Shown in pieces: positions 1 to 49,325 of a stretch of 49,325 bases of DNA. Location of the stretch: NCBI GenBank assembly GCA_036277075.1, contig DASUNQ010000108.1, forward strand, positions 1 through 49,325. Reading direction: 5' to 3'. Both the position numbers and the translations under genes were made by a program. This DNA is from Thermoanaerobaculia bacterium. Its GTDB lineage: Bacteria > Acidobacteriota > Thermoanaerobaculia > Multivoradales > UBA5704. Within the stretch, counting starts at the first letter, position 1. Every line of letters starts with the position of its first letter. Under the pieces are notes generated by a model. That model was not told the DNA's origin and did no database searches. It saw nothing but the letters and a program-made list of their open reading frames with translations.

Positions 1-137
1 GCCTCGAGGCGCGCGGCCGGGTCGGGCGAAGCGGCCGGGGCGGCCGGCGCGGAGTCGCCGGCCGCGAGACAAGCCGCGGCGGTGAGCGCGGCGGCGGCGA
101 GCGCCAGGGCGGCGCGGCGGAGTGGGGTGTCGGGCAT
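1..137 (-). CDS. Lipoprotein, N-terminal fragment (gene runs off the left edge)
   Basis: Reverse-strand ATG at 135-137 preceded by AAGGAGG. Translation MPDTPLRRAALALAAAALTAAAC... is a signal peptide with a lipobox-like LTAAAC. Confidence 0.5.
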   Translation of the reverse strand, partial: MPDTPLRRAALALAAAALTAAACLAAGDSAPAAPAASPDPAARLE

Positions 138-294
138 CGTGGACCTCCTTGAGGAAGAACGGGCTGCCTGCCGGGCGGGGATTGTAGCCTGCAACCTCGG
201 TCCCGCTTCGTGCGTACACGGAAGCAGAGCGAAGCTCCGCCCGCGGGCTCCGCGCCGCCCTGGTTCCCATGATCCGGAAAGGAGACGTCCCCCG

Positions 295-2148
295 ATGAGG
301 AAGCCCATCCTCCTCTGCTGCGCCCTGCTGCTGCTCGCCGGCGCGGCGTTCGCCGCCCCGCCCCGCACCATCGCCCCGGAGTTCCAGCCGCGCCTCGAGG
401 CCTTCATCCAGGCCAAGGGGGAGAAGCCCGACGGCGACCGCCTGCGCGAGCTGTTCGACATGTACTGGGACTTCGCGATGCACGAGTATCCGGAGTTCGC
501 GACCTACACCGGCTTTCCCGGCCAGAACGACCGCTGGACCGACAACTCGGTCGCGGCCAACGAGGCGCGCGACGCGCTGATGCCGCTCGCGCTCCGGGCC
601 ATCGACTCGATCGACCGCAACCAGCTCTCCGAGCAGGACCGGGTCAACTACGACCTCTTCCGGCGCGACGTCGAGAGCGGTGTGGAGGGCGACCGCTTCC
701 CCGGCGAGTACCTGCAGATCGACCAGATGGGCGGCGTGCAGCAACGGCCGGCCGAGATGCTGGTGCAGATGCCGAAGACCAACCAGAAGCAAGTCGAGGA
801 CATCCTGGCCCGCCTGCGCGAGGTGCCGACGCTCGTCGAGCAGACCCTGGCGCTGCTCGAGAAGGGGCTCGCGGCCGGCGTCACGCCGCCGCGCGTCACC
901 CTGCGCGAGGTGCCGCAGCAGGTCAAGAACCTCCTGACGGACGACCCGGCGGCGAGCCCGCTCCTGGTCGCCTTCAAGGAGATGCCGGCCGCGATCCCCG
1001 CCGCCGAGCAGGAGCGGCTGCGCCGCGAGGCCGCGGACGCCTACCGCACGCGCGTCCGCCCGGCCTACGAGAAGCTCCACGGCTACCTCGTCGAGACGTA
1101 CCTTCCGGGCGCGCGCGAGTCGATCAGCATGAGCGCCCTGCCCGACGGGCAGGCCTGGTACGCCTTCAACGCCGAGCAGTCGACGACGACCGACCTGACG
1201 CCGCAGCAGATCCACGACATCGGCCTGGCCGAGGTCAAGCGCATCCGCGCCGAGATGGACCAGGTGATCGCGGCGACCGGCTTCAAGGGGAGCTTCGCCG
1301 AGTTCCTGTCCTTCCTGCGCACCGACCCGCGCTTCTTCTACGACCAACCCGAGGACCTGATCGCCGGCTACCGCGACATCGCCAAGCGCGTCGACCCCGA
1401 GCTGGTCAAGCTCTTCGGCAAACTGCCGCGCCTGCCTTACGGCGTCCTCCCGGTCCCCTCCTACGCCGAGAAGTCGCAGACCACGGCCTACTACAACTCG
1501 GGCTCACTCGAGGCCGGCCGGCCCGGCTACTTCTACGCCAACACCTACGACCTCAAGTCGCGCCCGAAGTGGGAGATGGAGGCGCTGACGCTGCACGAAG
1601 CGGTGCCCGGGCACCACCTGCAGATCGCCCTCGCGCAGGAGCTCGAGGACGTGCCCGAGTGGCGGCGCCACCAGGGCTACACGGCGTTCGTCGAGGGCTG
1701 GGGCCTCTATGCCGAGAGCCTCGGCGAGCAGATGGGCCTCTACAAGGACCCCTACGCCAAGTTCGGCCAGCTCACCTACGAGATGTGGCGCGCGGTCCGC
1801 CTGGTCGTCGATACCGGCATGCACGCGCTCGGCTGGACGCGCGAGCAGGCGATCGACTACTTCAAGCAGAACGCCGGCAAGGCCGAGCACGACATCACGG
1901 TCGAGGTCGACCGCTACATCGTCTGGCCCGGGCAGGCGCTGGCCTACAAGATCGGCGAGCTCAAGATCAAGGAGCTGCGCGGCCGGGCGCAGAAGGCGCT
2001 GGGGCCCAAGTTCGACCTCCGCGCCTTCCACGACCAGGTCTTGGGCAACGGCGCCGTGCCGCTGTCGGTGCTCGAGGCCAACGTCGCGGAGTGGGTCGCC
2101 GCGGGCGGCCCGGCATCGCAGCCCGCCGCCGCAGCGCCCGCGCCTTGA
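295..2148 (+). CDS. DUF885-family secreted protein (metallopeptidase-like)
   Basis: ORF 82..2148. The in-frame ATG at 295 follows GGAGA and opens a signal peptide MRKPILLCCALLLLAGAAFA. HEAVPGHHLQ and the surrounding pattern are typical of DUF885. Confidence 0.85.
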   Translation: MRKPILLCCALLLLAGAAFAAPPRTIAPEFQPRLEAFIQAKGEKPDGDRLRELFDMYWDFAMHEYPEFATYTGFPGQNDRWTDNSVAANEARDALMPLALRAIDSIDRNQLSEQDRVNYDLFRRDVESGVEGDRFPGEYLQIDQMGGVQQRPAEMLVQMPKTNQKQVEDILARLREVPTLVEQTLALLEKGLAAGVTPPRVTLREVPQQVKNLLTDDPAASPLLVAFKEMPAAIPAAEQERLRREAADAYRTRVRPAYEKLHGYLVETYLPGARESISMSALPDGQAWYAFNAEQSTTTDLTPQQIHDIGLAEVKRIRAEMDQVIAATGFKGSFAEFLSFLRTDPRFFYDQPEDLIAGYRDIAKRVDPELVKLFGKLPRLPYGVLPVPSYAEKSQTTAYYNSGSLEAGRPGYFYANTYDLKSRPKWEMEALTLHEAVPGHHLQIALAQELEDVPEWRRHQGYTAFVEGWGLYAESLGEQMGLYKDPYAKFGQLTYEMWRAVRLVVDTGMHALGWTREQAIDYFKQNAGKAEHDITVEVDRYIVWPGQALAYKIGELKIKELRGRAQKALGPKFDLRAFHDQVLGNGAVPLSVLEANVAEWVAAGGPASQPAAAAPAP

Positions 2149-2175
2149 TGGAGCCCGGCGCGAAGCCTCCGCGCC

Positions 2176-2673
2176 TCAGTTGAAGCGTAGCCCGACGGCG
2201 ATCACCGCCTCGGTCTCGTCGGCGATCACGATCTTGCCCTGCAGGTAGGGTCGCATCGCGCCGCGCTTGGCGCCCACCCCGGCGAGCAGGTTGAGGCCGA
2301 TCTCGGTGTCGTCGTCCTCGTTCAAGCGCCGCAGGCGCGGGTCGTCGAACTCGCGGAAGATCACCGCCAGGCCGCCGCCGGCCCACACCGCCAGCGGCGT
2401 CTCGACGTCGAAGTCGTAGTGCGCGTCGGCGTTGAGCGTCCAGAGCGAGCCGTCGTCGACGAAGACGTACTCCAGGTTGGGGTTGAAGAACCAGCGGCGG
2501 GTGATGTCCGTGAGCAGCTCGCCGCCGATGAACGCCGCCTCGGCGTCGCTGTAGAAGCCGGCGCGGAAGCCGGGATCGATGTCGGCGGCGGCGGGCGCCG
2601 GCAGCAAGCCCGCCGCGGCGGCGGCGAGCGCCAAAGCAACGGTCAACCGTCCTGACCTCTCTCTCACACGCAT
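2176..2673 (-). CDS. Small outer-membrane beta-barrel protein
   Basis: ORF 2176..2766. The ATG at 2673 is preceded by AAGGAGG. Signal peptide LTVALALAAAAAGLLPAPAAA, alternating amphipathic strands, C-terminal ...VGLRFN. Confidence 0.6.
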   Translation of the reverse strand: MRVRERSGRLTVALALAAAAAGLLPAPAAADIDPGFRAGFYSDAEAAFIGGELLTDITRRWFFNPNLEYVFVDDGSLWTLNADAHYDFDVETPLAVWAGGGLAVIFREFDDPRLRRLNEDDDTEIGLNLLAGVGAKRGAMRPYLQGKIVIADETEAVIAVGLRFN

Positions 2674-2684
2674 CGCGTACCTCC

Positions 2685-3806
2685 TTGTCGGTCCGGTCTC
2701 CCTCCGAGGTCGTGGACCTCGACAGGCGCCCCGAGCGTGCAAGCCGGCTGCCACACACATGGCCATATCACGATGCGACGCGGGGTAGCATCCCGGCCGC
2801 CGTGGACCTCCGCGCCCACTACTGGACCGTCGCGCCGCGCCTGCGCGGCTCCTGGGCTCCGCTCGCGCCGCCGCCGTCGCGGCCCTGGGAGACCTGGGTC
2901 GAAGACCCGGCGATCGGGCCGGTGCGGCTGACCGGCCGGCTGGCCGCGGGGGCGGACGGCGGCGCAGGCGGCGGCGAGCTCCTCGTCGTCGTCCACGGGC
3001 TCTCGGGCTGCTGCGACAGCGTCGCCGTGGTGCGGGCGGCGCGCGCCGCGCGGGCCGCCGGGCTCGCCACCCTGCGGCTCAATCTGCGCGGCTCGGACCG
3101 GCGGGAGCGGGACTTCTACCATGCCGGCCTCACCGCAGACCTGCACGCCGCGCTGGCGAGCCCGGAGCTCGCCGGCTTCACGCGGATCTACCTCCTGGGC
3201 TGGTCGCTCGGTGGGCACCTGGCGCTGCGCGCGGCGACCGAGCCGGCCGACCCGCGTCTCGCCGCGGTGGCCGCTCTCTGCGCCCCGCTCGACCTCGCGG
3301 CCGCGGTCGACGCGATCGACCGGCCAGGGCTCTGGGCCTACCGGCGGGCGGTGCTCGGCGGGCTCAAGGAGATCTACGCCGCCTGCGCCGCGCGGCGGCC
3401 GGGACCGCTGCCGGTCGCCGCGGCGCGTCGCGTCGCGCGTCTGCGGGAGTGGGACGACCGCGTCGTGGCGCCGCGCCACGGCTTCGCCGGCGCCGCCGAC
3501 TACTACACGCGGATGAGCGTCGGCCCACGCCTGCCGGCGCTGCGCGTGCCGGCGCTCTACCTCGGCGCCTTGCGCGACCCGATGGTGCCGGCCGCGGCGG
3601 TCCGCCCCAGCCTGGAGCCCCATGCCGACGCCCCCCTGGAGGTGCGCTGGCTCGCCCGCGGCGGCCACTGCGCCTTCCCCGAGCCGGTCGAGCCGGGTGT
3701 CATCGAGTGGCTGCGCGCAGCGAGGCGATCCCCACGTCAGGGACCGCGAGCGCCGTACGCGGCAGGCGGAACAGCTCGTAGCCGGCGAGCGGCCGGCCGG
3801 CGTTAA
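2685..3806 (+). CDS. Alpha/beta hydrolase, YheT-like
   Basis: Nucleophile elbow LLGWSLGGH, and the C-terminal GGHCAF block carrying the likely catalytic His. Start uncertain (TTG 2685 lacks a good RBS). The 3' end overlaps the convergent gene by about 107 nt. Confidence 0.7.
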   Translation: MSVRSPSEVVDLDRRPERASRLPHTWPYHDATRGSIPAAVDLRAHYWTVAPRLRGSWAPLAPPPSRPWETWVEDPAIGPVRLTGRLAAGADGGAGGGELLVVVHGLSGCCDSVAVVRAARAARAAGLATLRLNLRGSDRRERDFYHAGLTADLHAALASPELAGFTRIYLLGWSLGGHLALRAATEPADPRLAAVAALCAPLDLAAAVDAIDRPGLWAYRRAVLGGLKEIYAACAARRPGPLPVAAARRVARLREWDDRVVAPRHGFAGAADYYTRMSVGPRLPALRVPALYLGALRDPMVPAAAVRPSLEPHADAPLEVRWLARGGHCAFPEPVEPGVIEWLRAARRSPRQGPRAPYAAGGTARSRRAAGRR

Positions 3807-4185
3807 AGACGAGCCACTCGCCGATCGCCGTGAACTCGCGCGGCGAGGACGAGCGGGCGCCGGGGAGCACGTCGCCGAGGAGGAAGAGGAGCCCCGCGGC
3901 GGCGGTGAAGCGCTCCGGGGCCGCCGAGCAGCGTCCGGGGCAGAGGTCGGCGACCAGCCGCGTTCCCTCGGCCGTGCCGTCGCTGCGCCAGAGCTCGTTG
4001 CCGAAAAAGCCGTCATCGCCTCGGAAGTAGAGCAACCCGCCGAGCGGCGCCGCGTCGTGCAGGAGGTCGGGGAGCGAGGAGCCCAGCGCGGGGCCGGTGC
4101 GGATGTCCTTGACCAGGACCGGCTGCGCGGACAGCGCCGAGGCCCCGAGAGTGAGAGCGAGCGCGAGGAGGGGGGGCTTTCGCAT
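3700..4185 (-). CDS. Secreted ELWxxDGT-repeat protein
   Basis: Signal peptide MRKPPLLALALTLGASALSAQ. NELWRSDGTAEGT matches the ELWxxDGT repeat signature. Confidence 0.6.
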   Translation of the reverse strand: MRKPPLLALALTLGASALSAQPVLVKDIRTGPALGSSLPDLLHDAAPLGGLLYFRGDDGFFGNELWRSDGTAEGTRLVADLCPGRCSAAPERFTAAAGLLFLLGDVLPGARSSSPREFTAIGEWLVFNAGRPLAGYELFRLPRTALAVPDVGIASLRAATR

Positions 4186-4204
4186 GCTGCTAGGGTTCTA
4201 TGAC

Positions 4205-4800
4205 ATGAAACGCCTGTCAACTCTGGTGGTCGCGTTGCTCGCCGCCGGCGCCGGGGTGAACGGCTCGGCGCCGCCCGGCGGGACGGCCGCGGCCGCGCCG
4301 CCGCGGCTCGTCGTCCTCGGCACCGCGCAGGACGGCGGCCTGCCGCACGTCGCCTGCACCTGCGTCCGCTGCGAACGGGCACGGCGCGAGCCGGGATTCC
4401 GGCGTCGCGTCGCGAGCTTGGCGCTCCACTTGCCGGGGCGCGCAGAGGTCTACCTGCTCGACGCGACGCCGGACGTCGGCGAGCAGCTCGACGCCGTGGC
4501 GCGGCTCCGCGGCCGGCCCCCATCGGGACGTGTCGATCGCGCTCCGATCGACGGTGTGTTCCTGACCCACGCCCACGTCGGTCACTACCTCGGGCTCGCC
4601 GCCTTCGGTTTCGAGACCGTCCACACCCGCGCGCTGCCGGTCTGGGCCTCGGCGCGCATGGCCGAGTTCCTGCGCGGCAACGGCCCCTGGAGCCAGCTCG
4701 TCAGGCTCGAGAACGTCGAGCTGCGCGCGCTGAAGGCCGGCGAGGCGGTGACGCTGGGGGACGGGGTCTCGATCACGCCGCTTCAGGTGCCGCATCGGGA
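4205..4800 (+). pseudogene. 5' part of a PqqB-like MBL-fold hydrolase gene interrupted by the island
   Basis: MKRLSTLVVALLAAGAG signal peptide, [11 protein letters not shown] and THAHVGHYLG motifs. Similarity to the intact paralogue at 5282..6238 stops exactly after ...LQVPHRD at 4800; the frame then runs 16 unrelated codons to TAA 4847-4849. Confidence 0.85.
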
Positions 4801-4819
4801 TTGTTGCGGTACCTTTCTG
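4799..4819 (+). other. attL junction: core GA (4799-4800) plus island arm TTGTTG-CGGTACCTTTCTG
   Basis: Defined by the break in the host gene. The arm is the near-perfect inverted partner of 39166-39178. Confidence 0.7.
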
Positions 4820-5003
4820 CCGGATCGCGCTGCGAGCCTCCAGACCTAAGCGGCCCGGCTACCCGTCTTCGCCAGGGACGATCGGGGAGCACCTCAAGCG
4901 GCACCGACTGGACCTTGGCCTACGGCAAGCGGAGGTTGCCAGGAGGCTTGGCGTCAAGATTGGGACGCTCAGACTCTGGGAGGGTGGGTGGAACCGCGTC
5001 TCA

Positions 5004-5246
5004 GTGCGCTACCTGCCTGCGATCGCGGCGTTTCTTGGGTACGACCCTGCGCCGGAGGTGACTTCGCTCGGCCTACGCATCCGAGCGGCGCGTCGCCGTC
5101 TGGGCCTCTCTCAGAAGAAACTTGCGCGGCACTTCGGGATGGATCCGAAGACCGTGCAGCAGTGGGAGGCAGGGAGAATCAGTCGCAGGACCCGCAGAGT
5201 CGAAGTACTCCTTGAGGGCTTCGTGAAGTCGGCCTTGGGGGAGTGA
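5004..5246 (+). CDS. XRE-family HTH protein (second of two tandem HTH domains; the frame is open from 4803)
   Basis: LGLRIRAARRRLGLSQKKLARHFGMDPKTVQQWEAG is an HTH_3-type helix-turn-helix. The same frame upstream (4869-5003) encodes a first HTH, IGEHLKRHRLDLGLRQAEVARRLGVKIGTLRLWEGG, with no ATG/GTG/TTG before GTG 5004. Confidence 0.7.
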   Translation: MRYLPAIAAFLGYDPAPEVTSLGLRIRAARRRLGLSQKKLARHFGMDPKTVQQWEAGRISRRTRRVEVLLEGFVKSALGE

Positions 5247-5281
5247 CTGCCCATCAGTCCTCCTTCGCTACGATTTGCGCC

Positions 5282-6238
5282 ATGAAGACAATCGTCCTGA
5301 CGGCGCTCGTTCTCGCCTCGGCCGTATCCATCGCGGCCAATCCTCAGACGTCTCCCGGCCCTCGGGTGGTGGTGTTGGGAACTGCACAGGACGGGGGCAT
5401 CCCCCACGCTGGCTGCACGCATAGCCTCTGCGAGGCGGCCCGCAAGGACCGCTCACTCGCTCGGCACGTCGCCAGTCTCGCGATCCACCTTCCGAAGAGC
5501 GGCTACATGTACCTCGTGGACGCCACACCGGACCTGCCGGAGCAGATTGAAGAGATCCACGAGTTCCGCAGGTACCCCGAGGGGAGAGTAGACCGCGCAC
5601 CGATGGACGGGGTACTCCTCACCCATGCCCACATCGGCCACTATCTCGGGCTGGCCCACCTCGGCTTCGAGAGCCTCAACACCAATGGCATTCCGGTTTA
5701 CGCATCGCCGCGCATGGCCGCGTTCCTGCGTGGTAGCGGTCCCTGGAGCCAGCTCGTCCGGCTCGGCAACATCACTCTTCGGGAGCTTGAGCCTGGGAAG
5801 CCGGTTGAGCTGGAGGAAGGGGTCTCTGTCGAACCGATCCAAGTCCCCCATCGTGACGAGTATTCCGACACGATGGGGTTTTTCATTCGTGGGCCGAGAA
5901 GGACCCTCCTCTATGTGCCGGACACTGACTCCTGGCGCACCTGGTCTCGGCCGCTTCGGCAGGTCATCGAGGAGAAGCGCGTGGACATCGCTCTTCTGGA
6001 TGGCACCTTCTACTCTCCAGATGAGCTGCCAGACCGCGACGTCACCAAGATCAAGCACCCGCTCATCACCGAGTCGATGGATCTCCTGGAGCCTCTCGTT
6101 ACCGCCGGAAAGCTCTGGGTTCACTTCACCCACCTTAACCACTCAAATCCCGCGCTGGACCACGATGGGCCAGCTAGGAAGACGATCGAGGGACGGGGGT
6201 TTCGGGTGCTAGAGGAGGGAGAGGAGTTCGGTCTCTAG
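5282..6238 (+). CDS. PqqB-like MBL-fold hydrolase, intact island-borne paralogue of the disrupted target gene
   Basis: ORF 5243..6238. ATG 5282 gives [16 protein letters not shown], paralleling the host MKRLSTLVVALL. Collinear with both host fragments, including [44 protein letters not shown]. Confidence 0.85.
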
Positions 6239-6329
6239 AAGAGCTGGAGCGCAGCCGTCCGCGTTTGGAGCGTTAGTGCCGTCATACGACGACGCTCTTG
6301 GCCGGTGCCGGAGCACGTACTCACGGATC

Positions 6330-6455
6330 GCAGCTTCGGTTCCCATCCGGGCAGGACTCGGCAAGCCGGTCGCCGGCAAAGCCCCATACGGCTACCGCTG
6401 GCAGGACAAGAGCCGGCTCGTCCCTGACCCGAACGAGGCGCCAGTTCTCAAGCTT
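6330..6455 (+). pseudogene. Internal fragment of a large serine recombinase
   Basis: [42 protein letters not shown] aligns with [41 protein letters not shown] of the LSR at 37695. There is no catalytic domain upstream and no zinc ribbon downstream. Confidence 0.6.
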
Positions 6456-6694
6456 GAGGCCGGTGGGCAGACCAGAGACAAGTGGGTCGTGGCGGCGGTT
6501 GGGTGTTCCTTGCGGTGGAGTAGGGGTGCTCCTTAGATGTCTATTCAGCGGTGGCTTATTTCGAGCCGCCGCTTCTTCGTGTCCCCTGAGGCATGGCATG
6601 GCCGGTGTAATGGTTCACCGTGGTCGGGGAGGAGAAGCTGCCATTTTTGCCTCGAGTGCTCGCTGATCCTTTTCAACGGCTGTCAAACTTCTAG

Positions 6695-7447
6695 TCACTG
6701 AGCGGCTGAACCCGGCGCCAGCATTCGCTCGGGCTCTGGTATTGCGCTCGTACCTCGCTGCCAAGCTTCCTCAAAATACTTTTCAAAGAGGACATAGATG
6801 GCCGAGTCAGATCGCACCTTGTATACCGGCATATTTCGCCCGTAGTCGCTTCTCGAGAATCCCGAAATATAGCAGTACCTGTCCGTGATGACTATACGAA
6901 ATACGCTAGGCTCCTTATGAAACTTAACCTCAACATTGGGTGTTGCACTGAGCTTTCGAGCGGCGCTGAGGATATCGGTCTTAAAATCACCAAGTTCCCA
7001 TCCAACTATTGCTGAGAGCGGCTTAAGCTCACTAAACCGACGAGCAGCACTCTGAGAGTTTGGGTTGAGTAGTAGAACCCTTGTCTGGGCAAGTCTTCTC
7101 CAACCCGAGACCGGGTAGTCGCGCTCTGAGCCCCGTTCCGAAAACGCCGCGCCTCTATTTGTCATGATCTTCAGAGTTCTAGTGTCTATGTTATCTTCGT
7201 AGAGTCGGCTCCCTGCAATCGCACGGTTCGGATACACTTCCTCAATCTCCCCGCCGAGTTGTGACAACAGGAATGCTCGAAGCGCTTCATCTTGCCGCAC
7301 GCTCCACCTCAGTAAGCGAACAACCACGTGACGAATACTCAGCGAGCGGACGCGTTGTACGCAGAAGAGAAGGAGAGCAAAAAGTATGTTTGCTGTAACG
7401 CCCAGGCCAACACCGATCAGAACGCCATTCCACTCGTAATCGTTCAT
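6695..7447 (-). CDS. Membrane-anchored hypothetical protein (possibly a degenerate PLD-like/DUF5919-like C-terminal domain)
   Basis: N-terminal TM helix VLIGVGLGVTANILFALLLF. The C-terminal pattern RVLLLNPNS...VKFHKEPSVFRIVITDRYCYISGF...MPVYKV resembles DUF5919-type domains. No canonical HxK(x)4D motif. Confidence 0.5.
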   Translation of the reverse strand: MNDYEWNGVLIGVGLGVTANILFALLLFCVQRVRSLSIRHVVVRLLRWSVRQDEALRAFLLSQLGGEIEEVYPNRAIAGSRLYEDNIDTRTLKIMTNRGAAFSERGSERDYPVSGWRRLAQTRVLLLNPNSQSAARRFSELKPLSAIVGWELGDFKTDILSAARKLSATPNVEVKFHKEPSVFRIVITDRYCYISGFSRSDYGRNMPVYKVRSDSAIYVLFEKYFEEAWQRGTSAIPEPERMLAPGSAAQ

Positions 7448-7550
7448 GCCGCGCTCGCTCCTTCTCGGCCGCGCCGATCTGTACAGACGACATCAGCCCT
7501 AGTCTGCCGGGCGAAGTTCTCTCGACAGAGTACAGACATCGATTCGGCTT

Positions 7551-8558
7551 CTAGTCGACGACCGTAGGTATATCGTCGAGCAGTGTTGCCACACGCTTAT
7601 CCAAGTCTACCCATCCTCTTTTAAGGGCACGGCTAAGCGCTTTGCCTGCTTCGGAGCCTGGGTAGCGAACTGGACTGGAAGCCGATTGAGCGCAACGCAA
7701 TGATTCGAAAGTCGCCTGGACGTCTCTGAAATAGTCGGCCGCCGAACGAAAAGCCGCAGCGCGGACGAGCAGGGCCATGACTCCCCAGCGGGAAGCTTGA
7801 TCGTTGCCCAACGAAGTACTACCTAAGGCCCCTGCTAGGACCTCGATCATGATTGCGAGGCCTGTGCCTCTATGGCCGCCGAAAATCTTGAGACCCACTG
7901 CCTCATGCGGATTTTCCGTATGGTGACCATGCTCGTCATGTGCGAGTCCAACGGGGAGAGAGCTCTGGAGTAACCGCGCAAGTTCCACGCCGTTCCACGG
8001 AATCGCCGTGGCCGACATATCCAGAATGATGGGCCCCACCGGGCCGGGCGCTGCCAAACAGATTGCGTTGGTCCCAAGTGCTGCCCTGGTGGAACCCTCC
8101 GGTACCCCACCGCCTGTCGACTTGACCATCATGATCAAGACCAAACCGCGGGAAGTTATGGCCCGGCCATACTGCCCGAGGTAACCGATGCCTGGAGATG
8201 CATGAAGAAGCGTCACCGCTGCGACACCTCCCGTTCGCTCGCGAAGGTAGTGGGCGGCAACTCTAAGAGCAATCGGCATCACCAGCCAACCCGTTCGCCC
8301 TCGCGCGTCGAAGCGAATCACACAATCCGCTCCGATAGGCATGAGAGCAGGCTGCGTTGTGACGGGAAGTATGTGACCTGCCTGTACCTGCCTGCGAAGA
8401 AGTGAGAGGCGGGCGACTCCATGCGCGGTGCGGCCTGTTAACTCCGCCTCCCAAAGATTACGCGCGATTGCCCTTGACTCCCACGTATCAAATCCAAGAC
8501 GCTCAGTGGCGCGCACCAGTAGCTGATACAGATGGCGTACTGTAAGCCGCGCGCTCAC
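7551..8558 (-). CDS. Ldh2-family (malate/L-lactate/ureidoglycolate-type) dehydrogenase
   Basis: TAHGVARL, ALGTNAICLAAP, ILDMSATAIPWNG and FGGHRGTGLAIMIEVLAGAL blocks match the Ldh_2 family pattern. Confidence 0.8.
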   Translation of the reverse strand: MSARLTVRHLYQLLVRATERLGFDTWESRAIARNLWEAELTGRTAHGVARLSLLRRQVQAGHILPVTTQPALMPIGADCVIRFDARGRTGWLVMPIALRVAAHYLRERTGGVAAVTLLHASPGIGYLGQYGRAITSRGLVLIMMVKSTGGGVPEGSTRAALGTNAICLAAPGPVGPIILDMSATAIPWNGVELARLLQSSLPVGLAHDEHGHHTENPHEAVGLKIFGGHRGTGLAIMIEVLAGALGSTSLGNDQASRWGVMALLVRAAAFRSAADYFRDVQATFESLRCAQSASSPVRYPGSEAGKALSRALKRGWVDLDKRVATLLDDIPTVVD

Positions 8559-9532
8559 TCCCGGGAGTCCTCAGTGGGCGCCCGCAGTAGCCGAAGAAGC
8601 CCGGCCGTTGATAATCTCTGCGGGCAACTGAGCGCAAGGACAAGAGCGGAGGCCCACCGCGTCTTTTCGGGCGCGCGCAATCCGCATTGATATGGAATGA
8701 CCGCGTTCTTCAAACGATACAACAACGCTCCTCCAATTGCCGCTGCAAAAAGCGCGTCCTCAGGTAGGGGGCGGTAGCATTGGTACCCTGCAAGAAAATC
8801 CGAATGCAGTTCGCCGAGACTCGCCCCCACCGCACCACCATGAAGCAGAATATGCGCCGCCGCATACCCGATTTCCAGCAGACGGCTGCCGAAGTGGGCA
8901 TTGTCGAAATCGACAAACCCAACGTTACCTTCGGCACAAAGCATTATATTCTTTGGCGAGCAGTCCCCAAAGACGAACGCGCGCGGCCCTACCCGAGTAG
9001 ACGCCACAAGTCCGTCTAATCCCGGAAGCTTTTGGTAAAGCAGTTTCAGCCGCAGTTCGCGTTCAAAGAACGGCTCCTCGCCAGCCCCAGAGATAAACTC
9101 GTCAGTGGCGGAGTGAATCAATCCCAACAATGATCCAATCGATTGAGCTATGCCGGCGGGCATTACCCCACGTGTCATGATCGTCCGGGCCAGCGAAAAT
9201 CCTGCGACGCCAACCTCTGTAGCAACCATATGACGACCGAGCGTGTCAGCGTAAAGGAGGTTTGGCACGCGACCTTGTAGGTCTGGGATGCTACTGAGCA
9301 GGCGGAGAGCTGCCACTTCGCGCTCAATTGTCCCTCGTTCGCACGCGAGCGAGGGAAGACGAGCGTAGGTATCGCCGCGAATCTTTACGATGACGCGTCG
9401 CAGGCCGTCCAATGTTGTTGCCAGGTATACGAAGTGCACGAGTCCTCCCGCCAACCTACGAACATGTGCTGCTGATTGGAATACCTCCTCAGCAATTTGC
9501 CTTGCCTCAAGAAGCCGTCTATCTTTGCTCAT
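8555..9532 (-). CDS. APH/MtnK-like small-molecule kinase
   Basis: Catalytic-loop-like FGDCSPKNIML and Mg-binding-like GFVDFDNAHFGSRLLEIGY. 4-nt overlap with the downstream Ldh2 gene. Confidence 0.7.
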   Translation of the reverse strand: MSKDRRLLEARQIAEEVFQSAAHVRRLAGGLVHFVYLATTLDGLRRVIVKIRGDTYARLPSLACERGTIEREVAALRLLSSIPDLQGRVPNLLYADTLGRHMVATEVGVAGFSLARTIMTRGVMPAGIAQSIGSLLGLIHSATDEFISGAGEEPFFERELRLKLLYQKLPGLDGLVASTRVGPRAFVFGDCSPKNIMLCAEGNVGFVDFDNAHFGSRLLEIGYAAAHILLHGGAVGASLGELHSDFLAGYQCYRPLPEDALFAAAIGGALLYRLKNAVIPYQCGLRAPEKTRWASALVLALSCPQRLSTAGLLRLLRAPTEDSRE

Positions 9533-9538
9533 TTTCGG

Positions 9539-10972
9539 CTAGAGAGCTACTCTGCGGGAATGACTCCGTTTACCCTCGTTCCGGCTAGGATCCTCGGCTT
9601 CCTGCGCTAAGAGCTCATAGCACGCCGCATAGAGCCGATGCGTTAGCTCCTGTGATTCAATCGGGACAGGAAGACTAATCGCCTCTGCCTCCGTCACGAC
9701 GCCGGCCAACATCTTTATAAACTCCTCGACAAGCCGCTTTGGCGTCGTGGTCTCCGCTTCGTATGCGTCAGCGAAGAGAAGCTCTTCATAAGGTGGATTA
9801 GATAACATCGGATGTACCCATCGCTCGTATCTGATTGCTTGCTGCCCAAGCGCTACATCATTTTTAAGCAAGCGAATGCTCTGGCACGGTCCTTGATGTA
9901 GGTCGATGACGATCTGCGACATCCGTCCACCCTTTAGGTGGGCCCCAGGATTGGCGACGCTCGGACTTGGCCGGATAGTGCGCGCCGTATAGGAGGTGCG
10001 ATTGAAGGTATACGTGACGAGACCTAATGGCTTAAGCGCCTCGTCGAGCAAGTGCATCACAATTAGAAAATCTAACTCGGCGGCAGCAACGTTCTGCGGC
10101 AAAGCTTGATCGTGTCCGCTCTCAACTCGAAGGAGTTGGAAGAGCGGTCCGCTTGCGCCACTCGCGAGACAGTCCGCGACTCTGCAAACGTACGGACACT
10201 CGATCAAAAGAGTGGTGATGGCGCCCGGAGCAAGAGACAGGAACCACGCAATGACGTCTAGATAGTGATAGCTGGAAAATGATAGGGATCCACAGCCGTC
10301 AAGAAAGCCGTGAGCGCCTGAGGAACGATATTCGTCCGAAGTGAAGTGAACTCCCCCGGATACCGCGACGTTCAGGGACCGTACTGGGGCGCGTGTCGCA
10401 CCATACACAGAGGCGATCGCCGACGCGGCGAGAGCAAAGGGCGCGAGGTTACGCCGCCGAAGAAGCGTGGCGGCACGGAAGTGGTTATTGCGCGCGCGAG
10501 CACCCCTGATTAGATCCAATAAGATGGTGAAGCGAGTGCTGATTTCGTTGGCTGCTGCGAGTTGAGAGGAGCAATTCTCGACGACCACGATGGGTTTGTC
10601 GCAAAGGAAGGAGACTGCATTCCGCGCCGCCCAGCTACAGTAGGTGAAATGGGCTATCGGGTCAGTGCAGACGATGAGGAGATCAAGATGATGTGTGGCG
10701 TGCACACTATCAAGTTGCGCCAAAGCCTCGCTGATACCGTGACGTGCATCAACAAACGTCGGGCGGTGCACTGCAATCATCTGTTCGACTTGAGAGTGCC
10801 CGCGAGCTGCCGCGATGGCTAACGGGTCGCTAAGTTCGGCGATCGCGACTACGCGGAGGGGAATACCGGCAGCAGCGAGCTCATTGATAGCGGGCGCATG
10901 GCAGCGCTCTCCCCAGACGCCGGCAGCTCCAGCGATGGCGATGTTGAAGCGGGGCAGATAGCCAGGATGCAT
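9539..10972 (-). CDS. Gfo/Idh/MocA-like NAD(P)-dependent oxidoreductase
   Basis: N-terminal Rossmann segment FNIAIAGAAGVWG and the family-typical CDKP (EKP-like) motif. Long C-terminal alpha/beta domain. Confidence 0.65.
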   Translation of the reverse strand: MHPGYLPRFNIAIAGAAGVWGERCHAPAINELAAAGIPLRVVAIAELSDPLAIAAARGHSQVEQMIAVHRPTFVDARHGISEALAQLDSVHATHHLDLLIVCTDPIAHFTYCSWAARNAVSFLCDKPIVVVENCSSQLAAANEISTRFTILLDLIRGARARNNHFRAATLLRRRNLAPFALAASAIASVYGATRAPVRSLNVAVSGGVHFTSDEYRSSGAHGFLDGCGSLSFSSYHYLDVIAWFLSLAPGAITTLLIECPYVCRVADCLASGASGPLFQLLRVESGHDQALPQNVAAAELDFLIVMHLLDEALKPLGLVTYTFNRTSYTARTIRPSPSVANPGAHLKGGRMSQIVIDLHQGPCQSIRLLKNDVALGQQAIRYERWVHPMLSNPPYEELLFADAYEAETTTPKRLVEEFIKMLAGVVTEAEAISLPVPIESQELTHRLYAACYELLAQEAEDPSRNEGKRSHSRRVAL

Positions 10973-11260
10973 TGGCAGAGTCCTCCGCTCGAGGCGGCAA
11001 CATGACTACCGTAGAATCGTAAGCGTCAAAGCTGCTGGCGATCGCCTGGCGCCTCTTCCTTCCCCGTCGCTTCAGTGAAGTCGCCTTCGTAACTGCCGAA
11101 GTATAAGCGGAGTCTTTGCAGGAGTGGGCGCCGGTCGGCGCCTGGACATCCGGGGATGGGGACCGTCGAGGTGCCGTGCATCGGCACCCACCTACTCGCG
11201 TAGGCGCTGAGCCTAGATGGCGTGCTCTTCGTAGGAGGCGGGCTGGCGTACGCTTCGACT

Positions 11261-11285
11261 AAACAAAGGACCCCGGATGGGGTCC
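11261..11285 (-). terminator. Rho-independent terminator of the SymE-like gene
   Basis: On the minus strand GGACCCC-ATCC-GGGGTCC (7-bp perfect stem) is followed by TTTGTTT. The stem overlaps the stop codon. Confidence 0.7.
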
Positions 11286-11884
11286 TATAAGGATGCTAGC
11301 TCTCCGGCGATTGCCGAGGCTGGTGGAAGCGTCAGCTCGAGCTGATCGGAAAGAGGTGCAATGCCGGCTCTATGTAGGCGTGCCGTCTCCATCCGCGCCC
11401 GCTCTCGCCAGAGCTCCCGCTCCAGCTCTTCCTCGGTGAGCTTGGCTACCGCGGCGAGTGAGTCAATCGCAGGGGCGAGACAGTCGGCGACGATGCACTC
11501 GATAGCGCCGAGGATCTCGGCGGCCAAATCCGGCGCCATCTCCTCCTCGAGCGTGCCGTCGTGCAGCTCCGGCACTGGCAGGCCGTCGTGGACTTCATTG
11601 AGGGCCCGCACGATGCCTTCCAGCTTCTCGGCGAGGGCGCCGAGGACTTCCTGTGCTTCGGGCACGGAGTAGTTCGTCTTCGGCGTGCGGCCGGTAAGGG
11701 TCAGCGACAAGGTGCCCAGGACGACGTCGACCGCCATCTTCTGCCCTGTGCCGAACCCTGCTCGTGCGAGCCAGTGACCCCGAAGGCGGATCATGGGGAC
11801 CGTGGCCTCCGGGCCGCCTGAGCGAGCCCACTTGATCTCCCGGTGAACGCCGCAGAGACCGACCGTCAGAGTCTTTCGCTTCAT
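11285..11884 (-). CDS. SymE/AbrB-fold domain protein with an acidic helical C-terminal extension
   Basis: ORF 11285..12091. The ATG at 11884 follows GGAGG. IRLRGHWLARAGFGTGQKMAVDVVLGTLSL matches the SymE-toxin/SpoVT-AbrB swapped-hairpin pattern. The C-terminal roughly 120 aa are Glu/Leu/Ala-rich. Confidence 0.65.
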   Translation of the reverse strand: MKRKTLTVGLCGVHREIKWARSGGPEATVPMIRLRGHWLARAGFGTGQKMAVDVVLGTLSLTLTGRTPKTNYSVPEAQEVLGALAEKLEGIVRALNEVHDGLPVPELHDGTLEEEMAPDLAAEILGAIECIVADCLAPAIDSLAAVAKLTEEELERELWRERARMETARLHRAGIAPLSDQLELTLPPASAIAGELASL

Positions 11885-12353
11885 GCGTTCCTCCAAGTAG
11901 AAGTGCCGGGCCACCGGGCGCATGCCTGCGGCAATTGCCGCGGCGGCCCGGTGTTCCCTTCCTCGCGGGTCGTGCGTTGTCGCGTCCGTCCTAGATCTCC
12001 GCACCTCCGCTCTAGTAATCCTCGGCGGATTCATTCCGCCGGGAACGTGAAAAGGTCTCGCACCCGCGAGGATGCGAGGGTGACTGCTCAAGTTGGGGGG
12101 AGAAGGCGTGAAAGTGCTATCTGGAGACCAGCGTAGACGGGGAGCTTAGGTCTGGATAGACGGCGGAACCTGCCGAGGTCGGCGCACTTGTTACACAGGA
12201 CTGCTCGTCACCAGTTCTGTCGGTAGTCGGCCTGCTCTGGGGGTAGAATGGATAAATGAGGAGCGCGTTCTCTGGTATGAACCTTCACCCGCTCGATCGA
12301 CTGGAGGTCGTGCTCTGCCATCGGGAGTTGTAGGGCGGCCTTTCGGAGGCGGC

Positions 12354-14717
12354 ATGCCTGCCTCTGACTGCAACCTATCGTTTGAGGGGGCGCTGGCCCG
12401 CGTCGTATTGCGGGACGGCCTTGAGCGGGTCCGCCTCTGTCCTCCCGATCTGGTACTGGCCGATCTCGCTCGCCGTCTTGCTCTCTCTCAAGGCTCGGCT
12501 GTGCTCGCACGCGTGGAGATCCCGCGAGGCGCTCACGATCTCGCTGTGGCGCTCGCAATGGAGGCCCAACTGGCACGCCTGCGGGACCGCAACGAGGCCC
12601 GCTCGACAGCCGTGACGGGCTCCATCATCGTCGTCGGTACTGATACGGCAGTTCAAGCCCGACTCGGCAAGGTCTCGGTTCAGGGAATCTCGCTCGACAA
12701 AGGCCTCCGCGTGGGTCGGATTCGGGGCGACGGTCGCATCGTTCTGCCTGGTTGCGATCCCCTAAGGTTCCAGCCAGGGCGAGGCGCGCTCTTGTACCTC
12801 AACACGCGTGTCGGCTGGCCTCGCCTGCCGGGCGAGCGGGACGGTCTCGTGTTGATCGACCGGACTTCGTTCGCCGCTCTTGACCTCCTAGACGGGGCGC
12901 TTCGATGGGCACGGGAGCACGGCGCACGGCACATCCTCGTGCTCCATGACCAAGGGGACATGGAAGCACGACAGCCTGCCGACCTGGCATGGACCCTTGA
13001 CTGCGCCACGCTTGCGGCTCTAGACGCGCCGGCCTGGGCGGTCCGTGATCGCCTGCCTGCATCCGGTCTTACTCTTATACGGCTCGTGGCAGGGCAAGCT
13101 CCCAGGATAGGCATCGCGCACGTTGGTGCGTCGGTTATCGAGACGTTATCTTCCTCGATTCACGGGCATATTGTCGCCGCGCGGCGAATTGCTAACCGGC
13201 TGCCGTACCCGCTCTTTGCCGCTGCGCGTTTGCTCGGGACCGCCAACGCGCTAGGAGGGCAGGTGAGGACGCACGATCAAACAGCCGCGCTCATGCCCCG
13301 CGCCCAACCACTGGGTGACCTCGCGCGCGCTGTGGAAGGTGGCCACAATCGCCTTGAGGGCTCCTGGGCCGGGTACCGGGAGACTCGCTATGCGGCTCTC
13401 CAAGCCGATGTCACACGCCTTTTCTCTGCACTGGACGTGGCAAATCCAAAATTCGAGGCTTTGGTGTTTCTGCTCGACGACTTGCGCCGCAGGCAGATCC
13501 CGCCGGCTGTAGTGGTCCGGGCGTCGGATGATGCTGCCGCATTAGCCCTCGAGGAAGATCTGTTCGAGTTCGATGCTGATCTGGCCGAGGGGGTCCATGT
13601 TGTGTCCTTGCGCCAGCGTCTCCCCTGGGCGGCCAACGGGATCGTTGAGGTCCTTACCGGTCTACCGCCGCCTTGGCGGCGGGACGCGCTCTGGTCAGGT
13701 GAGGCCCGGGAGCGGATCGTCGTCGCATACGGTTGGGAGGCCGCCGTGCTGCAGCGTGTTGCTGAGGAGGAGTCGGCGCGGGTTCGCGACCGAATACCGC
13801 CAGCCCTCGCCGTCACCGCTTCGTCCGTCACTAGGCCAACGTCCATACCGACCGTGTTTCGGCGCGAGCAGCGGGCGACGCCCGGCGACGCTACATTTCG
13901 CACTTTCGATCTCGACCTCACCGAGGTCATCGGTGACTTGGAGCCGGAACCCTACGTGGCGGTGCGAACCGATTCCCGCGGGAGGAGCACATGGCCGGTC
14001 CTGGTCCGTCCAGTGACGCTCTCGCCTGATGGAGCAGTCTGGTTGGTACCGGAGGAGGTGGATGTCGAGGTCCTGCTCGGCGACAGGTTTCGTCATCTGC
14101 GCGCGGCTCACCTGAAGCACGGAGACAACGTAATCGTCCCGCGTGGCTCCGGGCGTGAATCGCTCTTCGCTCGTGCGCTCGCGGTGGTCAAGGGGCAAGG
14201 GGCATACGTTGACGTCGAATTCATACTCGGCCGCTGGAGACGGGCTTGTCGCGCGCTGCTCAAGAAGGCTGGAACACCTCAACGAGCTCGGCGCATGCTC
14301 ACCGATGAGAGCGCGACAACATCCACGCAGCTAGAGGCATGGGCCGACGGCACAACGCTGGCGCCCAATGACTGTGAGGACATGGCCAGAGTCGCACGCC
14401 TCGCCGGGGACGAGTGGCTCCTTCAAAACTGGAAACGGGTGGCCACGCTGGTCCGGCAGGTCCGTGGCAGCCACATCAGCCTCGGTCATACGATCTCAGG
14501 CGCTATGCGTGAGACGGTTGCTGGCCGCGGGCCGAATCTCGACAGGTTGGCCGATCTGCTCGGCGTGGATGCCGCGGCGATCCTCGACGAGTTTGACGCG
14601 CGTATCGTCGAGTCTGTCTCTGATCCGATCTGTGTTCCGGCCGCCGTGGCGGGCGCGGTCGTTCCAGCCGGCTCGTTGCTGGTCAACATCTGCGAAATCG
14701 AACCAGGGGGCCCATAG
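12354..14717 (+). CDS. Large uncharacterised protein, first gene of the DISARM-like operon
   Basis: 787-aa ORF with coding-like composition. Its stop TAG (14715-14717) abuts the ATG of the helicase gene (TAGATG). I recognised no Walker A, PLD or methylase motif. Confidence 0.7.
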   Translation: MPASDCNLSFEGALARVVLRDGLERVRLCPPDLVLADLARRLALSQGSAVLARVEIPRGAHDLAVALAMEAQLARLRDRNEARSTAVTGSIIVVGTDTAVQARLGKVSVQGISLDKGLRVGRIRGDGRIVLPGCDPLRFQPGRGALLYLNTRVGWPRLPGERDGLVLIDRTSFAALDLLDGALRWAREHGARHILVLHDQGDMEARQPADLAWTLDCATLAALDAPAWAVRDRLPASGLTLIRLVAGQAPRIGIAHVGASVIETLSSSIHGHIVAARRIANRLPYPLFAAARLLGTANALGGQVRTHDQTAALMPRAQPLGDLARAVEGGHNRLEGSWAGYRETRYAALQADVTRLFSALDVANPKFEALVFLLDDLRRRQIPPAVVVRASDDAAALALEEDLFEFDADLAEGVHVVSLRQRLPWAANGIVEVLTGLPPPWRRDALWSGEARERIVVAYGWEAAVLQRVAEEESARVRDRIPPALAVTASSVTRPTSIPTVFRREQRATPGDATFRTFDLDLTEVIGDLEPEPYVAVRTDSRGRSTWPVLVRPVTLSPDGAVWLVPEEVDVEVLLGDRFRHLRAAHLKHGDNVIVPRGSGRESLFARALAVVKGQGAYVDVEFILGRWRRACRALLKKAGTPQRARRMLTDESATTSTQLEAWADGTTLAPNDCEDMARVARLAGDEWLLQNWKRVATLVRQVRGSHISLGHTISGAMRETVAGRGPNLDRLADLLGVDAAAILDEFDARIVESVSDPICVPAAVAGAVVPAGSLLVNICEIEPGGP

Positions 14718-17700
14718 ATGTCCTCGATAGTCATCCCTCGAGCCGTCCCACCGATAGCGTCAGCACTCATCTCAGACGTTGTGGGGCAGGGCCAGCAAAA
14801 CAGGCTTGAGTGCTCGGTTCTCAGGGCTATTATCGCTCGTGTAGTTGAACGGCTGAGTAACCGTGCGGGTGAGCGGATGGCACCCCCATGGAATCCCGTT
14901 CAGCAGGTCCGGATCGGGGTACTGCGACCAGTCGAGGCTGACGAGGCCCGCGGCGCAGTTGACGGCTCAAGGATAGGTATCGACTTCGTCGCTCGCAGCA
15001 CCGAAGGCATCGAGTTACTAGACCTGGAGATCGATGTCTCCTTCGCGCTGTACCAGCCTCTCTGGCCCACACGCCTGGAGGTTCTCGAGGCCGCTCGGCG
15101 CGAAGGCGATGAAGAAGCTGGTGTCGGCAGCACCGGAGCCGCTCAAGGACGACACGACCTTAGGCTCCCGATCACGGAGGCGTGGCAGCGCTCGAACGTC
15201 TTCGCTACTGGGTTGCGCCTTGGGGTTCCCGTAAATGGTACGCATGCGGGCCCCGAACTCGCCAACGCCTTGGATGCTGCCGTCCGCGACGCAGTGAGCG
15301 TCCATTTTGGGCGCTCTGATGCGGCGCGACCGTTTGCTTCACCTGGTCGAACGGTGCCGCTATCAGCCCTAAACACTGATGAACGCTATGCGGAGGCATT
15401 GCGTGCACGCGTCGATGGCGCGTGGATGCCCCAGATCCCGGCCGCGCGCCTTCACGCTTTCGTCGAGGAAATGCCCAACGGTAACCTTCTGGTCTCCGTG
15501 TCTCTCGTGAATCAGACGCAGCCCCGGGAGGGAGATCGTCTTCAGGATCTGAACTTGTATGACGCTCGGATAGAAGCACGAGTGGTCGCAGGCGGACATT
15601 TGGAGCCACAACGATTTCACCTCGCTCCCGACGACTACCGGCAGGAAGATCTTGCAGAAATTATAGGCCACGGTCGCGGCTGCGTGGCAATTTCTGCGGC
15701 CGACGACGGCGTTGCGACCGAGACACTTCCATTGCACATTCAACGAGTAGTGAGACACCGCACTGAGCACCTGCCAGAACTCAGTTGGAGCAAACTCGAC
15801 GACGATCCATTCCCGATCCTATCGCAGGTTGAAGACGCGATGCGAGCATACCTACGAGAATGGGACGCCTTTCTGCCTGGGCTCGGCCCCGAGGCTCGGC
15901 TCGCTTCGGAGCGAGATCGCAACGATTTCGACGCGGAGACGAGGCGATTTGCCGGCGGTCGTGCTCTCTTGGGTGATGATGCGGAGCTCCTACGGGCATT
16001 CCGGCTCGCGAACCGCGTCTTTGCGCGCGCTGGTGCGGCCCGTGGGCATACGTCGTGGCGGCCGTTCCAGCTGGTGTACCTCATTGAACACTTGGCGGCA
16101 GTGGCGGCGCGCCGTCACCGGCACCGAGCCGATCTTCTGGAGGAGCTAAAATCTGTTGATGTGCTTTGGTTCCCAACGGGCGGAGGGAAAACGGAAGCCT
16201 ATTTAGGACTGATTGTGGTCGCTCTCTTTTACGACCGGTTCCGCGGCAAGGATCGTGGTACCACGGCACTGCTGCGCTTCCCGCTCCGCATGCTCTCCGC
16301 GCAACAACTTGATCGCGTTCTCCGCGTGCTGACGGTAGCCGATGATGTGCGCCACGCCGAGCGGATCGCTGGTGCACCATTCGAGCTCGGGTACTTAGTC
16401 GGTGGTGGCAACACTCCGAATGCACTCCGATACGAACAGGGGTGGTGGCCGGGTATGGCGAACGCCGAGCGGCTGACAGAGAGCGATCGGCGCCGTCATC
16501 GGCTCATCGCCGGATGTCCATTCTGCGGCGCCAAAGACGCAGTGCGATTGGCGGCGGACGCGATCCGATACCGGCTCCTACATAAGTGTACAGCTTGCAA
16601 TGCGGAGTTGCCGCTTCATGTCAGCGACGACGAGGTCTACCGCTATCAGCCAGCCGTCATCGTGTCCACGGTTGACAAAGTCGTTGGCCTGGCCCACTTC
16701 GGGGAGTTCACTTCATTCGCGCATGGGCCCGCCGGTCGCTGTCCCGATCACGGATACTTTGTCTTCGGCGGCTGTGGGGCCGAGGGCTGCACCCGGGCAG
16801 TCCGGGAGCTAGAGCGCGTGACTGGCTGGCATGATCCCGTTCCGACGCTAGTCATCCAGGATGAACTACACCTCGTGGCCGAAGAGCTGGGTGTGTTCGC
16901 TGCCCACTTTGAGTCTCTTCTCGCCGAGATTCAGTGTGCTGGCCCGTCTGGGCTGCCACCGAAAATACTGGCTGCCAGCGCTACCATTGAGGGATTCGAC
17001 GATCAGGTTAGACAAGTGTACGGGCGACGCCCTCGCCGTTTCCCGTCGCCAGGTTTTGAGCGAAGATGGAGTTTTTACACACTCGAGACACCCGATGTTC
17101 GCCGTGCCTTCCTCGGCGTCATGCCGACCGGCGGCGGCACCAGCCGGGTCGAGATCGCGGGCCGCATCCAGGTGGAGCTTGTTCGTGCCGTGCAGGATCT
17201 CGAGGATGATCCGTCGCCACTGCGTATCGACGCGGAGGCCGCGCTGGGCCGTGTCCCTTTGGATGACGAGCTACGTACACTGCTCTTCGACTACGAAGTC
17301 TCGCTTGGGTATGTCAACCGCCGTGCGGATGGCGCTCGCATGTCGGATGACCTGCGTTCTCTCGACCGGCAGCTGGAGGCAGAGAGCCAGGACGGGCTCC
17401 GCCACGAGTTGCTGACGGGTGATGTCCCGATCACGGAACTCGCGTCCGCGATCGCCCAGATCGAGCACGCACGGCCGACTGATCTGCGGCGAGAGCGCCT
17501 CCGCGCTCTCGTTGGCACATCGGTCCTCTCCCATGGTGTCGACCTCGAACGGCTAAATCTCATGACGATGACTGGGATGCCGGCAACGATCGCTGACTAC
17601 ATCCAGTCAACGAGCCGAGCCGGGCGAGCCCACGCGGGCCTGGTCGTGACGGTCTTCGATCATTTCGCGCTCCGCGAAGCCTCTACGTTCTCGCATTTTC

Positions 17701-18170
17701 TCTCGACCCATCTCTTCCTGGATCGCCTGGTCGAGCAGGTACCTGTGAACAAGTACGCCCGCTTGGCTATCGATCGGACCCTTTCGACAATCGTAATGGC
17801 ATTGTTATGGGATCTCGCCCGCGATCCTTTGCTGCGAGCGCCATCCAATGGTATTCGCTACACGCGCGATTTTCGACCTTGGTGGATCAGTGGGGCGGCT
17901 GATATTCAGCCGCGCCTCGCGGAGCGCTTACGCCGCGCGCTCCGATCAGCGGTCCCCGAGGTGGCTGATAGCGGGCTCGAGGCCCGGCTGGTCCGTTGGG
18001 GTGAAGAGCGCTGGGAAAGGCACGAGCTTCCTTCGCTTCAGTCCTTCCGAAGCCGGCTCGTCAAGGACTGCTTTGCCATGCGCGTCCTGACGAGCCTACG
18101 GGACGTTGACGAACCGGCTACATTCGGTGCCGATTCCCGCCATGGGCCGGCCTTCGAGGCCCTTCGCTGA
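14718..18170 (+). CDS. drmA: DrmA-like SF2 DExH helicase
   Basis: Motif I FPTGGGKTEAYLG, motif II LVIQDELH, motif VI YIQSTSRAGR. It sits immediately upstream of a DUF1998 gene, the DISARM core arrangement. Confidence 0.8.
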   Translation: MSSIVIPRAVPPIASALISDVVGQGQQNRLECSVLRAIIARVVERLSNRAGERMAPPWNPVQQVRIGVLRPVEADEARGAVDGSRIGIDFVARSTEGIELLDLEIDVSFALYQPLWPTRLEVLEAARREGDEEAGVGSTGAAQGRHDLRLPITEAWQRSNVFATGLRLGVPVNGTHAGPELANALDAAVRDAVSVHFGRSDAARPFASPGRTVPLSALNTDERYAEALRARVDGAWMPQIPAARLHAFVEEMPNGNLLVSVSLVNQTQPREGDRLQDLNLYDARIEARVVAGGHLEPQRFHLAPDDYRQEDLAEIIGHGRGCVAISAADDGVATETLPLHIQRVVRHRTEHLPELSWSKLDDDPFPILSQVEDAMRAYLREWDAFLPGLGPEARLASERDRNDFDAETRRFAGGRALLGDDAELLRAFRLANRVFARAGAARGHTSWRPFQLVYLIEHLAAVAARRHRHRADLLEELKSVDVLWFPTGGGKTEAYLGLIVVALFYDRFRGKDRGTTALLRFPLRMLSAQQLDRVLRVLTVADDVRHAERIAGAPFELGYLVGGGNTPNALRYEQGWWPGMANAERLTESDRRRHRLIAGCPFCGAKDAVRLAADAIRYRLLHKCTACNAELPLHVSDDEVYRYQPAVIVSTVDKVVGLAHFGEFTSFAHGPAGRCPDHGYFVFGGCGAEGCTRAVRELERVTGWHDPVPTLVIQDELHLVAEELGVFAAHFESLLAEIQCAGPSGLPPKILAASATIEGFDDQVRQVYGRRPRRFPSPGFERRWSFYTLETPDVRRAFLGVMPTGGGTSRVEIAGRIQVELVRAVQDLEDDPSPLRIDAEAALGRVPLDDELRTLLFDYEVSLGYVNRRADGARMSDDLRSLDRQLEAESQDGLRHELLTGDVPITELASAIAQIEHARPTDLRRERLRALVGTSVLSHGVDLERLNLMTMTGMPATIADYIQSTSRAGRAHAGLVVTVFDHFALREASTFSHFLSTHLFLDRLVEQVPVNKYARLAIDRTLSTIVMALLWDLARDPLLRAPSNGIRYTRDFRPWWISGAADIQPRLAERLRRALRSAVPEVADSGLEARLVRWGEERWERHELPSLQSFRSRLVKDCFAMRVLTSLRDVDEPATFGADSRHGPAFEALR

Positions 18171-18186
18171 CCTGGGAGAGGAAGTT

Positions 18187-20001
18187 ATGCAGCGAAGCCG
18201 ATCGCAAGTCATCTTCCGCCACCTACCCGGGGCGGTCTTTCACCACGACGAAGGACCCATCGTTCGAACGACGTTCGTTGACGGAACGCGGCTCGGTCCC
18301 GTTATCAACAAGGCTGTTCTTCTCGAGGAGGTCGATCGTCACTTGGAGCAATGGCCTGACGAACACCTGGCTGGGATCGTCCGACCATCTCGTGTTTCGG
18401 AGCGAGACTTCGTCGTCATAGAGCCAGAAGCTGTCTACTTCGAGGTCTGGCCGCTCCTTCTGCATTGTGAGGGGCGGTGCGGGCGGGCACGCCGCTACTT
18501 CCGACCTAGCCAACTCAGTGCCGATGTCGACGCTAACGGCCGTATTTCCTGCCACCATTGTGGGGGTCGTATGCGTCAACTCCGGTACTACGCGTGCCAT
18601 CAATGCGGGCGGTCGGAGCCCATGTTCACGCCGAAGTGCGACGCTTGCAATAGCTATGAGGACGTGGTCCTCGAGGACACTGGTTCATTCGAGACGTCGT
18701 ACTGGCGCTGCATACGGCACGGTTACCTCCGCGGCACTCGGTTCACGCCGTGCGACTGTGGAGAATTTCTGGCGGAGGGAAGCCATGGCCCCGCTTTTAT
18801 GCGGGCCTTTACGACACGTGACGCCCGGACGTACTATCCACACACAGTTACGTTTCTCAATCCGAAGTCGGCTGTTTACGACCGATTCCAAGTGCATCCG
18901 GCGCGCGCTCGTGTGGCACTGGCCTCCTATCTGGGCGAGGTGTCGAGTCTTCAGCGCGGCATGGAGCAAATCGATGGCGGGCGCGCCGGTAGTCGCTACA
19001 CGCCAGATGAATGGCAGCAGGCATGTAAGACTATTTACGCCGGGCTATCGCCAGAGGATCTGGAGATCATCCGTGATCGACGCGGCCCTGTGATAACAGG
19101 AGTCTTCGGCGCGCCCGATCCGGACCTTGCGCAGCGGCGCCTTGCCGAGACACGCGCGGTGCTAGAGCGCGCGGCTGTACACGATCAAGATCTTGTCGCC
19201 CGACGCACGCTGGAAGACGCCCGACAGGAGGCGGCGAGCCGGGGTGTCGTTTCGGAGGAGGGCCGGCTTTCCGAGACAGAGCGCTACGCCCGGCGCATGG
19301 GTATCGCCGCGGTCTCAGTGACTACGGCCTTTCCGGTCGCTCTTGCGGCCTACGGCTATACGAGAGTCCGTCGGGAGCCGGGCGAGTCTATCCTGCAGGG
19401 GTTTGATCGCCGACGTTACGGGAACCAGTATCCGATTTTCGCGGTGCCGACTGATACCGAAGCGCTGATCGTGACGCTTGCCGCCCGTGATGTGCTGGGC
19501 TGGCTTCGGGACGAGCACGATGGCGCGGGACCGGTACCAGTCGACGAGAAGGATGCCCGTCTCCAGGTCTTCTCGCTATTCGCAGCGGGTGCACAGGAGA
19601 TTGAGCCGGTAGGTACTCTAGTCCACTCCGTCTCGCACGCGCTGCTCCGATCGCTGGCCGACGGTAGAAGTGGCTTCGGCGAATCATCTCTCGCCGAGTG
19701 GCTCTCCCCCGCAACACTTACCTTCGGGATCTACGTCGCGACATTCCATTCGCACACGCTGGGTGCGCTCTGGACAGTGCTCCACCACTCCTGTCAGGAG
19801 TGGCTTGCTGGTGCTATCGATGGCGTGTGGACGTGCGACAACGACCCTCTCTGTCATCAGCGGCAGCCCCGAGCGTGTGAAAGATGCCTTTATCTCACCT
19901 TCGGTTGCCCGGACTTCAATGAAGACCTCTCGCGGACCGCGCCGATGAGCTTCTGGCGCGGTACAGCGAGGCGAGCGGATGCTTCGTCGGCGACGACCTG
20001 A
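18187..20001 (+). CDS. drmB: DUF1998 zinc-binding protein, DrmB-like
   Basis: ORF 18106..20001. ATG 18187 follows GGGAGAGGAAG and lies 17 nt after the helicase stop. Cys clusters CHHCGGRMRQLRYYACHQCG and the C-terminal CDNDPLCHQRQPRACERCLYLTFGCPDFNEDLSR match the DUF1998 signature. Confidence 0.8.
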   Translation: MQRSRSQVIFRHLPGAVFHHDEGPIVRTTFVDGTRLGPVINKAVLLEEVDRHLEQWPDEHLAGIVRPSRVSERDFVVIEPEAVYFEVWPLLLHCEGRCGRARRYFRPSQLSADVDANGRISCHHCGGRMRQLRYYACHQCGRSEPMFTPKCDACNSYEDVVLEDTGSFETSYWRCIRHGYLRGTRFTPCDCGEFLAEGSHGPAFMRAFTTRDARTYYPHTVTFLNPKSAVYDRFQVHPARARVALASYLGEVSSLQRGMEQIDGGRAGSRYTPDEWQQACKTIYAGLSPEDLEIIRDRRGPVITGVFGAPDPDLAQRRLAETRAVLERAAVHDQDLVARRTLEDARQEAASRGVVSEEGRLSETERYARRMGIAAVSVTTAFPVALAAYGYTRVRREPGESILQGFDRRRYGNQYPIFAVPTDTEALIVTLAARDVLGWLRDEHDGAGPVPVDEKDARLQVFSLFAAGAQEIEPVGTLVHSVSHALLRSLADGRSGFGESSLAEWLSPATLTFGIYVATFHSHTLGALWTVLHHSCQEWLAGAIDGVWTCDNDPLCHQRQPRACERCLYLTFGCPDFNEDLSRTAPMSFWRGTARRADASSATT

Positions 20002-20010
20002 CTCTTGGCC

Positions 20011-21969
20011 ATGCGAGACCGTCGCCGGATCTGCACTATGAGCCAGACTCCGGAACCTTTGACCGCCGGCGTGATTTTGGGTCTGGGCAGTCCGCTTCGG
20101 CACCTAGATATCTCGGCAGTTTCCGCGGCAGCAACGAATGAGGTTGGGCGACGGGAGCGACATCTGCCGACCGTGTCGGTCTTCCGTTGGTGGGCACGAC
20201 GCACATCCGCTGTCTCGGGTGCGGTACTCGATGCGGTCGCTCGCGACCTCGGCCCGCGCCTCCGGGTCGCCGATCCGTTCGCCGGCGGCGGGACCGTAGC
20301 GCTGCAAGCCCTTCTTCGCGGTCATTGGGTTCACGCGCAGGACATCGATCCGTGGGCGGCGGAAGGAATCGCGGCGGCGCTCAGTCTTCCGGCTCCGGAG
20401 GCGATCCATGCTGCGGGTGACCGCTTACGCTCGGCCGTCGCGGGGCTTCTCGATCGCGCCTATGGCACTTCCTTTGACGGCGGCGCTAGCGCATGGATTA
20501 CCCATACCCTCCGTGTAGCCGTGGGAACGTGCCCTCGATGCGACAACGAAGCTCGGCTCTTCCCATATGCGACCCTTTCCCGATTCCAACGGGTGGAAGC
20601 GGTGGGCAAGGACGAGCGCGCGTGGCTAGCGTGCCGGTACGGGCACGTTCACGGGGGTGTCCTGAATCAGCTTCGCAGCTGTCCCGAATGCAGTGACCGG
20701 GTTGATCCGGCCGCTGTCTACACTTCTGGCCGCCAGTTTGCGTGTCACGCTTGCGGTCAGACGGCGACACTCGCCTTATGGGCCCGAGACGGCTTTCGAT
20801 GGGAAGTGGTCTTGGTCGAGAGGGCGGATGGGGTCCGGCGCGAGATCTCAATTCCGCGAAGCGACGAGATCCAACGCGCCGAGTCCGACTGGATGCCCTG
20901 TCGCGAACTTCCACAAATTGAAGCGGGAAGAGAAAGCACCGTTCTGCTCCGACATGGCTTCCGGCACTGGCACGACCTCTATCCACGGCGCCAGCGGGTC
21001 ATCCTTGAGGCGGTCTTCGCTGCGATCCCAGAGGCTGCTGCGGGAGATCCGACCTTAGTGCGCCTACTCCATATAGTCGTTGCTGGTGCCGCGGAGATGG
21101 CCGGTCACATGTCCCGATGGGATCGGCGATACCTCAAAGCATATGAAGCGATGGCTGGGCACAGGTTTAATCTGACTACGCTCGCGGCCGAGCCGAACGT
21201 CTGGGGCGTTGGACGGCGTGGGCGAGGGAGCATCTCACTCCGTATCGCAGCGGCGAAGCGAGCTGCTGAATGGCTCACTGCCTCTCGGTCGCCGATCGCC
21301 CTAGCGGGCCCCTTCAGCACGAGCGCCGATCGAGCCGCTGCCGACGCGGTCGATGCAGTAGTTGTCCATGGTTCCTCCGAGCGTATGCCGCTTCTCGATG
21401 GCTCGGTCGACCTTATCTGGACAGATCCGCCCTACCACGACGACGTGCAGTATCACGATCTCTCAGCACTATTCCGTGTGTGGCTTGGCCTCTGCAGCGT
21501 GGATAGCGAGGCCTCGGCCGTGGCGTCCGGTCCAACGGATAAGCGGTACGTCCAGGTGCTACGGCGCGTCTTCGCTGAGTGCCGACGGGTGCTCGCACCC
21601 CACGGTCGCCTCCTGCTCACCTACGCCAACAGGGACTCAACCGCCTGGATCGCGCTTTACGAAGCACTTCGTGATGCCGGGTTCCGTGCTCAGGGCTATG
21701 AGATCGTTCGTTCAGATGCGGAAACCGACTTCACAAAACGCCGCGGTCGGACCTGCAGCATGGATCTTGTTCTCGATCTGGTGCCCGCAGGCAACAACTC
21801 CGCTCAGCTCATCCACCGGCCCGCGTGCTCGCCAGCGTCTGGGGAAGGCGCTTTTCTAGCTGTTAGGGGTGAAGTGGCTCTTACGGCCATCTCCGACGTA
21901 CCGCCCGTGGGCTGGCGCGAGCGGCTACGAAGTGAGCAGACCGACCACTGGTCTCAGAAACCGCGATGA
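20011..21969 (+). CDS. N6-adenine DNA methyltransferase with Zn-ribbon inserts (COG1743/DUF1156-like)
   Basis: FRWWARRTS (DUF1156-like WWARR), AdoMet motif VADPFAGGGT, Zn ribbons CPRCDN...CPECSD...CHACG, catalytic LIWTDPPYHDD. Start ambiguous (TTG 20005, ATG 20011, ATG 20038). Confidence 0.8.
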   Translation: MRDRRRICTMSQTPEPLTAGVILGLGSPLRHLDISAVSAAATNEVGRRERHLPTVSVFRWWARRTSAVSGAVLDAVARDLGPRLRVADPFAGGGTVALQALLRGHWVHAQDIDPWAAEGIAAALSLPAPEAIHAAGDRLRSAVAGLLDRAYGTSFDGGASAWITHTLRVAVGTCPRCDNEARLFPYATLSRFQRVEAVGKDERAWLACRYGHVHGGVLNQLRSCPECSDRVDPAAVYTSGRQFACHACGQTATLALWARDGFRWEVVLVERADGVRREISIPRSDEIQRAESDWMPCRELPQIEAGRESTVLLRHGFRHWHDLYPRRQRVILEAVFAAIPEAAAGDPTLVRLLHIVVAGAAEMAGHMSRWDRRYLKAYEAMAGHRFNLTTLAAEPNVWGVGRRGRGSISLRIAAAKRAAEWLTASRSPIALAGPFSTSADRAAADAVDAVVVHGSSERMPLLDGSVDLIWTDPPYHDDVQYHDLSALFRVWLGLCSVDSEASAVASGPTDKRYVQVLRRVFAECRRVLAPHGRLLLTYANRDSTAWIALYEALRDAGFRAQGYEIVRSDAETDFTKRRGRTCSMDLVLDLVPAGNNSAQLIHRPACSPASGEGAFLAVRGEVALTAISDVPPVGWRERLRSEQTDHWSQKPR

Positions 21970-22023
21970 CGTAATGCCGCCGTGCTTCGAGAAGAGCGGA
22001 GAGGCTGCGTAGTTTGCAAAGCA

Positions 22024-22051
22024 CAACACCCCACCTAAAGGCGGGGTGTTG
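22024..22051. terminator. Bidirectional hairpin between the convergent methylase and recombinase genes
   Basis: AACACCCCACC-TAAA-GGCGGGGTGTT forms an 11-bp stem with one mismatch. Confidence 0.55.
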
Positions 22052-22060
22052 GTGAGAGTT

Positions 22061-23650
22061 CTACGACTGGTCACTGGTATCCTGGCGTAGAGCGAATGCA
22101 GAATTCTGCTTGATCCAGCTTTCGATCTCTTCAATGATGTGTCTCAACGCAGATTCTCTTTGCGAACTTGCCGACTGCGGCAGGTTTGTACCGCTTCGAC
22201 CTTCGGCCCGTTGAAGGTCACTAGGAGTATTTTTCGCATAGTCAGTGAGCGATACAAAGGGACGAAACAGCTCAACAGAGAGGTTTTTGCCGGTCACGAT
22301 ACGGTTCGACGTCGCAAGCTGGGCAAGTGCGCGTTTGTGGTCGGCTGTCGCCGTCTCGTAGCTTAACCAGGCCGCGTTTGCCAGTTCGACCACTTCTCGC
22401 ACCTCTTCCAGCTTCTTTTCGGCCTCGCTGCTTGGAAGTGCGAGCTTCTCTTCAAGGTCTCGCCGTTCAAGGTATAGGCTCGCCTTGCTCTTTTCGAGGA
22501 GTTCCTTCTCCAGCATGCCGTCGAGGTACGCGTCGACGAGGCGGTCAAGCAGGGATTGGATCTGTCCGAGCCGCAGGCGCCGCGCCTCTTGCTGCTCTTC
22601 CCATTCGCTGAGGAACCCCGCGCGCCGCTCTTCCATTCGCTGGAACAGGTACGCTAGTTGGTCGCTTGAGAGCATGAGGCGCCGAAGCTCTCGCTGGATA
22701 GTCTCATCCACGGCTTCTTCGCGCACGCACTTCGTCGGACATCCCTGAGTGTGGCAGCGGTAGTAGACGTGTCCCTTCTGGAGCTCGCCGCGGAGTAGCC
22801 TGCCGCAGTGGCCGCAGGAGAGCAAGCGCCGGAAGACGAATTCGTGTCGGATCACTTTCCGGTGCGTTCGCCCCTGGAGGCGATCCTGCACACGTCGAAA
22901 CAGAGCGACCGGAATGAGCGGCCGGTGTATGCCCGGGAACGTCTCGCCCGTCTTGCGCAAGCTGATGAGGCCGCAGTAGAAGGAATTGTTGAGGATAGTC
23001 GAGAGACCGTTGCGCGTCACCTTGTGTCGGTTGCGGTTCCGCAAGCCTCGCCGGTACATCTCGTCGGCGAGCGCCAGGAGGCTGAATTGGCCGGAGTCGT
23101 ACAGCTCGAATGTCTTTCGCACGTGCGGGGCGGTGTTTGCATCAGGCACCTTCGGCTTGCCCTTCCCGCAGTCGAGGTAGCCGAGCGGCGCCTGGAGCGG
23201 GTAGAGCCCCTGCTTCAGGCGTCCGTAGAAACCCTTGAGCGTTTCCTCCCGCAGGTTGCGGATGAAGTCCGCGGCGACAATGGCCTGAATGTCGGCAGCG
23301 AGCCGGCCGCCACGAGTATGGAGGTCAAGCGACTCGTTCACGAAGTGGACCGCAATCCCAGCGTCGATGAGCTCGCCGAGGTCTGCCCAGTCGCGGAGAT
23401 TCCTGGCGCTCCGGTCGATCTTGTGGATGACGAGCCCCTGTGCTTTACCCTGGCGCAACAGCCGGAGCATCTTGGTGAACTTTGGTCGGCCTCGCTTTGC
23501 GGCCGTCTTTGTCTCCTCGAACCACTCGATGATGGAGAGCCCATGGGTCCCGGCGTAGCGCGCGATGGCATCGTGCTGCTCCTCAGGCGACACGCCCTCT
23601 TCCTTCTGCTTGGGCGTTGAGACACGTATGTATGCGAAGCAACGCGTCAT
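22061..23650 (-). CDS. Large serine recombinase (second copy, divergent from the terminal one)
   Basis: N-terminal resolvase motif AYIRVSTPKQ, IHKIDRSARN, recombinase domain, zinc ribbon CGHCGRLLRGELQKGHVYYRCHTQGC, then a coiled-coil segment. Confidence 0.9.
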   Translation of the reverse strand: MTRCFAYIRVSTPKQKEEGVSPEEQHDAIARYAGTHGLSIIEWFEETKTAAKRGRPKFTKMLRLLRQGKAQGLVIHKIDRSARNLRDWADLGELIDAGIAVHFVNESLDLHTRGGRLAADIQAIVAADFIRNLREETLKGFYGRLKQGLYPLQAPLGYLDCGKGKPKVPDANTAPHVRKTFELYDSGQFSLLALADEMYRRGLRNRNRHKVTRNGLSTILNNSFYCGLISLRKTGETFPGIHRPLIPVALFRRVQDRLQGRTHRKVIRHEFVFRRLLSCGHCGRLLRGELQKGHVYYRCHTQGCPTKCVREEAVDETIQRELRRLMLSSDQLAYLFQRMEERRAGFLSEWEEQQEARRLRLGQIQSLLDRLVDAYLDGMLEKELLEKSKASLYLERRDLEEKLALPSSEAEKKLEEVREVVELANAAWLSYETATADHKRALAQLATSNRIVTGKNLSVELFRPFVSLTDYAKNTPSDLQRAEGRSGTNLPQSASSQRESALRHIIEEIESWIKQNSAFALRQDTSDQS

Positions 23651-23883
23651 ACGTGTGTGTCTCGATATTCACTTGTAAAGGATCGACCGTTATCTATGGT
23701 ACGAGCGGGCCTCTGCGCTGTCAAAGCACGGAAGCGCTCGTAGAGCTCTGGTTCAGACTTGAGGTGGTGGTAGATGTCTTCCACGAGATCGAGGTAATGA
23801 TCGAGAGTCTCTTCGATTTCTTTCTGTTCCTCTAGAGTTTGATTCGGGAAAAGATCATGAATTGTAATACGAAGCTTGTTCAT
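23647..23883 (-). CDS. Small acidic hypothetical protein overlapping the recombinase start (possible accessory/directionality factor)
   Basis: 78-aa ORF whose stop overlaps the LSR start codon by 4 nt. No recognisable motif. Confidence 0.4.
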   Translation of the reverse strand: MNKLRITIHDLFPNQTLEEQKEIEETLDHYLDLVEDIYHHLKSEPELYERFRALTAQRPARTIDNGRSFTSEYRDTHV

Positions 23884-23998
23884 CCAGAGGACGATACGCG
23901 TTCTCCTAGCGCACTCAAGGCTTCGTTTTCTGCCGGATGCCGGGCTCGGCAGGTTACGGCGACTTCCGCTGGATCATGGCGTCGGTACGCTGTGCTTC

Positions 23999-24613
23999 AT
24001 GACGCTACAGTTTCAACAAGCAGTGAACTTCCATCGCAATCTTCCTGAAGACCTTTGGTTTGCGCTGGAGGGTTGCGGGATACCGTCCGCGCTTATCCAT
24101 GCCCGCCTCATCGGGTGGGACGGAGAGCAAATCACCATCCCTGTTTTCTCGCGCGATCGAAAGGTCGTCGCCTTCGAGTACGCGAGCTTTGATGAGCAGG
24201 GCCGGCTCGCCTTGCTGCCTCAGGAGGGAGAGCGCTCTTACCTCTACGGCGAGCCCGTCATGAACCTCAGCCCGAGCGAGGTAGTGCTGACCGAGGGCGT
24301 AGTCGAGTCCTTGGTTCTCTCAAGCCAAGGCTTCAACGCCCTCTCCGCAACGGGAGACGGCTTGAGCTTCCGGGAAGAGTGGGCGTCGGCGCTCCGCAAA
24401 GCCCGGGGGTGCTTCATCTGCTTCAAGCGCCACGCCGAGAGTATCGGCTCGGCGCTCATTGTCCGCGACCTCGTTCCGGGCGCGCGGATTGTGACGCTGC
24501 CGCCAGAGGTCGGTCATGGCGGCGGGCTCTACGAGTTCTTCGTCGAGCTGGGGCAGTCACCAGCGGACTTCCGGGCGCTCCTCAGGCGCGCGGCCGATTC
24601 CCCCGATGCCTGA
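23999..24613 (+). CDS. Toprim-domain (primase-like) protein
   Basis: ORF 23876..24613, ATG 23999. VVLTEGVVESLVLSSQGFNALSATGDG resembles the Toprim E-G-x-x-D segment. Confidence 0.6.
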   Translation: MTLQFQQAVNFHRNLPEDLWFALEGCGIPSALIHARLIGWDGEQITIPVFSRDRKVVAFEYASFDEQGRLALLPQEGERSYLYGEPVMNLSPSEVVLTEGVVESLVLSSQGFNALSATGDGLSFREEWASALRKARGCFICFKRHAESIGSALIVRDLVPGARIVTLPPEVGHGGGLYEFFVELGQSPADFRALLRRAADSPDA

Positions 24614-25967
24614 CGACGCTCCAAAGAAGAGCCGGATACGGCCGGTGGTCTCCGCGGCGTTGCCCTCGGGCGAGCTCCTCGAGATGGTGTATGACCCGAC
24701 CGCTCTGGAGACGGGGTTCATCCTCGACGACGGCGCCGCCTGGCGAGCGGAGAAGCGAGTCGAGCTTTCAGGCGTCACTCTCGTGCCGTACTCGCCGGCG
24801 AATAACCTGCTCACCCATCGGGTGGTGCTCTTCCCATCTGCACCGGGGGAGTACGGTTCCGAGGAAGATCTCTTCCGCGATGTGCGCCGATTCATCCACC
24901 GCTACGTCGACCTCTCCGATTCTTTCGAGGAGGTCGCCGCCGCATACGTCCTCTTCTCCTGGGTCTACGACGCCTTCAACGAGGTGCCGTACCTGCGCGT
25001 GCGCGGCGACTACGGCTCCGGCAAGTCCCGCTTCCTCTTGACCGTCGGCTCCCTCTGCTACAAGCCGATCTTCGCTTCGGGCGCCTCGACCGTCTCGCCA
25101 ATCTTTCGCATCCTTGATGCCGTGCAAGGCACCCTGGTCATCGACGAAGGCGACTTCCGCGCCTCAGACGAAAAGGCCGAGATCGTGAAGATCCTCAACA
25201 ACGGCAATGCCCGCGGCTTTCCAGTGCTTCGCAGCGAGCAGACGCCGACCAAGGAGTTCAACCCGCGAGCGTTCCACGTCTTCGGCCCCAAGCTCGTGGC
25301 GACCAGGAATCTCTTCGATGATCGTGCGCTTGAGAGCCGCTGTCTTTCCGAAGACATGGGGACACGGCCGCTCCGGGCCGGCATCCCCATCAACCTGCCG
25401 GAGAGTTTCGAGGAGGAGGCGCGGGAGCTGCGCAACAAACTCCTCCTGTACAGGCTGCGCACCCGCAGCAGCCGGCGCCCGCTCGCCGAAGCATCGGTGC
25501 CGGCCGGTCTCGAGCCACGCCTCTCCCAGATCCTCTTGCCGCTTCTCGCGACCGTGCCGAGCGAGGAAACACGAGCGCGCCTCCTCTCGCTTGCCCGGCG
25601 CTCAGGCCAAGTGCTCTCGGCTGAGCGCGCCATGGCGATCGAGGCTGAGGTGCTCGCGGTTCTCTACGAACTGCGGCAGGAGAACATGCCGCTCTCGGTC
25701 GCCGAGATCACCAAGCGCTTCGCCGATCGGCACGGCGCCGAGTACCAGCATGTGGTGACTCCTCGCTGGATCGGCTCTGTCCTGCGCCGGAAGCTCATGC
25801 TCAACCCGCAGAAGCGCGGAGGCACCTTCGTCATCCCGGCCTCCGAGTACCCCAAGCTCGTTCGCCTCTTCGAGAAGTACAGCGTTCCGGGCGAGCGCCA
25901 GGACATTGGGGACGTTGGGGAGATCCCACGAGTGGAGGAGGACGGGACACCAAGCGTTGCAGCGTAA
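24606..25967 (+). CDS. P-loop NTPase, DUF3631-like (primase-associated replication protein)
   Basis: ATG 24606 overlaps the upstream stop (ATGCCTGA). Walker A GDYGSGKS, Walker B TLVIDEGD, followed by ILNNGNARG as in DUF3631-type proteins. Confidence 0.65.
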   Translation: MPDDAPKKSRIRPVVSAALPSGELLEMVYDPTALETGFILDDGAAWRAEKRVELSGVTLVPYSPANNLLTHRVVLFPSAPGEYGSEEDLFRDVRRFIHRYVDLSDSFEEVAAAYVLFSWVYDAFNEVPYLRVRGDYGSGKSRFLLTVGSLCYKPIFASGASTVSPIFRILDAVQGTLVIDEGDFRASDEKAEIVKILNNGNARGFPVLRSEQTPTKEFNPRAFHVFGPKLVATRNLFDDRALESRCLSEDMGTRPLRAGIPINLPESFEEEARELRNKLLLYRLRTRSSRRPLAEASVPAGLEPRLSQILLPLLATVPSEETRARLLSLARRSGQVLSAERAMAIEAEVLAVLYELRQENMPLSVAEITKRFADRHGAEYQHVVTPRWIGSVLRRKLMLNPQKRGGTFVIPASEYPKLVRLFEKYSVPGERQDIGDVGEIPRVEEDGTPSVAA

Positions 25968-26045
25968 GGCTTGCCGGCCCGCTACCCCCCGTAGAACGTC
26001 CCCAACATCCCCAACGTCCCCGGTTTCCCTTGACAAGCCTCCAGA

Positions 26046-26069
26046 AAACCTGCCGAGTCCGGCAGGTTT
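26046..26069 (+). terminator. Hairpin downstream of the P-loop gene
   Basis: AAACCTGCCG-AGTC-CGGCAGGTTT is a perfect 10-bp stem. The U-tract is weak (TTTC). Confidence 0.45.
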
Positions 26070-26082
26070 CTACGCCTTGCAT

Positions 26083-26097
26083 TTGACTTAATGTCAA
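26083..26097. promoter_or_regulatory. Palindromic operator-like site upstream of the XRE gene
   Basis: TTGAC-TTAAT-GTCAA lies 8-20 nt upstream of the candidate starts of the HTH gene. Confidence 0.35.
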
Positions 26098-26104
26098 GTA
26101 AGTT

Positions 26105-26488
26105 GTGACGGTGGTTATGACATTCATACCATTACAAAACTATCTCCGTACGCATCGCAAGCGAAGCCAGCTCTCGCAGGACGAGGTTGCGTTCCTCATG
26201 GGTGTCAGGACTGGCACCCGAGTGACGCGGCACGAAGGAGCCAACCGGGTTCCGACCCTGCAGACGGCACTTGGCTACGAGCTTCTGTTTGACGTTCCCT
26301 TGCGGGAACTCTTCACAGAGGAGGTGGGCAAGGTCGAATCCATTATCAGAGAGCGTTTACCCGAGCTGATTCGGAAAGTGGAGGAGGAGGGTGGAGACGA
26401 GCAGAAGCTCGCCTTCCTCCGAGATGTTGCGAAGCGGCTTGAGAACTATGAAGAGAAGCATTCACGCAGTGCGGACGCTCGCGGTTGA
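26105..26488 (+). CDS. XRE-family HTH regulator
   Basis: LRTHRKRSQLSQDEVAFLMGVRTGTRVTRHEGANRVPTL is an HTH_3-type motif. Start GTG 26105 or ATG 26117. Confidence 0.75.
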   Translation: MTVVMTFIPLQNYLRTHRKRSQLSQDEVAFLMGVRTGTRVTRHEGANRVPTLQTALGYELLFDVPLRELFTEEVGKVESIIRERLPELIRKVEEEGGDEQKLAFLRDVAKRLENYEEKHSRSADARG

Positions 26489-26945
26489 CCCGACGACATC
26501 AGGCTTCGGCTTCGTGGCGGTGGAAGGGAGCAAACTCCTGGTGGACTGGGGCCTGGCTCACATGGCAGTGCCGGATGACGAAGCGTACCGAGCCCGGATC
26601 GAGAAACTTCTCGATCGAGTACGCCCCCAGCTCCTCGTCGTCGAGGACATGAAGGGATCTCGCCGCAGCAAGCGGGCGGTCCGACGCGCGCAGATCGCGG
26701 CGCGGGCTGCCCGAGGACGCGGTATTGAGGTCGAGAGAGTCACCCGCGCGCAGGTGTCAGAGAAGTTCGCCTCGTCAGGGACGACCAGGTGGGAGGTTGC
26801 AGTCGCCGTCTCCCGCTGGTTTCCTGAGCTCTCCCCGAGCCTTCCGAAGAAGCGCCGCATCTGGGAAACCGAGGACCGGCGGATGGCGATCTTTGTCGCG
26901 GCATCCCTTGCGCTCACGGCGTTGCCTGAGAGAGGAATGGAGTAG
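26448..26945 (+). CDS. RuvC-like (RNase H-fold) nuclease
   Basis: ORF 26391..26945, ATG 26448. VRTLAVDPTTSGFGFVAVEG resembles the first RuvC acidic motif, and LLVVEDM the second. Confidence 0.5.
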   Translation: MKRSIHAVRTLAVDPTTSGFGFVAVEGSKLLVDWGLAHMAVPDDEAYRARIEKLLDRVRPQLLVVEDMKGSRRSKRAVRRAQIAARAARGRGIEVERVTRAQVSEKFASSGTTRWEVAVAVSRWFPELSPSLPKKRRIWETEDRRMAIFVAASLALTALPERGME

Positions 26946-27077
26946 CGGAAAGTAGCCTGCGATCCCTAGTGCCTTGGAGAGGGCACGTAAAGCTTCCCCG
27001 GCACAACCGAGGGAGCTTTGGCGCGCGTCAGGAAACGCCGCCTTTGCGGCAATCAGGAGTACGCGCACGATGGGCGA

Positions 27078-28277
27078 ATGCACTCCGATGATCGCATCAC
27101 CTACTTCGCCCGCACCAACCACCGCAACACGCGGACGCTTTTTGGCATTCGCAGGCGCGATCGGCTCATGCACCTCTACACCATCGGCCGGACCGGCACC
27201 GGCAAGTCCACACTCCTGAAGACCCTCGTCCTCCAGGACCTTGAGGCCGGAGAAGGCCTGGCGCTCTTCGATCCGCACGGGGATCTGGTCGAGGAGGTGG
27301 TGAAGCTCGTACCCGCCGCCCGGCGGGCTGACGTCCTGTACCTCAATGTCCCGGACAGCCGCTGCCGCTTCTCCTTCAACCCCTTCGCCGGCATCCCGGC
27401 CGGCAAGCGGGCGCTCGCGGCCGCCGGCATGGTCGAAGTCTTCAAGAAGCTCTGGCCGGACGATTGGGGACCGCGGCTTGAGCACCTGCTGCGCAACGTC
27501 GTCTTCACCCTCCTCGAGACGCCGGGAGCAAGCCTGGCCGACATCCCGCGACTCCTGGCCGACCGGGACTACCGACGAGGAGTCGTCGCCGGCGTCACCA
27601 ACGAAGAAGTCCGCGCCTTCTGGCGTGACGAGTACGAACGCTACAGCCCCGGTATGCGGGGAGTGGTGGTAGCGCCCCTGCAGAACAAGGTGGGAGCGTT
27701 CCTGACGGACCCGCGGCTGCGGGAGATCCTCGGAGCCGAGCAGTCCAGCTTCGATCTGCGGCAGGTCATGGATAAGGGACGGATACTCCTGGTGAACCTC
27801 GCCCGCGGGAGAATCGGCGAGGGGCCGGCGGCGCTCCTGGGATCGCTCTTGGTCTCCTGCCTGAGCCTCTCGGCTTTCGGGAGAGCAGAGCGGCCGCAGG
27901 AAGGCCGCCGCGACTTCTACGTCTACCTCGACGAGTTCCACACCTTCGCCACCCTCACCTTGGCGACCATGCTCTCCGAGCTGCGGAAGTACCGCGTAGG
28001 ACTTGTACTCGCCCACCAGTATCTCTCCCAGCTTGAGACGGAGGTTCGGGATGCAGTCTTTGGGAACGCAGGGACATTCATTGTCTTTCGGGTCGGAGCC
28101 CTTGACGCGCCAATCGCTGCCCGCGAGCTCGCCCCGACGTTCGCGCCAGAGGACTTGATCTCCCTGCCCAACTACAACATCTACCTGCGGCTGATGATCC
28201 GCGGTCAGCCAAGCAAGCCGTTCAGCGCGACAACGGAGAGATGGGAACATCTTGACGGCTACGCGCACCTCTGCTAA
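27078..28277 (+). CDS. TraD/VirD4-like DNA-translocase ATPase (T4SS-DNA_transf family), core only
   Basis: ITYFARTNHRNTRTLFGIRRRDRLMHLYTIGRTGTGKSTL (Walker A), FYVYLDEFH (Walker B), LVLAHQYLSQL. Paralogous to the central part of 34544..37561. Confidence 0.8.
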   Translation: MHSDDRITYFARTNHRNTRTLFGIRRRDRLMHLYTIGRTGTGKSTLLKTLVLQDLEAGEGLALFDPHGDLVEEVVKLVPAARRADVLYLNVPDSRCRFSFNPFAGIPAGKRALAAAGMVEVFKKLWPDDWGPRLEHLLRNVVFTLLETPGASLADIPRLLADRDYRRGVVAGVTNEEVRAFWRDEYERYSPGMRGVVVAPLQNKVGAFLTDPRLREILGAEQSSFDLRQVMDKGRILLVNLARGRIGEGPAALLGSLLVSCLSLSAFGRAERPQEGRRDFYVYLDEFHTFATLTLATMLSELRKYRVGLVLAHQYLSQLETEVRDAVFGNAGTFIVFRVGALDAPIAARELAPTFAPEDLISLPNYNIYLRLMIRGQPSKPFSATTERWEHLDGYAHLC

Positions 28278-28452
28278 TCTCCGCCGTTGAGCTAATGCTG
28301 ATACGCATGCTTGGATCGCTATATAGGTATCCCACGCCTCCTTCTCCCAGTCCTGCGCCGCTCCTGATATGCGCCCCCCAACAGCGTTCTAGGGCGCCTC
28401 GACCGATATAACCGCCCACGATTTGACCATTCAACCCGCAACGAGAGAACGA

Positions 28453-30444
28453 ATGGCAACGACTCCTCTGCAAGTCGTACGCCTCACACAGCTCGACGCA
28501 GTAAACGTCCGCCAGTTCGGTGGCAAGGTCTCGAACCTTGCCCAGCTCACTATGGCGGGTGTCGACGTTCCTCCAGGTGTGGCACTCGGCAAGGAAGTGC
28601 TTGCCCATTTTCTCAGCGAAAATGGAATCAATTTGCCGGCCCTCGAACAACTTCATAATCGAGGGATGATTTTCCTGGAGTCCGCGCTTCAAGAAGCTCA
28701 GGTTTGGCAAGCAAGAATCGTGGATACAATTCATAAGGGGGATCTACCGAGCGCGATTTCGGATGCTTTGCTTGAGAACCTCGACAATCCCGACCGAGTG
28801 TTTGCCGTTCGGTCCTCTTGTGTAGTGGAAGATTCAGCATCTACGTCCTTTGCAGGACAGTATGTAACTGTGCTCGCTGTTTCTGGACGCGAAGCAATCC
28901 TGGATGCAATCCGTTCATGTTGGGCATCTCAGTATGACGGACGAGTACTTACTTATGCTATTAGTCGGCGTGGCATGCCTGTTCTAGTGCCTTCAATGGC
29001 AGTGCTTGTCCAGGAAATGTTAACCCCCAGCTTTGCTGGCGTTTGCTTCACCGAGGGTCCGACACCTCGTACGAAAGAGTTGATGATCATTGAAAGTGTG
29101 GTGGGGGTCGGCGAGGCTCTTGTCAGCGGAGAGCGTACGCCCGCACATTTCGAGCTAAGGCAGGACGGCGAACTGCACCGAGCGATGGTTCCTGCAGATG
29201 GAAAGACTCCTTCCGAAGCACAAATCGCGAGTATCGCCGCGGAGGCGCGGAAGATCGCCGGCTTCTTCGGCCGCCCCCAAGACGTCGAGTGGGCGCTTGT
29301 GGACGACAGACTCTTCATACTTCAGGCAAGGCCGATTACCGTTCTCGGAGGCGAGCGGGCTGCGACAACTCTAACTTTGCTAGGGGGCAGGACGGAAGAA
29401 GTTGGGCGACCTGCGACTGTCGAGACTAGTTCAGCGGTACTACGAGATGATCTCCATGAATGGCTGATATCACGGGTTGATCCACTGGTCTACCGGGGCT
29501 GTTCGTACCTCCTATCCAAGCAGCAACAGGATGGTTCCTGGAAGATTGAGGGCCATCCCGAATGGGATTGCGTTGCCACGGCATTGATGGTGAAGCTGCT
29601 TATCGATGGTGGTGTTCCAGGTTCGCTGGCTTGGTCGCTTCCAAGGGGGGATCACGAATCACCCGTGCTTGGGGTACAGGCTGCTGTGGCCTGGCTGGCG
29701 AGAAATGTTGGGGATGACGGAGGTTGGGGCACCGATTTGTGGGATTCATGCCAGGTATTGCGCGCGTTAGTTCGATCGAGCTTTAGCTTAGATGAGCCGA
29801 TTTTAGCCAAGGCTTTCTCTCACGTTATGGATCAATTAGCGAGGGGCGTGACCAGTGTTGCAGATCAGGAGTGGGCTGGTGCGGGCTTCGTCGCCGTCGC
29901 ATTGCAGCTACTTTCCGAAAGTGGTAGATCTCCTGCGGTCAAAGATCTCGTAACGCTTCTTCTTGATACTCAGACTGCCGATGGAGACTTTCCGGCGCTC
30001 CATGCCAGTGGTGATCGTGTTCCTTCCGAGTGGCATACAGCGCAGGTCATAACTAGTCTTATGCAGTGCTGTGCTGACGATGCACACGCGGCGACTGCTG
30101 CAAGCAAAGCACTGGAATGGCTTCTTTCCCGGCAACACTCAGACGGCTCCTGGGGGGTGAGCGCTGGACCATATGCCCACTATAATACGTTTTTCACCTC
30201 CTATGCTGTGATAGCTCTTTCTAGTGCGGGCTATTCACCCGCTACTGAGCAACTCGCGAGGGCGGTTCGGTGGTTACGCGGAAAGCAGGTGGCCTCTGGA
30301 GCATTCGGCGACATCGCTTCCTCGCTGATGGCAATGACAGCATTTCAAGTGGTGTATGGGCCATTGTTTGCTCTCGAACTCCCTTTACCCCTTTTTCTGC
30401 GAGTCCAACATTGTCTCAGCACCATCGACCAACTAGCACACTAG
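28453..30444 (+). CDS. Fusion protein: PPDK_N-type ATP-grasp (PEP synthase / rifampicin-phosphotransferase-like) domain plus alpha/alpha-toroid prenyltransferase/squalene-cyclase-like repeat domain
   Basis: N-terminal blocks FAVRSSCVVEDSASTSFAGQY, MAVLVQEML, GVGEALVSGERTP, DVEWALVDDRLFILQARPIT. C-terminal repeats SKQQQDGSWK, GDDGGWG, TQTADGDF, RQHSDGSWG, KQVASGAFG. ATG 28453 follows GAGAGAA. Confidence 0.8.
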   Translation: MATTPLQVVRLTQLDAVNVRQFGGKVSNLAQLTMAGVDVPPGVALGKEVLAHFLSENGINLPALEQLHNRGMIFLESALQEAQVWQARIVDTIHKGDLPSAISDALLENLDNPDRVFAVRSSCVVEDSASTSFAGQYVTVLAVSGREAILDAIRSCWASQYDGRVLTYAISRRGMPVLVPSMAVLVQEMLTPSFAGVCFTEGPTPRTKELMIIESVVGVGEALVSGERTPAHFELRQDGELHRAMVPADGKTPSEAQIASIAAEARKIAGFFGRPQDVEWALVDDRLFILQARPITVLGGERAATTLTLLGGRTEEVGRPATVETSSAVLRDDLHEWLISRVDPLVYRGCSYLLSKQQQDGSWKIEGHPEWDCVATALMVKLLIDGGVPGSLAWSLPRGDHESPVLGVQAAVAWLARNVGDDGGWGTDLWDSCQVLRALVRSSFSLDEPILAKAFSHVMDQLARGVTSVADQEWAGAGFVAVALQLLSESGRSPAVKDLVTLLLDTQTADGDFPALHASGDRVPSEWHTAQVITSLMQCCADDAHAATAASKALEWLLSRQHSDGSWGVSAGPYAHYNTFFTSYAVIALSSAGYSPATEQLARAVRWLRGKQVASGAFGDIASSLMAMTAFQVVYGPLFALELPLPLFLRVQHCLSTIDQLAH

Positions 30445-30462
30445 TGTTGGAGCGCCGACAGA

Positions 30463-31560
30463 ATGACCGACTTTAGCCCGCCGCCACTCTCTTCCCTTGT
30501 TCCTGTACTTGCCGCACTTCCAGATGAGCTTCTGCCGTGGATCACGGAAAAGCACGTAGCATATCTAGACGACCGCATACATAAGATCGAGGTTTTGACC
30601 GACTATTTGGCTGGATGCGATGCCGTCGCGGGGCAGCGAGAAGAGTTTGTTACTTTCGTCGATAGTTGGACTCAGCAAGAGCCCGTGGATCTTCCTGCAT
30701 ATATGGGAGAGTATCGCCATCGCTTTGCGACGGTACGGAGTTCGGTCGAGGCCCAATGTGAGCGGATCATGCTCGATGACGCTCTTTGGGCTTCATCGTC
30801 AGAGCTTCTTCGTTTCTGGCGGGACTTTGCTCTGGTAAACGAGACCGATAGTTTGCATGGAATGTTTCTCACATCCGGTCGTTGGTACGTCAACGTCATG
30901 TTGCCGATTGTACGAGAGTTGGTGTTCTGCACTCTCCCGGACGAAATCCATGGAGAAGAGCGGCCACGTCTCGCCTATTGGATCGCACGGCGAGTGATTA
31001 CGCCCCGCTTCGCCGAAGCTCCGAGTGATTATGCGCCTGCGCTAGAGCGCCGTTTCGCAGCTCTCTTCATTCCAGTACTTCAGTTCTATGATCGAAAGCT
31101 CTTGTTCCTCTTTCAGCAGATGGAGAAGCTGCCTCTGCCTGCCGAGTACACTCTCGTAGACTTTGTTCGCGATGTCGGAACGAAGTCAACCTTATATCGC
31201 GATCTTCTCGAAGCTGGCATTTACCCACCCTTTGCCTGGCACGAGCTGCACGCGAGTCGTCGGCCGCGCCGACCTGGGCGCGCGTATGAGGAGGCAGTAC
31301 GGCCATTGCTGTCGACTGTTTCTCCTCCTTTGCGGTCACGCGTCGACCAGGCGCTCGCCTTTCTATCTTACATGAAGGACTTTGAGCTCAACTATAATAA
31401 TTACAACTATAAAGGTAAGTTTGGCTTGATCTCCAAGTGGTTCTACTGGCGTACAAACCAGGCGCTGCCAGAGGCAGAGCGAGCGCCATTCCTTGACGCA
31501 ATCCTGGGCGATCGCTTTTTTGAGGCACTTGACCATCTGGAACAGGTTTGGAGACCTTAG
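30463..31560 (+). CDS. Hypothetical, predicted all-helical protein
   Basis: 365-aa ORF, 18 nt after the upstream stop. No motif recognised. Confidence 0.6.
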   Translation: MTDFSPPPLSSLVPVLAALPDELLPWITEKHVAYLDDRIHKIEVLTDYLAGCDAVAGQREEFVTFVDSWTQQEPVDLPAYMGEYRHRFATVRSSVEAQCERIMLDDALWASSSELLRFWRDFALVNETDSLHGMFLTSGRWYVNVMLPIVRELVFCTLPDEIHGEERPRLAYWIARRVITPRFAEAPSDYAPALERRFAALFIPVLQFYDRKLLFLFQQMEKLPLPAEYTLVDFVRDVGTKSTLYRDLLEAGIYPPFAWHELHASRRPRRPGRAYEEAVRPLLSTVSPPLRSRVDQALAFLSYMKDFELNYNNYNYKGKFGLISKWFYWRTNQALPEAERAPFLDAILGDRFFEALDHLEQVWRP

Positions 31561-31572
31561 AAGGAGTGATGT

Positions 31573-31902
31573 ATGGCATACACAATCGTCGGGATTAGTG
31601 CATCGCCCGGAAGCGCGCGCGGACCCGCAAGGTGGGTACAAACGGCGACAGATCTAGAAGAATTCCAGATCGGTGATATCTTGCTTGCTAAGATGACCTC
31701 GCCAGATTGGGGCCAGATCTTCCAGAAGGCTGGAGCCGTTGCTACTGAACAAGGCGGAATGCTGTGTCATGCTGCAATCGTGGCTAGAGAGGAGGGAATC
31801 CCAGCGGTTGTCGGGCTTGGCCCGGACCTCGCACGCATCACCAATGGAATGATTGTGGCAGTCGATGGAGACGAGGGCATTGTCGAGGTAGACGAAAGAT
31901 AG
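31573..31902 (+). CDS. Stand-alone PEP-utilising-enzyme mobile (phospho-histidine swivel) domain protein
   Basis: AAGGAG RBS. GGMLCHAAIVAREEGIPAVVG is the swivel-domain His signature. Only 109 aa. Confidence 0.85.
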   Translation: MAYTIVGISASPGSARGPARWVQTATDLEEFQIGDILLAKMTSPDWGQIFQKAGAVATEQGGMLCHAAIVAREEGIPAVVGLGPDLARITNGMIVAVDGDEGIVEVDER

Positions 31903-31950
31903 CGCCAAGGTATCGAATAGGCTAGAATAAACCCAATGAGGGGTACAAAC

Positions 31951-32520
31951 ATGGCAAACGTGACGATACTATACGAGGGGTATGTGAAGGAAGGAGATGA
32001 GGGCGACGTTGTCCGAAACACGGCCTGTTTAGTTACGGACGGCCGAGTCAAGATGATCGTTGACCCCGGCCTGGTCGAGTCGCCAGCGCTTCTACTAGAC
32101 GCCTTGAAGCGCCAACAGTTGACGCCAAAGGATATCACCCACGTGTATGTGACTCATTATCACATGGACCATGTGAGATATGTGGGACTTTTCGACGCCG
32201 CTCGAGTCATTGACTATAAATATTTCTATGACGGAGAGGTTTGGGGAGAACACCTTGGCGATGGCTATCAGATCACGGATAGCATCAGGATCCTGCACAC
32301 GCCAGGGCACACTATGGACGATTCTGCGTTGCTGGTGCAGACGACTGAGGGCGTGGTGGCAATTTCACACGTATGGTGGTTTCCGGATCGAACGCCGGAA
32401 GAGGATCCAATGGCGAGCGATCAGCAGCTACTCGAGGAATCGAGGAAGCGCGTGGAGGCAGCGGCAGATTGGATCATCACGCCTCACGGCGGGAAGCTAG
32501 ACGTGCGGGGTGGCAAGTAA
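31951..32520 (+). CDS. MBL-fold metallo-hydrolase
   Basis: HxHxDH motif THYHMDHV, later HTPGHT. ATG 31951 follows GAGGGG (alternative ATG 31936). Confidence 0.8.
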   Translation: MANVTILYEGYVKEGDEGDVVRNTACLVTDGRVKMIVDPGLVESPALLLDALKRQQLTPKDITHVYVTHYHMDHVRYVGLFDAARVIDYKYFYDGEVWGEHLGDGYQITDSIRILHTPGHTMDDSALLVQTTEGVVAISHVWWFPDRTPEEDPMASDQQLLEESRKRVEAAADWIITPHGGKLDVRGGK

Positions 32521-32532
32521 GAGGCGCGAGTA

Positions 32533-33240
32533 TTGGCTTCTCAAGAACGACCCGCTGGTAGCCCACAGCGAAAACGTCAGCGATCCCTAGTTGTAACTGG
32601 AGCGACTTCTCCCATTGGGAGGGCGATATTTCTATGGGCAAAGGGTAACCGTTTTCAGGCTATTGGTACAGTACGGAGCAGCCGGCGTGGCGGCGGTGGA
32701 GATTCAAATGACTCCTTTCTTTACTGTGACTTTGGCGATCCTGAATCTGTGACAAATTGTGTGAAAGCCATCCATTCAGTGGCTCCAGAGGTCGATGTCC
32801 TAGTCAACAATGTATCAGCTTGGCACCAAGGCGGCTTGCTTAGTCAGGAACCGATTGCTATCCGACAGGATATAGACATCACTTTAGGAGGCACTCTCGA
32901 CTTCACGAGGCGCATGTTACCATCACTTCTCTCTTGCGGCGGCCTTGTTATCAATCTGTGCAGCACCGCTGGAACACAACGTCATTGGTCTTTGAATACA
33001 ACCTACGTCACGGCAAAGGCTGGGCTCGCTGTGTTCGGTCACGCGCTTCGACGTGAGCTAGCGGGCTCAGGGTTGCGAGTGACAAATCTTCACCTTGGAG
33101 CCGTCGACGATGGGGACGCCGGAACTAAAGGTTGTCTACCCATAGCGGCAATCGTGCAAGTCATATCGCTAGTGGTTAACCTCCCACGCGCGGCCATAGC
33201 CGATGCGGTTATCCTCACTCCTGCGTGTCGCGACTATTGA
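32533..33240 (+). CDS. Short-chain dehydrogenase/reductase (SDR)
   Basis: VTGATSPIGRAI cofactor motif, NNVSA, YVTAK (YxxxK). TTG start preceded by AAGAGG. Confidence 0.8.
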   Translation: MASQERPAGSPQRKRQRSLVVTGATSPIGRAIFLWAKGNRFQAIGTVRSSRRGGGGDSNDSFLYCDFGDPESVTNCVKAIHSVAPEVDVLVNNVSAWHQGGLLSQEPIAIRQDIDITLGGTLDFTRRMLPSLLSCGGLVINLCSTAGTQRHWSLNTTYVTAKAGLAVFGHALRRELAGSGLRVTNLHLGAVDDGDAGTKGCLPIAAIVQVISLVVNLPRAAIADAVILTPACRDY

Positions 33241-33851
33241 GCCGTATACGAGTGAGCGGTCAGCCGCCCATTATTGCGCTTGTGGGCCTGACGACAGCTG
33301 GCAAAACCACGGTTTCGCAACTTCTCGAAGCGCGGAGCCTGGCACGTCGGCTGATCATGCTGACAACAAGGCCGCCGCGGTTGGATGATCCTACAGGTTG
33401 GTTCGATTACGTGACAGAGATTGTTCCACGGACTGGTGATATTGTCTTTGAGGGGTGGGGACAGTCCCGGTACTGTGTCCGTGGGGAGTCGATACGGCGC
33501 CTGAGGGAGCTCGGCAACTGGCCGATTCTAGACCTCGGTGACGTTGAGCCCGCGTTGTGGGTTAAAGAACGTTACCATCCTACTGTTATCGTAATGGTTG
33601 CGCGTGAGGTTACGGCTGAGAGAGTGCAAACTGTCTGCAAGGCGCGCGGGATGGCGAGAAATGCGATTGAGGAGCGAGTCCGTGGACTGGAGGCTGATCG
33701 ACATGATCTCGCGGCGCATGTTTGGGCCGTCGACTTTGTGCTAGAGAATAGCGGGTCAGTGGAGGAGACGATGCGGAATATCGACGCACTCGTACAGATG
33801 ATCTCACAATCGATGGCGGAGAGTGATGAAGTAGGACGGACCAGGGCATGA
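33225..33851 (+). CDS. Guanylate-kinase-like P-loop kinase
   Basis: Walker A GLTTAGKTT and a TTRPPR...G..Y segment as in the guanylate kinase/PhnN family. Overlaps both neighbours. Confidence 0.65.
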   Translation: MSRLLSRIRVSGQPPIIALVGLTTAGKTTVSQLLEARSLARRLIMLTTRPPRLDDPTGWFDYVTEIVPRTGDIVFEGWGQSRYCVRGESIRRLRELGNWPILDLGDVEPALWVKERYHPTVIVMVAREVTAERVQTVCKARGMARNAIEERVRGLEADRHDLAAHVWAVDFVLENSGSVEETMRNIDALVQMISQSMAESDEVGRTRA

Positions 33852-34531
33852 TGCAACTACGCGGGTCGGTAATCAGTCACTGGCATATTCTGTTAGAAGA
33901 ATTCTCCACTTCAACTCAAGAGTTCTACAAGGCGGTTGAGCAGGCTGTACGCGAGCGCAATCTGCCGGAGGTCGAGCTCTCCCGTGTCCTCTTCAAAGAG
34001 GGCGGGATTGGAACAGCACAGCGCGAGTACCTCCGCGTCCAGCGAAAGCGCGTTGCCTTCGACATCTGCTCGGCGCCGTACGGCAACGGCCACTTCTTCT
34101 CCTGGTGGCTCGCCAAGATCCCTGCAAAGTACGGGCTCCTCATCGTGGCAGCGGCCATCCTCGTCGGGCTGCCGGTGTGGGCGATCTTCGCGACCATCCT
34201 CACGAAGATCTTTGAGGGCGCCTGCTTCAGCTTCGTTCTCGGCCCGCTCATGTTCTTGCTCGGCATTCCCGTAATCCTTCTCGGGCTTGGCTCCCTGGTC
34301 GAGCGCGGCATGATCGGGGACGAGGAGTGGGTACTCTCTATCCCGTGGGTTGGCTACCTCTACGCGGTTGTCTTCAACCCCACGACCTACTACCGCCAGG
34401 ACACGGCCATGATGTTCCGCGACTCGCTCCGATCAGCGGTGAACGAAGTCATCAACGGCCTGCGGACGGAGAAGGGACTGCGGGGCCTCGGCGAGCAGGA
34501 ACTGGCGCCCGAGGGTGAAGGGACGGCATAG
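33848..34531 (+). CDS. Integral membrane protein
   Basis: ATGA overlap with the kinase stop. Hydrophobic helices LLIVAAAILVGLPVWAIFATILT and FSFVLGPLMFLLGIPVILLGLGSLV. Confidence 0.6.
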   Translation: MMQLRGSVISHWHILLEEFSTSTQEFYKAVEQAVRERNLPEVELSRVLFKEGGIGTAQREYLRVQRKRVAFDICSAPYGNGHFFSWWLAKIPAKYGLLIVAAAILVGLPVWAIFATILTKIFEGACFSFVLGPLMFLLGIPVILLGLGSLVERGMIGDEEWVLSIPWVGYLYAVVFNPTTYYRQDTAMMFRDSLRSAVNEVINGLRTEKGLRGLGEQELAPEGEGTA

Positions 34532-34543
34532 CATTCGGCATCA

Positions 34544-37500
34544 ATGGAGAGCCTGGTAGAGAAGCGCGGCCGCCACTTCTATGCCTGGGAGCGGCGGGGC
34601 CGCGGGTGGCAGAGCTATCCGTATCCCGTCCCGCTCGCGCCGCCGTTCAGGCCATTCCGGTATCTCCGCGAGACGACCGTCGCTGCCGTTGACGACGGCA
34701 GGCACCCCACTCCGTTCTCGGCAATCCTCGAACGCTGGTTCGGCGGCCGACAGGAGCCGCCGCCTGCTCCGGTGGAGGAGGGAGAGCCGGAGCCCGAGCC
34801 GCGCCAGGACGACAGCGAGCTCATCGAGGTACAGCTCCTCCCGCCCGAGGATCTCTCCGTCACTCCCGCCCTGAGCCAGGCCTGGCTCAGGAGCCTCGCG
34901 TCGCTTCGGGCGCCGGCTTCGTTTGAGCTGGTGGCGACCGGCGGCACGGTTGCAGTGCTTCTCTCCTGCCGCAGTCAGGACGCGCCGCTCCCCTTCGCGC
35001 AGCTTCGGGCGTTCTTTCCACAGGTCGAGGTGCGGGAGGGCCAGGACCTTCTCCTGTCCGCGTGGGAGCAAGTCGCGGAGGGGACCTTCTCCGTTCTGGA
35101 GTTCGGCCTGGCCCACGAGTTCATGCTCCCGCTCGCACAAGGCAAGAGCTTCTCGCCCGACCCCCTCACCTCGATCGTGGCCGCGCTCGCCGAAGCCAAG
35201 GCCGGCGAGTTTGCGCTCCTGCAGGTTCTCTTCGAGAGAGTGTCGGCGCCGTGGCCCGAGAGCATCGTGCGGTCGGTGCAGACGCCTTCGGGCGAGCCGT
35301 TCTTTGCCGACGCCCCGGAGGTCACAAGTCTGGCCCGCGAGAAGGCATCAGCACCGCTCTTCGCTGTGGCGGTTCGCGCAATGGCGCTGGCTCCGAGCGG
35401 CGAGCGCCTGTGGACGCTCCTTCGCGGCATCGGCGGTGCGCTCTCCTCAGCCACACAGGGCGGCAACGAGCTGGTGCCTCTTGGCCAGGGCGATCTTGAT
35501 GACCTTCTCGGCGACGTGCTGTTTCGCACGACGCACCGCTCCGGCTGTCTTCTATCGCTTCCCGAACTTTCCACACTCGTACATCTGCCTTCCGCGTCGG
35601 TCCAGGCCATCGTCCGGGAGACCGGCCGCACCAAGGAAGTACCACCCGAAGCCCGCGACTCCGGCGTTGTCCTTGGGTATGGCGTCCACCAGGGCAAGCG
35701 AACCGAAGCCCGGCTCTCCGACGACGCGCGCATGCGCCACGTGCACGTCATTGGCGCACCAGGCACCGGCAAGTCAACGCTCCTGGTGTCCCTGATCCTT
35801 CAGGACATTGCGGCAGGCAACGGCGTTGGCGTCCTCGATCCGCACGGGGACCTCGTTGATGAGGTGCTCGCTCGGCTGCCGGAGGAGCGGGCACAGGACG
35901 TCATCCTTTTTGACCCCGCCGATCCCGAGTACGTCGTCGGCTGGAACATGCTCTCCGCCAGCTCCGAGGCGGAGAAGGAGATGCTCGCCTCAGACCTGGT
36001 GGCCGTCTTCCGCCGGCTCTCCACCTCCTGGGGCGACCAGATGACGGCGGTTCTCGCCAACGCGATCGGCGCCTTCCTGGAGTCACGCGATGGCGGGACG
36101 CTCCTCGACCTCCGGCGCTTCCTGGTTGATCCCGGCTTCCGCAAGCGCTTCCTCGAGACGGTGCCTGACGCCTTGGCGCGGGAGTTCTGGACGACGCACT
36201 TCCCGATGCTCAAAGGCTCGCCGCAGGGGCCGATCCTTACCAGGCTCGACAGCTTGCTGCGGGGGCGCCTGGTGCGCGGGGTGGTGACAGCGACCGAGCG
36301 GCCGCTCGACTTCCGCCGCGTGGTTGACGACGGACGGATCTTCCTGGGCAAGCTCTCGCAGGGCGCGATCGGCGAGGAGAACGCCTCCCTCCTCGGGTCG
36401 CTCCTGGTCTCCAAGTTCCACCAGGTCTCGCTCCTGCGGCAGGACCAGGCCGAAGCTGAGCGTCGCCCGTTCTTCCTCTACGTTGACGAGTTCCATGGCG
36501 TTGCCACGCCCTCGATGGCCGCGCTGTTCTCCGGCGCCCGGAAGTACCGGCTCTCGGTCACCGTGGCCCACCAGGACCTCTACCAGCTCCACAGCCGAGT
36601 GCCGGACGTCGAGCGGGCGGTGCTCGCCAACGCCTACACCCGAGTGTGCTTCCGCCTCGGAGATGAAGACGCGCGTGCACTCGCCCACGGGTTCTCCTTC
36701 TTCACGGCTGACGACCTGGGGAACCTCGGCACGGGAGAAGCGGTCTGCCGAGTCGGCAGGAAGGAGCAGGACTTCAACCTGGAGACAATCAGACCGGAGC
36801 CGTTGACTGCGGCGGCCGCGCGCGAGCAGCGGCGGGCGATGCGGATGGCTTCGCTCAAGAAGTGGGGTGTTCTGCGACCTGCGGAGGTCGAGCCGCCGCC
36901 GACTGTTGCCGATCAAGCGCGGGAGCCACGGCCTCCGCAGGAAGCTCGGACCCCTGAACGTCAGGGGGTGGAGCCTCCGGCGACCCCCAGACCGGCACGG
37001 GAGGCAAAGCCACCCGCGCCCCAAGTGCCGAGCGCTGCCGCACCGCATGCCGAGCCTCGGCGTCTGGGCAAAGGCGGCGCCGAACACACGTACCTGCAGG
37101 AGCTCATCAGTAGGTGGGCGGTGGAACGGGGTTTCCGTGCAGCGGTGGAGGAGCAGATCGCCGGCGGCCGCGAGAGCGTTGACTTGGCCCTCCACCGCGG
37201 CCAGTTCTCAGTCGCCTGCGAGATCAGTGTCACGACACCTCTGGATTACGAGGTCGGAAACGTCGAGAAGTGCCTGGCGGCCGGTTTCCCGATGGTAGCG
37301 GTTGTGTCGCTCAAGAAGGCGCGGCTTGAAAAGCTAGACAAGCTCCTGACCCGGACCTTGTCCGCGGACCAGCGCAGTCGCGTGCACGTCTTTACACCGG
37401 AGGAGCTTCTTGCCTGGCTGGCGGGTCAGCCGGCAGCGGAGGAGACGAGCACAGTTGCCGGGTACAAGGTCAAGGTTCGCTACCGGGAGGCGCCGGAGGC

Positions 37501-37561
37501 TCGGAAGCGGGTCGCCGAAATCCTGGCGCGCAGCATGAGGCGGCTCAAGAAGGACGAGTAG
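34544..37561 (+). CDS. TraD/VirD4-like ATPase with a large N-terminal domain, Pro-rich linker and C-terminal PD-(D/E)xK-like nuclease domain
   Basis: Walker A VIGAPGTGKSTL, Walker B FFLYVDEFH, VTVAHQDLYQL. The C-terminal GKGGAEHTYLQ...ESVDLAL...VACEISV pattern is suggestive of a restriction-endonuclease-like fold. Confidence 0.8.
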   Translation: MESLVEKRGRHFYAWERRGRGWQSYPYPVPLAPPFRPFRYLRETTVAAVDDGRHPTPFSAILERWFGGRQEPPPAPVEEGEPEPEPRQDDSELIEVQLLPPEDLSVTPALSQAWLRSLASLRAPASFELVATGGTVAVLLSCRSQDAPLPFAQLRAFFPQVEVREGQDLLLSAWEQVAEGTFSVLEFGLAHEFMLPLAQGKSFSPDPLTSIVAALAEAKAGEFALLQVLFERVSAPWPESIVRSVQTPSGEPFFADAPEVTSLAREKASAPLFAVAVRAMALAPSGERLWTLLRGIGGALSSATQGGNELVPLGQGDLDDLLGDVLFRTTHRSGCLLSLPELSTLVHLPSASVQAIVRETGRTKEVPPEARDSGVVLGYGVHQGKRTEARLSDDARMRHVHVIGAPGTGKSTLLVSLILQDIAAGNGVGVLDPHGDLVDEVLARLPEERAQDVILFDPADPEYVVGWNMLSASSEAEKEMLASDLVAVFRRLSTSWGDQMTAVLANAIGAFLESRDGGTLLDLRRFLVDPGFRKRFLETVPDALAREFWTTHFPMLKGSPQGPILTRLDSLLRGRLVRGVVTATERPLDFRRVVDDGRIFLGKLSQGAIGEENASLLGSLLVSKFHQVSLLRQDQAEAERRPFFLYVDEFHGVATPSMAALFSGARKYRLSVTVAHQDLYQLHSRVPDVERAVLANAYTRVCFRLGDEDARALAHGFSFFTADDLGNLGTGEAVCRVGRKEQDFNLETIRPEPLTAAAAREQRRAMRMASLKKWGVLRPAEVEPPPTVADQAREPRPPQEARTPERQGVEPPATPRPAREAKPPAPQVPSAAAPHAEPRRLGKGGAEHTYLQELISRWAVERGFRAAVEEQIAGGRESVDLALHRGQFSVACEISVTTPLDYEVGNVEKCLAAGFPMVAVVSLKKARLEKLDKLLTRTLSADQRSRVHVFTPEELLAWLAGQPAAEETSTVAGYKVKVRYREAPEARKRVAEILARSMRRLKKDE

Positions 37562-37694
37562 AGAGCGGGTAGCCTCCCCGGCAGATTCCTCCGCCTTGAG
37601 CGCCTGTCACCTGGCGAGTACTGTGGCTGCAGAGTCGTTCTTCGCATCCCACCAACAACCCGCCGTGGTATACGGCAGCTACAGAGAGGAGCCA

Positions 37695-39389
37695 ATGCCA
37701 CAACACCACCCTGACAGGACCGGAGACAAGCGAGTCGGCATCTGGATTCGGGTCTCAACCGAGGACCAGGCCAGGGGCGAAAGCCCCGAGCACCACGAGG
37801 CGCGAGCGCGGATGTACGCCGAGGTCAAGGGCTGGACGGTGGTCACCGTCTACCACCTCGAAGCCGTCAGCGGGAAGTCCGTCTTAGGACATCCCGAGGC
37901 TCAGCGCATGCTCGCCGACCTGCGCTCCCGCCACATCTCCGGCCTCATTTTCTCGAAGCTCGCCAGGCTGGCCCGCAACACCCGCGAACTCCTGGACATC
38001 TCGGATCTCTTCCAAGAGCATCGCGCGGACCTCATCTCGCTCCAGGAGTCGATCGACACCTCGACTCCCGCGGGTCGCTTCTTCTACACCATGCTCGGAG
38101 CGATGGCGCAGTGGGAGAGGGAGGAGACCGCCGACCGAGTGGCCGCCTCCGTGCCGATCCGGGCCAAGCTCGGGAAACCCTTGGGCGGAAAGACACCCTA
38201 CGGGTACCACTGGCAAGCCGGCAAACTCGTCCCTCACCCGCAAGAGGTGCCGATCCGCAAGCTTATGTACGAGCTCTTCCTCACCCATCGCAGGGTCAAG
38301 ACCGTCGCCCGGCTCCTCAATGAGGCTGGATACCGGACTAAGACCGGAGGACTCTTCGGACCCACGACCGTCAAGCGCATCCTGCGCGACCCCACGGCCA
38401 AGGGCCAGCGCCGCGCGAACTTCACCAGGAACCTGGGCGGCAACCGCCGGCGCTGGGTCCTCAAGCCGCAGGAGGACTGGGTGTGGTCCGAGGTCGAGCC
38501 GATCGTCTCCGAGGAGATCTGGGAGCGGGCCAACGCCCTGCTGGAAGGGCGCAAAGAGAAGCGCCCGGGGCGGAGGCCGGTCCACCTCTTCACGGGAGTG
38601 GCCTTCTGCCATTGCGGCGCCAAGCTCTACGTGCCCTCCAACACCCCGAAGTGGGTCTGCTACAAGTGCCGCAACAAGATCCCGATCACGGACCTCGACC
38701 GGGTCTTCGAGGAGCAGCTCAAGGACTTCTTCCTCTCCGAGGAGAAGATCGCGGAGGCGCTTGCCGAGTCTGACCGGACGCTCGTAGAGAAGCGCGAGCT
38801 TCTCTCGGTCCTCACGGCAGAGCGGGAGCGACTTTCCGGAGAGATGGAGAAGGTCTACCGCCTCTACATGAGCGACGTGCTCTCGCCGGAAGGCTTCGGC
38901 GAGCGGTACCGCCCTCTGGAAGAGCGGGTGCGACAGCTTGGGGAGGAGATCCCTCGCCTTCAAGGGGAGATCGACTTCCTGACCATCGAGCACCTCTCAA
39001 GCGAGGAGGTCGTCTCCCAAGCCAGAAGCCTCTACGGCCGCTGGCAGGAGCTTCCCTTCGAGGAGCGGCGGGCGATCGTCGAGACCATCGTCGAACGGAT
39101 CACCGTCAGGAGGGACGAGGTCGAAATCGACCTCGCCTACTTTCCCTCTCCGGGAGAAGTAATAGCAGAAAGGGACCGTTCGCGGACGAGTACAGCGACA
39201 CCCTCGGCTTCTATGTCCGCGGGCCGCACCGGACGGTCCTCTACGTCCCGGACACCGACTCCTGGCGCGCCTGGCCGCGGCCGCTGCCGGAGCTGCTGGC
39301 GGGCGTGGACGAGGCGCTCCTCGACGGGACCTTCTACTCGCTCGACGAGCTGCCCGGACGAGACGTCGCCTCGATCGGCCATCCGCTGA
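37695..39389 (+). CDS. Large serine recombinase (island integrase); native sequence to 39186, then read-through into host DNA
   Basis: GAGAGGAG RBS. IWIRVSTEDQ catalytic motif, FSKLARLARN, zinc ribbon CHCGAKLYVPSNTPKWVCYKCRNK, coiled coil, ITVRRDEVEIDLAY. After 39186 the frame continues about 67 codons out of frame across the host gene fragment. Confidence 0.9.
   Translation: MPQHHPDRTGDKRVGIWIRVSTEDQARGESPEHHEARARMYAEVKGWTVVTVYHLEAVSGKSVLGHPEAQRMLADLRSRHISGLIFSKLARLARNTRELLDISDLFQEHRADLISLQESIDTSTPAGRFFYTMLGAMAQWEREETADRVAASVPIRAKLGKPLGGKTPYGYHWQAGKLVPHPQEVPIRKLMYELFLTHRRVKTVARLLNEAGYRTKTGGLFGPTTVKRILRDPTAKGQRRANFTRNLGGNRRRWVLKPQEDWVWSEVEPIVSEEIWERANALLEGRKEKRPGRRPVHLFTGVAFCHCGAKLYVPSNTPKWVCYKCRNKIPITDLDRVFEEQLKDFFLSEEKIAEALAESDRTLVEKRELLSVLTAERERLSGEMEKVYRLYMSDVLSPEGFGERYRPLEERVRQLGEEIPRLQGEIDFLTIEHLSSEEVVSQARSLYGRWQELPFEERRAIVETIVERITVRRDEVEIDLAYFPSPGEVIAERDRSRTSTATPSASMSAGRTGRSSTSRTPTPGAPGRGRCRSCWRAWTRRSSTGPSTRSTSCPDETSPRSAIR
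39166..39186 (+). other. attR junction: island arm CAGAAAGGGACCG-TTCGCG plus core GA (39185-39186)
   Basis: The host gene resumes at 39187 (CGAGTACAGCGAC = ...EYSD). The arm is the inverted partner of 4807-4819 (12/13 complementary). Confidence 0.7.
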
Positions 39390-39562
39390 TGACCGAGACG
39401 ATGGAGCTGCTGGGGCCGCTGGTGAAGGACGGAACGCTGCGGGTCGCCTTCACCCATCTCAACCACTCGAACCCGGCGCTGCAACCCGAGAGCGCGGCGC
39501 GCAAGGCCATCGGGACACACGGCTTCCGCGTCCTCGCGGAGGGGGAGGAGCTTTCCCTATGA
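39187..39562 (+). pseudogene. 3' part of the interrupted PqqB-like MBL-fold hydrolase gene
   Basis: Translation (D)[29 protein letters not shown]...[11 protein letters not shown]...RVLAEGEELSL is collinear with the C-terminus of the paralogue at 5282..6238. 596 nt + 376 nt = 972 nt, in frame. Confidence 0.85.
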
Positions 39563-39586
39563 GCCAAACCTTCATGCGGTAGGGCC

Positions 39587-39835
39587 AGGAACAGTGCCCG
39601 GACGCTCCGGGAACAGTTCCCCACGGTTAGGAACAGTGCCCGGACGGTCCGGGAACAGTTCCCAACGGCCAGGAACAGTGCCCGGACGCTCCGGGAGCAG
39701 TTCCCAACGGCCAGGAACAATGCCCGGACGCTCCGGGAACAGTTCCTAACGGCCAGAAACAGTGCCCGGACGCTCCGGGAACAGTTCCCAGCGGCTGGGA
39801 ACAGTGCCCGGATGCTCCGGGAGCAGTTCCGAGCC
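39587..39835 (+). repeat. Six direct copies of a 42-bp palindromic unit
   Basis: AGGAACAGTGCCCGGACGCTCCGGGAACAGTTCCCAACGGCC-type units start at 39587, 39629, 39671, 39713, 39755 and 39797. Each contains GGAACAGTGCCCGG-ACGCT-CCGGGAACAGTTCC. Confidence 0.9.
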
Positions 39836-40050
39836 GTCCGGGCACAGTTCCTGAGCGCGGGGAACTCTTCCCGATCCGTCCGGGCACTGTTCCTGAGGGC
39901 TGGGAACTCTTCCCGGTCCGTCCGGGCACTGTTCCTGAGGGCTGGGAACTCTTCCCGGTCCGTCCGGGCACAGTTCCTGAGGGCTGGGAACTCTTCCCGG
40001 TCCGTCCGGGCACAGTTCCCGAGAGCTGGGAACTCTTCCCGGTCCGTCCC
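39836..40050 (-). repeat. Five (plus one truncated) copies of the same 42-bp unit in inverted orientation
   Basis: GTCCGGGCAC(T/A)GTTCCTGAGGGCTGGGAACTCTTCCCGGTCC units start at 39836, 39878, 39920, 39962 and 40004, with a truncated copy at 40046. GTCCGGGCACTGTTCC is the exact reverse complement of GGAACAGTGCCCGGAC in the left array. Confidence 0.9.
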
Positions 40051-40829
40051 TAGGGGCTGGGCGCCGGCTCCGGCGAGCTGAAGACCGTGTCCGGCAGGGT
40101 GTCCGCGACGGCGATGTCGCGCAGCTCGAGCCGGCGCTCGGCGCCGAGCTGGACGCGCAGGGGAGCCAGCTTGATCCGGCCGAACGTGTCCCAGCCCTGC
40201 CACAGCCAGACAGTCGGCGCGGCGTCGGGCGGCTGGTCCTGCAGGCGGTACGCCCAGCGGTCCATCAGCCCGGTCGCGCGGTTGACGTAGGCCCAGTAGG
40301 TGTCGCCCGGCGTCAGGCCGACCGCCTGGAAGCTGAGGCGGAGCTTGTCGTAGACCTGCCCGTCGAGCGTCTCCTCGCCGTCGAAGGCGAGGCTCGCTCC
40401 GGGGTCGCGCAGCTTGTAGGGCATCAGCAGCCAGTAGGTGTCGTTGATCCAGGCGCCGTAGGCGCGCTCGAGCAGCTCCGGCGCCTCCTCGGCGCTCGCC
40501 GGCCGGCCGTCGAGCCAGGCCTGGCCGCCCTCGCGCGTCGCGACGTTGTGCAGGACGAGGAAGCTCTTGCCCTCCTGCGTCTGCCCTTCGACGCGGTGGC
40601 GCCCGGTGTGCTTGTCCCAGACGTGGGTGCGCCGACCGTTGAAGTTGAAACGGATGTAGCGGGTGGCTTCCCAGGCCTCGCGCCCGCCGAGCGCCGTGAG
40701 CAGGCGCTCGGCAACCTCGGCCGCGCGCGGATCGGCTTGGCCCTGCGGCGGCGGCGTCGGCTGCGCGGCGGCCGCCGCCGCGGCGAGCAGGAGAGGAGCG
40801 AGCGCGGCGACTCTGCGTTGCGGGAGCAT
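40050..40829 (-). CDS. Secreted hypothetical protein
   Basis: The real start within ORF 40050..41753 is the ATG at 40829, preceded by GGAGG. Signal peptide MLPQRRVAALAPLLLAAAAAAAQ. Confidence 0.7.
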   Translation of the reverse strand: MLPQRRVAALAPLLLAAAAAAAQPTPPPQGQADPRAAEVAERLLTALGGREAWEATRYIRFNFNGRRTHVWDKHTGRHRVEGQTQEGKSFLVLHNVATREGGQAWLDGRPASAEEAPELLERAYGAWINDTYWLLMPYKLRDPGASLAFDGEETLDGQVYDKLRLSFQAVGLTPGDTYWAYVNRATGLMDRWAYRLQDQPPDAAPTVWLWQGWDTFGRIKLAPLRVQLGAERRLELRDIAVADTLPDTVFSSPEPAPSP

Positions 40830-40874
40830 CGGTGCACCTCCTCGGCAACGCGATGATACCGTGAGGTTTGGGCC

Positions 40875-43124
40875 ATGACCGACGCGACGATCACCGCCAC
40901 AGCGACGCCCGCCAATCGCCTGTCGCGCGAGAGCAGCCCCTATCTCCTGCTCCACGCGCACAACCCGGTCGACTGGTACCCCTGGGGCGAGGAGGCGCTG
41001 GCCCGCGCGCGCGCCGAGGACAAGCCGATCTTCCTCTCGGTCGGCTACTCGACCTGCTACTGGTGCCACGTCATGGAGCGGGAGTCCTTCTCCTCGCCGG
41101 ACGTCGCGGCGCGGATGAACCGCGACTTCGTCAACGTCAAGCTCGACCGCGAGGAGCGACCCGACCTCGACGAGATCTACATGGCGGCGACCCAGATCCT
41201 GAGCGGCCAGGGCGGCTGGCCCAACTCGGTCTTCTTGACGCCGGACCTCAAGCCCTTCTACGCCGGCACCTACTTCCCCCCCGAGGACCGTTACGGCCGC
41301 CCCGGTTTCACGAGCGTGCTCGCGGGGCTCGCCGAGTCCTGGCGCACCCGCCGCGGCGACGTCGAGGAGCAGGCCGGGGAGCTGGCGGAGGCGATGCGGC
41401 GCTACCTCGAGCAGCGCGACAGGGCGGCCGCGGCGCCGCCGCCACCGGACGTAGCGCGGCGCGCGCTCGACTCGCTCGCCCGCCGCTACGACGCGGCGTG
41501 GGGAGGGTTCGGGGAGGCGCCCAAGTTCCCGACGCCGTCGAACCTCTTCCTCCTCCTGCACTGGGCCGACCGCGATCCGCAGGCGGCGGCGATGCTCGCC
41601 GGCACGCTCGACCAGATGGCCCGCGGCGGCCTCTACGACCAGCTCGCCGGCGGTTTCCATCGCTACGCCACCGACCGCGAGTGGAAGGTGCCGCACTTCG
41701 AGAAGATGCTCTACGACAACGGCCTGCTGCTGGAGGTCTACGCCCGCAGCCACGCCCGCAGCGGCGACCTCGAGACGGCGCGGATCGCGCGCGAGACCGC
41801 CGCCTTCCTAGGGCGCGAGTTGAGCGCGCCGGAAGGCGCCTTCTGGAGCGCGATCGACGCCGAGACGGACGGCCACGAGGGGGCCTACTACGTCTGGGCT
41901 CGCGCCGAGCTCGACGCGGCGCTCGGCCCCGAGGACGCCGCCTTCCTGGCGCCGCTCTACGGCTTCGACGGCCCCCCTTTCTTCGAGGGGGATCGCTACG
42001 TCCTGCACCTGCCGGCGCCGGTTGACGAGCTGGCGCGGCGGCGGCAGCTCGGGCCGGCGGAGCTGCTCGCCGAGATCGCGCCGCTGCGGCAGCGGCTGCT
42101 GGCGGCGCGCGAGCGACGCCCGCGGCCGGCGACCGACGACAAGGTGCTCACCGACTGGAACGGCACCGCGGTGGCGGGGCTCGCGACGGCGGGGGAGGCG
42201 CTCGGGGACCCGCAGCTCGTGGCGCGGGCGGCGCGGGCGGCGGACTTCCTGCTCCAGGAGCTGCGCCCGGCCGGCGGGCCGCTGCTCCACGCCTGGCGCG
42301 GCGGGGCGGCGAAGATCCCGGCGATGCTCGCGGACTACGCTCTGCTCGGGCACGGGCTGCTGGCGCTCCACCGGGCGAGCGGCGAGCGGCGCTGGCTCGA
42401 CGCCGCGGCCGAGCTGACGCACGAGCAGATCGAGCGGCTCGGGGACCCGGGAAACGGCGGTTTCTTCACCGCCGGCGCGAGCGCCGACGTCCTCTTCCGC
42501 AGCAAGGACATCTTCGACGGCGCGATGCCGGGAGCCAACGCGGTCGCCGCCCTGAACCTGGTCGAGCTGGCGGAGCGAACCCGCGAGCGGAAGTGGCTCG
42601 ACCCGGCGCGGCGCACGCTCCAGGCCTTCGGCGGGCTGGTGGCGTCGTTCCCCGAAGGCGCGCGGACGATGGCGATCGCCGCGGAGCGCTACGCCGCGGT
42701 CGCAGGGGAGGACTCGCGGCCGGCCGGCGATGCCGCCGCGGCCGGAGCGCGGTCGGCGGTCGGAGAGCTGGAGGAGCTCGGCCGGCAGTTGGTGACGACG
42801 CGGTTGGAAGTGGGGGAGCCGGGTGAAGACGACTGGCGCCCCTTCCGGCTGACGCTCGGCATCGCCCCCGGCTGGCACCTGAACGCCAACCCTCCCGCCA
42901 ATCCGTCGCTGATTCCCACCAGCCTCGCCGCCAAGGGCGCGCGATTCCGCGAGGTCGCCTACCCTCCTGGCGACCGTCCCCTCTACGAGGGCGAGATCGC
43001 GATCACCGGCGCCCTCGTCGCGGAGGAGCCGGGCGCTCGCCTCCTCCTCACCTACCAGCCCTGCGACGAGTCCCGCTGCCTGCCGCCGGTGCGGGCCGAG
43101 CTGTCCCTTCCATCGACCGCGTGA
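40875..43124 (+). CDS. Thioredoxin-domain protein of the YyaL/DUF255 family with a C-terminal DsbD-N-like extension
   Basis: [65 protein letters not shown]. Tail GWHLNANPP...[16 protein letters not shown]. Confidence 0.9.
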
Positions 43125-43136
43125 CCGCGTGCGCCG

Positions 43137-44327
43137 TCAGAGCGGTGCGGGGTCTCGCAGCCACGCCAGGAGCTGCTTGGCCGTGACGACGCGGACCTCG
43201 GGCCGGCGGAGGGCGTAGTCGAGGATCTCGGCGAGGGCCCGCCGCCGCTCTTCGGCGGTGGTGGCGGCGGCGCCGCGGTACTCCTCCGAGTAGATGTCGC
43301 TGTGGGCGCCGAAGGTGAGGGGCGCGCGGTTGCCCGCGAGGCGGCGGTCGAGGGAGTACTTCCAGGTCGCCACCACCTCCGGCCGCGTCATCCCGAGCTC
43401 CACCCAGAGGTTCCAGTCGAAGCCGGTGATCTTGCCGTCGGCCGGGTCGAAGTCCGCCCGGACTGCGTGGAGGCGGGCGCGCAGGCCCGGCGGCACGCCG
43501 TAGCGCGGGCACGCCTCGTCGGGCGGCACGGTGAGCGCGTAGACCGGGATCTCCCAGAGCTCGCGGCGGATGCCGCGCCAGCCGCCGCCGTAGCCGGAGG
43601 CGATGCGGTAGGGCCAGAGGAGGTTGGCGCCGTCGTAGGCTTCCGCGAAGCCCTCCTCGACGCTGCAGTCGTAGGCGATGCCGTGGGCGCGCAGCGCGGC
43701 GAAGAGCGGCGGGTTGAACTCGAGGAAGGGTGCACGGAAGCCGACCACGTCTTGGCGCGCGAGGCCGATGCCGGTCGCCGAGTCGGCGGCGCTGCCGGGT
43801 GCGAAAGGCTTGCCGAGCCAGCGCAGGCAGGCGGCGATCTCCTCCGACCACTCGGCGGCCTCGAAGTAGGTGCCGTGCGGATGGCTGTGGGTGTGGAGGC
43901 CGATCTCGTGGCCGGCGTCGAACGCCGCGCGCCAGGCGAGCTTGACGTGGGCCGGCGAATCCACCTCGGGGGCCTCGATGTAGCGTGTCGCGACGTAGAG
44001 CGAGAAGAGCGCCGGGCCGCCGTCGTAGGTGCGCGGCTCGCCGCGGCCCGGCGGGTTGCGCCGGCCCGCGAAGAGGTTGGTGACGAAGCGCACCCCGCCC
44101 CGGGTGGCGGAGCCCTCGCGGCCGGAGATACCGTTGTCGTCGAAGCCGAACTGCACGAACTGCGGCACCTCTGCGACCGCGAGCCCTCCGGGCGGCAGGG
44201 CCGACGCGGCGCCGCGGCTCGGATGCTCGCGCCCGCGCCGCGCCGGAGCGACGGCGGCGGTGCAGGCGAGGACGAAGGCGGCGGCGAGCGCCAGGCCGGC
44301 GCCTGCCGACAAGAAGCGACGGGGCAC
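43137..44327 (-). CDS. Polysaccharide deacetylase (NodB-homology) family protein
   Basis: FVQFGFDDNG and HEIGLHTHSHPHG metal-binding motifs. Signal/lipobox-like N-terminus ...AAAFVLAC. Confidence 0.8.
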   Translation of the reverse strand: MPRRFLSAGAGLALAAAFVLACTAAVAPARRGREHPSRGAASALPPGGLAVAEVPQFVQFGFDDNGISGREGSATRGGVRFVTNLFAGRRNPPGRGEPRTYDGGPALFSLYVATRYIEAPEVDSPAHVKLAWRAAFDAGHEIGLHTHSHPHGTYFEAAEWSEEIAACLRWLGKPFAPGSAADSATGIGLARQDVVGFRAPFLEFNPPLFAALRAHGIAYDCSVEEGFAEAYDGANLLWPYRIASGYGGGWRGIRRELWEIPVYALTVPPDEACPRYGVPPGLRARLHAVRADFDPADGKITGFDWNLWVELGMTRPEVVATWKYSLDRRLAGNRAPLTFGAHSDIYSEEYRGAAATTAEERRRALAEILDYALRRPEVRVVTAKQLLAWLRDPAPL

Positions 44328-44385
44328 GAGGCCGGGAAGGATATGGCAATGCGCCAGGGCCCGGCCGCCGGGGCCAGGGCTCCGC

Positions 44386-47300
44386 TCAATGCTCGGGATG
44401 CACGGGCCGGAGCTCCAGGCCGCCCTCGCGCGCGAAGTCCTGCAGGCGGCGTCTCAGCTCCTGCAGCTCCGCGGCCGGCAGCTCGCCGTCGGCGTGGGAC
44501 TCGATCTCGTGCAGCACCTCGGCGAGGGTCGAGCCGGTCTGCACGGCCGCCACGCTCCAGTCGCCCTGGGCGGCCAGCATCTGCTCGCAGGCCGCGGCCA
44601 CCCGCAGGCGGAGCTTGTTGCGCAGCGGCGCCTCGATGCGCGGGTTGTCGAGCGCGGCGAGCAGCCCGGCGCAGGAGGCGGACCGCCGCCCCCAGGCGAC
44701 GTCGAAGACGGTGCCGAAGGCCTCGATGCGGCACCGGCCGGCGCCCGCCTCGACCTGCACGGGGATCGAGTAGGAGCCGTCGCCGCGGTCGACGACCGCG
44801 GCACCGCCGCAGCGGCAGCCGTCCGCCTCCCGGCACTGGATCGCGCCCGGCCGCCCCGGTCCCCAGAGGTTCCCCAGCCGGTCGCGCGGCACCAGGGTGA
44901 CGTCGAAGCCGCCGCCGGCGGCCGGCCGGTCGCGCGGTGTCACCTGGACCCCGCTCGCCGTGGCGTCGACCCCCACCTCGACGAACACCGACTGCACCAG
45001 CTCGCGCCGGGTCGTGCAGCCGTCCTTCTCGAGGTCGAGAATGAAGCGGTAGCGATACATGCCGTCGGCGCCGGCGACGTGGGGAAGCTGCGCCGACCAG
45101 TAGTGGTTGCCGGCCACCAGGTCGCCGTGGGTGCCGTCGTCGAACAGCGGGTAGGTGGCGGTGGTGGTCGGGATGATCGGTCCCGGATGCGCCGCCGCGA
45201 GCGCCGCGAGAGTGGCGGCGCGCGGTTCGAGCCGCTCGTCGCCGATCGACCGCTCCTTGTCCAGGCCCCGGCGGGCGAGGAGCGTGCCGATGCCGAGCAG
45301 GGGGCGCTCGATCTCCACCCGGGCGTCGACCCGGTCGAAGCCGCCGGCGGTCGCCGTGAACGGGGAGACGCGGACGCTCGGCAGCAGGTCGCCGCCGGTC
45401 CGGAAGTGCGACACCGGCTTGTGGGCCTGGAGCTTGTTGAGGCCGCGCACCAGCACGTCGACGAACCAGCGTTGCTCGACGCCGCGGTCGGCGCGCACGA
45501 CGATGCCCGCGCCGCGGCCGTCGAGCGTCGCCTGCGCCACGGTGCCGGCCGGCACGAGGCCGTAGCTCCAGATCGCGTGGCCGGGGTTGCGCAGCTCGAG
45601 GCTCGCCGCCTGGAGCTCGCCGGCCACCTCGAGCCGCCGGTGGTTGCGGCTGCCGGCGTCGGCGGCGCCCGCGCACTTGAGCAGGGCCGCGGCCGCCGCG
45701 CCGCGGGTGTCGGTGAGGATGGCGCGCTGCCCGGCGCAGATCCGCTGCGCCAGGATGCCGTCGTAGGGCTCGCGAGCCTCCCCCTCCTGGTGCGCGTAGA
45801 CGATCAGGTCCCACTCGCGCCGCAGCAGCCGCGCCAGCTCGGCCGGCCGGTCGGTGGCGGCGACCGCGCCGAGCAGCCCGGTGCCCGTCTCGGCGTCGAG
45901 CGCCTCGCGGTAGGCGGAGGCGCCGAAGGTCTTGTCCTCGAAGTAGAGCACCCGCGCGCAGCCGTCGGGACAGAGCCGCTGGATCTCCCTCCGCACCAGG
46001 GCCACCCCCGCCTTCGGCTCGGCGAAGCTGTCGCTGGTGAAGCCGTTGACGAAGGCTCGGTGGCGCCGCACCAGATGGGCCTGCCAGAGGCCGGTCGCGG
46101 CGCCGCGATAGGGGAGCCGCAGGCGGGCGAAGTCCCAGGTCGGCTGGGTCGAGGTCTCGACCGCCGGTCCCCCCGGACGCACCAGGTCGCCGTTCGGCGC
46201 GTGGATCAGCAGGCGGAGCTCGCCGCGCTCCACCGCCGTCTTCCAGCCGCCGACGAAGGTCAGCTTGCCGTCGCCGCAGGAGGTGTACTCGATCGCCTCG
46301 CTGGCCGCCTGGCCGGGGGCCAGGACGCCGTTGGGGTCGAGGCCCAGGAACTCGTCGGTGAGCTGGCCGAAGCACTTGGCGAAGAAGTCCTTGAGGTCGA
46401 TCCACCCGCCGTCGGGGTCGGTCGCCGGGTTCTGCATGTAGATGCCGCCCTGACGCTCGGCGAAGAGGGTCAGCAGATCGCCGTTGAGTGAGCCGGCGTC
46501 GCCGAAGCCGATGGCGCAGACCTGGGTGTCGTAGAGGTTGGCGTAGGCGAGCTGGTCGCCGAAGCACTCGCCGCCGCAGGTGGGGCCGGCGCCGCCGGCC
46601 GGCGCCAGGCAGGGCGGCACGTTCTCGATGCCGTCGGTCAGCAGCAGGATCGACTTGCGCCGGTTGGTGCCGGCCGGCGGCGGATCGGGCAGGGCGGAGC
46701 AGTCGCCGCCGGCGCAGATCTCGCCGATCGCCGCCTCGACGCCGCCGCCGATCCCGGTGCAGCCGCTCCCGGTGGCGGCGGCGATCTCGTCCAGCACGTC
46801 CTGGAACGGCCCTGCCAGCAATCCGGGCCCGGCGTCGATCGGCGACAGGTTGCGGTCCGGGTCGGCGGCGTCGGAGGCGTAGGAGACGATTCCGATGTGG
46901 TTGGTCTGGCCGTCGCCGCGGGCGTCCTCCAGGAGCTCGCCGAAGAGGCCGGCCGCCTCGAGCGCGGCGTCGAGCTTGCTGGCTCCCGTCGCGTCGAGCT
47001 CGTCCATGCTGCCGGAGCGGTCGAGCACCAGCATGACGTCGGTGGCGTTGAGGTCCTGCCAGTCGCGCACCACGTCGTCGATCGCCTTGTGCAGGCGCCA
47101 GAACATGGGATCGCGCACCGAGCAGCCGGAGCTGTTGATGTCGTTGCAGGGGCCCGCGGTGCCGACGGCGCCGTGCATCTGGCCGTGGAAGCTGTCGTCG
47201 AGGAGGGTGGTGACCTCTTCCACGGTCGTGAAGTCCGCGAGCTCGGTCTTGCCCGGGAAGCTCACGTTGCTCCCGGCGCAGGTGGCGCTGGCGGCGGACT

Positions 47301-47970
47301 GGCAGGGGTCGGGCCCGGCGCCGCCCACGAACAGGCACTGCGGGAACGACTGGCAGCTGGAGCAGATCGCGCCGTCCGGCCGGCAGGGGTTGGTGCCAGG
47401 CCCCACGTCGCAGTCCTGGACGGAGTCGTCCGCCACCGCGTCCTGCGACCCGCAGCCGGTGCCGCCGGCGGCGAGGTCGCAGTCGAAGCCGTAGGTCAGC
47501 GCCATGTCGGGACACCAGATGACCGATTCGATCTTGCAGCCCTGCGGGCTGCCGGCCGTGGGGTTGCAGAAGTTGCCGCTCTCGCGCCAGATGTTGTAGT
47601 CGTGCTCGATCTGGCGATGGAAGGCGTACCAGCGGTTGCCGCGCAGGGGCGGGTTGTCGCCGTCGCTGTCGCCGACGCTGCCGAAGCACTCGTGCCATGC
47701 GGAGTGCATCTCCAGCACCGACTGCGAGCCCGCCGGCGCCGGGATGGAGGTGCAGCAGTCGCCGACGTCGGCGTCCTCGTGGCAGTCCCGGCCGTTCGAT
47801 ACACCGCTCCATTCGCAGTCCGTCGCGAGGTTCCCCTGCTCCCGGCACAGGAGCGGCGCGTTGGCGTCGGTGTTGACGTAGGTGAAGCAGGTCTGGGCCC
47901 CGGCGGGCCCGGCGGCGCCGAGGACGAGGGCGAGGAGCGCGGCGGGGAAGGCGGAGCGAGGCTGGCGCAT
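44386..47970 (-). CDS. Large secreted protein: Cys-rich tyrosinase-like di-copper domain plus VWA domain plus long C-terminal region
   Basis: The real start within ORF 44386..49302 is the ATG at 47970, after AGGAGGG. Signal peptide MRQPRSAFPAALLALVLGAAGPAGA. CuA-like WHECF...FHRQIEHDY, CuB-like FHGQMHGAVG...DPMFWRLHKAIDDVVRDWQ, MIDAS VMLVLDRSGSMDE. Confidence 0.8.
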   Translation of the reverse strand: MRQPRSAFPAALLALVLGAAGPAGAQTCFTYVNTDANAPLLCREQGNLATDCEWSGVSNGRDCHEDADVGDCCTSIPAPAGSQSVLEMHSAWHECFGSVGDSDGDNPPLRGNRWYAFHRQIEHDYNIWRESGNFCNPTAGSPQGCKIESVIWCPDMALTYGFDCDLAAGGTGCGSQDAVADDSVQDCDVGPGTNPCRPDGAICSSCQSFPQCLFVGGAGPDPCQSAASATCAGSNVSFPGKTELADFTTVEEVTTLLDDSFHGQMHGAVGTAGPCNDINSSGCSVRDPMFWRLHKAIDDVVRDWQDLNATDVMLVLDRSGSMDELDATGASKLDAALEAAGLFGELLEDARGDGQTNHIGIVSYASDAADPDRNLSPIDAGPGLLAGPFQDVLDEIAAATGSGCTGIGGGVEAAIGEICAGGDCSALPDPPPAGTNRRKSILLLTDGIENVPPCLAPAGGAGPTCGGECFGDQLAYANLYDTQVCAIGFGDAGSLNGDLLTLFAERQGGIYMQNPATDPDGGWIDLKDFFAKCFGQLTDEFLGLDPNGVLAPGQAASEAIEYTSCGDGKLTFVGGWKTAVERGELRLLIHAPNGDLVRPGGPAVETSTQPTWDFARLRLPYRGAATGLWQAHLVRRHRAFVNGFTSDSFAEPKAGVALVRREIQRLCPDGCARVLYFEDKTFGASAYREALDAETGTGLLGAVAATDRPAELARLLRREWDLIVYAHQEGEAREPYDGILAQRICAGQRAILTDTRGAAAAALLKCAGAADAGSRNHRRLEVAGELQAASLELRNPGHAIWSYGLVPAGTVAQATLDGRGAGIVVRADRGVEQRWFVDVLVRGLNKLQAHKPVSHFRTGGDLLPSVRVSPFTATAGGFDRVDARVEIERPLLGIGTLLARRGLDKERSIGDERLEPRAATLAALAAAHPGPIIPTTTATYPLFDDGTHGDLVAGNHYWSAQLPHVAGADGMYRYRFILDLEKDGCTTRRELVQSVFVEVGVDATASGVQVTPRDRPAAGGGFDVTLVPRDRLGNLWGPGRPGAIQCREADGCRCGGAAVVDRGDGSYSIPVQVEAGAGRCRIEAFGTVFDVAWGRRSASCAGLLAALDNPRIEAPLRNKLRLRVAAACEQMLAAQGDWSVAAVQTGSTLAEVLHEIESHADGELPAAELQELRRRLQDFAREGGLELRPVHPEH

Positions 47971-48039
47971 GGCAACCCTCCTGTTGAGAGGTTGGGCTCG
48001 CCGGGCGCCGGTTTCGTTACGGCGTAGGATCACCGGTCG

Positions 48040-48744
48040 ATGGACCTCTGGGCCGGCACGAGCGGCTTCGCCTTCGACGAGTGGAAGGGCAGCTTCTACC
48101 CCGAGGACCTGCCCGCCGCCGGGCGCCTGCGCTACTACGCGGAGCGGCTCTCGACGGTCGAGATCAACAACACCTTCTATCGCCTGCCGCGGGCGAGCAT
48201 GCTCCAGGGTTGGGCGGAGCAGGTGCCGGCGCGCTTCCGGTTCGCGCTCAAGGCGTCGCAGAAGATCACGCACTTCCGGCGACTCGTCGGCGCCGAAGAC
48301 GAGACCGCCTACCTTTTCCGCACCGTCGCCGTCCTCGGCGAGCGCCTGGGGCCGGTCCTCTTCGGCCTGCCGCCGAACCTCAAGTTGGACCTGCCGCGGC
48401 TCGAGGCCTTCCTCGACCTCCTGGCGCGCGAGACCGTGGCGGCGCCGGTCGCCTTCGAGTTCCGCCATCCGAGCTGGCAGGACGACGCCGTCTACGCGGC
48501 GCTCGCCGCCCGCGGCTGCGCTCTCTGCCAGGCCGACACCGACGAGGCGCCGCTCGCGGCGCTCGTGCCGACCGCCTCCTGGGGCTACCTCCGGCTGCGG
48601 CGGAGCGAGTACGCCGAAGCCGACCTCGCGCGCTGGGCAGCGGCCGTGCGCGCCCAGCCCTGGCGCGAGGCCTACCTCTACTTCAAGCACGAGGAGGGGG
48701 GCGGCGGGCCGCGCGACGCGGAGCGTTTCCTCGCGCTCGCCTAG
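48040..48744 (+). CDS. DUF72 (YecE-like) protein
   Basis: AGTSGFAFDEWKGSFYP, STVEINNTFYRLP and FEFRHPSW blocks are typical of DUF72. Confidence 0.85.
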   Translation: MDLWAGTSGFAFDEWKGSFYPEDLPAAGRLRYYAERLSTVEINNTFYRLPRASMLQGWAEQVPARFRFALKASQKITHFRRLVGAEDETAYLFRTVAVLGERLGPVLFGLPPNLKLDLPRLEAFLDLLARETVAAPVAFEFRHPSWQDDAVYAALAARGCALCQADTDEAPLAALVPTASWGYLRLRRSEYAEADLARWAAAVRAQPWREAYLYFKHEEGGGGPRDAERFLALA

Positions 48745-48799
48745 CGGCGCCTCCTCCCTCGCGCGCTCGCCCGCGCAAGCTATACTCGGCGCAGTCGTT

Positions 48800-49325
48800 A
48801 TGCGCCCCGCCGAGCGTCCGATCCCGCCCCTTCGCCCGCGGCCGAGCCGGCTCGCGGCGGCGCTGCTCCTGGCGGCGGGCGGGGCGCTCCTCGCGGCGCC
48901 GCCCGAAGGCCCGCCGCCGGCGGCGCGCGGCGAGGTCCTCCACCTGCGGATCCGCTCGATCATCCATCCGATCGCCGCGCGCTTCCTGCAGGAGGCGCTG
49001 GCCGAGGCGGACGCCGTCGGAGCCGCGGCGGTGGTCGTGGAGCTGGACACCCCGGGCGGCCTCCTCACCTCGACGCGCGAGATGTTCACCGCCATGCTCG
49101 GCGCCAGGACCCCGGTCGTGGTCTGGGTGGGGCCGAGCGGCGCCCAGGCGGCCTCGGCCGGCTTCTTCCTGCTCATGGCGGCCGACGTCGCCGCCATGGC
49201 GCCGGGCACCAACACCGGCGCCGCGCACCCGGTCGGCGGCCAGGGGGAGGACATCCCCGGCGTCCTCGGCGCCAAGGCCGAGCAGGACGCGGCCGCCACC
49301 ATCCGCTCCCTCGCCGCGCGCCACG
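48800..49325 (+). CDS. NfeD-family membrane-bound ClpP-class serine protease, 5' partial
   Basis: ATG 48800 with the frame open to the window end. VVVELDTPGGLLTSTREM and AQAASAGFFLLMAADVAAMAPGTNTGAAHPV match the NfeD protease domain. Confidence 0.7.
   Translation, partial: MRPAERPIPPLRPRPSRLAAALLLAAGGALLAAPPEGPPPAARGEVLHLRIRSIIHPIAARFLQEALAEADAVGAAAVVVELDTPGGLLTSTREMFTAMLGARTPVVVWVGPSGAQAASAGFFLLMAADVAAMAPGTNTGAAHPVGGQGEDIPGVLGAKAEQDAAATIRSLAARH

Follow-up and report, generated by a model that had tools for sequence, protein, structure and literature searches.

The window analysed here, the whole 49,325-nt stretch of contig DASUNQ010000108.1 from a Thermoanaerobaculia bacterium (assembly GCA_036277075.1), very probably contains a large serine recombinase (LSR) gene with its own attachment site inside it: the sequence places attP in the linker between the LSR core and a C-terminal module of two helix-turn-helix (HTH) domains. 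In the circular form, the gene would be whole and encode a 645-aa LSR-linker-(HTH)2 protein. Recombination of attP with attB at the central GA, inside a host PqqB-like gene, would part the two pieces, leaving the LSR core at attR with a meaningless host-encoded tail, and the linker with the HTH module at attL, about 34 kb away and without a canonical start codon; excision would rejoin the fusion. Both the sequence and its comparison to relatives support the splitting and rejoining steps; the comparison also bears out the proposal of the first-pass annotation that integration uncouples an LSR-(HTH)2 fusion into a tail-swapped LSR and an orphan. Hundreds of related elements across bacterial phyla appear to be built alike.

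The island, its junctions and the recombinase core

The mobile island extends from 4801 to 39186 (~34 kb) with a GC content of 61%, against 73% in the flanks. Its insertion breaks a gene for a PqqB-like metallo-beta-lactamase (MBL)-fold protein, whose 5′ part at 4097–4800 and 3′ part at 39187–39562 (both + strand) were recognized by rejoining the flanks. The reconstituted host protein of 359 aa regains a ten-residue stretch that is the same as in an element-borne paralogue, and it matches Pfam Lactamase_B_2 (1.2e-26) as well as TIGR02108 PqqB at 4.6e-40, yet under the cut-off of the latter model. The sequence reads ...catcggga|TTGTTGCGGTACCTTTCTGC at attL and GCAGAAAGGGACCGTTCGCGGA|cgagtac at attR, and the empty site predicted from the flanks contains ...CCGCATCGGGACGAGTACAGC.... 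In the integrated state, the host 5′ frame continues through 16 codons of element sequence up to TAA 4847–4849. The paralogue, a full-length copy of the host gene carried by the element at 5243–6238 (+ strand, 331 aa, 59% identical), is probably a replacement for the disrupted gene; it is arranged alike in two relatives (L008 and L010), and relative to attB its att-equivalent site carries synonymous changes. Other debris within the island includes an LSR fragment at 6312–6455.

Just upstream of the LSR gene lies that of a TrwB/TraG-like type IV coupling protein (34544–37561, + strand, 1005 aa; Pfam TrwB_AAD_bind, TraG-D_C and DUF87), a pair that is conserved across the family (L001, L002, L083, L092 and L096); a second coupling protein of this kind is encoded at 27018–28277. 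No relaxase or type IV secretion apparatus was recognized by Pfam among the large ORFs scanned, Pfam scans of the island gave no phage structural genes, and the island yielded no RDF candidate. Judged from its sequence, the feature under study is the left end of an integrated genomic island, putatively of conjugative type.

The LSR core ORF occupies 37695–39186 on the + strand (residues 1–497 and the first base of codon 498), with its ATG preceded by a GAGAGGAG Shine-Dalgarno sequence. It comprises a catalytic domain with the RVST serine motif (in IWIRVSTEDQ), a recombinase domain, a Cys4 zinc ribbon, a coiled coil and a closing beta-hairpin. In the joined protein, Pfam places Resolvase at residues 16–157 (5.7e-31) and Recombinase at residues 182–286 (5.3e-20); the zinc-ribbon match is weak (0.066), and the four cysteines, FCHCG...VCYKC, are nonetheless there. 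A PDB sequence search matched the catalytic domain of the TP901-1 integrase (1.8e-19). Since such matches stop short of the C-terminal half of the LSR, fold comparison was used for that half: the AlphaFold2 model of a fused homologue, P0013, shows helices at 348–447 followed by the closing hairpin and resembles the structures of the SPbeta, phiC31 and LI integrases (E = 2e-19 to 4e-10). By its domains and predicted fold, the protein is a large serine recombinase and would be expected to recombine as one. All core domains remain in one ORF because the break comes after the last LSR beta-hairpin.

The integrated-state ORF encodes 564 aa, that is, 497 aa of LSR followed by an out-of-frame, host-derived tail of 67 aa (39187–39389, + strand, ending with the stop at 39389) in place of the linker and HTH module. 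A 564-aa protein from another assembly (P0001) is 98% identical to it. Integration thus exchanges 148 aa for 67 host-derived aa in the window, and for 9 aa in most relatives.

The attP of LSRs is short (about 40–50 bp) and imperfectly palindromic, and attB has only the central dinucleotide in common with it; serine integrases integrate by attP × attB recombination and need an RDF for excision. In the window, attL (4778–4821, + strand) consists of a host half-site, the central GA at 4799–4800, a spacer half ATTGTT (4800–4805) and the P′ arm GCGGTACCTTTCTGC (4806–4820), while attR (39165–39207, + strand) consists of the P arm GCAGAAAGGGACCGT (39165–39179), a spacer half TCGCGG (39180–39185), the central GA at 39185–39186 and a host half-site. 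The attP rebuilt from both ends, with the joint GCAGAAAGGGACCGTTCGCGGATTGTTGCGGTACCTTTCTGC, has 15-nt inverted arms matching at 13/15 positions around a 12-nt spacer with the central GA, and is identical to attB at GGA only. On sequence, it is typical of LSR site anatomy. Its symmetry covers positions ~6–22 nt away from the centre in both directions. For the HTH module, arm-type or extended sites around attP were considered and rejected, as symmetry ends ~22 nt out in five rebuilt or intact sites. Neither did the region upstream of the LSR show a convincing operator-like motif common to the window and L092, and promoter and terminator scans of 4400–5400 and 37300–39500 gave nothing useful.

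The orphan tail and its relatives

The frame described in the first-pass annotation as an orphan with two XRE-type HTH domains was confirmed: it is open from TGA 4749–4751 to TGA 5244–5246 and contains no ATG, GTG or TTG before GTG 5004. The LSR frame runs directly into it, 1492 nt (37695–39186) plus 446 nt (4801–5246) giving 1938 nt, or 645 codons and a stop. The tail starts with a start-less linker coding segment at 4800–4880 (+ strand, IVAVPFCRIALRASRPKRPGYPSSPGT), whose first codons are the attP arm and whose 'RIALRA' is the counterpart of a predicted beta-strand in the fused homologue. Then follow two Cro/XRE-type domains, each of four helices in the AlphaFold2 model of the tail: HTH1 at 4881–5036 (+ strand; Pfam HTH_31; helices 28–39, 43–50, 54–61 and 69–79) and HTH2 at 5067–5246 (+ strand; Pfam HTH_3; helices 90–100, 105–112, 116–124 and 132–146; stop TGA 5244–5246). 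In the joined protein, HTH_31 covers residues 525–581 and HTH_3 starts from 591; in the tail alone, the two Pfam matches have E-values of 4e-19 and 4.9e-17. The model has a mean pLDDT of 90.5, and Foldseek matched it to 434 Cro, SinR, DdrO, ImmR and CI, with target-normalised TM-scores of about 0.7 for 434 Cro, SinR and DdrO. The tail is a tandem Cro/XRE helix-turn-helix module, putatively DNA-binding.

It had been claimed that the first HTH, placed at 4869–5003, cannot be translated whole from a canonical start in the integrated state. This holds, with the span moved to about 4881–5036 according to AlphaFold2. With that span, GTG 5004 falls within HTH1, where the fourth helix begins, and translation from it would give 80 aa made up of helix 4 of HTH1 plus HTH2.

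For the window alone, an open frame in register with the LSR has a chance of about 0.19 (1/3 for being in frame, 0.56 for 27 stop-free codons), and absence of a canonical start in 68 open codons one of about 0.09, which gives roughly 0.02 for both. For a single window, chance is not negligible; the case rests mainly on comparative data. In seven orphan tails of the window's clade, pN/pS was 0.33 for the start-less linker and first helix (codons 8–36) compared with 0.37 for the rest of the tail; separately, it was 0.39 for linker codons 8–27 and 0.19 for helix 1. Ahead of the first ATG that most of them share, 36 codons are free of indels and stops in these seven tails. Linker and first helix are thus under purifying selection.

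The closest relatives share with the window both the residue at which the LSR is split and the host gene. Their LSRs end in ...AER(C/D)RS(P/R)|TSTATPW.S*, with the short tail TSTATPW(P/R)S* arising, as in the window, when the host DEYSDT motif is read in that same wrong frame, and in another clade the LSR ends in ...QRN(F/L)| followed by comM antisense. A second element, of about 28.6 kb, has its two ends (L008 and L092) on a single 217-kb contig; joined, they give a perfect palindrome (15/15) around a central GA and an in-frame junction (AERCRSP|ICAAPFC). In independent genomes, the orphan tail adjoins the same junction at the same position.

The first-pass annotation had proposed looking for LSRs with C-terminal tandem HTH_3 domains, and dozens of single-ORF fusions were found. 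These homologues have 630–660 aa, are 52–60% identical to the rebuilt fusion over 95–98% of its length, and hold Resolvase, Recombinase and HTH_3/HTH_31 within one ORF. Their linker, ..QRNxIPALPFCxxLxxxKPxxxxYPxxLxTLGDHLRKRRLDL.., aligns to window positions 4803–4907. The contrary pattern, full-length homologues always stopping before the att core, was absent among the homologues found; those that do end at the att core have host-derived junk tails starting exactly at the crossover. Three fused genes (L001, L002 and L005) have an equivalent palindrome with a 12-nt spacer at the same linker position, with arms matching at 13–14/15 in L002 and L005 and a shorter 8–9-nt core in L001. In the P0013 model, pLDDT falls below 50 at residues 483–501, a stretch overlapping the attP-encoded AERQRSAMAALPSC (490–503) between the last LSR beta-hairpin and the tail, and a strand follows at 505–510. 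This post-attP segment, PFCxxxLxxxKP, is conserved and forms a strand in the fused model and none in the tail modelled alone. The clade of the window itself, which targets the MBL-fold gene, yielded no fused protein; fusion is suggested there by a frame that continues across the joint in two elements, by the selection acting on the linker and by homology with the fused forms.

The claim that the fusion exists only in the excised circle stands for the window and does not extend to the whole family. Fused genes with an intact palindrome are also found mid-contig on Patescibacteria contigs of 143–302 kb (among them those with MEK7630498.1 and MEK7538480.1, and JAZDNT010000002.1), so an attP that has not recombined can also lie elsewhere than on a small free circle.

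Tail loci number 446 in GTDB species genomes; the best 80 of these comprise 76 orphans, 3 tails fused to the LSR and 1 disrupted (signs of disruption in 1–2 of the 80). The tail family forms 981 clusters of 50% identity at E ≤ 1e-30, and a profile search of 1.84 billion representatives confirmed its size; the top ranks of that search were unrelated poly-HTH proteins and orphans, from which a fused:split ratio is not readable. Tails have from 2 to 6 HTH domains and are always present. The target of the main clade is comM, the flank being comM antisense at a CPCG motif. A tRNA or tmRNA target was considered for this clade because the junk tails of its LSRs resembled a T-loop, and was rejected when ARAGORN showed 47 junctions to be devoid of tRNAs. 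An IMG/VR scan gave only 3 related loci, and the family is therefore not mainly viral; a metagenome scan with a single tail protein gave only one weak locus.

Functional readings and alternative explanations

The full-length protein may be what acts on attP when an element has just been excised or transferred, and the loss of the post-attP strand and HTH module may change the behaviour or regulation of the recombinase once integrated. Possible effects would be altered directionality or RDF sensitivity, or a lost autoregulatory or targeting function in DNA binding; the integration state would thus be written into the protein itself. Any one of these functional readings, taken singly, is tentative at best. 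Somewhat more doubtful is the proposal that the gene structure is a directionality or regulatory switch, with full LSR-(HTH)2 made only from the circle and bare core only from the integrated element. If it were true, an integration-proficient, RDF-insensitive fusion might alternate, for example, with an excision-competent core, and the family would be an equivalent, among serine recombinases, of the 'suicidal' integrases of archaea, reversible where those are suicidal. The idea that the tail is a fused RDF is unlikely on logic, because the fused form is present at just the stage that calls for integration and not for excision.

It is improbable, though compatible with a split gene, that the two-HTH ORF is an independent regulator of the island (e.g., an ImmR/CI-like repressor) translated while integrated from ATT 4800, ATC 4824, CTG 4908 or GTG 5004, the fusion frame having little meaning. 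Mobile elements are usually repressed by XRE-type HTH proteins, and ImmR, CI and Cro are among the Foldseek matches. Among seven close relatives, five have ATG at the codon equivalent to CTG 4908 and two (L010 and L014) at the junction codon; most comM-clade orphans have an in-frame TTG in the attP arm, and gene callers predict stand-alone tails of 113–260 aa, many of them started at those ATG or TTG codons. Because of these codons, some independent translation of the orphan while integrated is possible, and both products could exist. However, CTG 4908 is the end of HTH1 helix 1, a start at codon 37 loses that helix, and one at GTG 5004 loses three of the four helices, while helix 1 and the upstream linker are as constrained as the remaining tail. 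Methionine 37 was accordingly downgraded as a dedicated internal start: it is found in the fused P0039 too, most of the family has leucine there, and it so reads as polymorphism at a hydrophobic position. CTG 4830, put forward earlier as a possible non-canonical start, is CTC or CTT in relatives and hence not conserved, which also counts against an independent regulator, as do the uninterrupted fusions common among homologues and the lack of any detected Shine-Dalgarno sequence or promoter near 4800–5004.

A further reading, highly improbable, accepts the fusion as real and takes the split as a tolerated by-product, attP having drifted into a disordered linker with no regulatory consequence because the LSR core alone suffices. 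The predicted disorder of the attP-encoded residues agrees with it, as do the variable junk tails of 9–67 aa in the integrated state and the retention of every canonical domain in the LSR core. Against it, clades that differ in target (the MBL-fold gene and comM) and many phyla all retain the arrangement, the conserved PFCxxxLxxxKP is a predicted strand only in the fused model, and the tail is never missing whatever its number of HTH domains.

Least probable of all is that the orphan is a decaying, 5′-truncated pseudogene from an old rearrangement or from degeneration of the island: open frames are common at 61–73% GC, a frame match by chance is no rarity and the LSR fragment is other debris of the island, yet this reading is largely refuted by the purifying selection and zero indels in seven relatives and by the same orphan position beside the same junction in independent genomes, and it also conflicts with the full-length homology of the tail to fused proteins, its confident AlphaFold2 fold and the rarity of disruption among the best 80 loci.

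Related systems and significance

No description of an integrase gene split by attP was found in the literature for serine integrases; the known parallels with attP inside a gene (SSV-type, Mx8 IntP and mycobacteriophage repressors) all involve tyrosine recombinases. The first-pass annotation had likened the arrangement to the mycobacteriophage repressors, which is apt as a switch made by attP in a gene, and closer parallels are Mx8 IntP and the SSV-type integrases, where attP is inside int. In the cluster G/N/P mycobacteriophages of Broussard et al. in 2013, attP is said to lie inside an HTH repressor gene and to confer integration-dependent immunity, the viral and prophage products reportedly differing at the C-terminus and the switch working by loss of a degradation tag. 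Those phages have a tyrosine integrase and a split repressor gene, whereas here the gene split is that of the recombinase itself.

The SSV-type, type I 'suicidal' integrases (SSV1, pTN3 and pT26-2) have a translated attP in the integrase ORF and leave the parts of the gene at opposite ends of the element, a disruption that has been proposed as directionality control; they are tyrosine recombinases 'so far restricted to archaea' (PMC7253208). The window likewise has attP inside the integrase ORF. In contrast with the SSV type, where the catalytic protein is cut into two inactive pseudogenes, the gene in the window belongs to a bacterial large serine recombinase whose catalytic and DNA-binding core survives and from which only an accessory HTH module is detached. 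In myxophage Mx8 IntP/IntX, attP lies in the 3′ coding region of int, and integration gives the gene a different 3′ end by recombination, the integrase remaining active with changed properties (PMC6070905). The C-terminus is swapped by integration in the window too. Mx8 IntP, however, is a phage tyrosine integrase of one phage group and no separate DNA-binding module can be recognised in the C-terminus that it loses, while the family described here consists of serine recombinases across phyla, and the island has coupling-protein genes and, by the Pfam scans, no sign of a temperate phage.

Circularisation-dependent expression of genes for recombinases or transfer is described (PMC13023037) for the joint promoter of Tn4451 TnpX (itself a large serine recombinase), Pcirc of ICEclc, P3′end of ICEKp1 and the read-through of Tn916. 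In those systems, as predicted for the window, the excised circle gives an expression state absent from the integrated element; the difference is that the switch is transcriptional there, with a promoter put together at the joint or carried across it, whereas here the joint would assemble a coding sequence. Engineered integrase-RDF fusions indicate that a C-terminal module on an LSR can reverse or block directionality, and where LSRs naturally have a long C-terminal extension, it has been proposed to block access to the RDF site (PMC12286644). Those modules are artificial or fixed, while the one described here would be attached and detached by recombination itself.

Serine integrases are prized in genome engineering for having their direction set by a separate factor. 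Gain and loss of a natural C-terminal module through recombination would be a new, self-contained way to differentiate the states of the enzyme, and would show that the principle of attP inside int, seen in tyrosine recombinases of archaea and a myxophage, also applies to serine recombinases of bacteria. For annotation, hundreds of genes labelled 'XRE-family regulators' that lack proper starts and ~500-aa, odd-tailed 'recombinases' would be halves of one gene, and the paired halves would mark island boundaries precisely, in comM mostly and in the PqqB-like gene here.

Split recombinase gene of the island

A 34.4-kb insertion, referred to as the island, occupies positions 4801-39186 of the window, with a GC content of 61% versus 73% in both flanks. 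It interrupts a PqqB-like gene of the metallo-beta-lactamase (MBL) fold, the two parts of which (4097-4800 and 39187-39562) give a 359-aa protein when rejoined. The junctions read ...catcggga|TTGTTGCGGTACCTTTCTGC at attL and GCAGAAAGGGACCGTTCGCGGA|cgagtac at attR, with GGA as the sole sequence common to both. The rebuilt attP, GCAGAAAGGGACCGT-TCGCGGATTGTT-GCGGTACCTTTCTGC, has the anatomy of a large serine recombinase (LSR) attP: its 15-nt arms match at 13/15 positions and surround a 12-nt spacer with GA at its centre.

The LSR ORF starts at ATG 37695, preceded by a GAGAGGAG Shine-Dalgarno sequence. The first-pass annotation proposed that its frame continues across attP into a start-less frame at the opposite island end, and its coordinates and arithmetic were correct. 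The 4749-5246 frame is open between TGA 4749-4751 and TGA 5244-5246, it contains no ATG, GTG or TTG ahead of GTG 5004, and the integrase enters it through codon 498 (39186 + 4801-4802), remaining open to 5246. In the joined 645-aa protein, Pfam recognises Resolvase, Recombinase, HTH_31 and HTH_3. The LSR ORF of the integrated island instead encodes 564 aa, of which 67 codons are out-of-frame host sequence, and this form was also found in another assembly (P0001, 98% identical). The tail (4801-5246), modelled alone, shows two four-helix Cro/XRE-type domains (pLDDT 90.5, pTM 0.72) resembling those of 434 Cro, SinR, DdrO and ImmR, with the preceding 27-residue linker unstructured. The limits previously given to the first domain had to be revised: HTH1 spans about 4881-5036, so GTG 5004 falls within this domain, where helix 4 begins.

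The pattern in the window alone is just mildly improbable: an in-frame junction (1/3) followed by 27 stop-free codons (0.56) has a chance of about 0.19, and the absence of a canonical start in the open stretch one of about 0.09. It is the relatives that carry the argument. All of the closest LSRs (75-79% identical, 499-518 aa) terminate in ...AER(C/D)RS(P/R)|TSTATPW.S*, where the host DEYSDT motif is read out of frame just as it is in the window, and other genomes therefore carry them at the same integration site. Members of another group (63-66% identical, about 500-510 aa) terminate in ...QRN(F/L)| plus a conserved junk tail of host-derived sequence that differs from this one.

The closest stand-alone tails (loci L008, L010 and L011) keep the order of the window, truncated MBL-fold gene and then orphan tail, with a full-length MBL paralogue after the tail in two of the three. 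L008 and L092, about 28.6 kb apart on one 217-kb contig, are the two ends of a single element. When its attP is rebuilt, the 15/15 palindrome is perfect and has a central GA, and across it the LSR is in frame with the tail (AERCRSP|ICAAPFC). The truncated host ORF ends exactly 16 codons inside the element in the window (4847-4849), L008, L010 and L011, where a TAA or TGA overlaps, in the other frame, the tail's conserved R-P-(D/E/K) codons.

Fused homologues and family distribution

A search of 5.8 billion protein clusters, with the joined 645-aa protein as query, found LSR homologues with a tandem HTH tail, suggested earlier as a check. In dozens of proteins of 630-660 aa, Resolvase, Recombinase and HTH_3/HTH_31 share one ORF, with 52-60% identity across 95-98% of the query. 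Window 4803-4907 (VAVPFCRIALRASRPKRPGYPSSPGTIGEHLKRHRLDL) aligns with the linker of these proteins, ..A.GQRN.IPALPFC..L...KP....YP..L.TLGDHLRKRRLDL.., and the start-less stretch before HTH1 is thus homologous to coding sequence. At the equivalent linker position, the fused genes L001, L002 and L005 each contain an inverted repeat with a 12-nt spacer, for example GCAAATGGGCAACGC-AACCTCACCCCT-GCGTTGCCCTTTTGC. Its arms match at 13-14/15 positions in L002 and L005; in L001 the match covers a shorter core of 8-9 nt.

The fused homologue P0013 was modelled by AlphaFold2 with a 60-sequence alignment. The confident LSR core, which matches structures of the SPbeta, phiC31 and LI integrases, closes with a beta-hairpin at 465-479. 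Residues 483-501, overlapping the attP-encoded stretch (490-503), have pLDDT < 50 and are followed by a short strand (505-510) and the two HTH domains. AttP is thus located in the part of the LSR-HTH2 gene that encodes this disordered linker, HTH2 being the tandem Cro/XRE module. The sequence and the relatives show that integration parts the LSR core from linker and HTH2 and adds the junk tail to the core; excision would reassemble the gene.

Scanning one genome per GTDB species gave 446 loci with a tail relative, in Acidobacteriota, Binatia, Planctomycetota, Bacteroidota, Verrucomicrobiota, Chloroflexota, Nitrospirota and others. Among the best 80 of the 446, 76 are orphans (open frame 141-377 aa), one is disrupted and three are fused to an LSR: L083 (Kerfeldbacteria), L031 (Saccharibacteria) and L043 (Omnitrophota). 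A profile search of 1.84 billion representatives gave 981 clusters at E <= 1e-30. It also drew very long proteins with 10-25 tandem XRE-type HTH repeats (P0148, 4162 aa; P0150, 1002 aa; P0157; P0190), probably unrelated to the integrase family. HTH copies in the tail range from 2 to about 6, with at least three in tandem in some fused and some orphan tails (L083 8411-10786; P0126, P0134, P0149). One Acidobacteriota contig (CAWGNQ010000006.1) has two orphan tails, L018 and L019, separated by 12 kb, and the Omnitrophota contig of L043 has a second tail at 6489-6866, 6 kb downstream of the fused gene; these pairs may be tandem or successive insertions.

In most of the loci, the tail-side flank is comM (yifB) in antisense, broken at the codons of its CPCG motif, with the LSR end adjoining the 5' part and the tail end the 3' part. 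The comM insertions were noted in L015-L091 (e.g., L026 about 9500-10010, L096 4493-5575). Since the window's clade targets the PqqB-like gene, the family has at least two target genes. A TrwB/TraG-like coupling-protein gene was always upstream of the LSR in the loci examined, and IMG/VR contained just 3 related loci; by these features, the elements resemble conjugative or mobilisable islands more than phages.

The LSR-HTH gene is almost always split in non-CPR genomes, whereas it is unsplit and mid-contig on 143-302-kb Patescibacteria MAG contigs (L002, L005, L083 and the contigs of P0013, P0028 and P0101). The flanks there resemble a circularly permuted element, with a housekeeping gene <10 kb away in one case. 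Both fused Patescibacteria loci examined, L002 and L005, have an intact attP-like palindrome; therefore, an unrecombined attP can reside on large replicons. The proposal that the fusion exists only in the excised circle thus holds for the window but not as a family-wide rule.

Selection and possible starts in the orphan tail

Seven orphan tails of the window's clade were compared. The 36 codons from the crossover to an M/L codon show zero indels and zero stops, and pN/pS for codons 8-36 (linker and HTH1 helix 1) is 0.33 versus 0.37 for the remaining tail, indicating that a segment without canonical initiation when integrated is kept as protein in this exact frame.

The orphan tail may be translated on its own from an internal start in the integrated state. 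The only in-frame candidates in the window are ATT 4800, ATC 4824, CTG 4830, CTG 4908 and GTG 5004. CTG 4830, put forward earlier as a non-canonical start, is not conserved, being CTC or CTT in relatives. The codon equivalent to CTG 4908 is ATG in five of seven close relatives, where gene callers begin (MDLGL...), and the junction codon is ATG in two of the seven. In the comM clade, the attP arm (GCGTTGCC) makes TTG the codon for the L of ALPFC, and many orphans are called from this codon. However, a methionine at position 37 is also present in the fused P0039, with leucine in most of the family, which speaks against a dedicated start there; such a start would remove helix 1 of HTH1, and one at GTG 5004 three of its four helices. 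Scanning for a promoter or Shine-Dalgarno signal for the orphan tail found none.

Island cargo, known systems and possible function

Directly after the orphan tail, a full-length PqqB-like paralogue (5243-6238) is 59% identical to the disrupted gene, with equivalents at L008 6381-7337 and L010 2939-3895. It is probably a replacement copy, and the synonymous differences between its att-equivalent site and attB could shield it from self-targeting. An LSR fragment just after it (6312-6455), 62% identical to island LSR residues 144-190, is debris of an earlier element or rearrangement. A second, just distantly related LSR is encoded at 22061-23650 on the minus strand (529 aa; Resolvase, Recombinase, Zn_ribbon_recom), and the island may be composite or nested. 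The cargo includes a DISARM-like defence cluster (12354-21969) encoding a DrmE C-terminal-domain protein, a 1150-aa DEAD/Helicase_C protein, a 631-aa unknown protein and a 654-aa methyltransferase. Two TrwB/TraG-like coupling-protein genes are located at 27018-28277 and 34544-37561; the large island ORFs that were scanned included no recognisable relaxase or type IV secretion apparatus.

In mycobacteriophage integration-dependent immunity, attP lies inside an HTH repressor gene. As in the island, attP is within the integrase ORF in the SSV-type 'suicidal' integrases, stated as archaea-restricted (PMC7253208), and in myxophage Mx8 (PMC6070905), but both of these enzymes are tyrosine recombinases. 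The island integrase agrees with LSRs in every feature tested and differs from the SSV and Mx8 types in chemistry; moreover, SSV-type integration destroys the enzyme, whereas the island LSR core is not destroyed. For Tn4451 TnpX (an LSR), ICEclc, ICEKp1 and Tn916, passages of PMC13023037 describe state-dependent recombinase expression via promoters formed or brought across the joint. Full-text literature searches returned no description of an LSR coding sequence split by its own attP, nor of LSR-tandem-XRE fusions.

Searches for extended sites around attP and for a conserved operator upstream of the LSR found neither. The conserved segment directly after attP (PFC...L...KP) forms a strand in the fused model and not in the tail modelled alone, a hint that it may pack against the LSR core. 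We infer that the fused and core-only protein forms differ in function. Long natural C-terminal extensions of LSRs have been suggested to possibly occlude the site of the RDF, the directionality factor for excision (PMC12286644). Since modules fused to the LSR C-terminus can reverse or block directionality (PMC12286644), an HTH2 attached in the circular form alone could favour integration or render the enzyme unresponsive to an RDF; it could also act as a regulator or targeting domain specific to that state.

Follow-up and report, generated by a model that had tools for sequence, protein, structure and literature searches.

A class-2-like DISARM operon with its own zinc-ribbon methylase and without drmC, carried on an integrated element of ~34 kb

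The operon, its setting and the described DISARM classes

The DISARM core was defined here as drmA, drmB and drmC together with a methylase. Two classes have been described, represented by class 1 of Serratia sp. SCBI (drmD, drmMI, drmA, drmB, drmC) and class 2 of Bacillus paralicheniformis 9945a (drmE, drmA, drmB, drmC, drmMII), the latter with a host range in Bacilli. PADLOC defines type I by DrmA, DrmB, DrmC, DrmD and DrmMI, with DrmE prohibited, and type II by DrmA, DrmB, DrmC and DrmE together with DrmMII. Both classes can dispense with drmC, whereas class 2 requires drmA, drmB and drmE (bioRxiv 10.1101/2021.12.28.474362); in the literature DrmC is regarded as dispensable and frequently missing.

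The window (the whole stretch of DNA analysed, 49,325 nucleotides) contains four tightly packed genes on the plus strand, which are real and intact:

12092 to 12353, plus strand: upstream intergenic region, presumed promoter region of the operon
12354 to 14717, plus strand: drmE-like gene, 787 aa, distant DrmE homologue
14718 to 18170, plus strand: drmA, 1150 aa, YprA-family SF2 helicase, motor of the DISARM core
18187 to 20001, plus strand: drmB, 604 aa, OB-CON-DUF1998 partner of DrmA on a separate gene
20005/20011 to 21969, plus strand: methyltransferase gene, 654/652 aa, DNA amino-methyltransferase

All four coupled reading frames of the original prediction were found on this strand. The drmE-like gene and drmA meet at TAGATG (14715-14720), drmA and drmB are separated by 16 nt (18171-18186; predicted as 17 nt), and the methyltransferase gene follows drmB after the predicted 3 nt (if it starts at TTG 20005) or 9 nt (if at ATG 20011). 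The drmB start was placed at the ATG at 18187, behind a Shine-Dalgarno sequence (GGGAGAGGAAG); the mechanical open reading frame begins at TTG 18106. The only gap of more than 16 nt ahead of the four genes is 12092-12353, in which no sigma-70-like site was found, a result that says little for a high-GC host. The protein lengths (787, 1150, 604 and 652 aa) are close to those of the relatives described below (789, 1154, 605 and 635 aa). dN/dS against the closest relative, locus L008, was 0.08-0.14 for each of the four genes; these values are rough because dS is saturated, and they span the whole divergence from L008, not just the period after the loss of drmC.

The operon sits as cargo on an element of ~34 kb that was integrated by a serine recombinase:

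4801 to 39176: integrated element, ~34.4 kb, with the operon as cargo
22061 to 23650, minus strand: large serine recombinase
27018 to 28277: TraG/TrwB-like ATPase
34544 to 37561: TraG/TrwB-like ATPase
37596 to 39389, plus strand: large serine recombinase

The element interrupts a host MBL-fold gene, whose parts lie at 4304-4801 and 39176-39559, and carries an intact MBL-fold paralogue at 5243-6238. GC content is 54-66% within the element vs 72-77% outside it.

Assignment of the four proteins

The 1150-aa protein matched DrmA of PADLOC (1.4e-106) and Serratia DrmA of known structure (PDB 7s9v_A, 2.6e-51); its best-scoring NCBIfam model was the "short" DrmA model, DISARM_DrmAS (9e-101, under the equivalog cut-off). 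Its helicase motifs are intact (Walker A FPTGGGKTEAYLG, IQDELHLV and motif VI QSTSRAGR), and it is 75% identical to DrmA of L008. The N-terminal ~440 aa did not align to class-1 DrmA, so the class-1 trigger loop cannot be assumed. The 604-aa protein matched DrmB of PADLOC (5.3e-24) and, under the cut-off, NCBIfam DrmB_fam (6.3e-10); profile A3 matched DrmB of the same structure (PDB 7s9v_B, 3.7e-8) in the DUF1998 region. Pfam DUF1998 (PF09369) gave no match at E<=0.01; the C-terminal end carries a DUF1998-type cluster (CDNDPLCHQ...ACERCLY) with conserved cysteines. The proposal that these two proteins form a DISARM core was thus confirmed with PADLOC, with NCBIfam and by the solved structure of Serratia DrmAB.

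The 787-aa protein, described as unknown in the original prediction, scored above the gathering threshold for Pfam DrmE_C (46.4 bits, 4.9e-12; cut-off 27), a domain also present in 11 of its 12 close homologues. By this profile evidence it is a distant member of the DrmE family: NCBIfam DrmE_fam matched under its cut-off (2.4e-7, 29 vs 80 bits), and the PADLOC DrmE models gave no match to the protein. The DrmE-like family comprises 889 clusters (50% identity, E<=1e-3). With a DrmE homologue upstream, three of the four operon genes are class-2 components. The best matches of its AF2 model (pLDDT 73) were RIG-I, MDA5, LGP2 and XPF (E 1e-8 to 1e-5, TM about 0.3), and residues 57-59 and 168-171 read PRG and IDRT where Walker A and DExH would be expected. 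The predicted fold is therefore SF2-helicase-like without ATPase motifs, as read from a medium-confidence model with low TM-scores. PADLOC, which was to test the DISARM assignment, recognised DrmA and DrmB while its DrmE models stayed silent and the methylase drew weak matches only. This silence, together with NCBIfam scores of DrmA, DrmB and DrmE far under the curated cut-offs, indicates that the window proteins are distant from the characterised systems, and they could behave differently.

The fourth protein contains DPFAGGGT as motif I, TDPPYHDD as motif IV and four CxxC/CxxxH pairs; DPFAGGG (residues 88-94), the four cysteine pairs and TDPPYHDD (471-478) are invariant in 20 homologues. These motifs identify it as a DPPY amino-methyltransferase with zinc ribbons between motifs I and IV. 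The insert presumably serves target recognition, and the enzyme is presumed to be the self-marking component. DPPY rather than SPPY points to m6A, so the product, judged from this motif, is probably m6A. Pfam N6_N4_Mtase (PF01555) matched just above its cut-off (27.3 vs 26.7 bits). PADLOC gave weak PglX, MTase_II and DUF1156_MTase matches, the PglX-like one (1.5e-18) being local, around the catalytic region, and similarly weak matches were obtained to NCBIfam DUF1156_antiphage (1.4e-13, 49.9 vs 1000 bits) and PADLOC mad2 (1.4e-11). The DUF1156 methyltransferases (MADS and related) and BREX PglX, likewise defence-dedicated, share weak profile similarity at the catalytic DPPY region and differ from the window enzyme in overall architecture and size. 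No PF13659/Eco57I match was found in the protein, and no DrmMI model was among the PADLOC matches listed (25 of 27 families). The AF2 model (pLDDT 82) returned generic Rossmann methyltransferases only, weakly matching CcrM and TTHA0409.

The enzyme belongs to a family of more than 650 clusters, separate from DrmMI, in whose tree the members linked to DISARM are mostly grouped away from the rest. The other partner of the family is not class-1 DISARM; it is an unnamed SNF2 + NOV_C-nuclease module (for example L016 4311-11944, Catellatospora vulcania), whose methylase is 44-50% identical with identical invariant motifs. The partner genes of that module differ (two unknown proteins, an SNF2 helicase and a NOV_C/PDC-S36-like protein), with no DrmA, DrmB or DrmE. 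By family membership the window methylase is neither DrmMI of class 1 nor DrmMII of class 2. Of the earlier description as a class-1-like zinc-ribbon adenine methylase, the amino-methyltransferase with a zinc-ribbon insert held and the likeness to DrmMI did not.

No PLD or SNF2 gene had been seen in the operon, and this was upheld: Pfam and PADLOC gave no match to either in the four operon genes or the neighbouring open reading frames scanned, and a DrmC HMM built from the relatives found nothing among all window open reading frames of >=90 aa. The sole HxKxxxxD match in the window lies in a spurious overlapping frame (4217-4795, minus strand). The C5 methylase motif PCQ was absent from all window open reading frames, and PF00145 matched none of those scanned.

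A mostly actinobacterial lineage and the probable loss of drmC

About 27 related loci, mostly in Actinomycetota, were found with DrmE-DrmA-DrmB and a methylase of the same family, a shared gene set that marks them as a conserved lineage. Hosts include Nocardia, Mycolicibacterium, Acidimicrobiia, Egibacter, a Streptomyces plasmid and Longimicrobiales. Every related locus whose contig extends far enough has a methylase of this family, either adjacent or no more than about 2 kb away, and the usual gene order is DrmE-DrmA-DrmB-DrmC(PLD)-methylase. An additional C5 methylase was seen only in L055 among the 28 lineage loci.

Of the roughly 26 related loci that could be classified, 18 have a PLD DrmC between drmB and the methylase. 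Among these is L008 (66-80% identity), whose drmC at 9210-10004 (PADLOC DrmC 1.9e-15) occupies exactly the position of the 3-9-nt gap in the window. DrmC is missing from the window, L002, L031, L044 and L055, and L001 retains a fragment. In the DrmA tree each DrmC-minus locus adjoins DrmC-plus sisters, in at least five separate branches, a scatter that points to repeated secondary loss. The comparison points to drmC being ancestral in the lineage and having been lost cleanly from the window copy, which fits the published dispensability of DrmC. The operon had been called a minimal variant; this stands insofar as it has no PLD gene, but the small gene set reflects secondary loss. Other relatives carry damage elsewhere: drmA, drmB or drmE is split or frameshifted in L004, L013, L034 and L051, and L007 has a truncated drmE beside IS elements. 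Copies of the lineage therefore do decay.

Class assignment and alternative explanations

The four genes form a DISARM-type, presumably anti-phage operon from a little-studied branch of the family, a variant of a known system and not a new kind of system. DrmA, DrmB and a linked methylase of the core are present, as is DrmE of class 2; DrmC, DrmMII, DrmD and DrmMI are absent from the operon. With class 2 it shares the drmE-drmA-drmB order, DrmE_C, the linked methylase and, in its relatives, a PLD drmC right after drmB. It differs in its methylase (C5 cytosine, PF00145, in class 2; zinc-ribbon DPPY amino-methyltransferase here), in the absence of drmC, in scores far under the NCBIfam curated cut-offs and in the Actinomycetota host range of its lineage. 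Class 1 offers a homologous DrmA core and DrmB DUF1998 region, probable adenine N6 methylation and a dispensable drmC; however, the operon has no SNF2 DrmD and its methylase lies outside the DrmMI/PglX (PF13659) family. The operon thus belongs to a class-2-like lineage that has a methylase of its own, and this copy lacks a nuclease. A DISARM family member of non-canonical composition, with neither a PLD nor an SNF2 gene, was correctly foreseen. Its methylase belongs to neither published class, and the four genes were not all assigned to one defined subtype because this enzyme matches none of the defined DISARM methylases.

The absence of drmC, which most relatives keep, could mean that the locus is a decaying remnant in which loss of the PLD protein ended restriction, leaving a methylase and passenger genes heading to pseudogenisation, as the damaged genes of L004, L013, L034, L051 and L007 might suggest. 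We consider this improbable: all four window genes have full length and intact motifs, with dN/dS of 0.08-0.14, DrmC-less loci whose other genes are intact turn up in at least five separate branches, experiments in both studied classes found drmC dispensable, and assembly errors may account for some of the split genes in MAGs. A PLD or other nuclease might instead act in trans from elsewhere in the host genome or element, the operon alone being incomplete. Bravo et al. proposed that DrmAB may call on alternative PLD nucleases of the host and noted DrmC-like homologues in their test hosts (PMC9142583), but no real PLD motif, Pfam match (in scanned frames) or DrmC-HMM match was found in the 49-kb window, the remainder of the element included, and we regard this explanation as possible but rather unlikely.

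Recombination joining a class-1 adenine methylase to class-2 DrmE-DrmA-DrmB, the hybrid originally suggested, is very unlikely. The mix of class-2 DrmE with the amino-methyltransferase chemistry of class 1 is superficial: the methylase has no PF13659/Eco57I match, its PglX-like match is weak and local, and its large family is otherwise partnered with SNF2 + NOV_C, its DISARM-linked members mostly forming their own branch. No homologue of the SNF2 helicase of that module occurs in any of the 28 lineage DISARM loci. With a methylase of a separate family and three class-2 components, the operon does not qualify as a hybrid of classes 1 and 2. It is equally hard to credit that the operon represents a different YprA-helicase defence system; ARMADA, Druantia and Dpd also use a DrmA-family helicase, there fused to OB-CON-DUF1998, but here separate genes encode the helicase and the DUF1998 module, which Bell et al. 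give as a hallmark of the DISARM branch, the top ten PADLOC matches were all DrmA models (DruE reached just 1e-4), DrmE_C is present, and relatives have a DrmC-type PLD gene after drmB. Searches for ARMADA, Druantia and Dpd partner genes found no BrxHII/PglX pair, DruH-type or deazaguanine genes, and no fused nuclease.

We therefore favour, as the probable explanation, an intact DISARM-family operon of a mostly actinobacterial lineage with a dedicated zinc-ribbon DPPY methylase, which has lost drmC and works as follows. The methylase would tag a specific motif in the host's own DNA, probably with N6-methyladenine. DrmA-DrmB would load on single-stranded ends of incoming unmodified DNA and, using ATP, stop its replication or circularisation. 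The DrmE-like protein, helicase-shaped but without ATPase motifs, may be an essential accessory or sensor subunit, and any degradation of the invader would depend on nucleases that the host encodes elsewhere. The operon would move as cargo of the ~34-kb integrative element and its serine recombinases. We infer the defence activity, the methylated base with its motif and the role of DrmE for the lineage.

More tentatively, the lineage might constitute a third, undescribed DISARM class, characterised by the zinc-ribbon methyltransferase family, shared only with the likewise undescribed SNF2/NOV_C system, an ATPase-dead, helicase-like DrmE sensor and an optional DrmC, with the window copy nuclease-free yet fully active. 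If so, DISARM immunity could rest on replication-blocking helicase loading without a dedicated effector nuclease.

Gene content and class of the operon

The operon comprises four co-directional ORFs at 12354-21969, in agreement with the original prediction.

ORFs of the operon
12354-14717, + strand: drmE-like ORF, 787 aa
14718-18170, + strand: drmA ORF, 1150 aa
18187-20001, + strand: drmB ORF, 604 aa, counted from the ATG behind a GGGAGAGGAAG ribosome-binding site
20005/20011-21969, + strand: methylase ORF, 654/652 aa

The stop codon of the drmE-like ORF abuts the drmA start (TAGATG, 14715-14720) and 3-9 nt separate drmB from the methylase ORF, both as predicted; the drmA-drmB spacing was measured as 16 nt, not the 17 nt claimed. 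The mechanical drmB ORF starts upstream, at TTG 18106. Chance is not a concern, because homologues of every gene were found at E-values from 1e-24 down to 0. A promoter and terminator scan gave nothing above shuffled expectation. A divergent ORF directly upstream of drmE (11285-12091, - strand) matched SymE_toxin (AbrB-fold) at residues 97-128 (5.3e-8).

The helicase, DUF1998-type and methylase motifs quoted in the prediction were all found in the proteins, and matches to PADLOC, NCBIfam and the solved 7s9v chains bore out the helicase and DUF1998 genes as a DISARM core. DrmA, with motifs FPTGGGKTEAYLG, IQDELHLV and QSTSRAGR, matched PADLOC DrmA (1.4e-106), the NCBIfam "short" DrmA model (9e-101) and, over the helicase core, the solved Serratia DrmA (7s9v_A, 2.6e-51). 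Its N-terminal ~440 residues did not align to the Serratia protein, and therefore the class-1 trigger-loop mechanism cannot be assumed. DrmB matched PADLOC DrmB (5.3e-24) and NCBIfam DrmB_fam (6.3e-10), and a profile of 12 orthologues matched the DUF1998 region of the solved DrmB (7s9v_B, 3.7e-8). A single-sequence search of DrmB against the PDB returned nothing useful, and the Pfam DUF1998 model did not match it at E ≤ 0.01. The protein ends in a four-cysteine cluster, CDNDPLCHQ...ACERCLY.

The 787-aa protein, previously called unknown, is DrmE, as judged by Pfam DrmE_C (PF24957; 46.4 bits, gathering score 27). NCBIfam DrmE_fam matched residues 343-721 at 2.4e-7, under the curated cut-off, and the PADLOC DrmE models matched neither this protein nor its 66%-identical relative. 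Sequence search against the PDB gave nothing useful. For an AlphaFold model built from 11 sequences (pLDDT 73, pTM 0.66), the best PDB fold matches were SF2 helicase-fold proteins (RIG-I, MDA5, LGP2 and the XPF helicase-like domain; E 1e-8 to 1e-5), with TM-scores of about 0.3, a low value, as would be expected if domain orientations differ. Across the family, P-R-G is nearly invariant at the Walker A position (residues 57-59) and I-D-R-T occupies the DExH position (168-171); Walker A and the DExH glutamate are missing. The model and these substitutions suggest a pseudo-helicase, that is, a two-lobed helicase-like scaffold, predicted to be unable to hydrolyse ATP, with the DrmE_C domain behind it. 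The literature searched held no account of the DrmE fold. Word-indexed searches retrieved only 12 homologues, from the single sequence and from the alignment alike, and made the family look rarer than did an exhaustive profile search, where clusters at 50% identity numbered 889 at E ≤ 1e-3 and 83 at E ≤ 1e-30. These counts make the wider DrmE family moderately large and the subfamily in the window small.

The fourth protein is a DNA amino-methyltransferase with DPFAGGGT, TDPPYHDD and a series of CxxC pairs. Motifs I and IV occupy residues 88-94 and 471-478, respectively, and the ~380 residues between them hold four invariant Cys/His pairs, presumably a zinc-ribbon target-recognition domain. 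Pfam N6_N4_Mtase matched the motif IV region only (27.3 bits, cut-off 26.7) and Cons_hypoth95 the motif I region; the same Pfam search gave no match to PF13659 (DrmMI type) or PF00145 (DrmMII type). Weak PADLOC and NCBIfam matches were to PglX, type II MTases, HmaB, mad2 and DUF1156 methylases. With an AlphaFold model (pLDDT 82), only generic Rossmann methyltransferases, including CcrM and TTHA0409, were retrieved from the PDB (E about 1e-4), with no specific structural relative among them, and sequence search against the PDB gave nothing useful.

The predicted lack of a PLD or SNF2 gene in the operon held. Neither domain was detected in the four operon proteins or the neighbouring window ORFs scanned, and an HMM derived from DrmC of the related loci found nothing in all window ORFs of at least 90 aa. 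In a regular-expression scan of window ORFs, neither a credible HxKxxxxD motif nor a C5 PCQ motif turned up. No replacement nuclease was detected elsewhere on the element that carries the operon.

The operon resembles class 2 DISARM in its accessory gene (drmE) and gene order; it differs from both class 1 and class 2 in lacking DrmC and in its methylase, which is of a third kind, and fits neither definition, as these are given in later papers summarising Ofir et al. 2018. Of the minimal or hybrid DISARM variant originally proposed, non-canonical DISARM stands; recombination between classes 1 and 2, a reading invited by an adenine methylase beside a class-2-like gene order, was rejected because the methylase is not DrmMI. 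Mixed composition does have a precedent: in Freyarchaeia, an extra DrmD accompanies a class II system (PMC11529989). Assignment to other YprA systems was likewise rejected, on three grounds: the operon encodes DrmE_C, DrmC occurs in its relatives, and the helicase and DUF1998 modules are encoded by separate genes, drmA and drmB, an arrangement that Bell et al. call characteristic of the DISARM branch. We conclude that the operon belongs to a conserved class-2-like DISARM lineage, so far unnamed, that has its own methylase family, and is one of the members without drmC. No description of this lineage or its methylase was found in the literature searched; the supplementary tables of Ofir et al. 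2018 may list such loci.

Related loci and the loss of drmC

The contigs of 12 close DrmE-like proteins all encoded a DrmE-like protein, DrmA, DrmB and a methylase of the window's family (640-750 aa), which lay upstream (L001), downstream in the same orientation, or convergent (L002, L005, L006; all handles of this form denote related loci on other contigs). The closest relative, L008, lies on a 174-kb metagenome contig and shows 66-80% identity to the window in the four shared proteins. Its order is DrmE-DrmA-DrmB-PLDc_2-MTase; the PLD gene (9210-10004, 264 aa) overlaps the methylase start by 4 nt, and its product matched PADLOC DrmC at 1.9e-15. The site of this drmC corresponds to the 3-9-nt spacer in the window.

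A scan with the methylase alignment, taking one genome per species, gave 75 loci, which were then searched with iterative HMMs from the window proteins. DISARM loci of the window type accounted for 19 of the 75, in Nocardia, Mycolicibacterium/Mycolicibacter, Actinophytocola, Labedaea, many Acidimicrobiia, Solirubrobacterales and one Longimicrobiales MAG. Further copies were found in Egibacter rhizosphaerae (L009) and on a linear plasmid of Streptomyces cellulosae (L085), where the PGAP labels read "DNA methyltransferase", "hypothetical", "helicase-related", "hypothetical" and "phospholipase D-like". Every related DISARM locus on a long enough contig had an MTase of this zinc-ribbon family, adjacent or within about 2 kb. 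In this family of more than 650 90%-identity clusters, the DISARM-linked enzymes for the most part branched apart from the other members of the methylase tree. The zinc-ribbon methylase thus belongs to the DISARM system of this lineage. An additional bona fide C5 methylase occurred in only one of 28 loci, the DrmC-less L055 of a Candidatus Spongiisocius MAG (10010-13083; PF00145, 5.5e-62), where it adjoins the zinc-ribbon methylase.

About 50 of the 75 methylase loci represented another conserved module (for instance L016, 4311-11944; also L021, L033 and L047) of five genes, encoding an unknown protein of ~395 aa, another of ~476 aa, an SNF2 helicase (~629 aa), a NOV_C/PDC-S36-like protein (~315 aa) and the methylase. 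Homologues of this SNF2 helicase were found in 0 of the 28 DISARM loci of the lineage. No name for the module was found in the libraries searched, and PADLOC gave no system-level match; it may be an undescribed restriction-modification-like defence system.

A DrmC of at least 200 aa was present in 18 classifiable related loci and absent from eight: the window, L002, L013, L025, L031, L044, L055 and L001, the last with a 147-aa fragment only. When full-length DrmA sequences were placed in a neighbour-joining tree, DrmC-minus loci were scattered and each had DrmC-plus sisters next to it; drmC has thus been lost on at least five separate occasions. Each of the four proteins of the window operon is as long as its L008 orthologue, or nearly so. 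Nei-Gojobori dN/dS values between the two loci (DrmE 0.14, DrmA 0.085, DrmB 0.079, methylase 0.10), which are rough because dS is saturated (1.6-2.5), indicate purifying selection on each of the four genes.

Elsewhere among the related loci, drmA, drmB or drmE was in pieces, frameshifted or split, in L004, L013, L034 and L051, and L007 had a truncated drmE (10001-11656) beside IS21 and other transposases; these represent either real decay or MAG assembly errors. L001 has a defence-island context, with CBASS-like genes (1-4700; SMODS cyclase, bacterial HORMA, AAA ATPase) within about 3 kb of the DISARM locus and a Fic-domain protein near.

The integrated element

A low-GC block at 5-40 kb holds the operon (54-66% GC in the block, 72-77% in the flanks). 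A host MBL-fold (Lactamase_B_2) gene is split around it, with residues 41-205 encoded at 4304-4801 and residues 202-331 at 39176-39559; the insertion between the fragments, ~34.4 kb, coincides with the block.

Other features of the element
5243-6238: intact MBL paralogue at the left end, 62-66% aa identity
22061-23650, - strand: second large serine recombinase, directly downstream of the methylase
27018-28277, + strand: TraG/TrwB-type coupling-protein-like P-loop ATPase (PADLOC mad8, 5e-15)
28423-30444, + strand: unusual fusion protein, N-terminal PPDK_N (ATP-grasp-like, 2e-53), C-terminal prenyltransferase/squalene-hopene-cyclase-like alpha-alpha toroid
31936-33240: MBL-fold and short-chain dehydrogenase genes, after the fusion gene
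34544-37561, + strand: TraG/TrwB-type coupling-protein-like P-loop ATPase (PADLOC mad8, 7.6e-22)
37596-39389: large serine recombinase at the right end

From the split MBL gene, the low-GC block and the serine recombinases, the DISARM operon is cargo of an integrative, possibly mobilisable, element. The two ATPase genes, which share a 129-nt stretch at 73% identity, suggest that the element is mobilisable or carries another ATPase-based function, and the genes at 28423-33240 may form a small biosynthetic or modification cassette. Just past the MBL 3' fragment, outside the island, lie two arrays of a 42-nt unit (39583-39830, 5.9 copies; 39834-40049, 5.1 copies; 90-95% matches), mutually inverted and 79-85% complementary.

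Proposed defence without DrmC

Class 2 DISARM requires each of drmA, drmB and drmE but can do without drmC, as can class 1, and loss of the class 2 methylase is deleterious (bioRxiv 10.1101/2021.12.28.474362). The complex of DrmA and DrmB has a 1:1 stoichiometry, binds single-stranded DNA that carries a 5' overhang and depends on ATP hydrolysis, and a physical replication block or recruitment of other nucleases has been proposed as its mode of action (PMC9142583). The locus in the window has the gene identities, intact catalytic motifs and conserved methylase linkage of its lineage, and its drmC loss is secondary. In such a system the zinc-ribbon methylase would mark host DNA, with m6A as its DPPY motif suggests, and DrmAB with the helicase-like DrmE would load on unmodified invading DNA and block its replication. 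A dedicated nuclease would not be needed in this scheme.

These findings extend a known family and do not overturn current understanding. DISARM detection tools key on the two defined classes; PADLOC DrmE models miss the DrmE-like protein of this lineage, NCBIfam scores in the lineage are under cut-off, and PGAP gives the Streptomyces plasmid copy only the labels quoted above. Actinomycetota probably have more such systems than have been counted. A methylase family that serves two systems illustrates modular re-use of modification enzymes, and the SNF2-based module is a candidate for a defence system not yet described. That drmC was cleanly lost more than once while the other genes stayed under purifying selection amounts to a natural experiment, and supports the published, unexplained finding that the PLD nuclease is not needed. 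The locus is of value chiefly because it is a natural DISARM without a nuclease gene for which matched relatives with drmC exist, the pair of L008 and the window offering a way to test how DISARM stops phage without a nuclease of its own.

Follow-up and report, generated by a model that had tools for sequence, protein, structure and literature searches.

A candidate four-gene split dikinase module, including an all-helical protein of no known family, in a Thermoanaerobaculia bacterium

How far does the functional unit extend in a low-GC run of tightly packed genes, and what chemistry might it encode? This question is raised by positions 28453-34531 of a 49,325-nucleotide stretch of DNA from a Thermoanaerobaculia bacterium (GCA_036277075.1 DASUNQ010000108.1:1-49325; referred to as the window), in which the ORF map shows seven closely spaced plus-strand genes, g1-g7 (Table 1). 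The successive gaps from g1 to g7 are 18, 12, 33, 12, -16 and -4 nt, a further 12 nt separate g7 from the TraD-like gene g8, and on the upstream side a gap of 175 nt separates g1 from another TraD/TrwB-like ATPase. The GC content of the stretch (53-57%) is the minimum of the window, compared with 72-77% in the flanks. A sequence-only reading had described these genes as the lowest-GC cargo of an island's right half, tightly packed or overlapping, running with a 12-nt gap into a TraD-like gene and bracketed by two TraD-like paralogues, and each of these points agrees with the ORF coordinates, the base composition and the profile matches of the flanking genes in Pfam and PADLOC (for g8, TrwB_AAD_bind, T4SS-DNA_transf and TraG-D_C in Pfam and mad8 in PADLOC, 7.6e-22). 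It had also stated that no described system has this gene set. A search of PADLOC-DB 2.0 with g1-g7, one partner isochorismatase and one type II g2-like protein gave no match, the PADLOC matches being limited to the flanking TraD-like proteins (mad8), and no description of such a gene set was found in the literature searched.

Table 1. Coordinates of the genes and features discussed, numbered from the first letter of the window
Feature	Position	Strand	Description
Upstream ATPase	27018..28277	+	TraD/TrwB-like, 419 aa; putative backbone
g1	28453..30444	+	PEP-synthase/PPDK-type ATP-grasp fused to (alpha/alpha)6 toroid
g1 starts	28453 (ATG); 28423 (TTG)	+	663 aa from ATG; 673 aa from the alternative TTG
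g1 ATP-grasp	~28513-29364	+	
g1 toroid	~29434-30441	+	
g2	30463..31560	+	All-helical 365-aa protein, no known family
g3	31573..31902	+	Free-standing phosphohistidine swivel domain, 109 aa
g3 His66 codon	31768-31770	+	Predicted phospho-acceptor, motif GGMLCH
g4	31936..32520	+	Small metallo-beta-lactamase (MBL)-fold hydrolase
g5	32533..33240	+	Short-chain dehydrogenase/reductase (SDR); add-on private to this window
g6	33225..33851	+	Orphan P-loop protein, possible nucleotide-kinase fold; lineage-specific add-on
g7	33848..34531	+	Membrane protein; putative mobile-element backbone
g8	34544..37561	+	TraD/TrwB-like ATPase, 1005 aa; putative integrative-element backbone, context only

Module membership was judged from a comparison across about 15 independent loci. 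The order g1-g2-g3 is kept in every related locus with a sufficiently long contig, so that the association of these genes is not a matter of chance, and a hydrolase gene adjoins the trio in all 13 loci having flanking sequence, upstream or downstream depending on the locus. No counterparts of g5 and g6 were found in any of the related loci, and what follows the MBL gene in the closest two of them is PDC-S06 (L001) or a divergent UvrD gene (L033). A homologue of g7 in L001 (40% identical) lies directly upstream of a homologue of g8 (46% identical), this pair being on the opposite strand about 5 kb from the module, and a homologue of the upstream TraD/TrwB-like ATPase is likewise located upstream of the module in L001. 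Because of this conserved pairing and its backbone-like GC3 of 0.80 (0.80-0.83 for g7, g8 and other backbone genes, compared with 0.46-0.63 for g1-g6), g7 is grouped with g8 in what the comparison indicates to be mobile-element backbone outside the module. As only g1-g4 are co-conserved elsewhere and g5-g7 are not, a seven-gene unit is not supported, and the comparison points instead to a functional unit of four genes, g1-g4 (28453-32520).

The sequence-only reading had taken g1-g7, perhaps together with the TraD-like ATPase, to be one novel biosynthetic, resistance or defence system, with a substrate-holding toroid and with the SDR, kinase-like and membrane proteins as obligate partners. Synteny has largely refuted this proposal already, and we regard it as very unlikely: g1-g4 stand as a co-conserved core, whereas g5 and g6 have no counterparts, g7 behaves as backbone and the toroid itself is missing from the type III variants. 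The tight or overlapping packing on a single strand, with no convincing internal terminator found among g1-g7, speaks for the longer unit, as does the low GC3 of g5 (0.46) and g6 (0.58), similar to that of g1-g4; g5 and g6 are therefore likely to be cargo transcribed together with g1-g4, and their target in this host may be the same compound, which would extend the chemistry of g1-g4. The domains that had been named are mostly those found by Pfam. g5 matches adh_short (2.7e-21) and contains TGxxxxIG and YxxxK motifs, and a hydrophobic block at residues 88-156 of g7 is in keeping with a membrane protein. The weak point is the description of g6 as guanylate-kinase-like. A Walker A motif (GLTTAGKTT) is present, but the matches to guanylate, dNMP and dephospho-CoA kinases are all sub-threshold (18 bits against TIGR03263, for which the cut-off is 160), the PHROG guanylate-kinase match is limited to the P-loop and Pfam gives only AAA_18 and Zeta_toxin with E values of 0.07 or worse; a search for homologues of g6 found none.

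Within the four-gene unit, g1 and g3 carry the hallmarks of a phosphohistidine-swivel dikinase divided between separate chains. The ATP-grasp half of g1 matches PPDK_N (PF01326; 2e-53, residues 31-314), and the nucleotide-site motifs GGK, VRSS, SFAGQ, PQD-EW and RPIT are conserved in 33 full-length homologues with the same ATP-grasp-toroid architecture; GGK, RSS and RPIT, which characterize the PPDK_N-type ATP-grasp domain of the PEP-utilising His-swivel dikinases, are invariant in these 33 sequences and agree with the Rph-like consensus. g3 matches the PEP-utilizers mobile domain (PF00391; 1.9e-23), aligns to the swivel region of the PEP synthase, Rph and PigC models and has the catalytic-type histidine of the mobile swivel in a GGxxxH motif, this residue (His66) being invariant in 15 of 15 homologues spanning all three architecture types. 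The earlier suggestions of an ATP-grasp domain fused to a toroid in the first gene, and of a split His-swivel phosphotransfer enzyme with a separate 109-aa swivel protein, are thus well founded.

The toroid half of g1 matches squalene-cyclase, prenyltransferase and TED repeats in Pfam (SQHop_cyclase, Prenyltrans and TED; 1e-14 to 1e-7), its AF2 model has a pLDDT of 89 and its best Foldseek matches are 8pak, MstE and drimenyl-PP synthase (E values of 3e-7 to 3e-5, TM scores of 0.56-0.64). The (alpha/alpha)6 barrel and QW-like repeat motifs are common to the g1 toroid and the single-domain class II terpene cyclases (MstE, the 'squalene-hopene cyclases' 8pak/8paj and drimenyl-diphosphate synthase). 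The g1 toroid differs in its fusion to a kinase domain and in that distant variants of the module do without it. The DxDD general-acid motif was sought in the 33 g1 sequences and forms no conserved column, with DxD[DE] occurring in one of the 33; a conserved inner-helix motif, D428-L-W430-D431-T-C433, is found instead. When residues for a Zn site of the protein prenyltransferase beta/LanC type were checked, D431 (33/33), C433 (32/33) and H528 (33/33) were located at inner-helix starts two repeats apart. A thioester TED domain was rejected: the CGEQ motif of the TED domains of alpha2-macroglobulin and complement is not found in the toroid of any of the 33 sequences, the CGEQ-like strings that six of them contain lie in the ATP-grasp half in the alignment, and the TED Pfam match covers residues 518-580 only.

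The distant variants keep the g2-like, swivel, isochorismatase and ATP-grasp genes in all cases, with the toroid split off or lost. The type II loci (L027 and L028) encode a separate toroid and a separate PPDK_N protein together with an EamA transporter, and the type III loci (L029 and L030) have no toroid, a short PPDK_N protein and a TetR regulator; TetR and EamA partners occur only in these distant variants and not in the type of this window. Type III variants are entirely without a toroid, which weakens the case for the toroid as substrate holder. The same observation bears on the possibility that the module is a PigC/RedH-like biosynthetic enzyme, in which the dikinase would activate a carbonyl for a secondary-metabolite condensation and the product, given the cyclase-like toroid, would possibly be a meroterpenoid. 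This appears highly improbable. The resemblance of the toroid to MstE and drimenyl-diphosphate synthase is in line with it, the type II EamA exporter could export such a product, and the PigC and RedH models of NCBIfam give matches to g1 and g3 (1e-47 to 1e-23); however, these scores correspond to 163-169 bits against family cut-offs of 1300-1350, the neighbourhoods have no conserved genes for a prenyl synthase, PKS, NRPS or precursors, and the toroid lacks DxDD and can be dispensed with, as the type III loci show.

The constant partner of the swivel protein is not the toroid but g2, the gene for which is always directly 5' of the swivel gene, including in the distant variants. The sequence-only reading had passed over g2, the most distinctive and best-conserved component (51% identity to the Chryseobacterium homologue, compared with 39% for g1). 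No family match to g2 was found in Pfam, NCBIfam, PHROG or PADLOC, and its relatives amount to 46 clusters among 5.8 billion proteins and 14 representatives among 1.84 billion. Its alignment contains 49 invariant columns, with many invariant His, Asp, Arg, Lys and Asn residues. The AF2 model is a confident one (pLDDT 93, pTM 0.91), and a Foldseek search with it gave no match in the PDB or BFVD (best E values of 0.25-0.3, TM scores below 0.2), so that g2 is predicted to have a fold without a known relative. A comparison of the g2 profile with the Rph-like profile in hhalign gave a probability of 0.5%; by this comparison and by Foldseek, g2 has no detectable homology to the acceptor domains of known dikinases. 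We propose that g2 may be the acceptor-site subunit of the dikinase, gene order and conservation being the two bases of this assignment; the order of g2 and the swivel also corresponds to the order of the substrate-binding and His domains in Rph. Alternatively, g2 could act in regulation, as a scaffold or as an enzyme in its own right.

The sequence-only reading had also counted a hydrolase among the partners, in agreement with its presence beside the trio in 13 of 13 loci. g4 has the HxHxDH motif of the metallo-beta-lactamase superfamily (HYHMDH in the translation) and the MBL fold (Lactamase_B in Pfam, 1.3e-10), its best PDB relatives being MBLAC1 (3e-13) and the AiiA lactonases (1e-5). A 74% identical orthologue takes the same position in L001, and in L033 the trio is also followed by an MBL gene. 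The MBL is confined to the subclade that the window forms with L001 and L033, and elsewhere its place is taken by an isochorismatase-family cysteine hydrolase, with an Asp-Lys-Cys triad that is invariant in 12 of 12 partner proteins. These share the triad and family matches with the isochorismatase-like cysteine hydrolases (BiuH, RutB, N-carbamoylsarcosine amidase and nicotinamidase; PDB entry 3irv) but fall below every equivalog cut-off, and the MBL-fold g4 is unrelated to that family. It is not obvious that an MBL and a cysteine amidohydrolase should be interchangeable on one substrate.

The partner isochorismatase-family hydrolases are nearest to biuret, RutB and carbamoylsarcosine amidohydrolases, in keeping with another possible function, the catabolism or salvage of a phenolic compound, a ureide or a cyclic amide. 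A carbonyl or hydroxyl group would be activated by phosphorylation at the expense of ATP, as phenylphosphate synthase (PpsAB), CreHI and HpeHI activate phenolic hydroxyl groups, and an amidohydrolase step would follow. The characterized split small-molecule dikinases are catabolic (PMC12167813). The TetR regulator and the transporter of the distant variants, and the Orn/Lys/Arg-type decarboxylase gene downstream in L030, also speak for this function. We nevertheless consider such a pathway unlikely, as no further catabolic genes, whether for carboxylases, ring-cleavage enzymes or dehydrogenases, accompany the module consistently, the PpsA/HpeH substrate domain bears no relation to g2 and the module is extremely rare, being found in integrative elements amid defence genes and not in metabolic operons.

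The sequence features are best accommodated if g1-g4 encode an 'X, water dikinase' of the PEP-synthase/Rph superfamily, split three ways, and an associated hydrolase, which together modify or inactivate a small molecule in conflict, a reading to which we give about an even chance of being correct. PpsAB, CreHI and HpeHI provide precedents for small-molecule dikinases that are split (PMC12167813). We infer the following phosphotransfer route. The ATP-grasp half of g1 would bind ATP and load His66 of g3, giving AMP, Pi and His~P overall; the loaded g3 would dock on g2 as the second, acceptor active site, at which the phosphoryl group would pass to the small molecule, and the toroid fused to g1 may serve as an optional extra binding pocket for that molecule. 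The adjacent hydrolase, here an MBL and in most relatives an isochorismatase-family amidohydrolase with the Asp-Lys-Cys triad, would act on the same molecule, breaking one of its bonds either ahead of phosphorylation or afterwards. The module thus most likely phosphorylates and hydrolyses a small molecule, and its role would most likely be to detoxify an exogenous toxin or antibiotic in the manner of Rph, or to process a nucleobase-type or amide-type metabolite. If this reading is true, a known enzyme logic, the split dikinase, would be combined with a new acceptor-type subunit, g2.

The distribution and context of the family must be weighed together with this reading. The family is very rare (four of 185,579 species genomes) and patchy, occurring in Acidobacteriota, Planctomycetota, Betaproteobacteria and Bacteroidota. 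In the window and in L001, L002 and L033, the module adjoins serine recombinase and TraD-like genes, joined in L001 and L002 by Replic_Relax genes; from its gene context, the module appears to be cargo that is carried by integrative elements and defence islands and transferred horizontally. About half of 14-15 independent loci have known or candidate defence genes at distances of up to 10 kb. The window has DISARM, PDC-S06 immediately follows the module in L001, and L002 contains an SLFN-like helicase besides RM-like Z1/ResIII/MTase genes; Detocs-like genes, a dCTP deaminase and a radical-SAM gene are found in L025, an Eco57I-type RM system in L026, CBASS in L029 and a Type I HsdR in L033. Such frequent phage-defence neighbours fit an anti-phage role at least as well as detoxification.

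It is accordingly possible, although less probable than the modification of a small molecule as set out above, that the module provides a new kind of defence against phages or mobile elements. Upon infection, a nucleotide-like compound that is toxic or terminates chains would be produced by the dikinase and hydrolase and converted to its active form by nearby nucleotide kinases, or the two enzymes would destroy an essential metabolite or ATP; either way phage replication would be stopped. The proximity of defence genes and the rare, patchy spread across phyla favour this view, as do P-loop nucleotide-kinase-type genes beside the module in two unrelated lineages (Tmk-like genes in L010 and L012, and g6 here) and a weak Anti-Pycsar_Apyc1 match in the precomputed Pfam annotation of g4 and its orthologues, which is absent from direct Pfam scans of g4. 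However, no homology was found between g6 and the Tmk-like genes, g1-g7 are without a PADLOC match, and neither a sensor nor a classical effector such as a nuclease, TIR domain or pore-former can be recognised in the module. The handling of a small molecule is indicated by the TetR and EamA partners of the distant variants, the neighbours in several loci are housekeeping genes, and the co-location may merely reflect shared cargo hotspots of integrative elements.

In comparison with known dikinases, the module corresponds to none of the established types. PEP synthase and pyruvate phosphate dikinase proper were rejected, as no match to the PEP/pyruvate TIM barrel (PF02896) was found in g1-g7 by Pfam and the scores are 152-195 bits against NCBIfam cut-offs of 598-883. 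The prodigiosin ligases PigC, RedH and HapC have an ATP-grasp domain and a swivel of the same subfamily as g1 and g3, and their chemistry is likewise an ATP-dependent activation of a small-molecule oxygen, whereas they are single polypeptides within pigment clusters and no such cluster is present at the module. The phenolic dikinases PpsAB, CreHI and HpeHI are also split, with the ATP-grasp domain in a separate subunit and a phospho-His swivel that shuttles between two active sites. In the HpeHI type, a subunit of ~70 kDa contains the swivel and an Rph-like substrate domain, with a separate ATP-grasp subunit of ~40 kDa, and the substrate domains of PpsA and HpeH are homologous to that of Rph (PMC12167813). 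A two-component phenolic dikinase was rejected for the module: its swivel is a free 109-aa protein with a partner of new fold, g2, instead of being fused to a substrate domain, its ATP-grasp domain is fused to a toroid, and it is defence-island cargo and not part of a catabolic operon.

The rifampicin phosphotransferase Rph, a member of a wide family of small-molecule dikinases (PMC12167813), had been offered as a parallel by the sequence-only reading, and it is a fair mechanistic analogy, although the tests specific to Rph fail. Rph proper was rejected, since the central rifampicin-binding domain is absent, the chain is split and the score against NF041857 is 162 bits, far below the cut-off of 999. 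The rifampicin-binding domain (PF27448 in Rph-like matches) is unrelated to g2, which has no Pfam match, and Rph is a single chain of ~865 aa, whereas the module enzyme would consist of three proteins. Nevertheless, Rph (NF041857/NF000283) has the same PEP-synthase-type ATP-grasp domain and GGxxxH His swivel as the module, both are without the PEP/pyruvate TIM barrel, and the domain order of Rph is mirrored by the gene order of the module: ATP-grasp, acceptor module and swivel.

The ORF listing places seven plus-strand genes (g1–g7) in close succession and directly ahead of a TraD/TrwB-like gene, g8, with intergenic spacings of 18, 12, 33, 12, -16 and -4 nt from g1 to g7 and of 12 nt from g7 to g8. 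This is the layout described in the sequence-only reading, and Pfam likewise agrees with its assignment of an ATP-grasp domain and toroid to g1, a swivel domain to g3, a metallo-β-lactamase (MBL) fold to g4 and an SDR fold to g5. The N-terminal part of g1 matches PPDK_N (2e-53, residues 31–314) and is followed by squalene-cyclase/prenyltransferase/TED toroid repeats. The label 'guanylate-kinase-like' for g6 overstates the data: the Walker A motif is there, but all kinase matches are sub-threshold. No match to g2 or g7 was obtained in scans of PADLOC, PHROG, Pfam and NCBIfam. TraD/TrwB-like proteins flank the genes on both sides (419 and 1005 aa), as previously noted, and the g1–g7 region has the lowest GC content within an island of 55–66% GC in a chromosome of 72–77%. 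A scan of the window for promoters and terminators did not exceed the shuffled expectation, and no riboswitch that would name a ligand was found with Rfam in the window or in eight related loci. A second copy of the cassette is found on an 8.8 kb contig from run SRR25158523.

Coordinates of the features in the window and in related loci
Feature	Locus	Position	Strand	Description
Left-end block	window	5243-10972		GC 55-60%; Lactamase_B_2 protein, Ldh_2 dehydrogenase, APH-family phosphotransferase, GFO_IDH oxidoreductase
SymE-like ORF	window	11285-12091	-	268 aa; SymE_toxin-like domain (5e-8)
DISARM	window	12354-21969	+	DrmE_C-containing 787-aa protein, DrmA, DrmB, methyltransferase
Large serine recombinase	window	22061-23650	-	
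g1	window	28453-30444	+	ATG start, alternative TTG at 28423
g2	window	30463-31560	+	
g3	window	31573-31902	+	Pfam PEP-utilizers mobile domain, 1.9e-23
g4	window	31936-32520	+	Pfam metallo-beta-lactamase
g5	window	32533-33240	+	Pfam SDR
g6	window	33225-33851	+	Walker A motif only
g7	window	33848-34531	+	227-aa membrane protein; hydrophobic block at residues 88-156
g8	window	34544-37561	+	1005 aa, TraD/TrwB-like
g7-g8 pair	window	33848-37561	+	
Large serine recombinase	window	37596-39389	+	
42-bp arrays	window	39583-40049		Two abutting arrays, 5.9 and 5.1 copies, mutually inverted; 213-nt arms, 79% complementary
g7-g8 pair	L001	954-4645	-	
Detocs-like pair	L025	17491-20431	-	Response_reg + PNP_UDP_1, and TCAD9/Response_reg protein
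Extended module	L010/L025	11470-14590		
Extended module	L012	5819-8901		

When the window proteins were compared by tblastn with 23 related loci, several of which are copies of one contig, g1, g2 and g3 were adjacent and in the same order in every case, g4 was found only in the closest relative (L001/L005, 74% identity), and g5 and g6 had no counterpart in any locus. A homologue search with g6 recovered the window's own protein alone, and g7 was found once, in the sister element L001; its gene there immediately precedes that of the g8 homologue, some 5 kb away from the module and on the other strand. Outside this set, L033 is a third MBL-type locus. The synteny proposed as a check therefore holds for g1–g3 in all of these loci and for g4 in close relatives but fails for g5, g6 and g7, and the proposal that all seven genes form one system is not sustained. 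The GC3 values are 0.46–0.63 for g1–g6 and 0.80–0.83 for g7, g8, the upstream TraD-like gene and the recombinase; taken with the distribution of homologues, they indicate that g7 belongs to the backbone, that g1–g6 are imported cargo and that only g1–g4, hereafter the module, constitute the conserved unit.

The family is sparse. The g1 architecture was seen in about 35 protein clusters, and g2 in 46 clusters among 5.8 billion proteins, every one of around 365 aa; a g2 profile found only 14 among 1.84 billion representative proteins. One-genome-per-species scanning (n = 185,579) gave four positives, namely a Thermoanaerobaculaceae MAG, two Planctomycetota MAGs and a Rhodoferax MAG, and the module family also occurs in Chryseobacterium isolates.

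Wherever flanking sequence is available, the loci without an MBL have an isochorismatase-family gene of around 200 aa directly beside the trio g1–g2–g3, either downstream (L002, L009, L010, L012 and L019) or upstream (L003, L006 and L007/L026). The Asp-Lys-Cys triad is invariant in these proteins, which are nearest to the 'cysteine hydrolase' of PDB entry 3irv (1e-50) and also close to biuret, RutB and N-carbamoylsarcosine amidohydrolases; they are accordingly Cys-dependent amidohydrolases and not isochorismatases of the EntB type. The subclade that includes the window has an MBL-fold hydrolase in this slot instead. This is a non-homologous replacement, which suggests that the module requires a hydrolytic step. 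RiPP or lanthipeptide maturation was considered and rejected, as no small ORF is kept beside the trio across loci.

Rearranged variants were reached through the weakest profile matches. L027 encodes an isochorismatase, a g2-like protein, a swivel, a stand-alone toroid (463 aa), a stand-alone PPDK_N protein (350 aa) and an EamA transporter, and L028 carries the same parts spread over two strands. L029 and L030 comprise TetR, a g2-like protein (about 330 aa), a swivel, an isochorismatase and a short PPDK_N protein (252–286 aa), and the toroid is absent from both. The parts kept in these distant variants define an invariant core of ATP-grasp domain, swivel, g2-like protein and hydrolase, to which the toroid is accessory. 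The g2 or g2-like gene lies immediately 5' of the swivel gene in all variants, and the swivel His of the GG[MI][LT][CS]H motif is kept in every homologue compared (15/15).

The predicted structure of g2 is all-helical (pLDDT 93, pTM 0.91) and found no match in the PDB and BFVD using Foldseek (best E 0.25–0.3, TM < 0.2); its profile retrieved nothing from PDB sequences, and hhalign gave no profile similarity to proteins resembling rifampicin phosphotransferase (Rph). As modelled, g2 is a well defined, highly conserved orphan fold. The g1 toroid is predicted to be an (α/α)6 barrel (pLDDT 89), nearest to single-domain class II terpene cyclases and drimenyl-diphosphate synthase (TM of about 0.6). 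Invariant residues fall at the starts of its inner helices (E370-W371, D428-x-W430-D431-T-C433, E473-W474, S525-E-W527-H528-T529 and D620); the modelled cavity is acidic and aromatic, with a possible Asp/Cys/His metal site. Assignment as a class II terpene cyclase was rejected because the DxDD acid motif is absent, and assignment as a thioester domain because the toroid half has no CGEQ.

The module travels as mobile cargo: in the window, L001, L002 and L033 it is flanked by serine recombinases and TraD-like genes, joined in L001 and L002 by Replic_Relax genes. The right half of the window's island lies between two large serine recombinases. In L001 the block of g7, g8 and recombinase runs in the opposite orientation to the dikinase module, suggesting that cargo has been rearranged by the recombinase. 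No match to g2 was found in PLSDB plasmids or INPHARED phages by tblastn, or in IMG/VR by pattern scan, and the module is thus not typical plasmid or phage cargo. The g7–g8 pair is itself conserved in the Thermoanaerobaculaceae element L001 (40% and 46% identity). By eye, the C-terminal 150 or so residues of g8 resemble a PD-(D/E)xK-type nuclease; both TraD-like proteins match PADLOC mad8 (7.6e-22 and 5e-15), and the pair might therefore be defence-related rather than conjugative. At the return to >72% GC, just right of a serine recombinase gene, the 42-bp arrays may mark the right end of the island or be a binding array for a recombinase or regulator. At the left end, the block of low GC may represent independent cargo for modifying small molecules; a SymE_toxin gene is likewise present in L001.

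Defence genes lie within 10 kb in about half of the independent loci, by a plain count over around 15 loci. In the window these are DISARM (DrmA 1.4e-106 in PADLOC, DrmB 5e-24, a 654-aa N6/N4-type methyltransferase), the GC3 of which (0.65–0.69) is unlike that of either the backbone or the dikinase module. Elsewhere they are PDC-S06 (L001), RM and SLFN-like genes (L002), Detocs-like, dCTP deaminase and radical-SAM genes (L025), Eco57I-type RM (L026), CBASS (L029) and HsdR (L033). The Detocs-like pair of L025, together with dCTP-deaminase-like, radical-SAM and nucleotide kinase genes, forms a dense defence island near the module. Such neighbourhoods fit a defence role, and also any conflict-related cargo at integrative-element hotspots. 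Small-molecule inactivation is indicated by the TetR and EamA partners in the distant variants, by the example of Rph and by the types of hydrolase present, and modification or inactivation of a small molecule is the role that we rank first, with about an even chance of being correct, mechanism included. A nucleotide-like substrate is suggested by nucleotide-kinase-type neighbours, namely Tmk-like genes in L010 and L012 and g6 in the window, the latter not being homologous to the former. One subclade carries a longer version of the module, with an added protein of about 170 aa, a SAM methyltransferase and the thymidylate-kinase-like protein (64% identity), an arrangement kept in L010 and L012 despite otherwise different neighbours.

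A true anti-phage system ranks second and is rather unlikely. According to this alternative, g1–g4 would represent a new anti-phage or anti-mobile-element immune class built on a His-swivel dikinase, in which a nucleotide-like or amide-bearing small molecule is made, modified or destroyed upon infection and g2, an enzyme fold not seen before, carries the acceptor active site; this specific form we also regard as doubtful. Literature searches combining dikinase, isochorismatase or PEP-utiliser with phage defence, or the Pfam accessions, returned nothing relevant. Catabolism and biosynthesis are less probable than either role. The earlier statement that the gene set matches no described system stands, as none of the PADLOC models, Rfam elements, plasmid and phage records or retrieved papers describes it. 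If the defence role is true, the chemistry would be new to bacterial immunity; if resistance or detoxification is true, the module would be a mobile mechanism for inactivating a small molecule.

His-swivel dikinases serve central metabolism, starch phosphorylation, rifampicin resistance, pigment synthesis and phenol catabolism, and those with ATP-grasp and swivel domains and no PEP/pyruvate barrel include Rph, PigC/RedH/HapC, PpsAB/CreHI/HpeHI and GWD. To our knowledge, all characterised barrel-less proteins of this kind are small-molecule or glucan dikinases. A role as PEP synthase in central metabolism was rejected, since Pfam finds no PEP/pyruvate domain. Dikinases of this type catalyse ATP + X + H2O → AMP + Pi + X-P, by way of a phospho-His moving back and forth between two active sites (PMC12167813, PMC4844700), and split forms are already on record (PMC12167813). 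By analogy, g1 would load His66 of g3 with a phosphoryl group, which loaded g3 would hand on at a second active site supplied by g2, and the hydrolase would work on the same compound as the dikinase; we infer all three elements, the phosphotransfer via His66, the acceptor role of g2 and the shared substrate. Its constant adjacency to the swivel, an Rph-like position in the gene order, very strong conservation and many invariant charged residues make g2 the best candidate for the acceptor site. The invariant cluster of g2 comprises H31, D36, R59, R92, N126, E127, D129, K305, E308, N312 and K317.

The module would share its working principle with Rph- and PpsAB-type dikinases; however, it has neither the rifampicin-binding-type domain of Rph nor the PEP domain of PEP synthase, with scores far under the cut-offs of both families, and the toroid shares no more than its fold with class II cyclases. 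The catalytic logic is already known; new are the acceptor subunit, the way in which the subunits are organised, the pairing with a hydrolase and the genomic setting. The family would add to the known dikinases a three-way split enzyme with an orphan-fold acceptor subunit and an obligate hydrolase partner, carried as mobile cargo of defence islands.

Follow-up and report, generated by a model that had tools for sequence, protein, structure and literature searches.

A serine recombinase gene with attP inside its own reading frame: integration of a DISARM-carrying island probably separates the enzyme core from a conserved HTH module

The 49,325-nucleotide window (the whole stretch of DNA analysed here) probably carries a 34.4-kb integrative island that was inserted by a large serine recombinase (LSR) whose attP lies within its own ORF; integration splits the recombinase core from a C-terminal HTH module, and excision rejoins the two in frame. 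We give this reading a probability of about 0.78. Because attP is located inside the recombinase ORF, recombination between attP and attB cuts the gene in two; integration detaches the conserved HTH module at a linker and leaves the recombinase core intact. In the proposed mechanism, recombination of attP with attB would leave the core (residues 1–497) at the right end of the island, by attR, where it gains host-encoded codons, and would move the last 148 codons, which include the HTH module, 34 kb away to a position beside attL. Excision would restore an in-frame join, and with it a 645-aa LSR–HTH protein.

The island, its target gene and its cargo

The features on which the argument rests are as follows.

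4205–4800, + strand: 5′ fragment of the host PqqB-like MBL-fold gene (left attB half); PF12706; empty-site contigs continue into 39187
4799–4800, + strand: GA crossover dinucleotide, attL copy; the core common to both ends here is GGA, 4798–4800
4800–5246, + strand: detached 3′ end of the recombinase gene, 148 codons plus TGA, comprising the rest of the linker and two Xre-type HTH domains (~4881–5243)
4801–39186, no strand assigned: integrated element, 34,386 bp, defined by GC step, empty site and gene content
4807–4820, + strand: P′ arm of attP, CGGTACCTTTCTGC, encoding part of the linker ('..VPFC')
5282–6238, + strand: intact paralogue of the disrupted host MBL gene, 318 aa, 36 nt past the HTH stop codon and in the host gene's orientation
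12354–21969, + strand: DISARM-like defence cluster (DrmE-like, DrmA, DrmB, DNA methyltransferase), assigned from Pfam (DrmE_C, helicase, N6_N4_Mtase) and PADLOC
33848–37561, + strand: conserved backbone directly upstream of the recombinase, encoding a 227-aa protein and a 1005-aa DUF87/TrwB-type ATPase (Pfam)
37695–39186, + strand: LSR core kept after integration, 497 codons from the likely ATG, assigned from PF00239, PF07508, invariant Cys, AF2 and Foldseek
39165–39178, + strand: P arm of attP, GCAGAAAGGGACCG, encoding the linker residues 'AERD..'
39185–39186, + strand: GA crossover dinucleotide, attR copy; its A is the first base of the junction-straddling codon
39187–39389, + strand: host-derived tail of the integrated ORF, 67 codons including the straddling codon, ending at TGA 39387–39389, not in the host gene's frame
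39187–39562, + strand: 3′ fragment of the host MBL-fold gene (right attB half), from the restored ORF and empty-site contigs

The junctions at 4800/4801 and 39186/39187 are real insertion boundaries. The target of insertion is a PqqB-like metallo-beta-lactamase-fold (MBL-fold) gene, and GC content steps sharply at both junctions, from 72–78% in the flanks to 53–69% in the interior of the element. In silico removal of 4801–39186 gives a clean 323-aa ORF with PF12706. The attB site has been recovered in its empty form: two further soil metagenomes, X4 and X7, each contain a 758-nt contig in which the gene is uninterrupted, with 4800 joined to 39187, and the X4 contig shows a 3-nt overlap, GGA, at the joint. 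The presence of near-identical strains with an empty site suggests recent mobility. In the source run (X1), attL and attR are both spanned with zero mismatches by independent Logan contigs, and only the integrated form is present among its contigs. No excised circle, recognisable by an attP junction, was found in contigs of the source run or of two sister runs; as rare variants are dropped from contigs, the missing circle is weak evidence. The host genome has a GC content of about 72%.

In the integrated state, the reading frame of the host 5′ fragment continues for 49 nt into the element, to TAA at 4847–4849. The element in turn carries an intact paralogue of the gene that it interrupts, a feature absent from the earlier note on this DNA. 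It shares 64% identity with the host MBL gene over 292 aa, its attB-like stretch has diverged, and it is probably read from the promoter of the interrupted host gene. The same replacement-gene arrangement is found in a sister element. This is a clear case of an island that brings a spare copy of the gene destroyed by its insertion. Compensation by the element for damage to its target is also described for tRNA and tmRNA (tDNA) islands, which bring along a copy of whichever gene end they displace (PMC4383910), and for tRNA-dependent lysogeny, where some phages carry a tRNA gene replacing one that they inactivate (PMC10865867). The present island differs in bringing a whole protein-coding paralogue, so positioned that it could be expressed by read-through from the interrupted host gene.

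Gene content points to a DISARM-carrying genomic island and not to a phage. A Pfam scan of 31 long ORFs, 24 of them inside the element, identified metabolic genes, the DISARM-like system, two TrwB/DUF87 ATPases and a second LSR; it found no virion, packaging or lysis families. Of the features that mark an integrative conjugative or mobilisable element, namely a relaxase or a type IV secretion or FtsK/TraB-type DNA translocation apparatus, no relaxase or secretion-system genes were detected, while the ATPase next to the recombinase is of the TrwB type. PADLOC recognised DrmA at 1e-106 and DrmB at 5e-24. The conserved ATPase adjoining the recombinase has DUF87, TrwB_AAD_bind and TraG-D_C domains; the pair formed by the 227-aa protein and this ATPase is also located upstream of the LSR at loci L003 and L004, and a related ATPase is present at L027. 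Only three members of the recombinase family were found among the 2.9 million contigs of IMG/VR. Protein-mode searches of INPHARED and PLSDB returned nothing above 30% identity and no LSR–HTH fusion of the family. The term 'prophage', used in the earlier note, is therefore not retained, given the lack of virion and packaging families in the 31 long ORFs and the near absence of the family from viral contigs and phage records.

The attP site and the gene that it divides

The ends of the element are CAGAAAGGGACCGTTCGCGGA (39166–39186) and TTGTTGCGGTACCTTTCTG (4801–4819), and when joined they form an imperfectly palindromic attP of about 42 bp with GA at its centre. These end sequences were quoted correctly in the earlier note, as were the 13-nt arms, CAGAAAGGGACCG and CGGTACCTTTCTG, which are complementary at 12 of 13 positions; the arms can be extended to 14 nt with 13 matches (39165–39178 and 4807–4820), each lying 6 nt from the central GA. 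A symmetric arm of equal quality arose in six of 200,000 random joins of window sequence (~3e-5). The att sites of LSRs are typically ~40–50 bp long, with dyad symmetry and a non-palindromic 2-bp crossover common to attP and attB, and these properties are found here. The proposal of a symmetric attP with a 2-bp GA crossover is thus borne out, with the qualification that the core in the window is GGA, so that GA and GG are not separable from the window by itself; in the sister element the core is exactly GA. The codon that straddles the junction is ATT (Ile) in the excised form and ACG (Thr) in the integrated form.

Within the protein, attP corresponds to a linker predicted to be disordered, between the last strands of the zinc ribbon and a C-terminal pair of Xre-type HTH domains. 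As had been proposed, attP lies inside the recombinase reading frame: the LSR ORF, with a TTG at 37596 and a likely ATG start at 37695, runs across attR and ends at 39389. TAATAG at 39160–39165 was considered as the true stop after an upstream frameshift. This was rejected, as TAATAG is not in the reading frame and the corresponding codons are read through in homologues.

The core retained at the right end contains the catalytic domain (with its Ser in RVSTEDQ), helix E, the recombinase domain, a zinc ribbon with coiled coil, and the beginning of the linker, in what the AF2 model predicts to be the canonical LSR domain order. The catalytic domain matches PF00239 at 6.5e-31, and the RVSTEDQ motif with its nucleophilic Ser is invariant in the family alignment; the TP901-1 integrase catalytic domain matches the window protein at 1.8e-19, with a TM-score of 0.86 normalised to the target. 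The recombinase domain matches PF07508 at 5.4e-20 and occupies residues 171–287 of the AF2 model. The window protein falls below the Pfam threshold for Zn_ribbon_recom (PF13408). A four-Cys zinc ribbon with an embedded coiled coil is nevertheless indicated by residues C305, C307, C322 and C325, which are invariant in the family alignment, and by the predicted fold, in which strands at 303–330 are followed by two long helices (349–452) and returning strands (466–480). In full-length Foldseek searches the SPbeta, phiC31 and Bxb1 integrases were matched at E values of 1e-14 to 2e-20, and the LI integrase was also among the top matches.

The detached 3′ end comes into frame with the LSR only once the element is circularised, whereupon the ORF reads through to give 645 aa from the likely start, 497 codons being contributed by the core and 148 by the tail. 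Its Pfam domains are HTH_31 and HTH_3, and by Foldseek the HTH domains resemble 434 Cro and repressor. The tandem HTH is modelled confidently by AF2 (pLDDT 80–94), and the junction falls in the segment of lowest confidence (residues 483–504, pLDDT 33–43). Detached tails remain open for 141–151 codons in all four cases examined. Between the window and the sister element the dN/dS of the detached tail is 0.21, a value obtained with dS near saturation, and this points to purifying selection on the tail.

The recombinase family

The window gene belongs to a family in which the same arrangement recurs. A precomputed Xre-type HTH Pfam domain is present in 71 of the best 120 homologues, nearly all of them 620–710 aa long, and the other 49 have none. 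In the alignment, full-length homologues are colinear with the reconstructed junction, and short homologues lose homology at that residue. At the junction itself, the window reads 'AERDRSR' followed on the other side by IVAVPFCRIALRA...GEHLKRHRLDLGL, and a full-length homologue reads 'ASGQRNF' followed by IPALPFCHISLKG...GDHLRKRRLDLKL. One check proposed in the earlier note was whether homologues place attP elsewhere; in homologous elements it occupies the identical codon position, and the ORFs of intact homologues continue across it.

Three further pairs of ends have been reconstructed. The sister element, on JGI contig Ga0376649_0000033, occupies the same target gene and has perfect 17-nt arms, a core of exactly GA and an in-frame rejoin. 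At L038 the element lies in comM, with a core of exactly CA, an in-frame rejoin and a symmetric attP. The paired ends of L027 also rejoin in frame and have perfect 14-nt arms; its left flank is not continuous with comM, so it is not a simple insertion, and a second copy of the tail lies upstream. On these two grounds L027 was rejected as a clean third element and counted only as paired ends. The same architecture is present on unrelated contigs from JGI, ENA and NCBI.

Many intact LSR–HTH genes carry the predicted site as well. Arms matching at 15–19 of 17–21 bases were found at the same linker codons in nine of 16 such genes, eight of these nine being centred on CA, and four more of the 16 have weaker repeats. 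Across the 51 of 87 loci that a motif search put in register, conservation of the left half-site, GGCAAC(G/A)CAAC-n-TCA, extends to third codon positions.

The GTDB species-representative genomes contain at least 574 loci of the family. Among the best 80 of these, 14 are intact (including L051, which has an in-frame stop in its tail) and 66 lack an adjacent tail; almost all of the latter lose homology at the junction, three running off the contig there. At least 40 of these 66 loci have the comM-type tail. Nearly all hosts are bacteria, two of the 80 loci listed being in MAGs labelled archaeal. To judge from these comparisons, an attP within the recombinase's own ORF is a design common to the whole family, in hundreds of genomes and many phyla, and most chromosomal copies appear to be cut exactly at the junction, most of those in comM (Mg-chelatase-like), which is reported as the commonest LSR target (PMC10083194). 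Some intact LSR–HTH genes are embedded deep in long contigs (of 347 and 594 kb, and of 682 kb in a record titled 'chromosome'), a situation that is not explained if every integration splits the gene. An inversion switch at intact genes was considered and rejected: apart from each gene's own opposite arm, no second copies of the attP arms were found within 10 kb on either side.

Competing explanations and known systems

The earlier note had proposed that the prophage-state and excised-state enzymes differ at the C-terminus through a foreign tail. The C-termini do differ, and the last ~67 codons of the integrated ORF are, as claimed, host DNA read in a frame other than that of the host gene (39187–39389); the main change, however, is the loss of the conserved 148-aa HTH module. 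That the meaningful difference between states is instead the tail gained by the integrated enzyme is quite improbable. The 67-codon tail exists, but its counterpart measures 8 aa in two relatives inserted in this target gene, and 7 aa in most of those that target comM; its length is not conserved and its sequence tracks the host, whereas the feature that is conserved is the one lost, the tandem HTH. The Arg/Ser/Thr/Pro-rich composition of the 67-aa tail looks like an accident of a high-GC host. The HTH ORF at the left end might alternatively be an independent Xre-family regulator gene that is in frame with the recombinase by coincidence. Gene callers do annotate 113–136-aa 'XRE-family regulators' there in relatives, starting from an internal Met, and in the window translation from GTG 5004 could yield a product of 80 aa that includes just the second HTH. 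The first HTH, on the other hand, has no canonical start codon in the window (no ATG, GTG or TTG precedes GTG 5004), and the relatives' internal Met is Leu (CTG) here. In-frame rejoining holds for all four pairs of ends, which represent two or more target genes; the recombinase and HTH form one ORF, colinear across the junction, in the 71 homologues mentioned above; and the sequence of the attP arms doubles as coding sequence for the conserved linker peptide. A coincidental join is accordingly very hard to credit.

A different possibility, which we regard as unlikely, is that integration is suicidal, the split inactivating the recombinase as in SSV-type integrases and leaving the island fixed and decaying. 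The gene is indeed split, and the contigs of the source and sister runs yielded no excised form. Against this, the catalytic, DNA-binding and coiled-coil domains all lie upstream of the junction, core and tail are both intact in four elements, with the tail apparently under purifying selection, and the empty site in near-identical strains speaks for recent mobility. The chance that the junctions are assembly chimeras, or that the window mis-joins two genomes, is close to negligible. A soil-metagenome origin and the sharp GC step at both junctions would fit such an artefact, but independently built Logan contigs of 14,053 and 8,830 nt cross attL and attR without mismatches, the architecture recurs on unrelated contigs from three sources (JGI, ENA and NCBI), and the joined ends form a site significant at ~3e-5.

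The reading preferred here, an island inserted by an LSR that carries attP in its own ORF, can be set against known systems. LSRs recombine attP with attB without host factors, while recombination of attL with attR needs a directionality factor. The canonical members (phiC31, Bxb1, TP901-1, A118/LI and SPbeta SprA) share with the window LSR the same domain order, short imperfectly palindromic att sites with a non-palindromic 2-bp crossover, and integration inside a protein-coding gene. In the canonical LSRs, however, attP lies beside the gene and not inside the recombinase ORF, and the window LSR, unlike them, extends at its C-terminus into two additional Xre-type HTH domains, which are lost on integration. 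Phage and plasmid LSRs in the two reference collections (INPHARED and PLSDB) have less than 30% identity to it. For actinophage R4, attP may be near or in the sre gene. A full-text literature search did not find a serine recombinase with attP in its own ORF or with an HTH tail detached by integration, a result that does not prove absence. Durrant et al. use 'LSR distance from attachment site' as a filter and make no mention of overlap (PMC10083194).

Among tyrosine recombinases the arrangement has precedents. In SSV-type elements (SSV1, pTN3 and pT26-2), attP is translated within the integrase, and Int(N) and Int(C) come to lie at opposite ends of the integrated element; excision or tandem insertion restores the gene, and the att-encoded peptide co-varies with target choice (PMC7253208). 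The position of attP and the placing of gene parts at opposite ends are shared with the window LSR. SSV-type integrases are tyrosine recombinases that are split into two inactive pseudogenes, and the SSV type is stated to be so far restricted to archaea (PMC7253208), whereas the window enzyme has a serine recombinase fold and motifs, and all its recombinase domains lie upstream of the cut, with only the HTH module removed; the core is thus predicted to remain functional. The attP of myxophage Mx8 is located within the integrase coding sequence, and integration makes the gene recombinant, replacing its 3′ end; the enzyme of the prophage remains active, with altered properties (PMC6070905). In Mx8 (IntP/IntX) as in the window, attP lies in the 3′ part of int and the integrated gene acquires a new C-terminus. 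Mx8 Int, though, is the tyrosine integrase of a temperate phage, and the window element encodes a serine recombinase and lacks phage structural genes; Mx8 swaps one C-terminal sequence for another, whereas here a folded DNA-binding module is detached; and Mx8 is a single phage, whereas the LSR family is spread across phyla.

A further parallel comes from the integration-dependent immunity of mycobacteriophages BPs and Brujita, in which attP is embedded in the gene for an HTH protein and free and integrated forms express different C-termini (PMC4557955). This gives a built-in sensor of the integration state, as the arrangement in the window element would. In BPs, as reported by Broussard et al. 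2013, the split gene is said to be the repressor, with a separate tyrosine integrase, and the repressor is said to be stabilised by integration. In the window, by contrast, recombinase and HTH module form one fusion protein, from which integration takes the module away. Sequence comparison extends the 'attP inside integrase gene' arrangement from archaeal and myxophage tyrosine recombinases to serine recombinases in many bacterial phyla.

A more tentative suggestion, which we think could be right but would not favour, is that the own-gene attP acts as a switch reporting the integration state, the full LSR–HTH protein being made only from the circle and the HTH module being reversibly stripped off by integration. 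The HTH module, probably made only from the circular form, would then be a read-out of the state of the element, and would most likely regulate episome-stage genes or the recombinase; it might also bias the enzyme towards integration. Excision would be left to the truncated core.

Serine integrases are much sought after as genome-engineering tools, and how their directionality is controlled is under active structural study. For this family, a pipeline that equates the integrated ORF with 'the integrase' would synthesise an enzyme that is cut short, ends in a junk sequence and lacks the last 148 residues. Whether the recombination-driven loss of a C-terminal DNA-binding module changes directionality or gene expression can be tested. 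If the HTH module sets directionality or represses episome-stage genes, the family would have a self-contained control of integration and excision, written in gene topology instead of, or besides, a separate directionality factor. It would then be a serine-recombinase counterpart of the logic of SSV, Mx8 and BPs, and may offer a natural template for self-limiting integrases.

Insertion boundaries and the reconstructed attP

The large serine recombinase (LSR) lies at the right end of a 34,386-bp element (4801–39186) inserted in a host gene for a PqqB-like MBL-fold protein. Both junctions, attL at 4800/4801 and attR at 39186/39187, are true insertion boundaries, because there is a step in GC content, a restored ORF, empty sites and independent contigs across attL and attR. 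The flanks are 72–78% GC versus 53–69% in the element interior, and deletion of 4801–39186 leaves an unbroken host ORF of 323 aa, a Lactamase_B_2 (PF12706) protein similar to PqqB with a signal-peptide-like N-terminus. Two further soil metagenomes, X4 and X7, each contain a 758-nt contig that joins 4549–4800 directly to 39187 onward; these contigs, which show 2 and 8 mismatches against the flanks, represent the unoccupied site in organisms closely related to the host. The two alignments of the X4 contig overlap by 3 nt, GGA. In the source metagenome (run X1), contigs of 14,053 and 8,830 nt, assembled independently, span attL and attR with 0 mismatches. The excised circle (the attP joint) was not seen among contigs of X1 and its sister runs; contigs drop rare variants.

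The earlier note proposed a palindromic attP within the recombinase ORF. Both stretches on which it relied are present, and joining 39166–39186 to 4801–4819 gives CAGAAAGGGACCG TTCGCG GA TTGTTG CGGTACCTTTCTG, whose arms are complementary at 12 of 13 positions, as claimed, and at 13 of 14 when lengthened to 14 nt (39165–39178 and 4807–4820). When window sequence was joined at random 200,000 times, an equally good symmetric arm arose in just 6 cases. A double stop, TAATAG (39160–39165), lies directly 5' of the P arm in the +1 frame relative to the recombinase; it was ruled out as the true LSR stop, as homologues read through these codons.

The recombinase gene in the integrated and excised states

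The LSR ORF (37596–39389) encodes Resolvase and Recombinase domains (Pfam) and probably starts at ATG 37695, giving 564 aa, the same length as P0001, a database protein 98% identical to it. The integrated ORF crosses attR and, as the earlier note had it, its final 67 codons are host DNA, in a frame different from that of the host gene. In the circle the ORF instead stays open for a further 148 codons via 4800–5243, to a TGA at 5244–5246, and the resulting 645-aa protein (counted from the ATG) ends in two Xre-type HTH domains, HTH_31 and HTH_3 (E 1e-15 to 1e-17). The C-terminal change that had been predicted thus exists, and so does the host-derived tail, but the excised form is a read-through into a tandem HTH, and the foreign tail is incidental. 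While the element is integrated, the first HTH lacks any start codon (ATG, GTG or TTG); the earliest one in frame within the detached tail, GTG 5004, would yield the second HTH only.

The best 120 matches to the reconstructed protein fall into two classes: 71 carry an Xre-type HTH Pfam domain (precomputed) and recombinase domains in one ORF, nearly all of 620–710 aa, while 49 have no Xre-type HTH Pfam domain. Full-length homologues align colinearly across the reconstructed junction, which reads '...AYFPSPGEVIAERDRSR/IVAVPFCRIALRASRPKRPGYPSSPGTIGEHLKRHRLDLGL' in the window and '...CYLPSPSELMASGQRNF IPALPFCHISLKGQRPLPQAYPRELKTLGDHLRKRRLDLKL' in a typical intact homologue. In short homologues, homology ends at the exact junction residue and short unrelated tails follow. 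The closest relatives of the window LSR (P0002–P0008, 74–79% identity) have tails such as 'TSTATPW', an out-of-frame reading of the same MBL target, and the tails of a more numerous group finish with '(D/G)S(S/W)RRPA*'. An AlphaFold model has the canonical LSR layout through residue 480, its lowest confidence at 483–504 (pLDDT 33–43), a stretch containing the junction (497/498), and a confident tandem HTH at 525–643. The top Foldseek matches are the SPbeta, phiC31, Bxb1 and LI integrases, and the HTH domains resemble 434 Cro and repressor. The enzyme is an LSR by sequence, fold and att site.

Intact genes carry the site as well. Strong inverted repeats occur at the same linker codons in 9 of 16 intact single-ORF genes examined (for example TCACAAAAGGGCAACACA-ACGTCACCCC-TGCGTTGCCATTTTGTGA), with 15–19 matching bases in arms of 17–21 and a central CA in 8 of the 9; four more of the 16 have weaker repeats. 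The left half-site GGCAAC(G/A)CAAC-n-TCA, scored on the 51 of 87 loci placed in register by motif search, is kept in intact and split copies, third codon positions included. The conserved linker peptide '..QRNxIPALPFC..' is therefore largely the reflection of a DNA site, with which the AlphaFold model agrees.

Related elements, their targets and the island's cargo

A sister element on JGI contig Ga0376649_0000033 (217 kb) occupies the same MBL-type gene, with about 28.6 kb between its LSR core (locus L003) and its detached tail (L005). Its attR reads ...GGCAGAAAGGTGCCGCAGTCC GA CGAGTA... and its attL ...CCGCACCGG GA TCTGTGCGGCACCTTTCTGCC..., GA being the sole bases common to both at the junction; the reconstructed attP has perfect 17-nt arms about GTCC-GA-TCTG, and the ends join in frame (AERCRSP/ICAAPFCRITL...GEHLRKRRMDLG). 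Since this shared core is exactly GA, the ambiguity between GA and GG in the window is settled. In a Dehalococcoidia MAG (L038) about 11 kb separates the LSR core from its tail, attL and attR share exactly CA, the ends join in frame (AEGQRNF/IPALPFCH), and the flanks together rebuild the comM motif 'LVGAMNPC' on direct reading of the DNA. At a further locus, L027, the ends pair through perfect 14-nt arms with an in-frame join, and the left flank is not simple comM. In each of the four elements the detached tail is an open frame of 141–151 codons, and dN/dS between the window and sister tails is 0.21 at a high dS. L027 also has the detached HTH tail in duplicate (2–295 and 4005–4409, separated by 4 kb) upstream of a single LSR core, and comM is not resumed to the left of the inner attL; this pattern points to an array, or the remnant, of related elements sharing one site.

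At least 574 family loci turned up when one genome was scanned for each GTDB species; they belong to Acidobacteriota, Armatimonadota, Eisenbacteria, Chloroflexota, Planctomycetota, Bacteroidota, Proteobacteria, Patescibacteria and other phyla. Fourteen of the best 80 are intact, although the tail of one (L051) is interrupted by a stop codon in frame; the remaining 66 have no adjacent tail, almost all losing homology at the junction and 3 running off the contig there. At least 40 of these 80 have a comM-type tail and adjoin a Mg-chelatase/ComM gene that is truncated and runs on the opposite strand; comM was previously reported as the most frequent LSR target (PMC10083194). Most split copies among L007–L009 and L016–L089 abut truncated comM, with the crossover in codons of the conserved 'AMNPC' motif, and their LSRs gain a 7-aa tail, (D/G)S(S/W)xxxA. 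IMG/VR holds just 3 family loci, and nothing in PLSDB or INPHARED matched the family at more than 30% identity.

Some LSR-HTH genes that are not split and have a strong inverted repeat within the gene (L010, L017, L032, L043, L095–L098) are located deep within long contigs, among them ones of 347 kb and 594 kb and a 682-kb record titled 'chromosome'. The Patescibacteria copy is flanked on either side by genes of mobile elements: HTH regulators and an endonuclease upstream and, downstream on the other strand, DUF8128/TrwB ATPases and ArdC. Such copies may belong to tandem arrays, to episomes that were binned together with chromosomes, or to elements integrated via another site.

The label 'prophage' does not suit the window element: when its long ORFs were scanned against Pfam and PADLOC, no capsid, terminase or tail family turned up, and no relaxase.

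Cargo of the element
5282–6238, host gene's orientation: replacement MBL gene, an intact 318-aa paralogue of the disrupted host gene (64% identity over 292 residues)
12354–21969: DISARM-like cluster of a DrmE_C-domain protein, DrmA (PADLOC 1e-106), DrmB and a 654-aa DNA methyltransferase
22061–23650, - strand: second LSR, 529 aa (Resolvase, Recombinase, Zn_ribbon_recom)
27018–28277 and 34544–37561: two TrwB_AAD_bind/DUF87/TraG-D_C ATPases
28423–30444: unusual 673-aa fusion of PPDK_N (pyruvate phosphate dikinase ATP-binding) and a squalene-hopene-cyclase/prenyltransferase alpha-alpha toroid
Elsewhere in the element (Pfam/PADLOC scans): Ldh_2, APH and GFO_IDH enzymes, a SymE-like protein and an SDR

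The replacement MBL gene begins 36 nt past the HTH stop, just inside attL; its attB-like stretch has diverged with GA retained, and the sister element has the same paralogue arrangement (L005 10381–11337). The host MBL frame ends 49 nt inside the element (stop at 4847–4849), so read-through from the host promoter could express the spare copy. The ATPase adjoining the LSR (1005 aa; also a match to PADLOC 'mad8', 7.6e-22) is kept in relatives at about 700–1,000 aa, depending on the element, which suggests an integrative, possibly mobilisable, island. The second LSR is unrelated to the junction LSR (just 32% identity over the catalytic domain) and may mark a nested element; the sister element too has a second LSR, about 10 kb from attL (L005, from 20267). 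The 673-aa fusion, followed by an unannotated 365-aa ORF and then MBL-fold and SDR genes, may form with them a small biosynthetic cassette. Just downstream of the host MBL gene, a 42-nt tandem repeat forms two adjacent arrays (39583–39830 and 39834–40049; 5.9 and 5.1 copies, 90–95% matches). Their consensus units look mutually reverse-complementary, so the two arrays may form a large inverted structure; many metagenome contigs pile up there, to a depth of up to about 120.

A detachable HTH module

Integration at the linker attP leaves the LSR core without its HTH module, and the gene becomes whole again on excision. Similar logic is found in Mx8 IntP/IntX, where attP within int gives the integrase a new 3' end and altered properties (PMC6070905), in SSV-type suicidal integrases, a type said to be restricted to archaea, where a translated attP splits the gene (PMC7253208), and in the integration-dependent immunity described for phage BPs (PMC4557955). 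All three use tyrosine recombinases, and in none is a folded DNA-binding module known to come off an enzyme that otherwise stays intact. A literature search of incomplete coverage found no report of an attP within the ORF with a detachable HTH for serine recombinases; because of that coverage, the novelty of the arrangement is provisional. The HTH module would be made from the circular form only; there it could regulate in a state-specific way or favour one direction of recombination, and it would be the truncated core that is present when the element has to excise.
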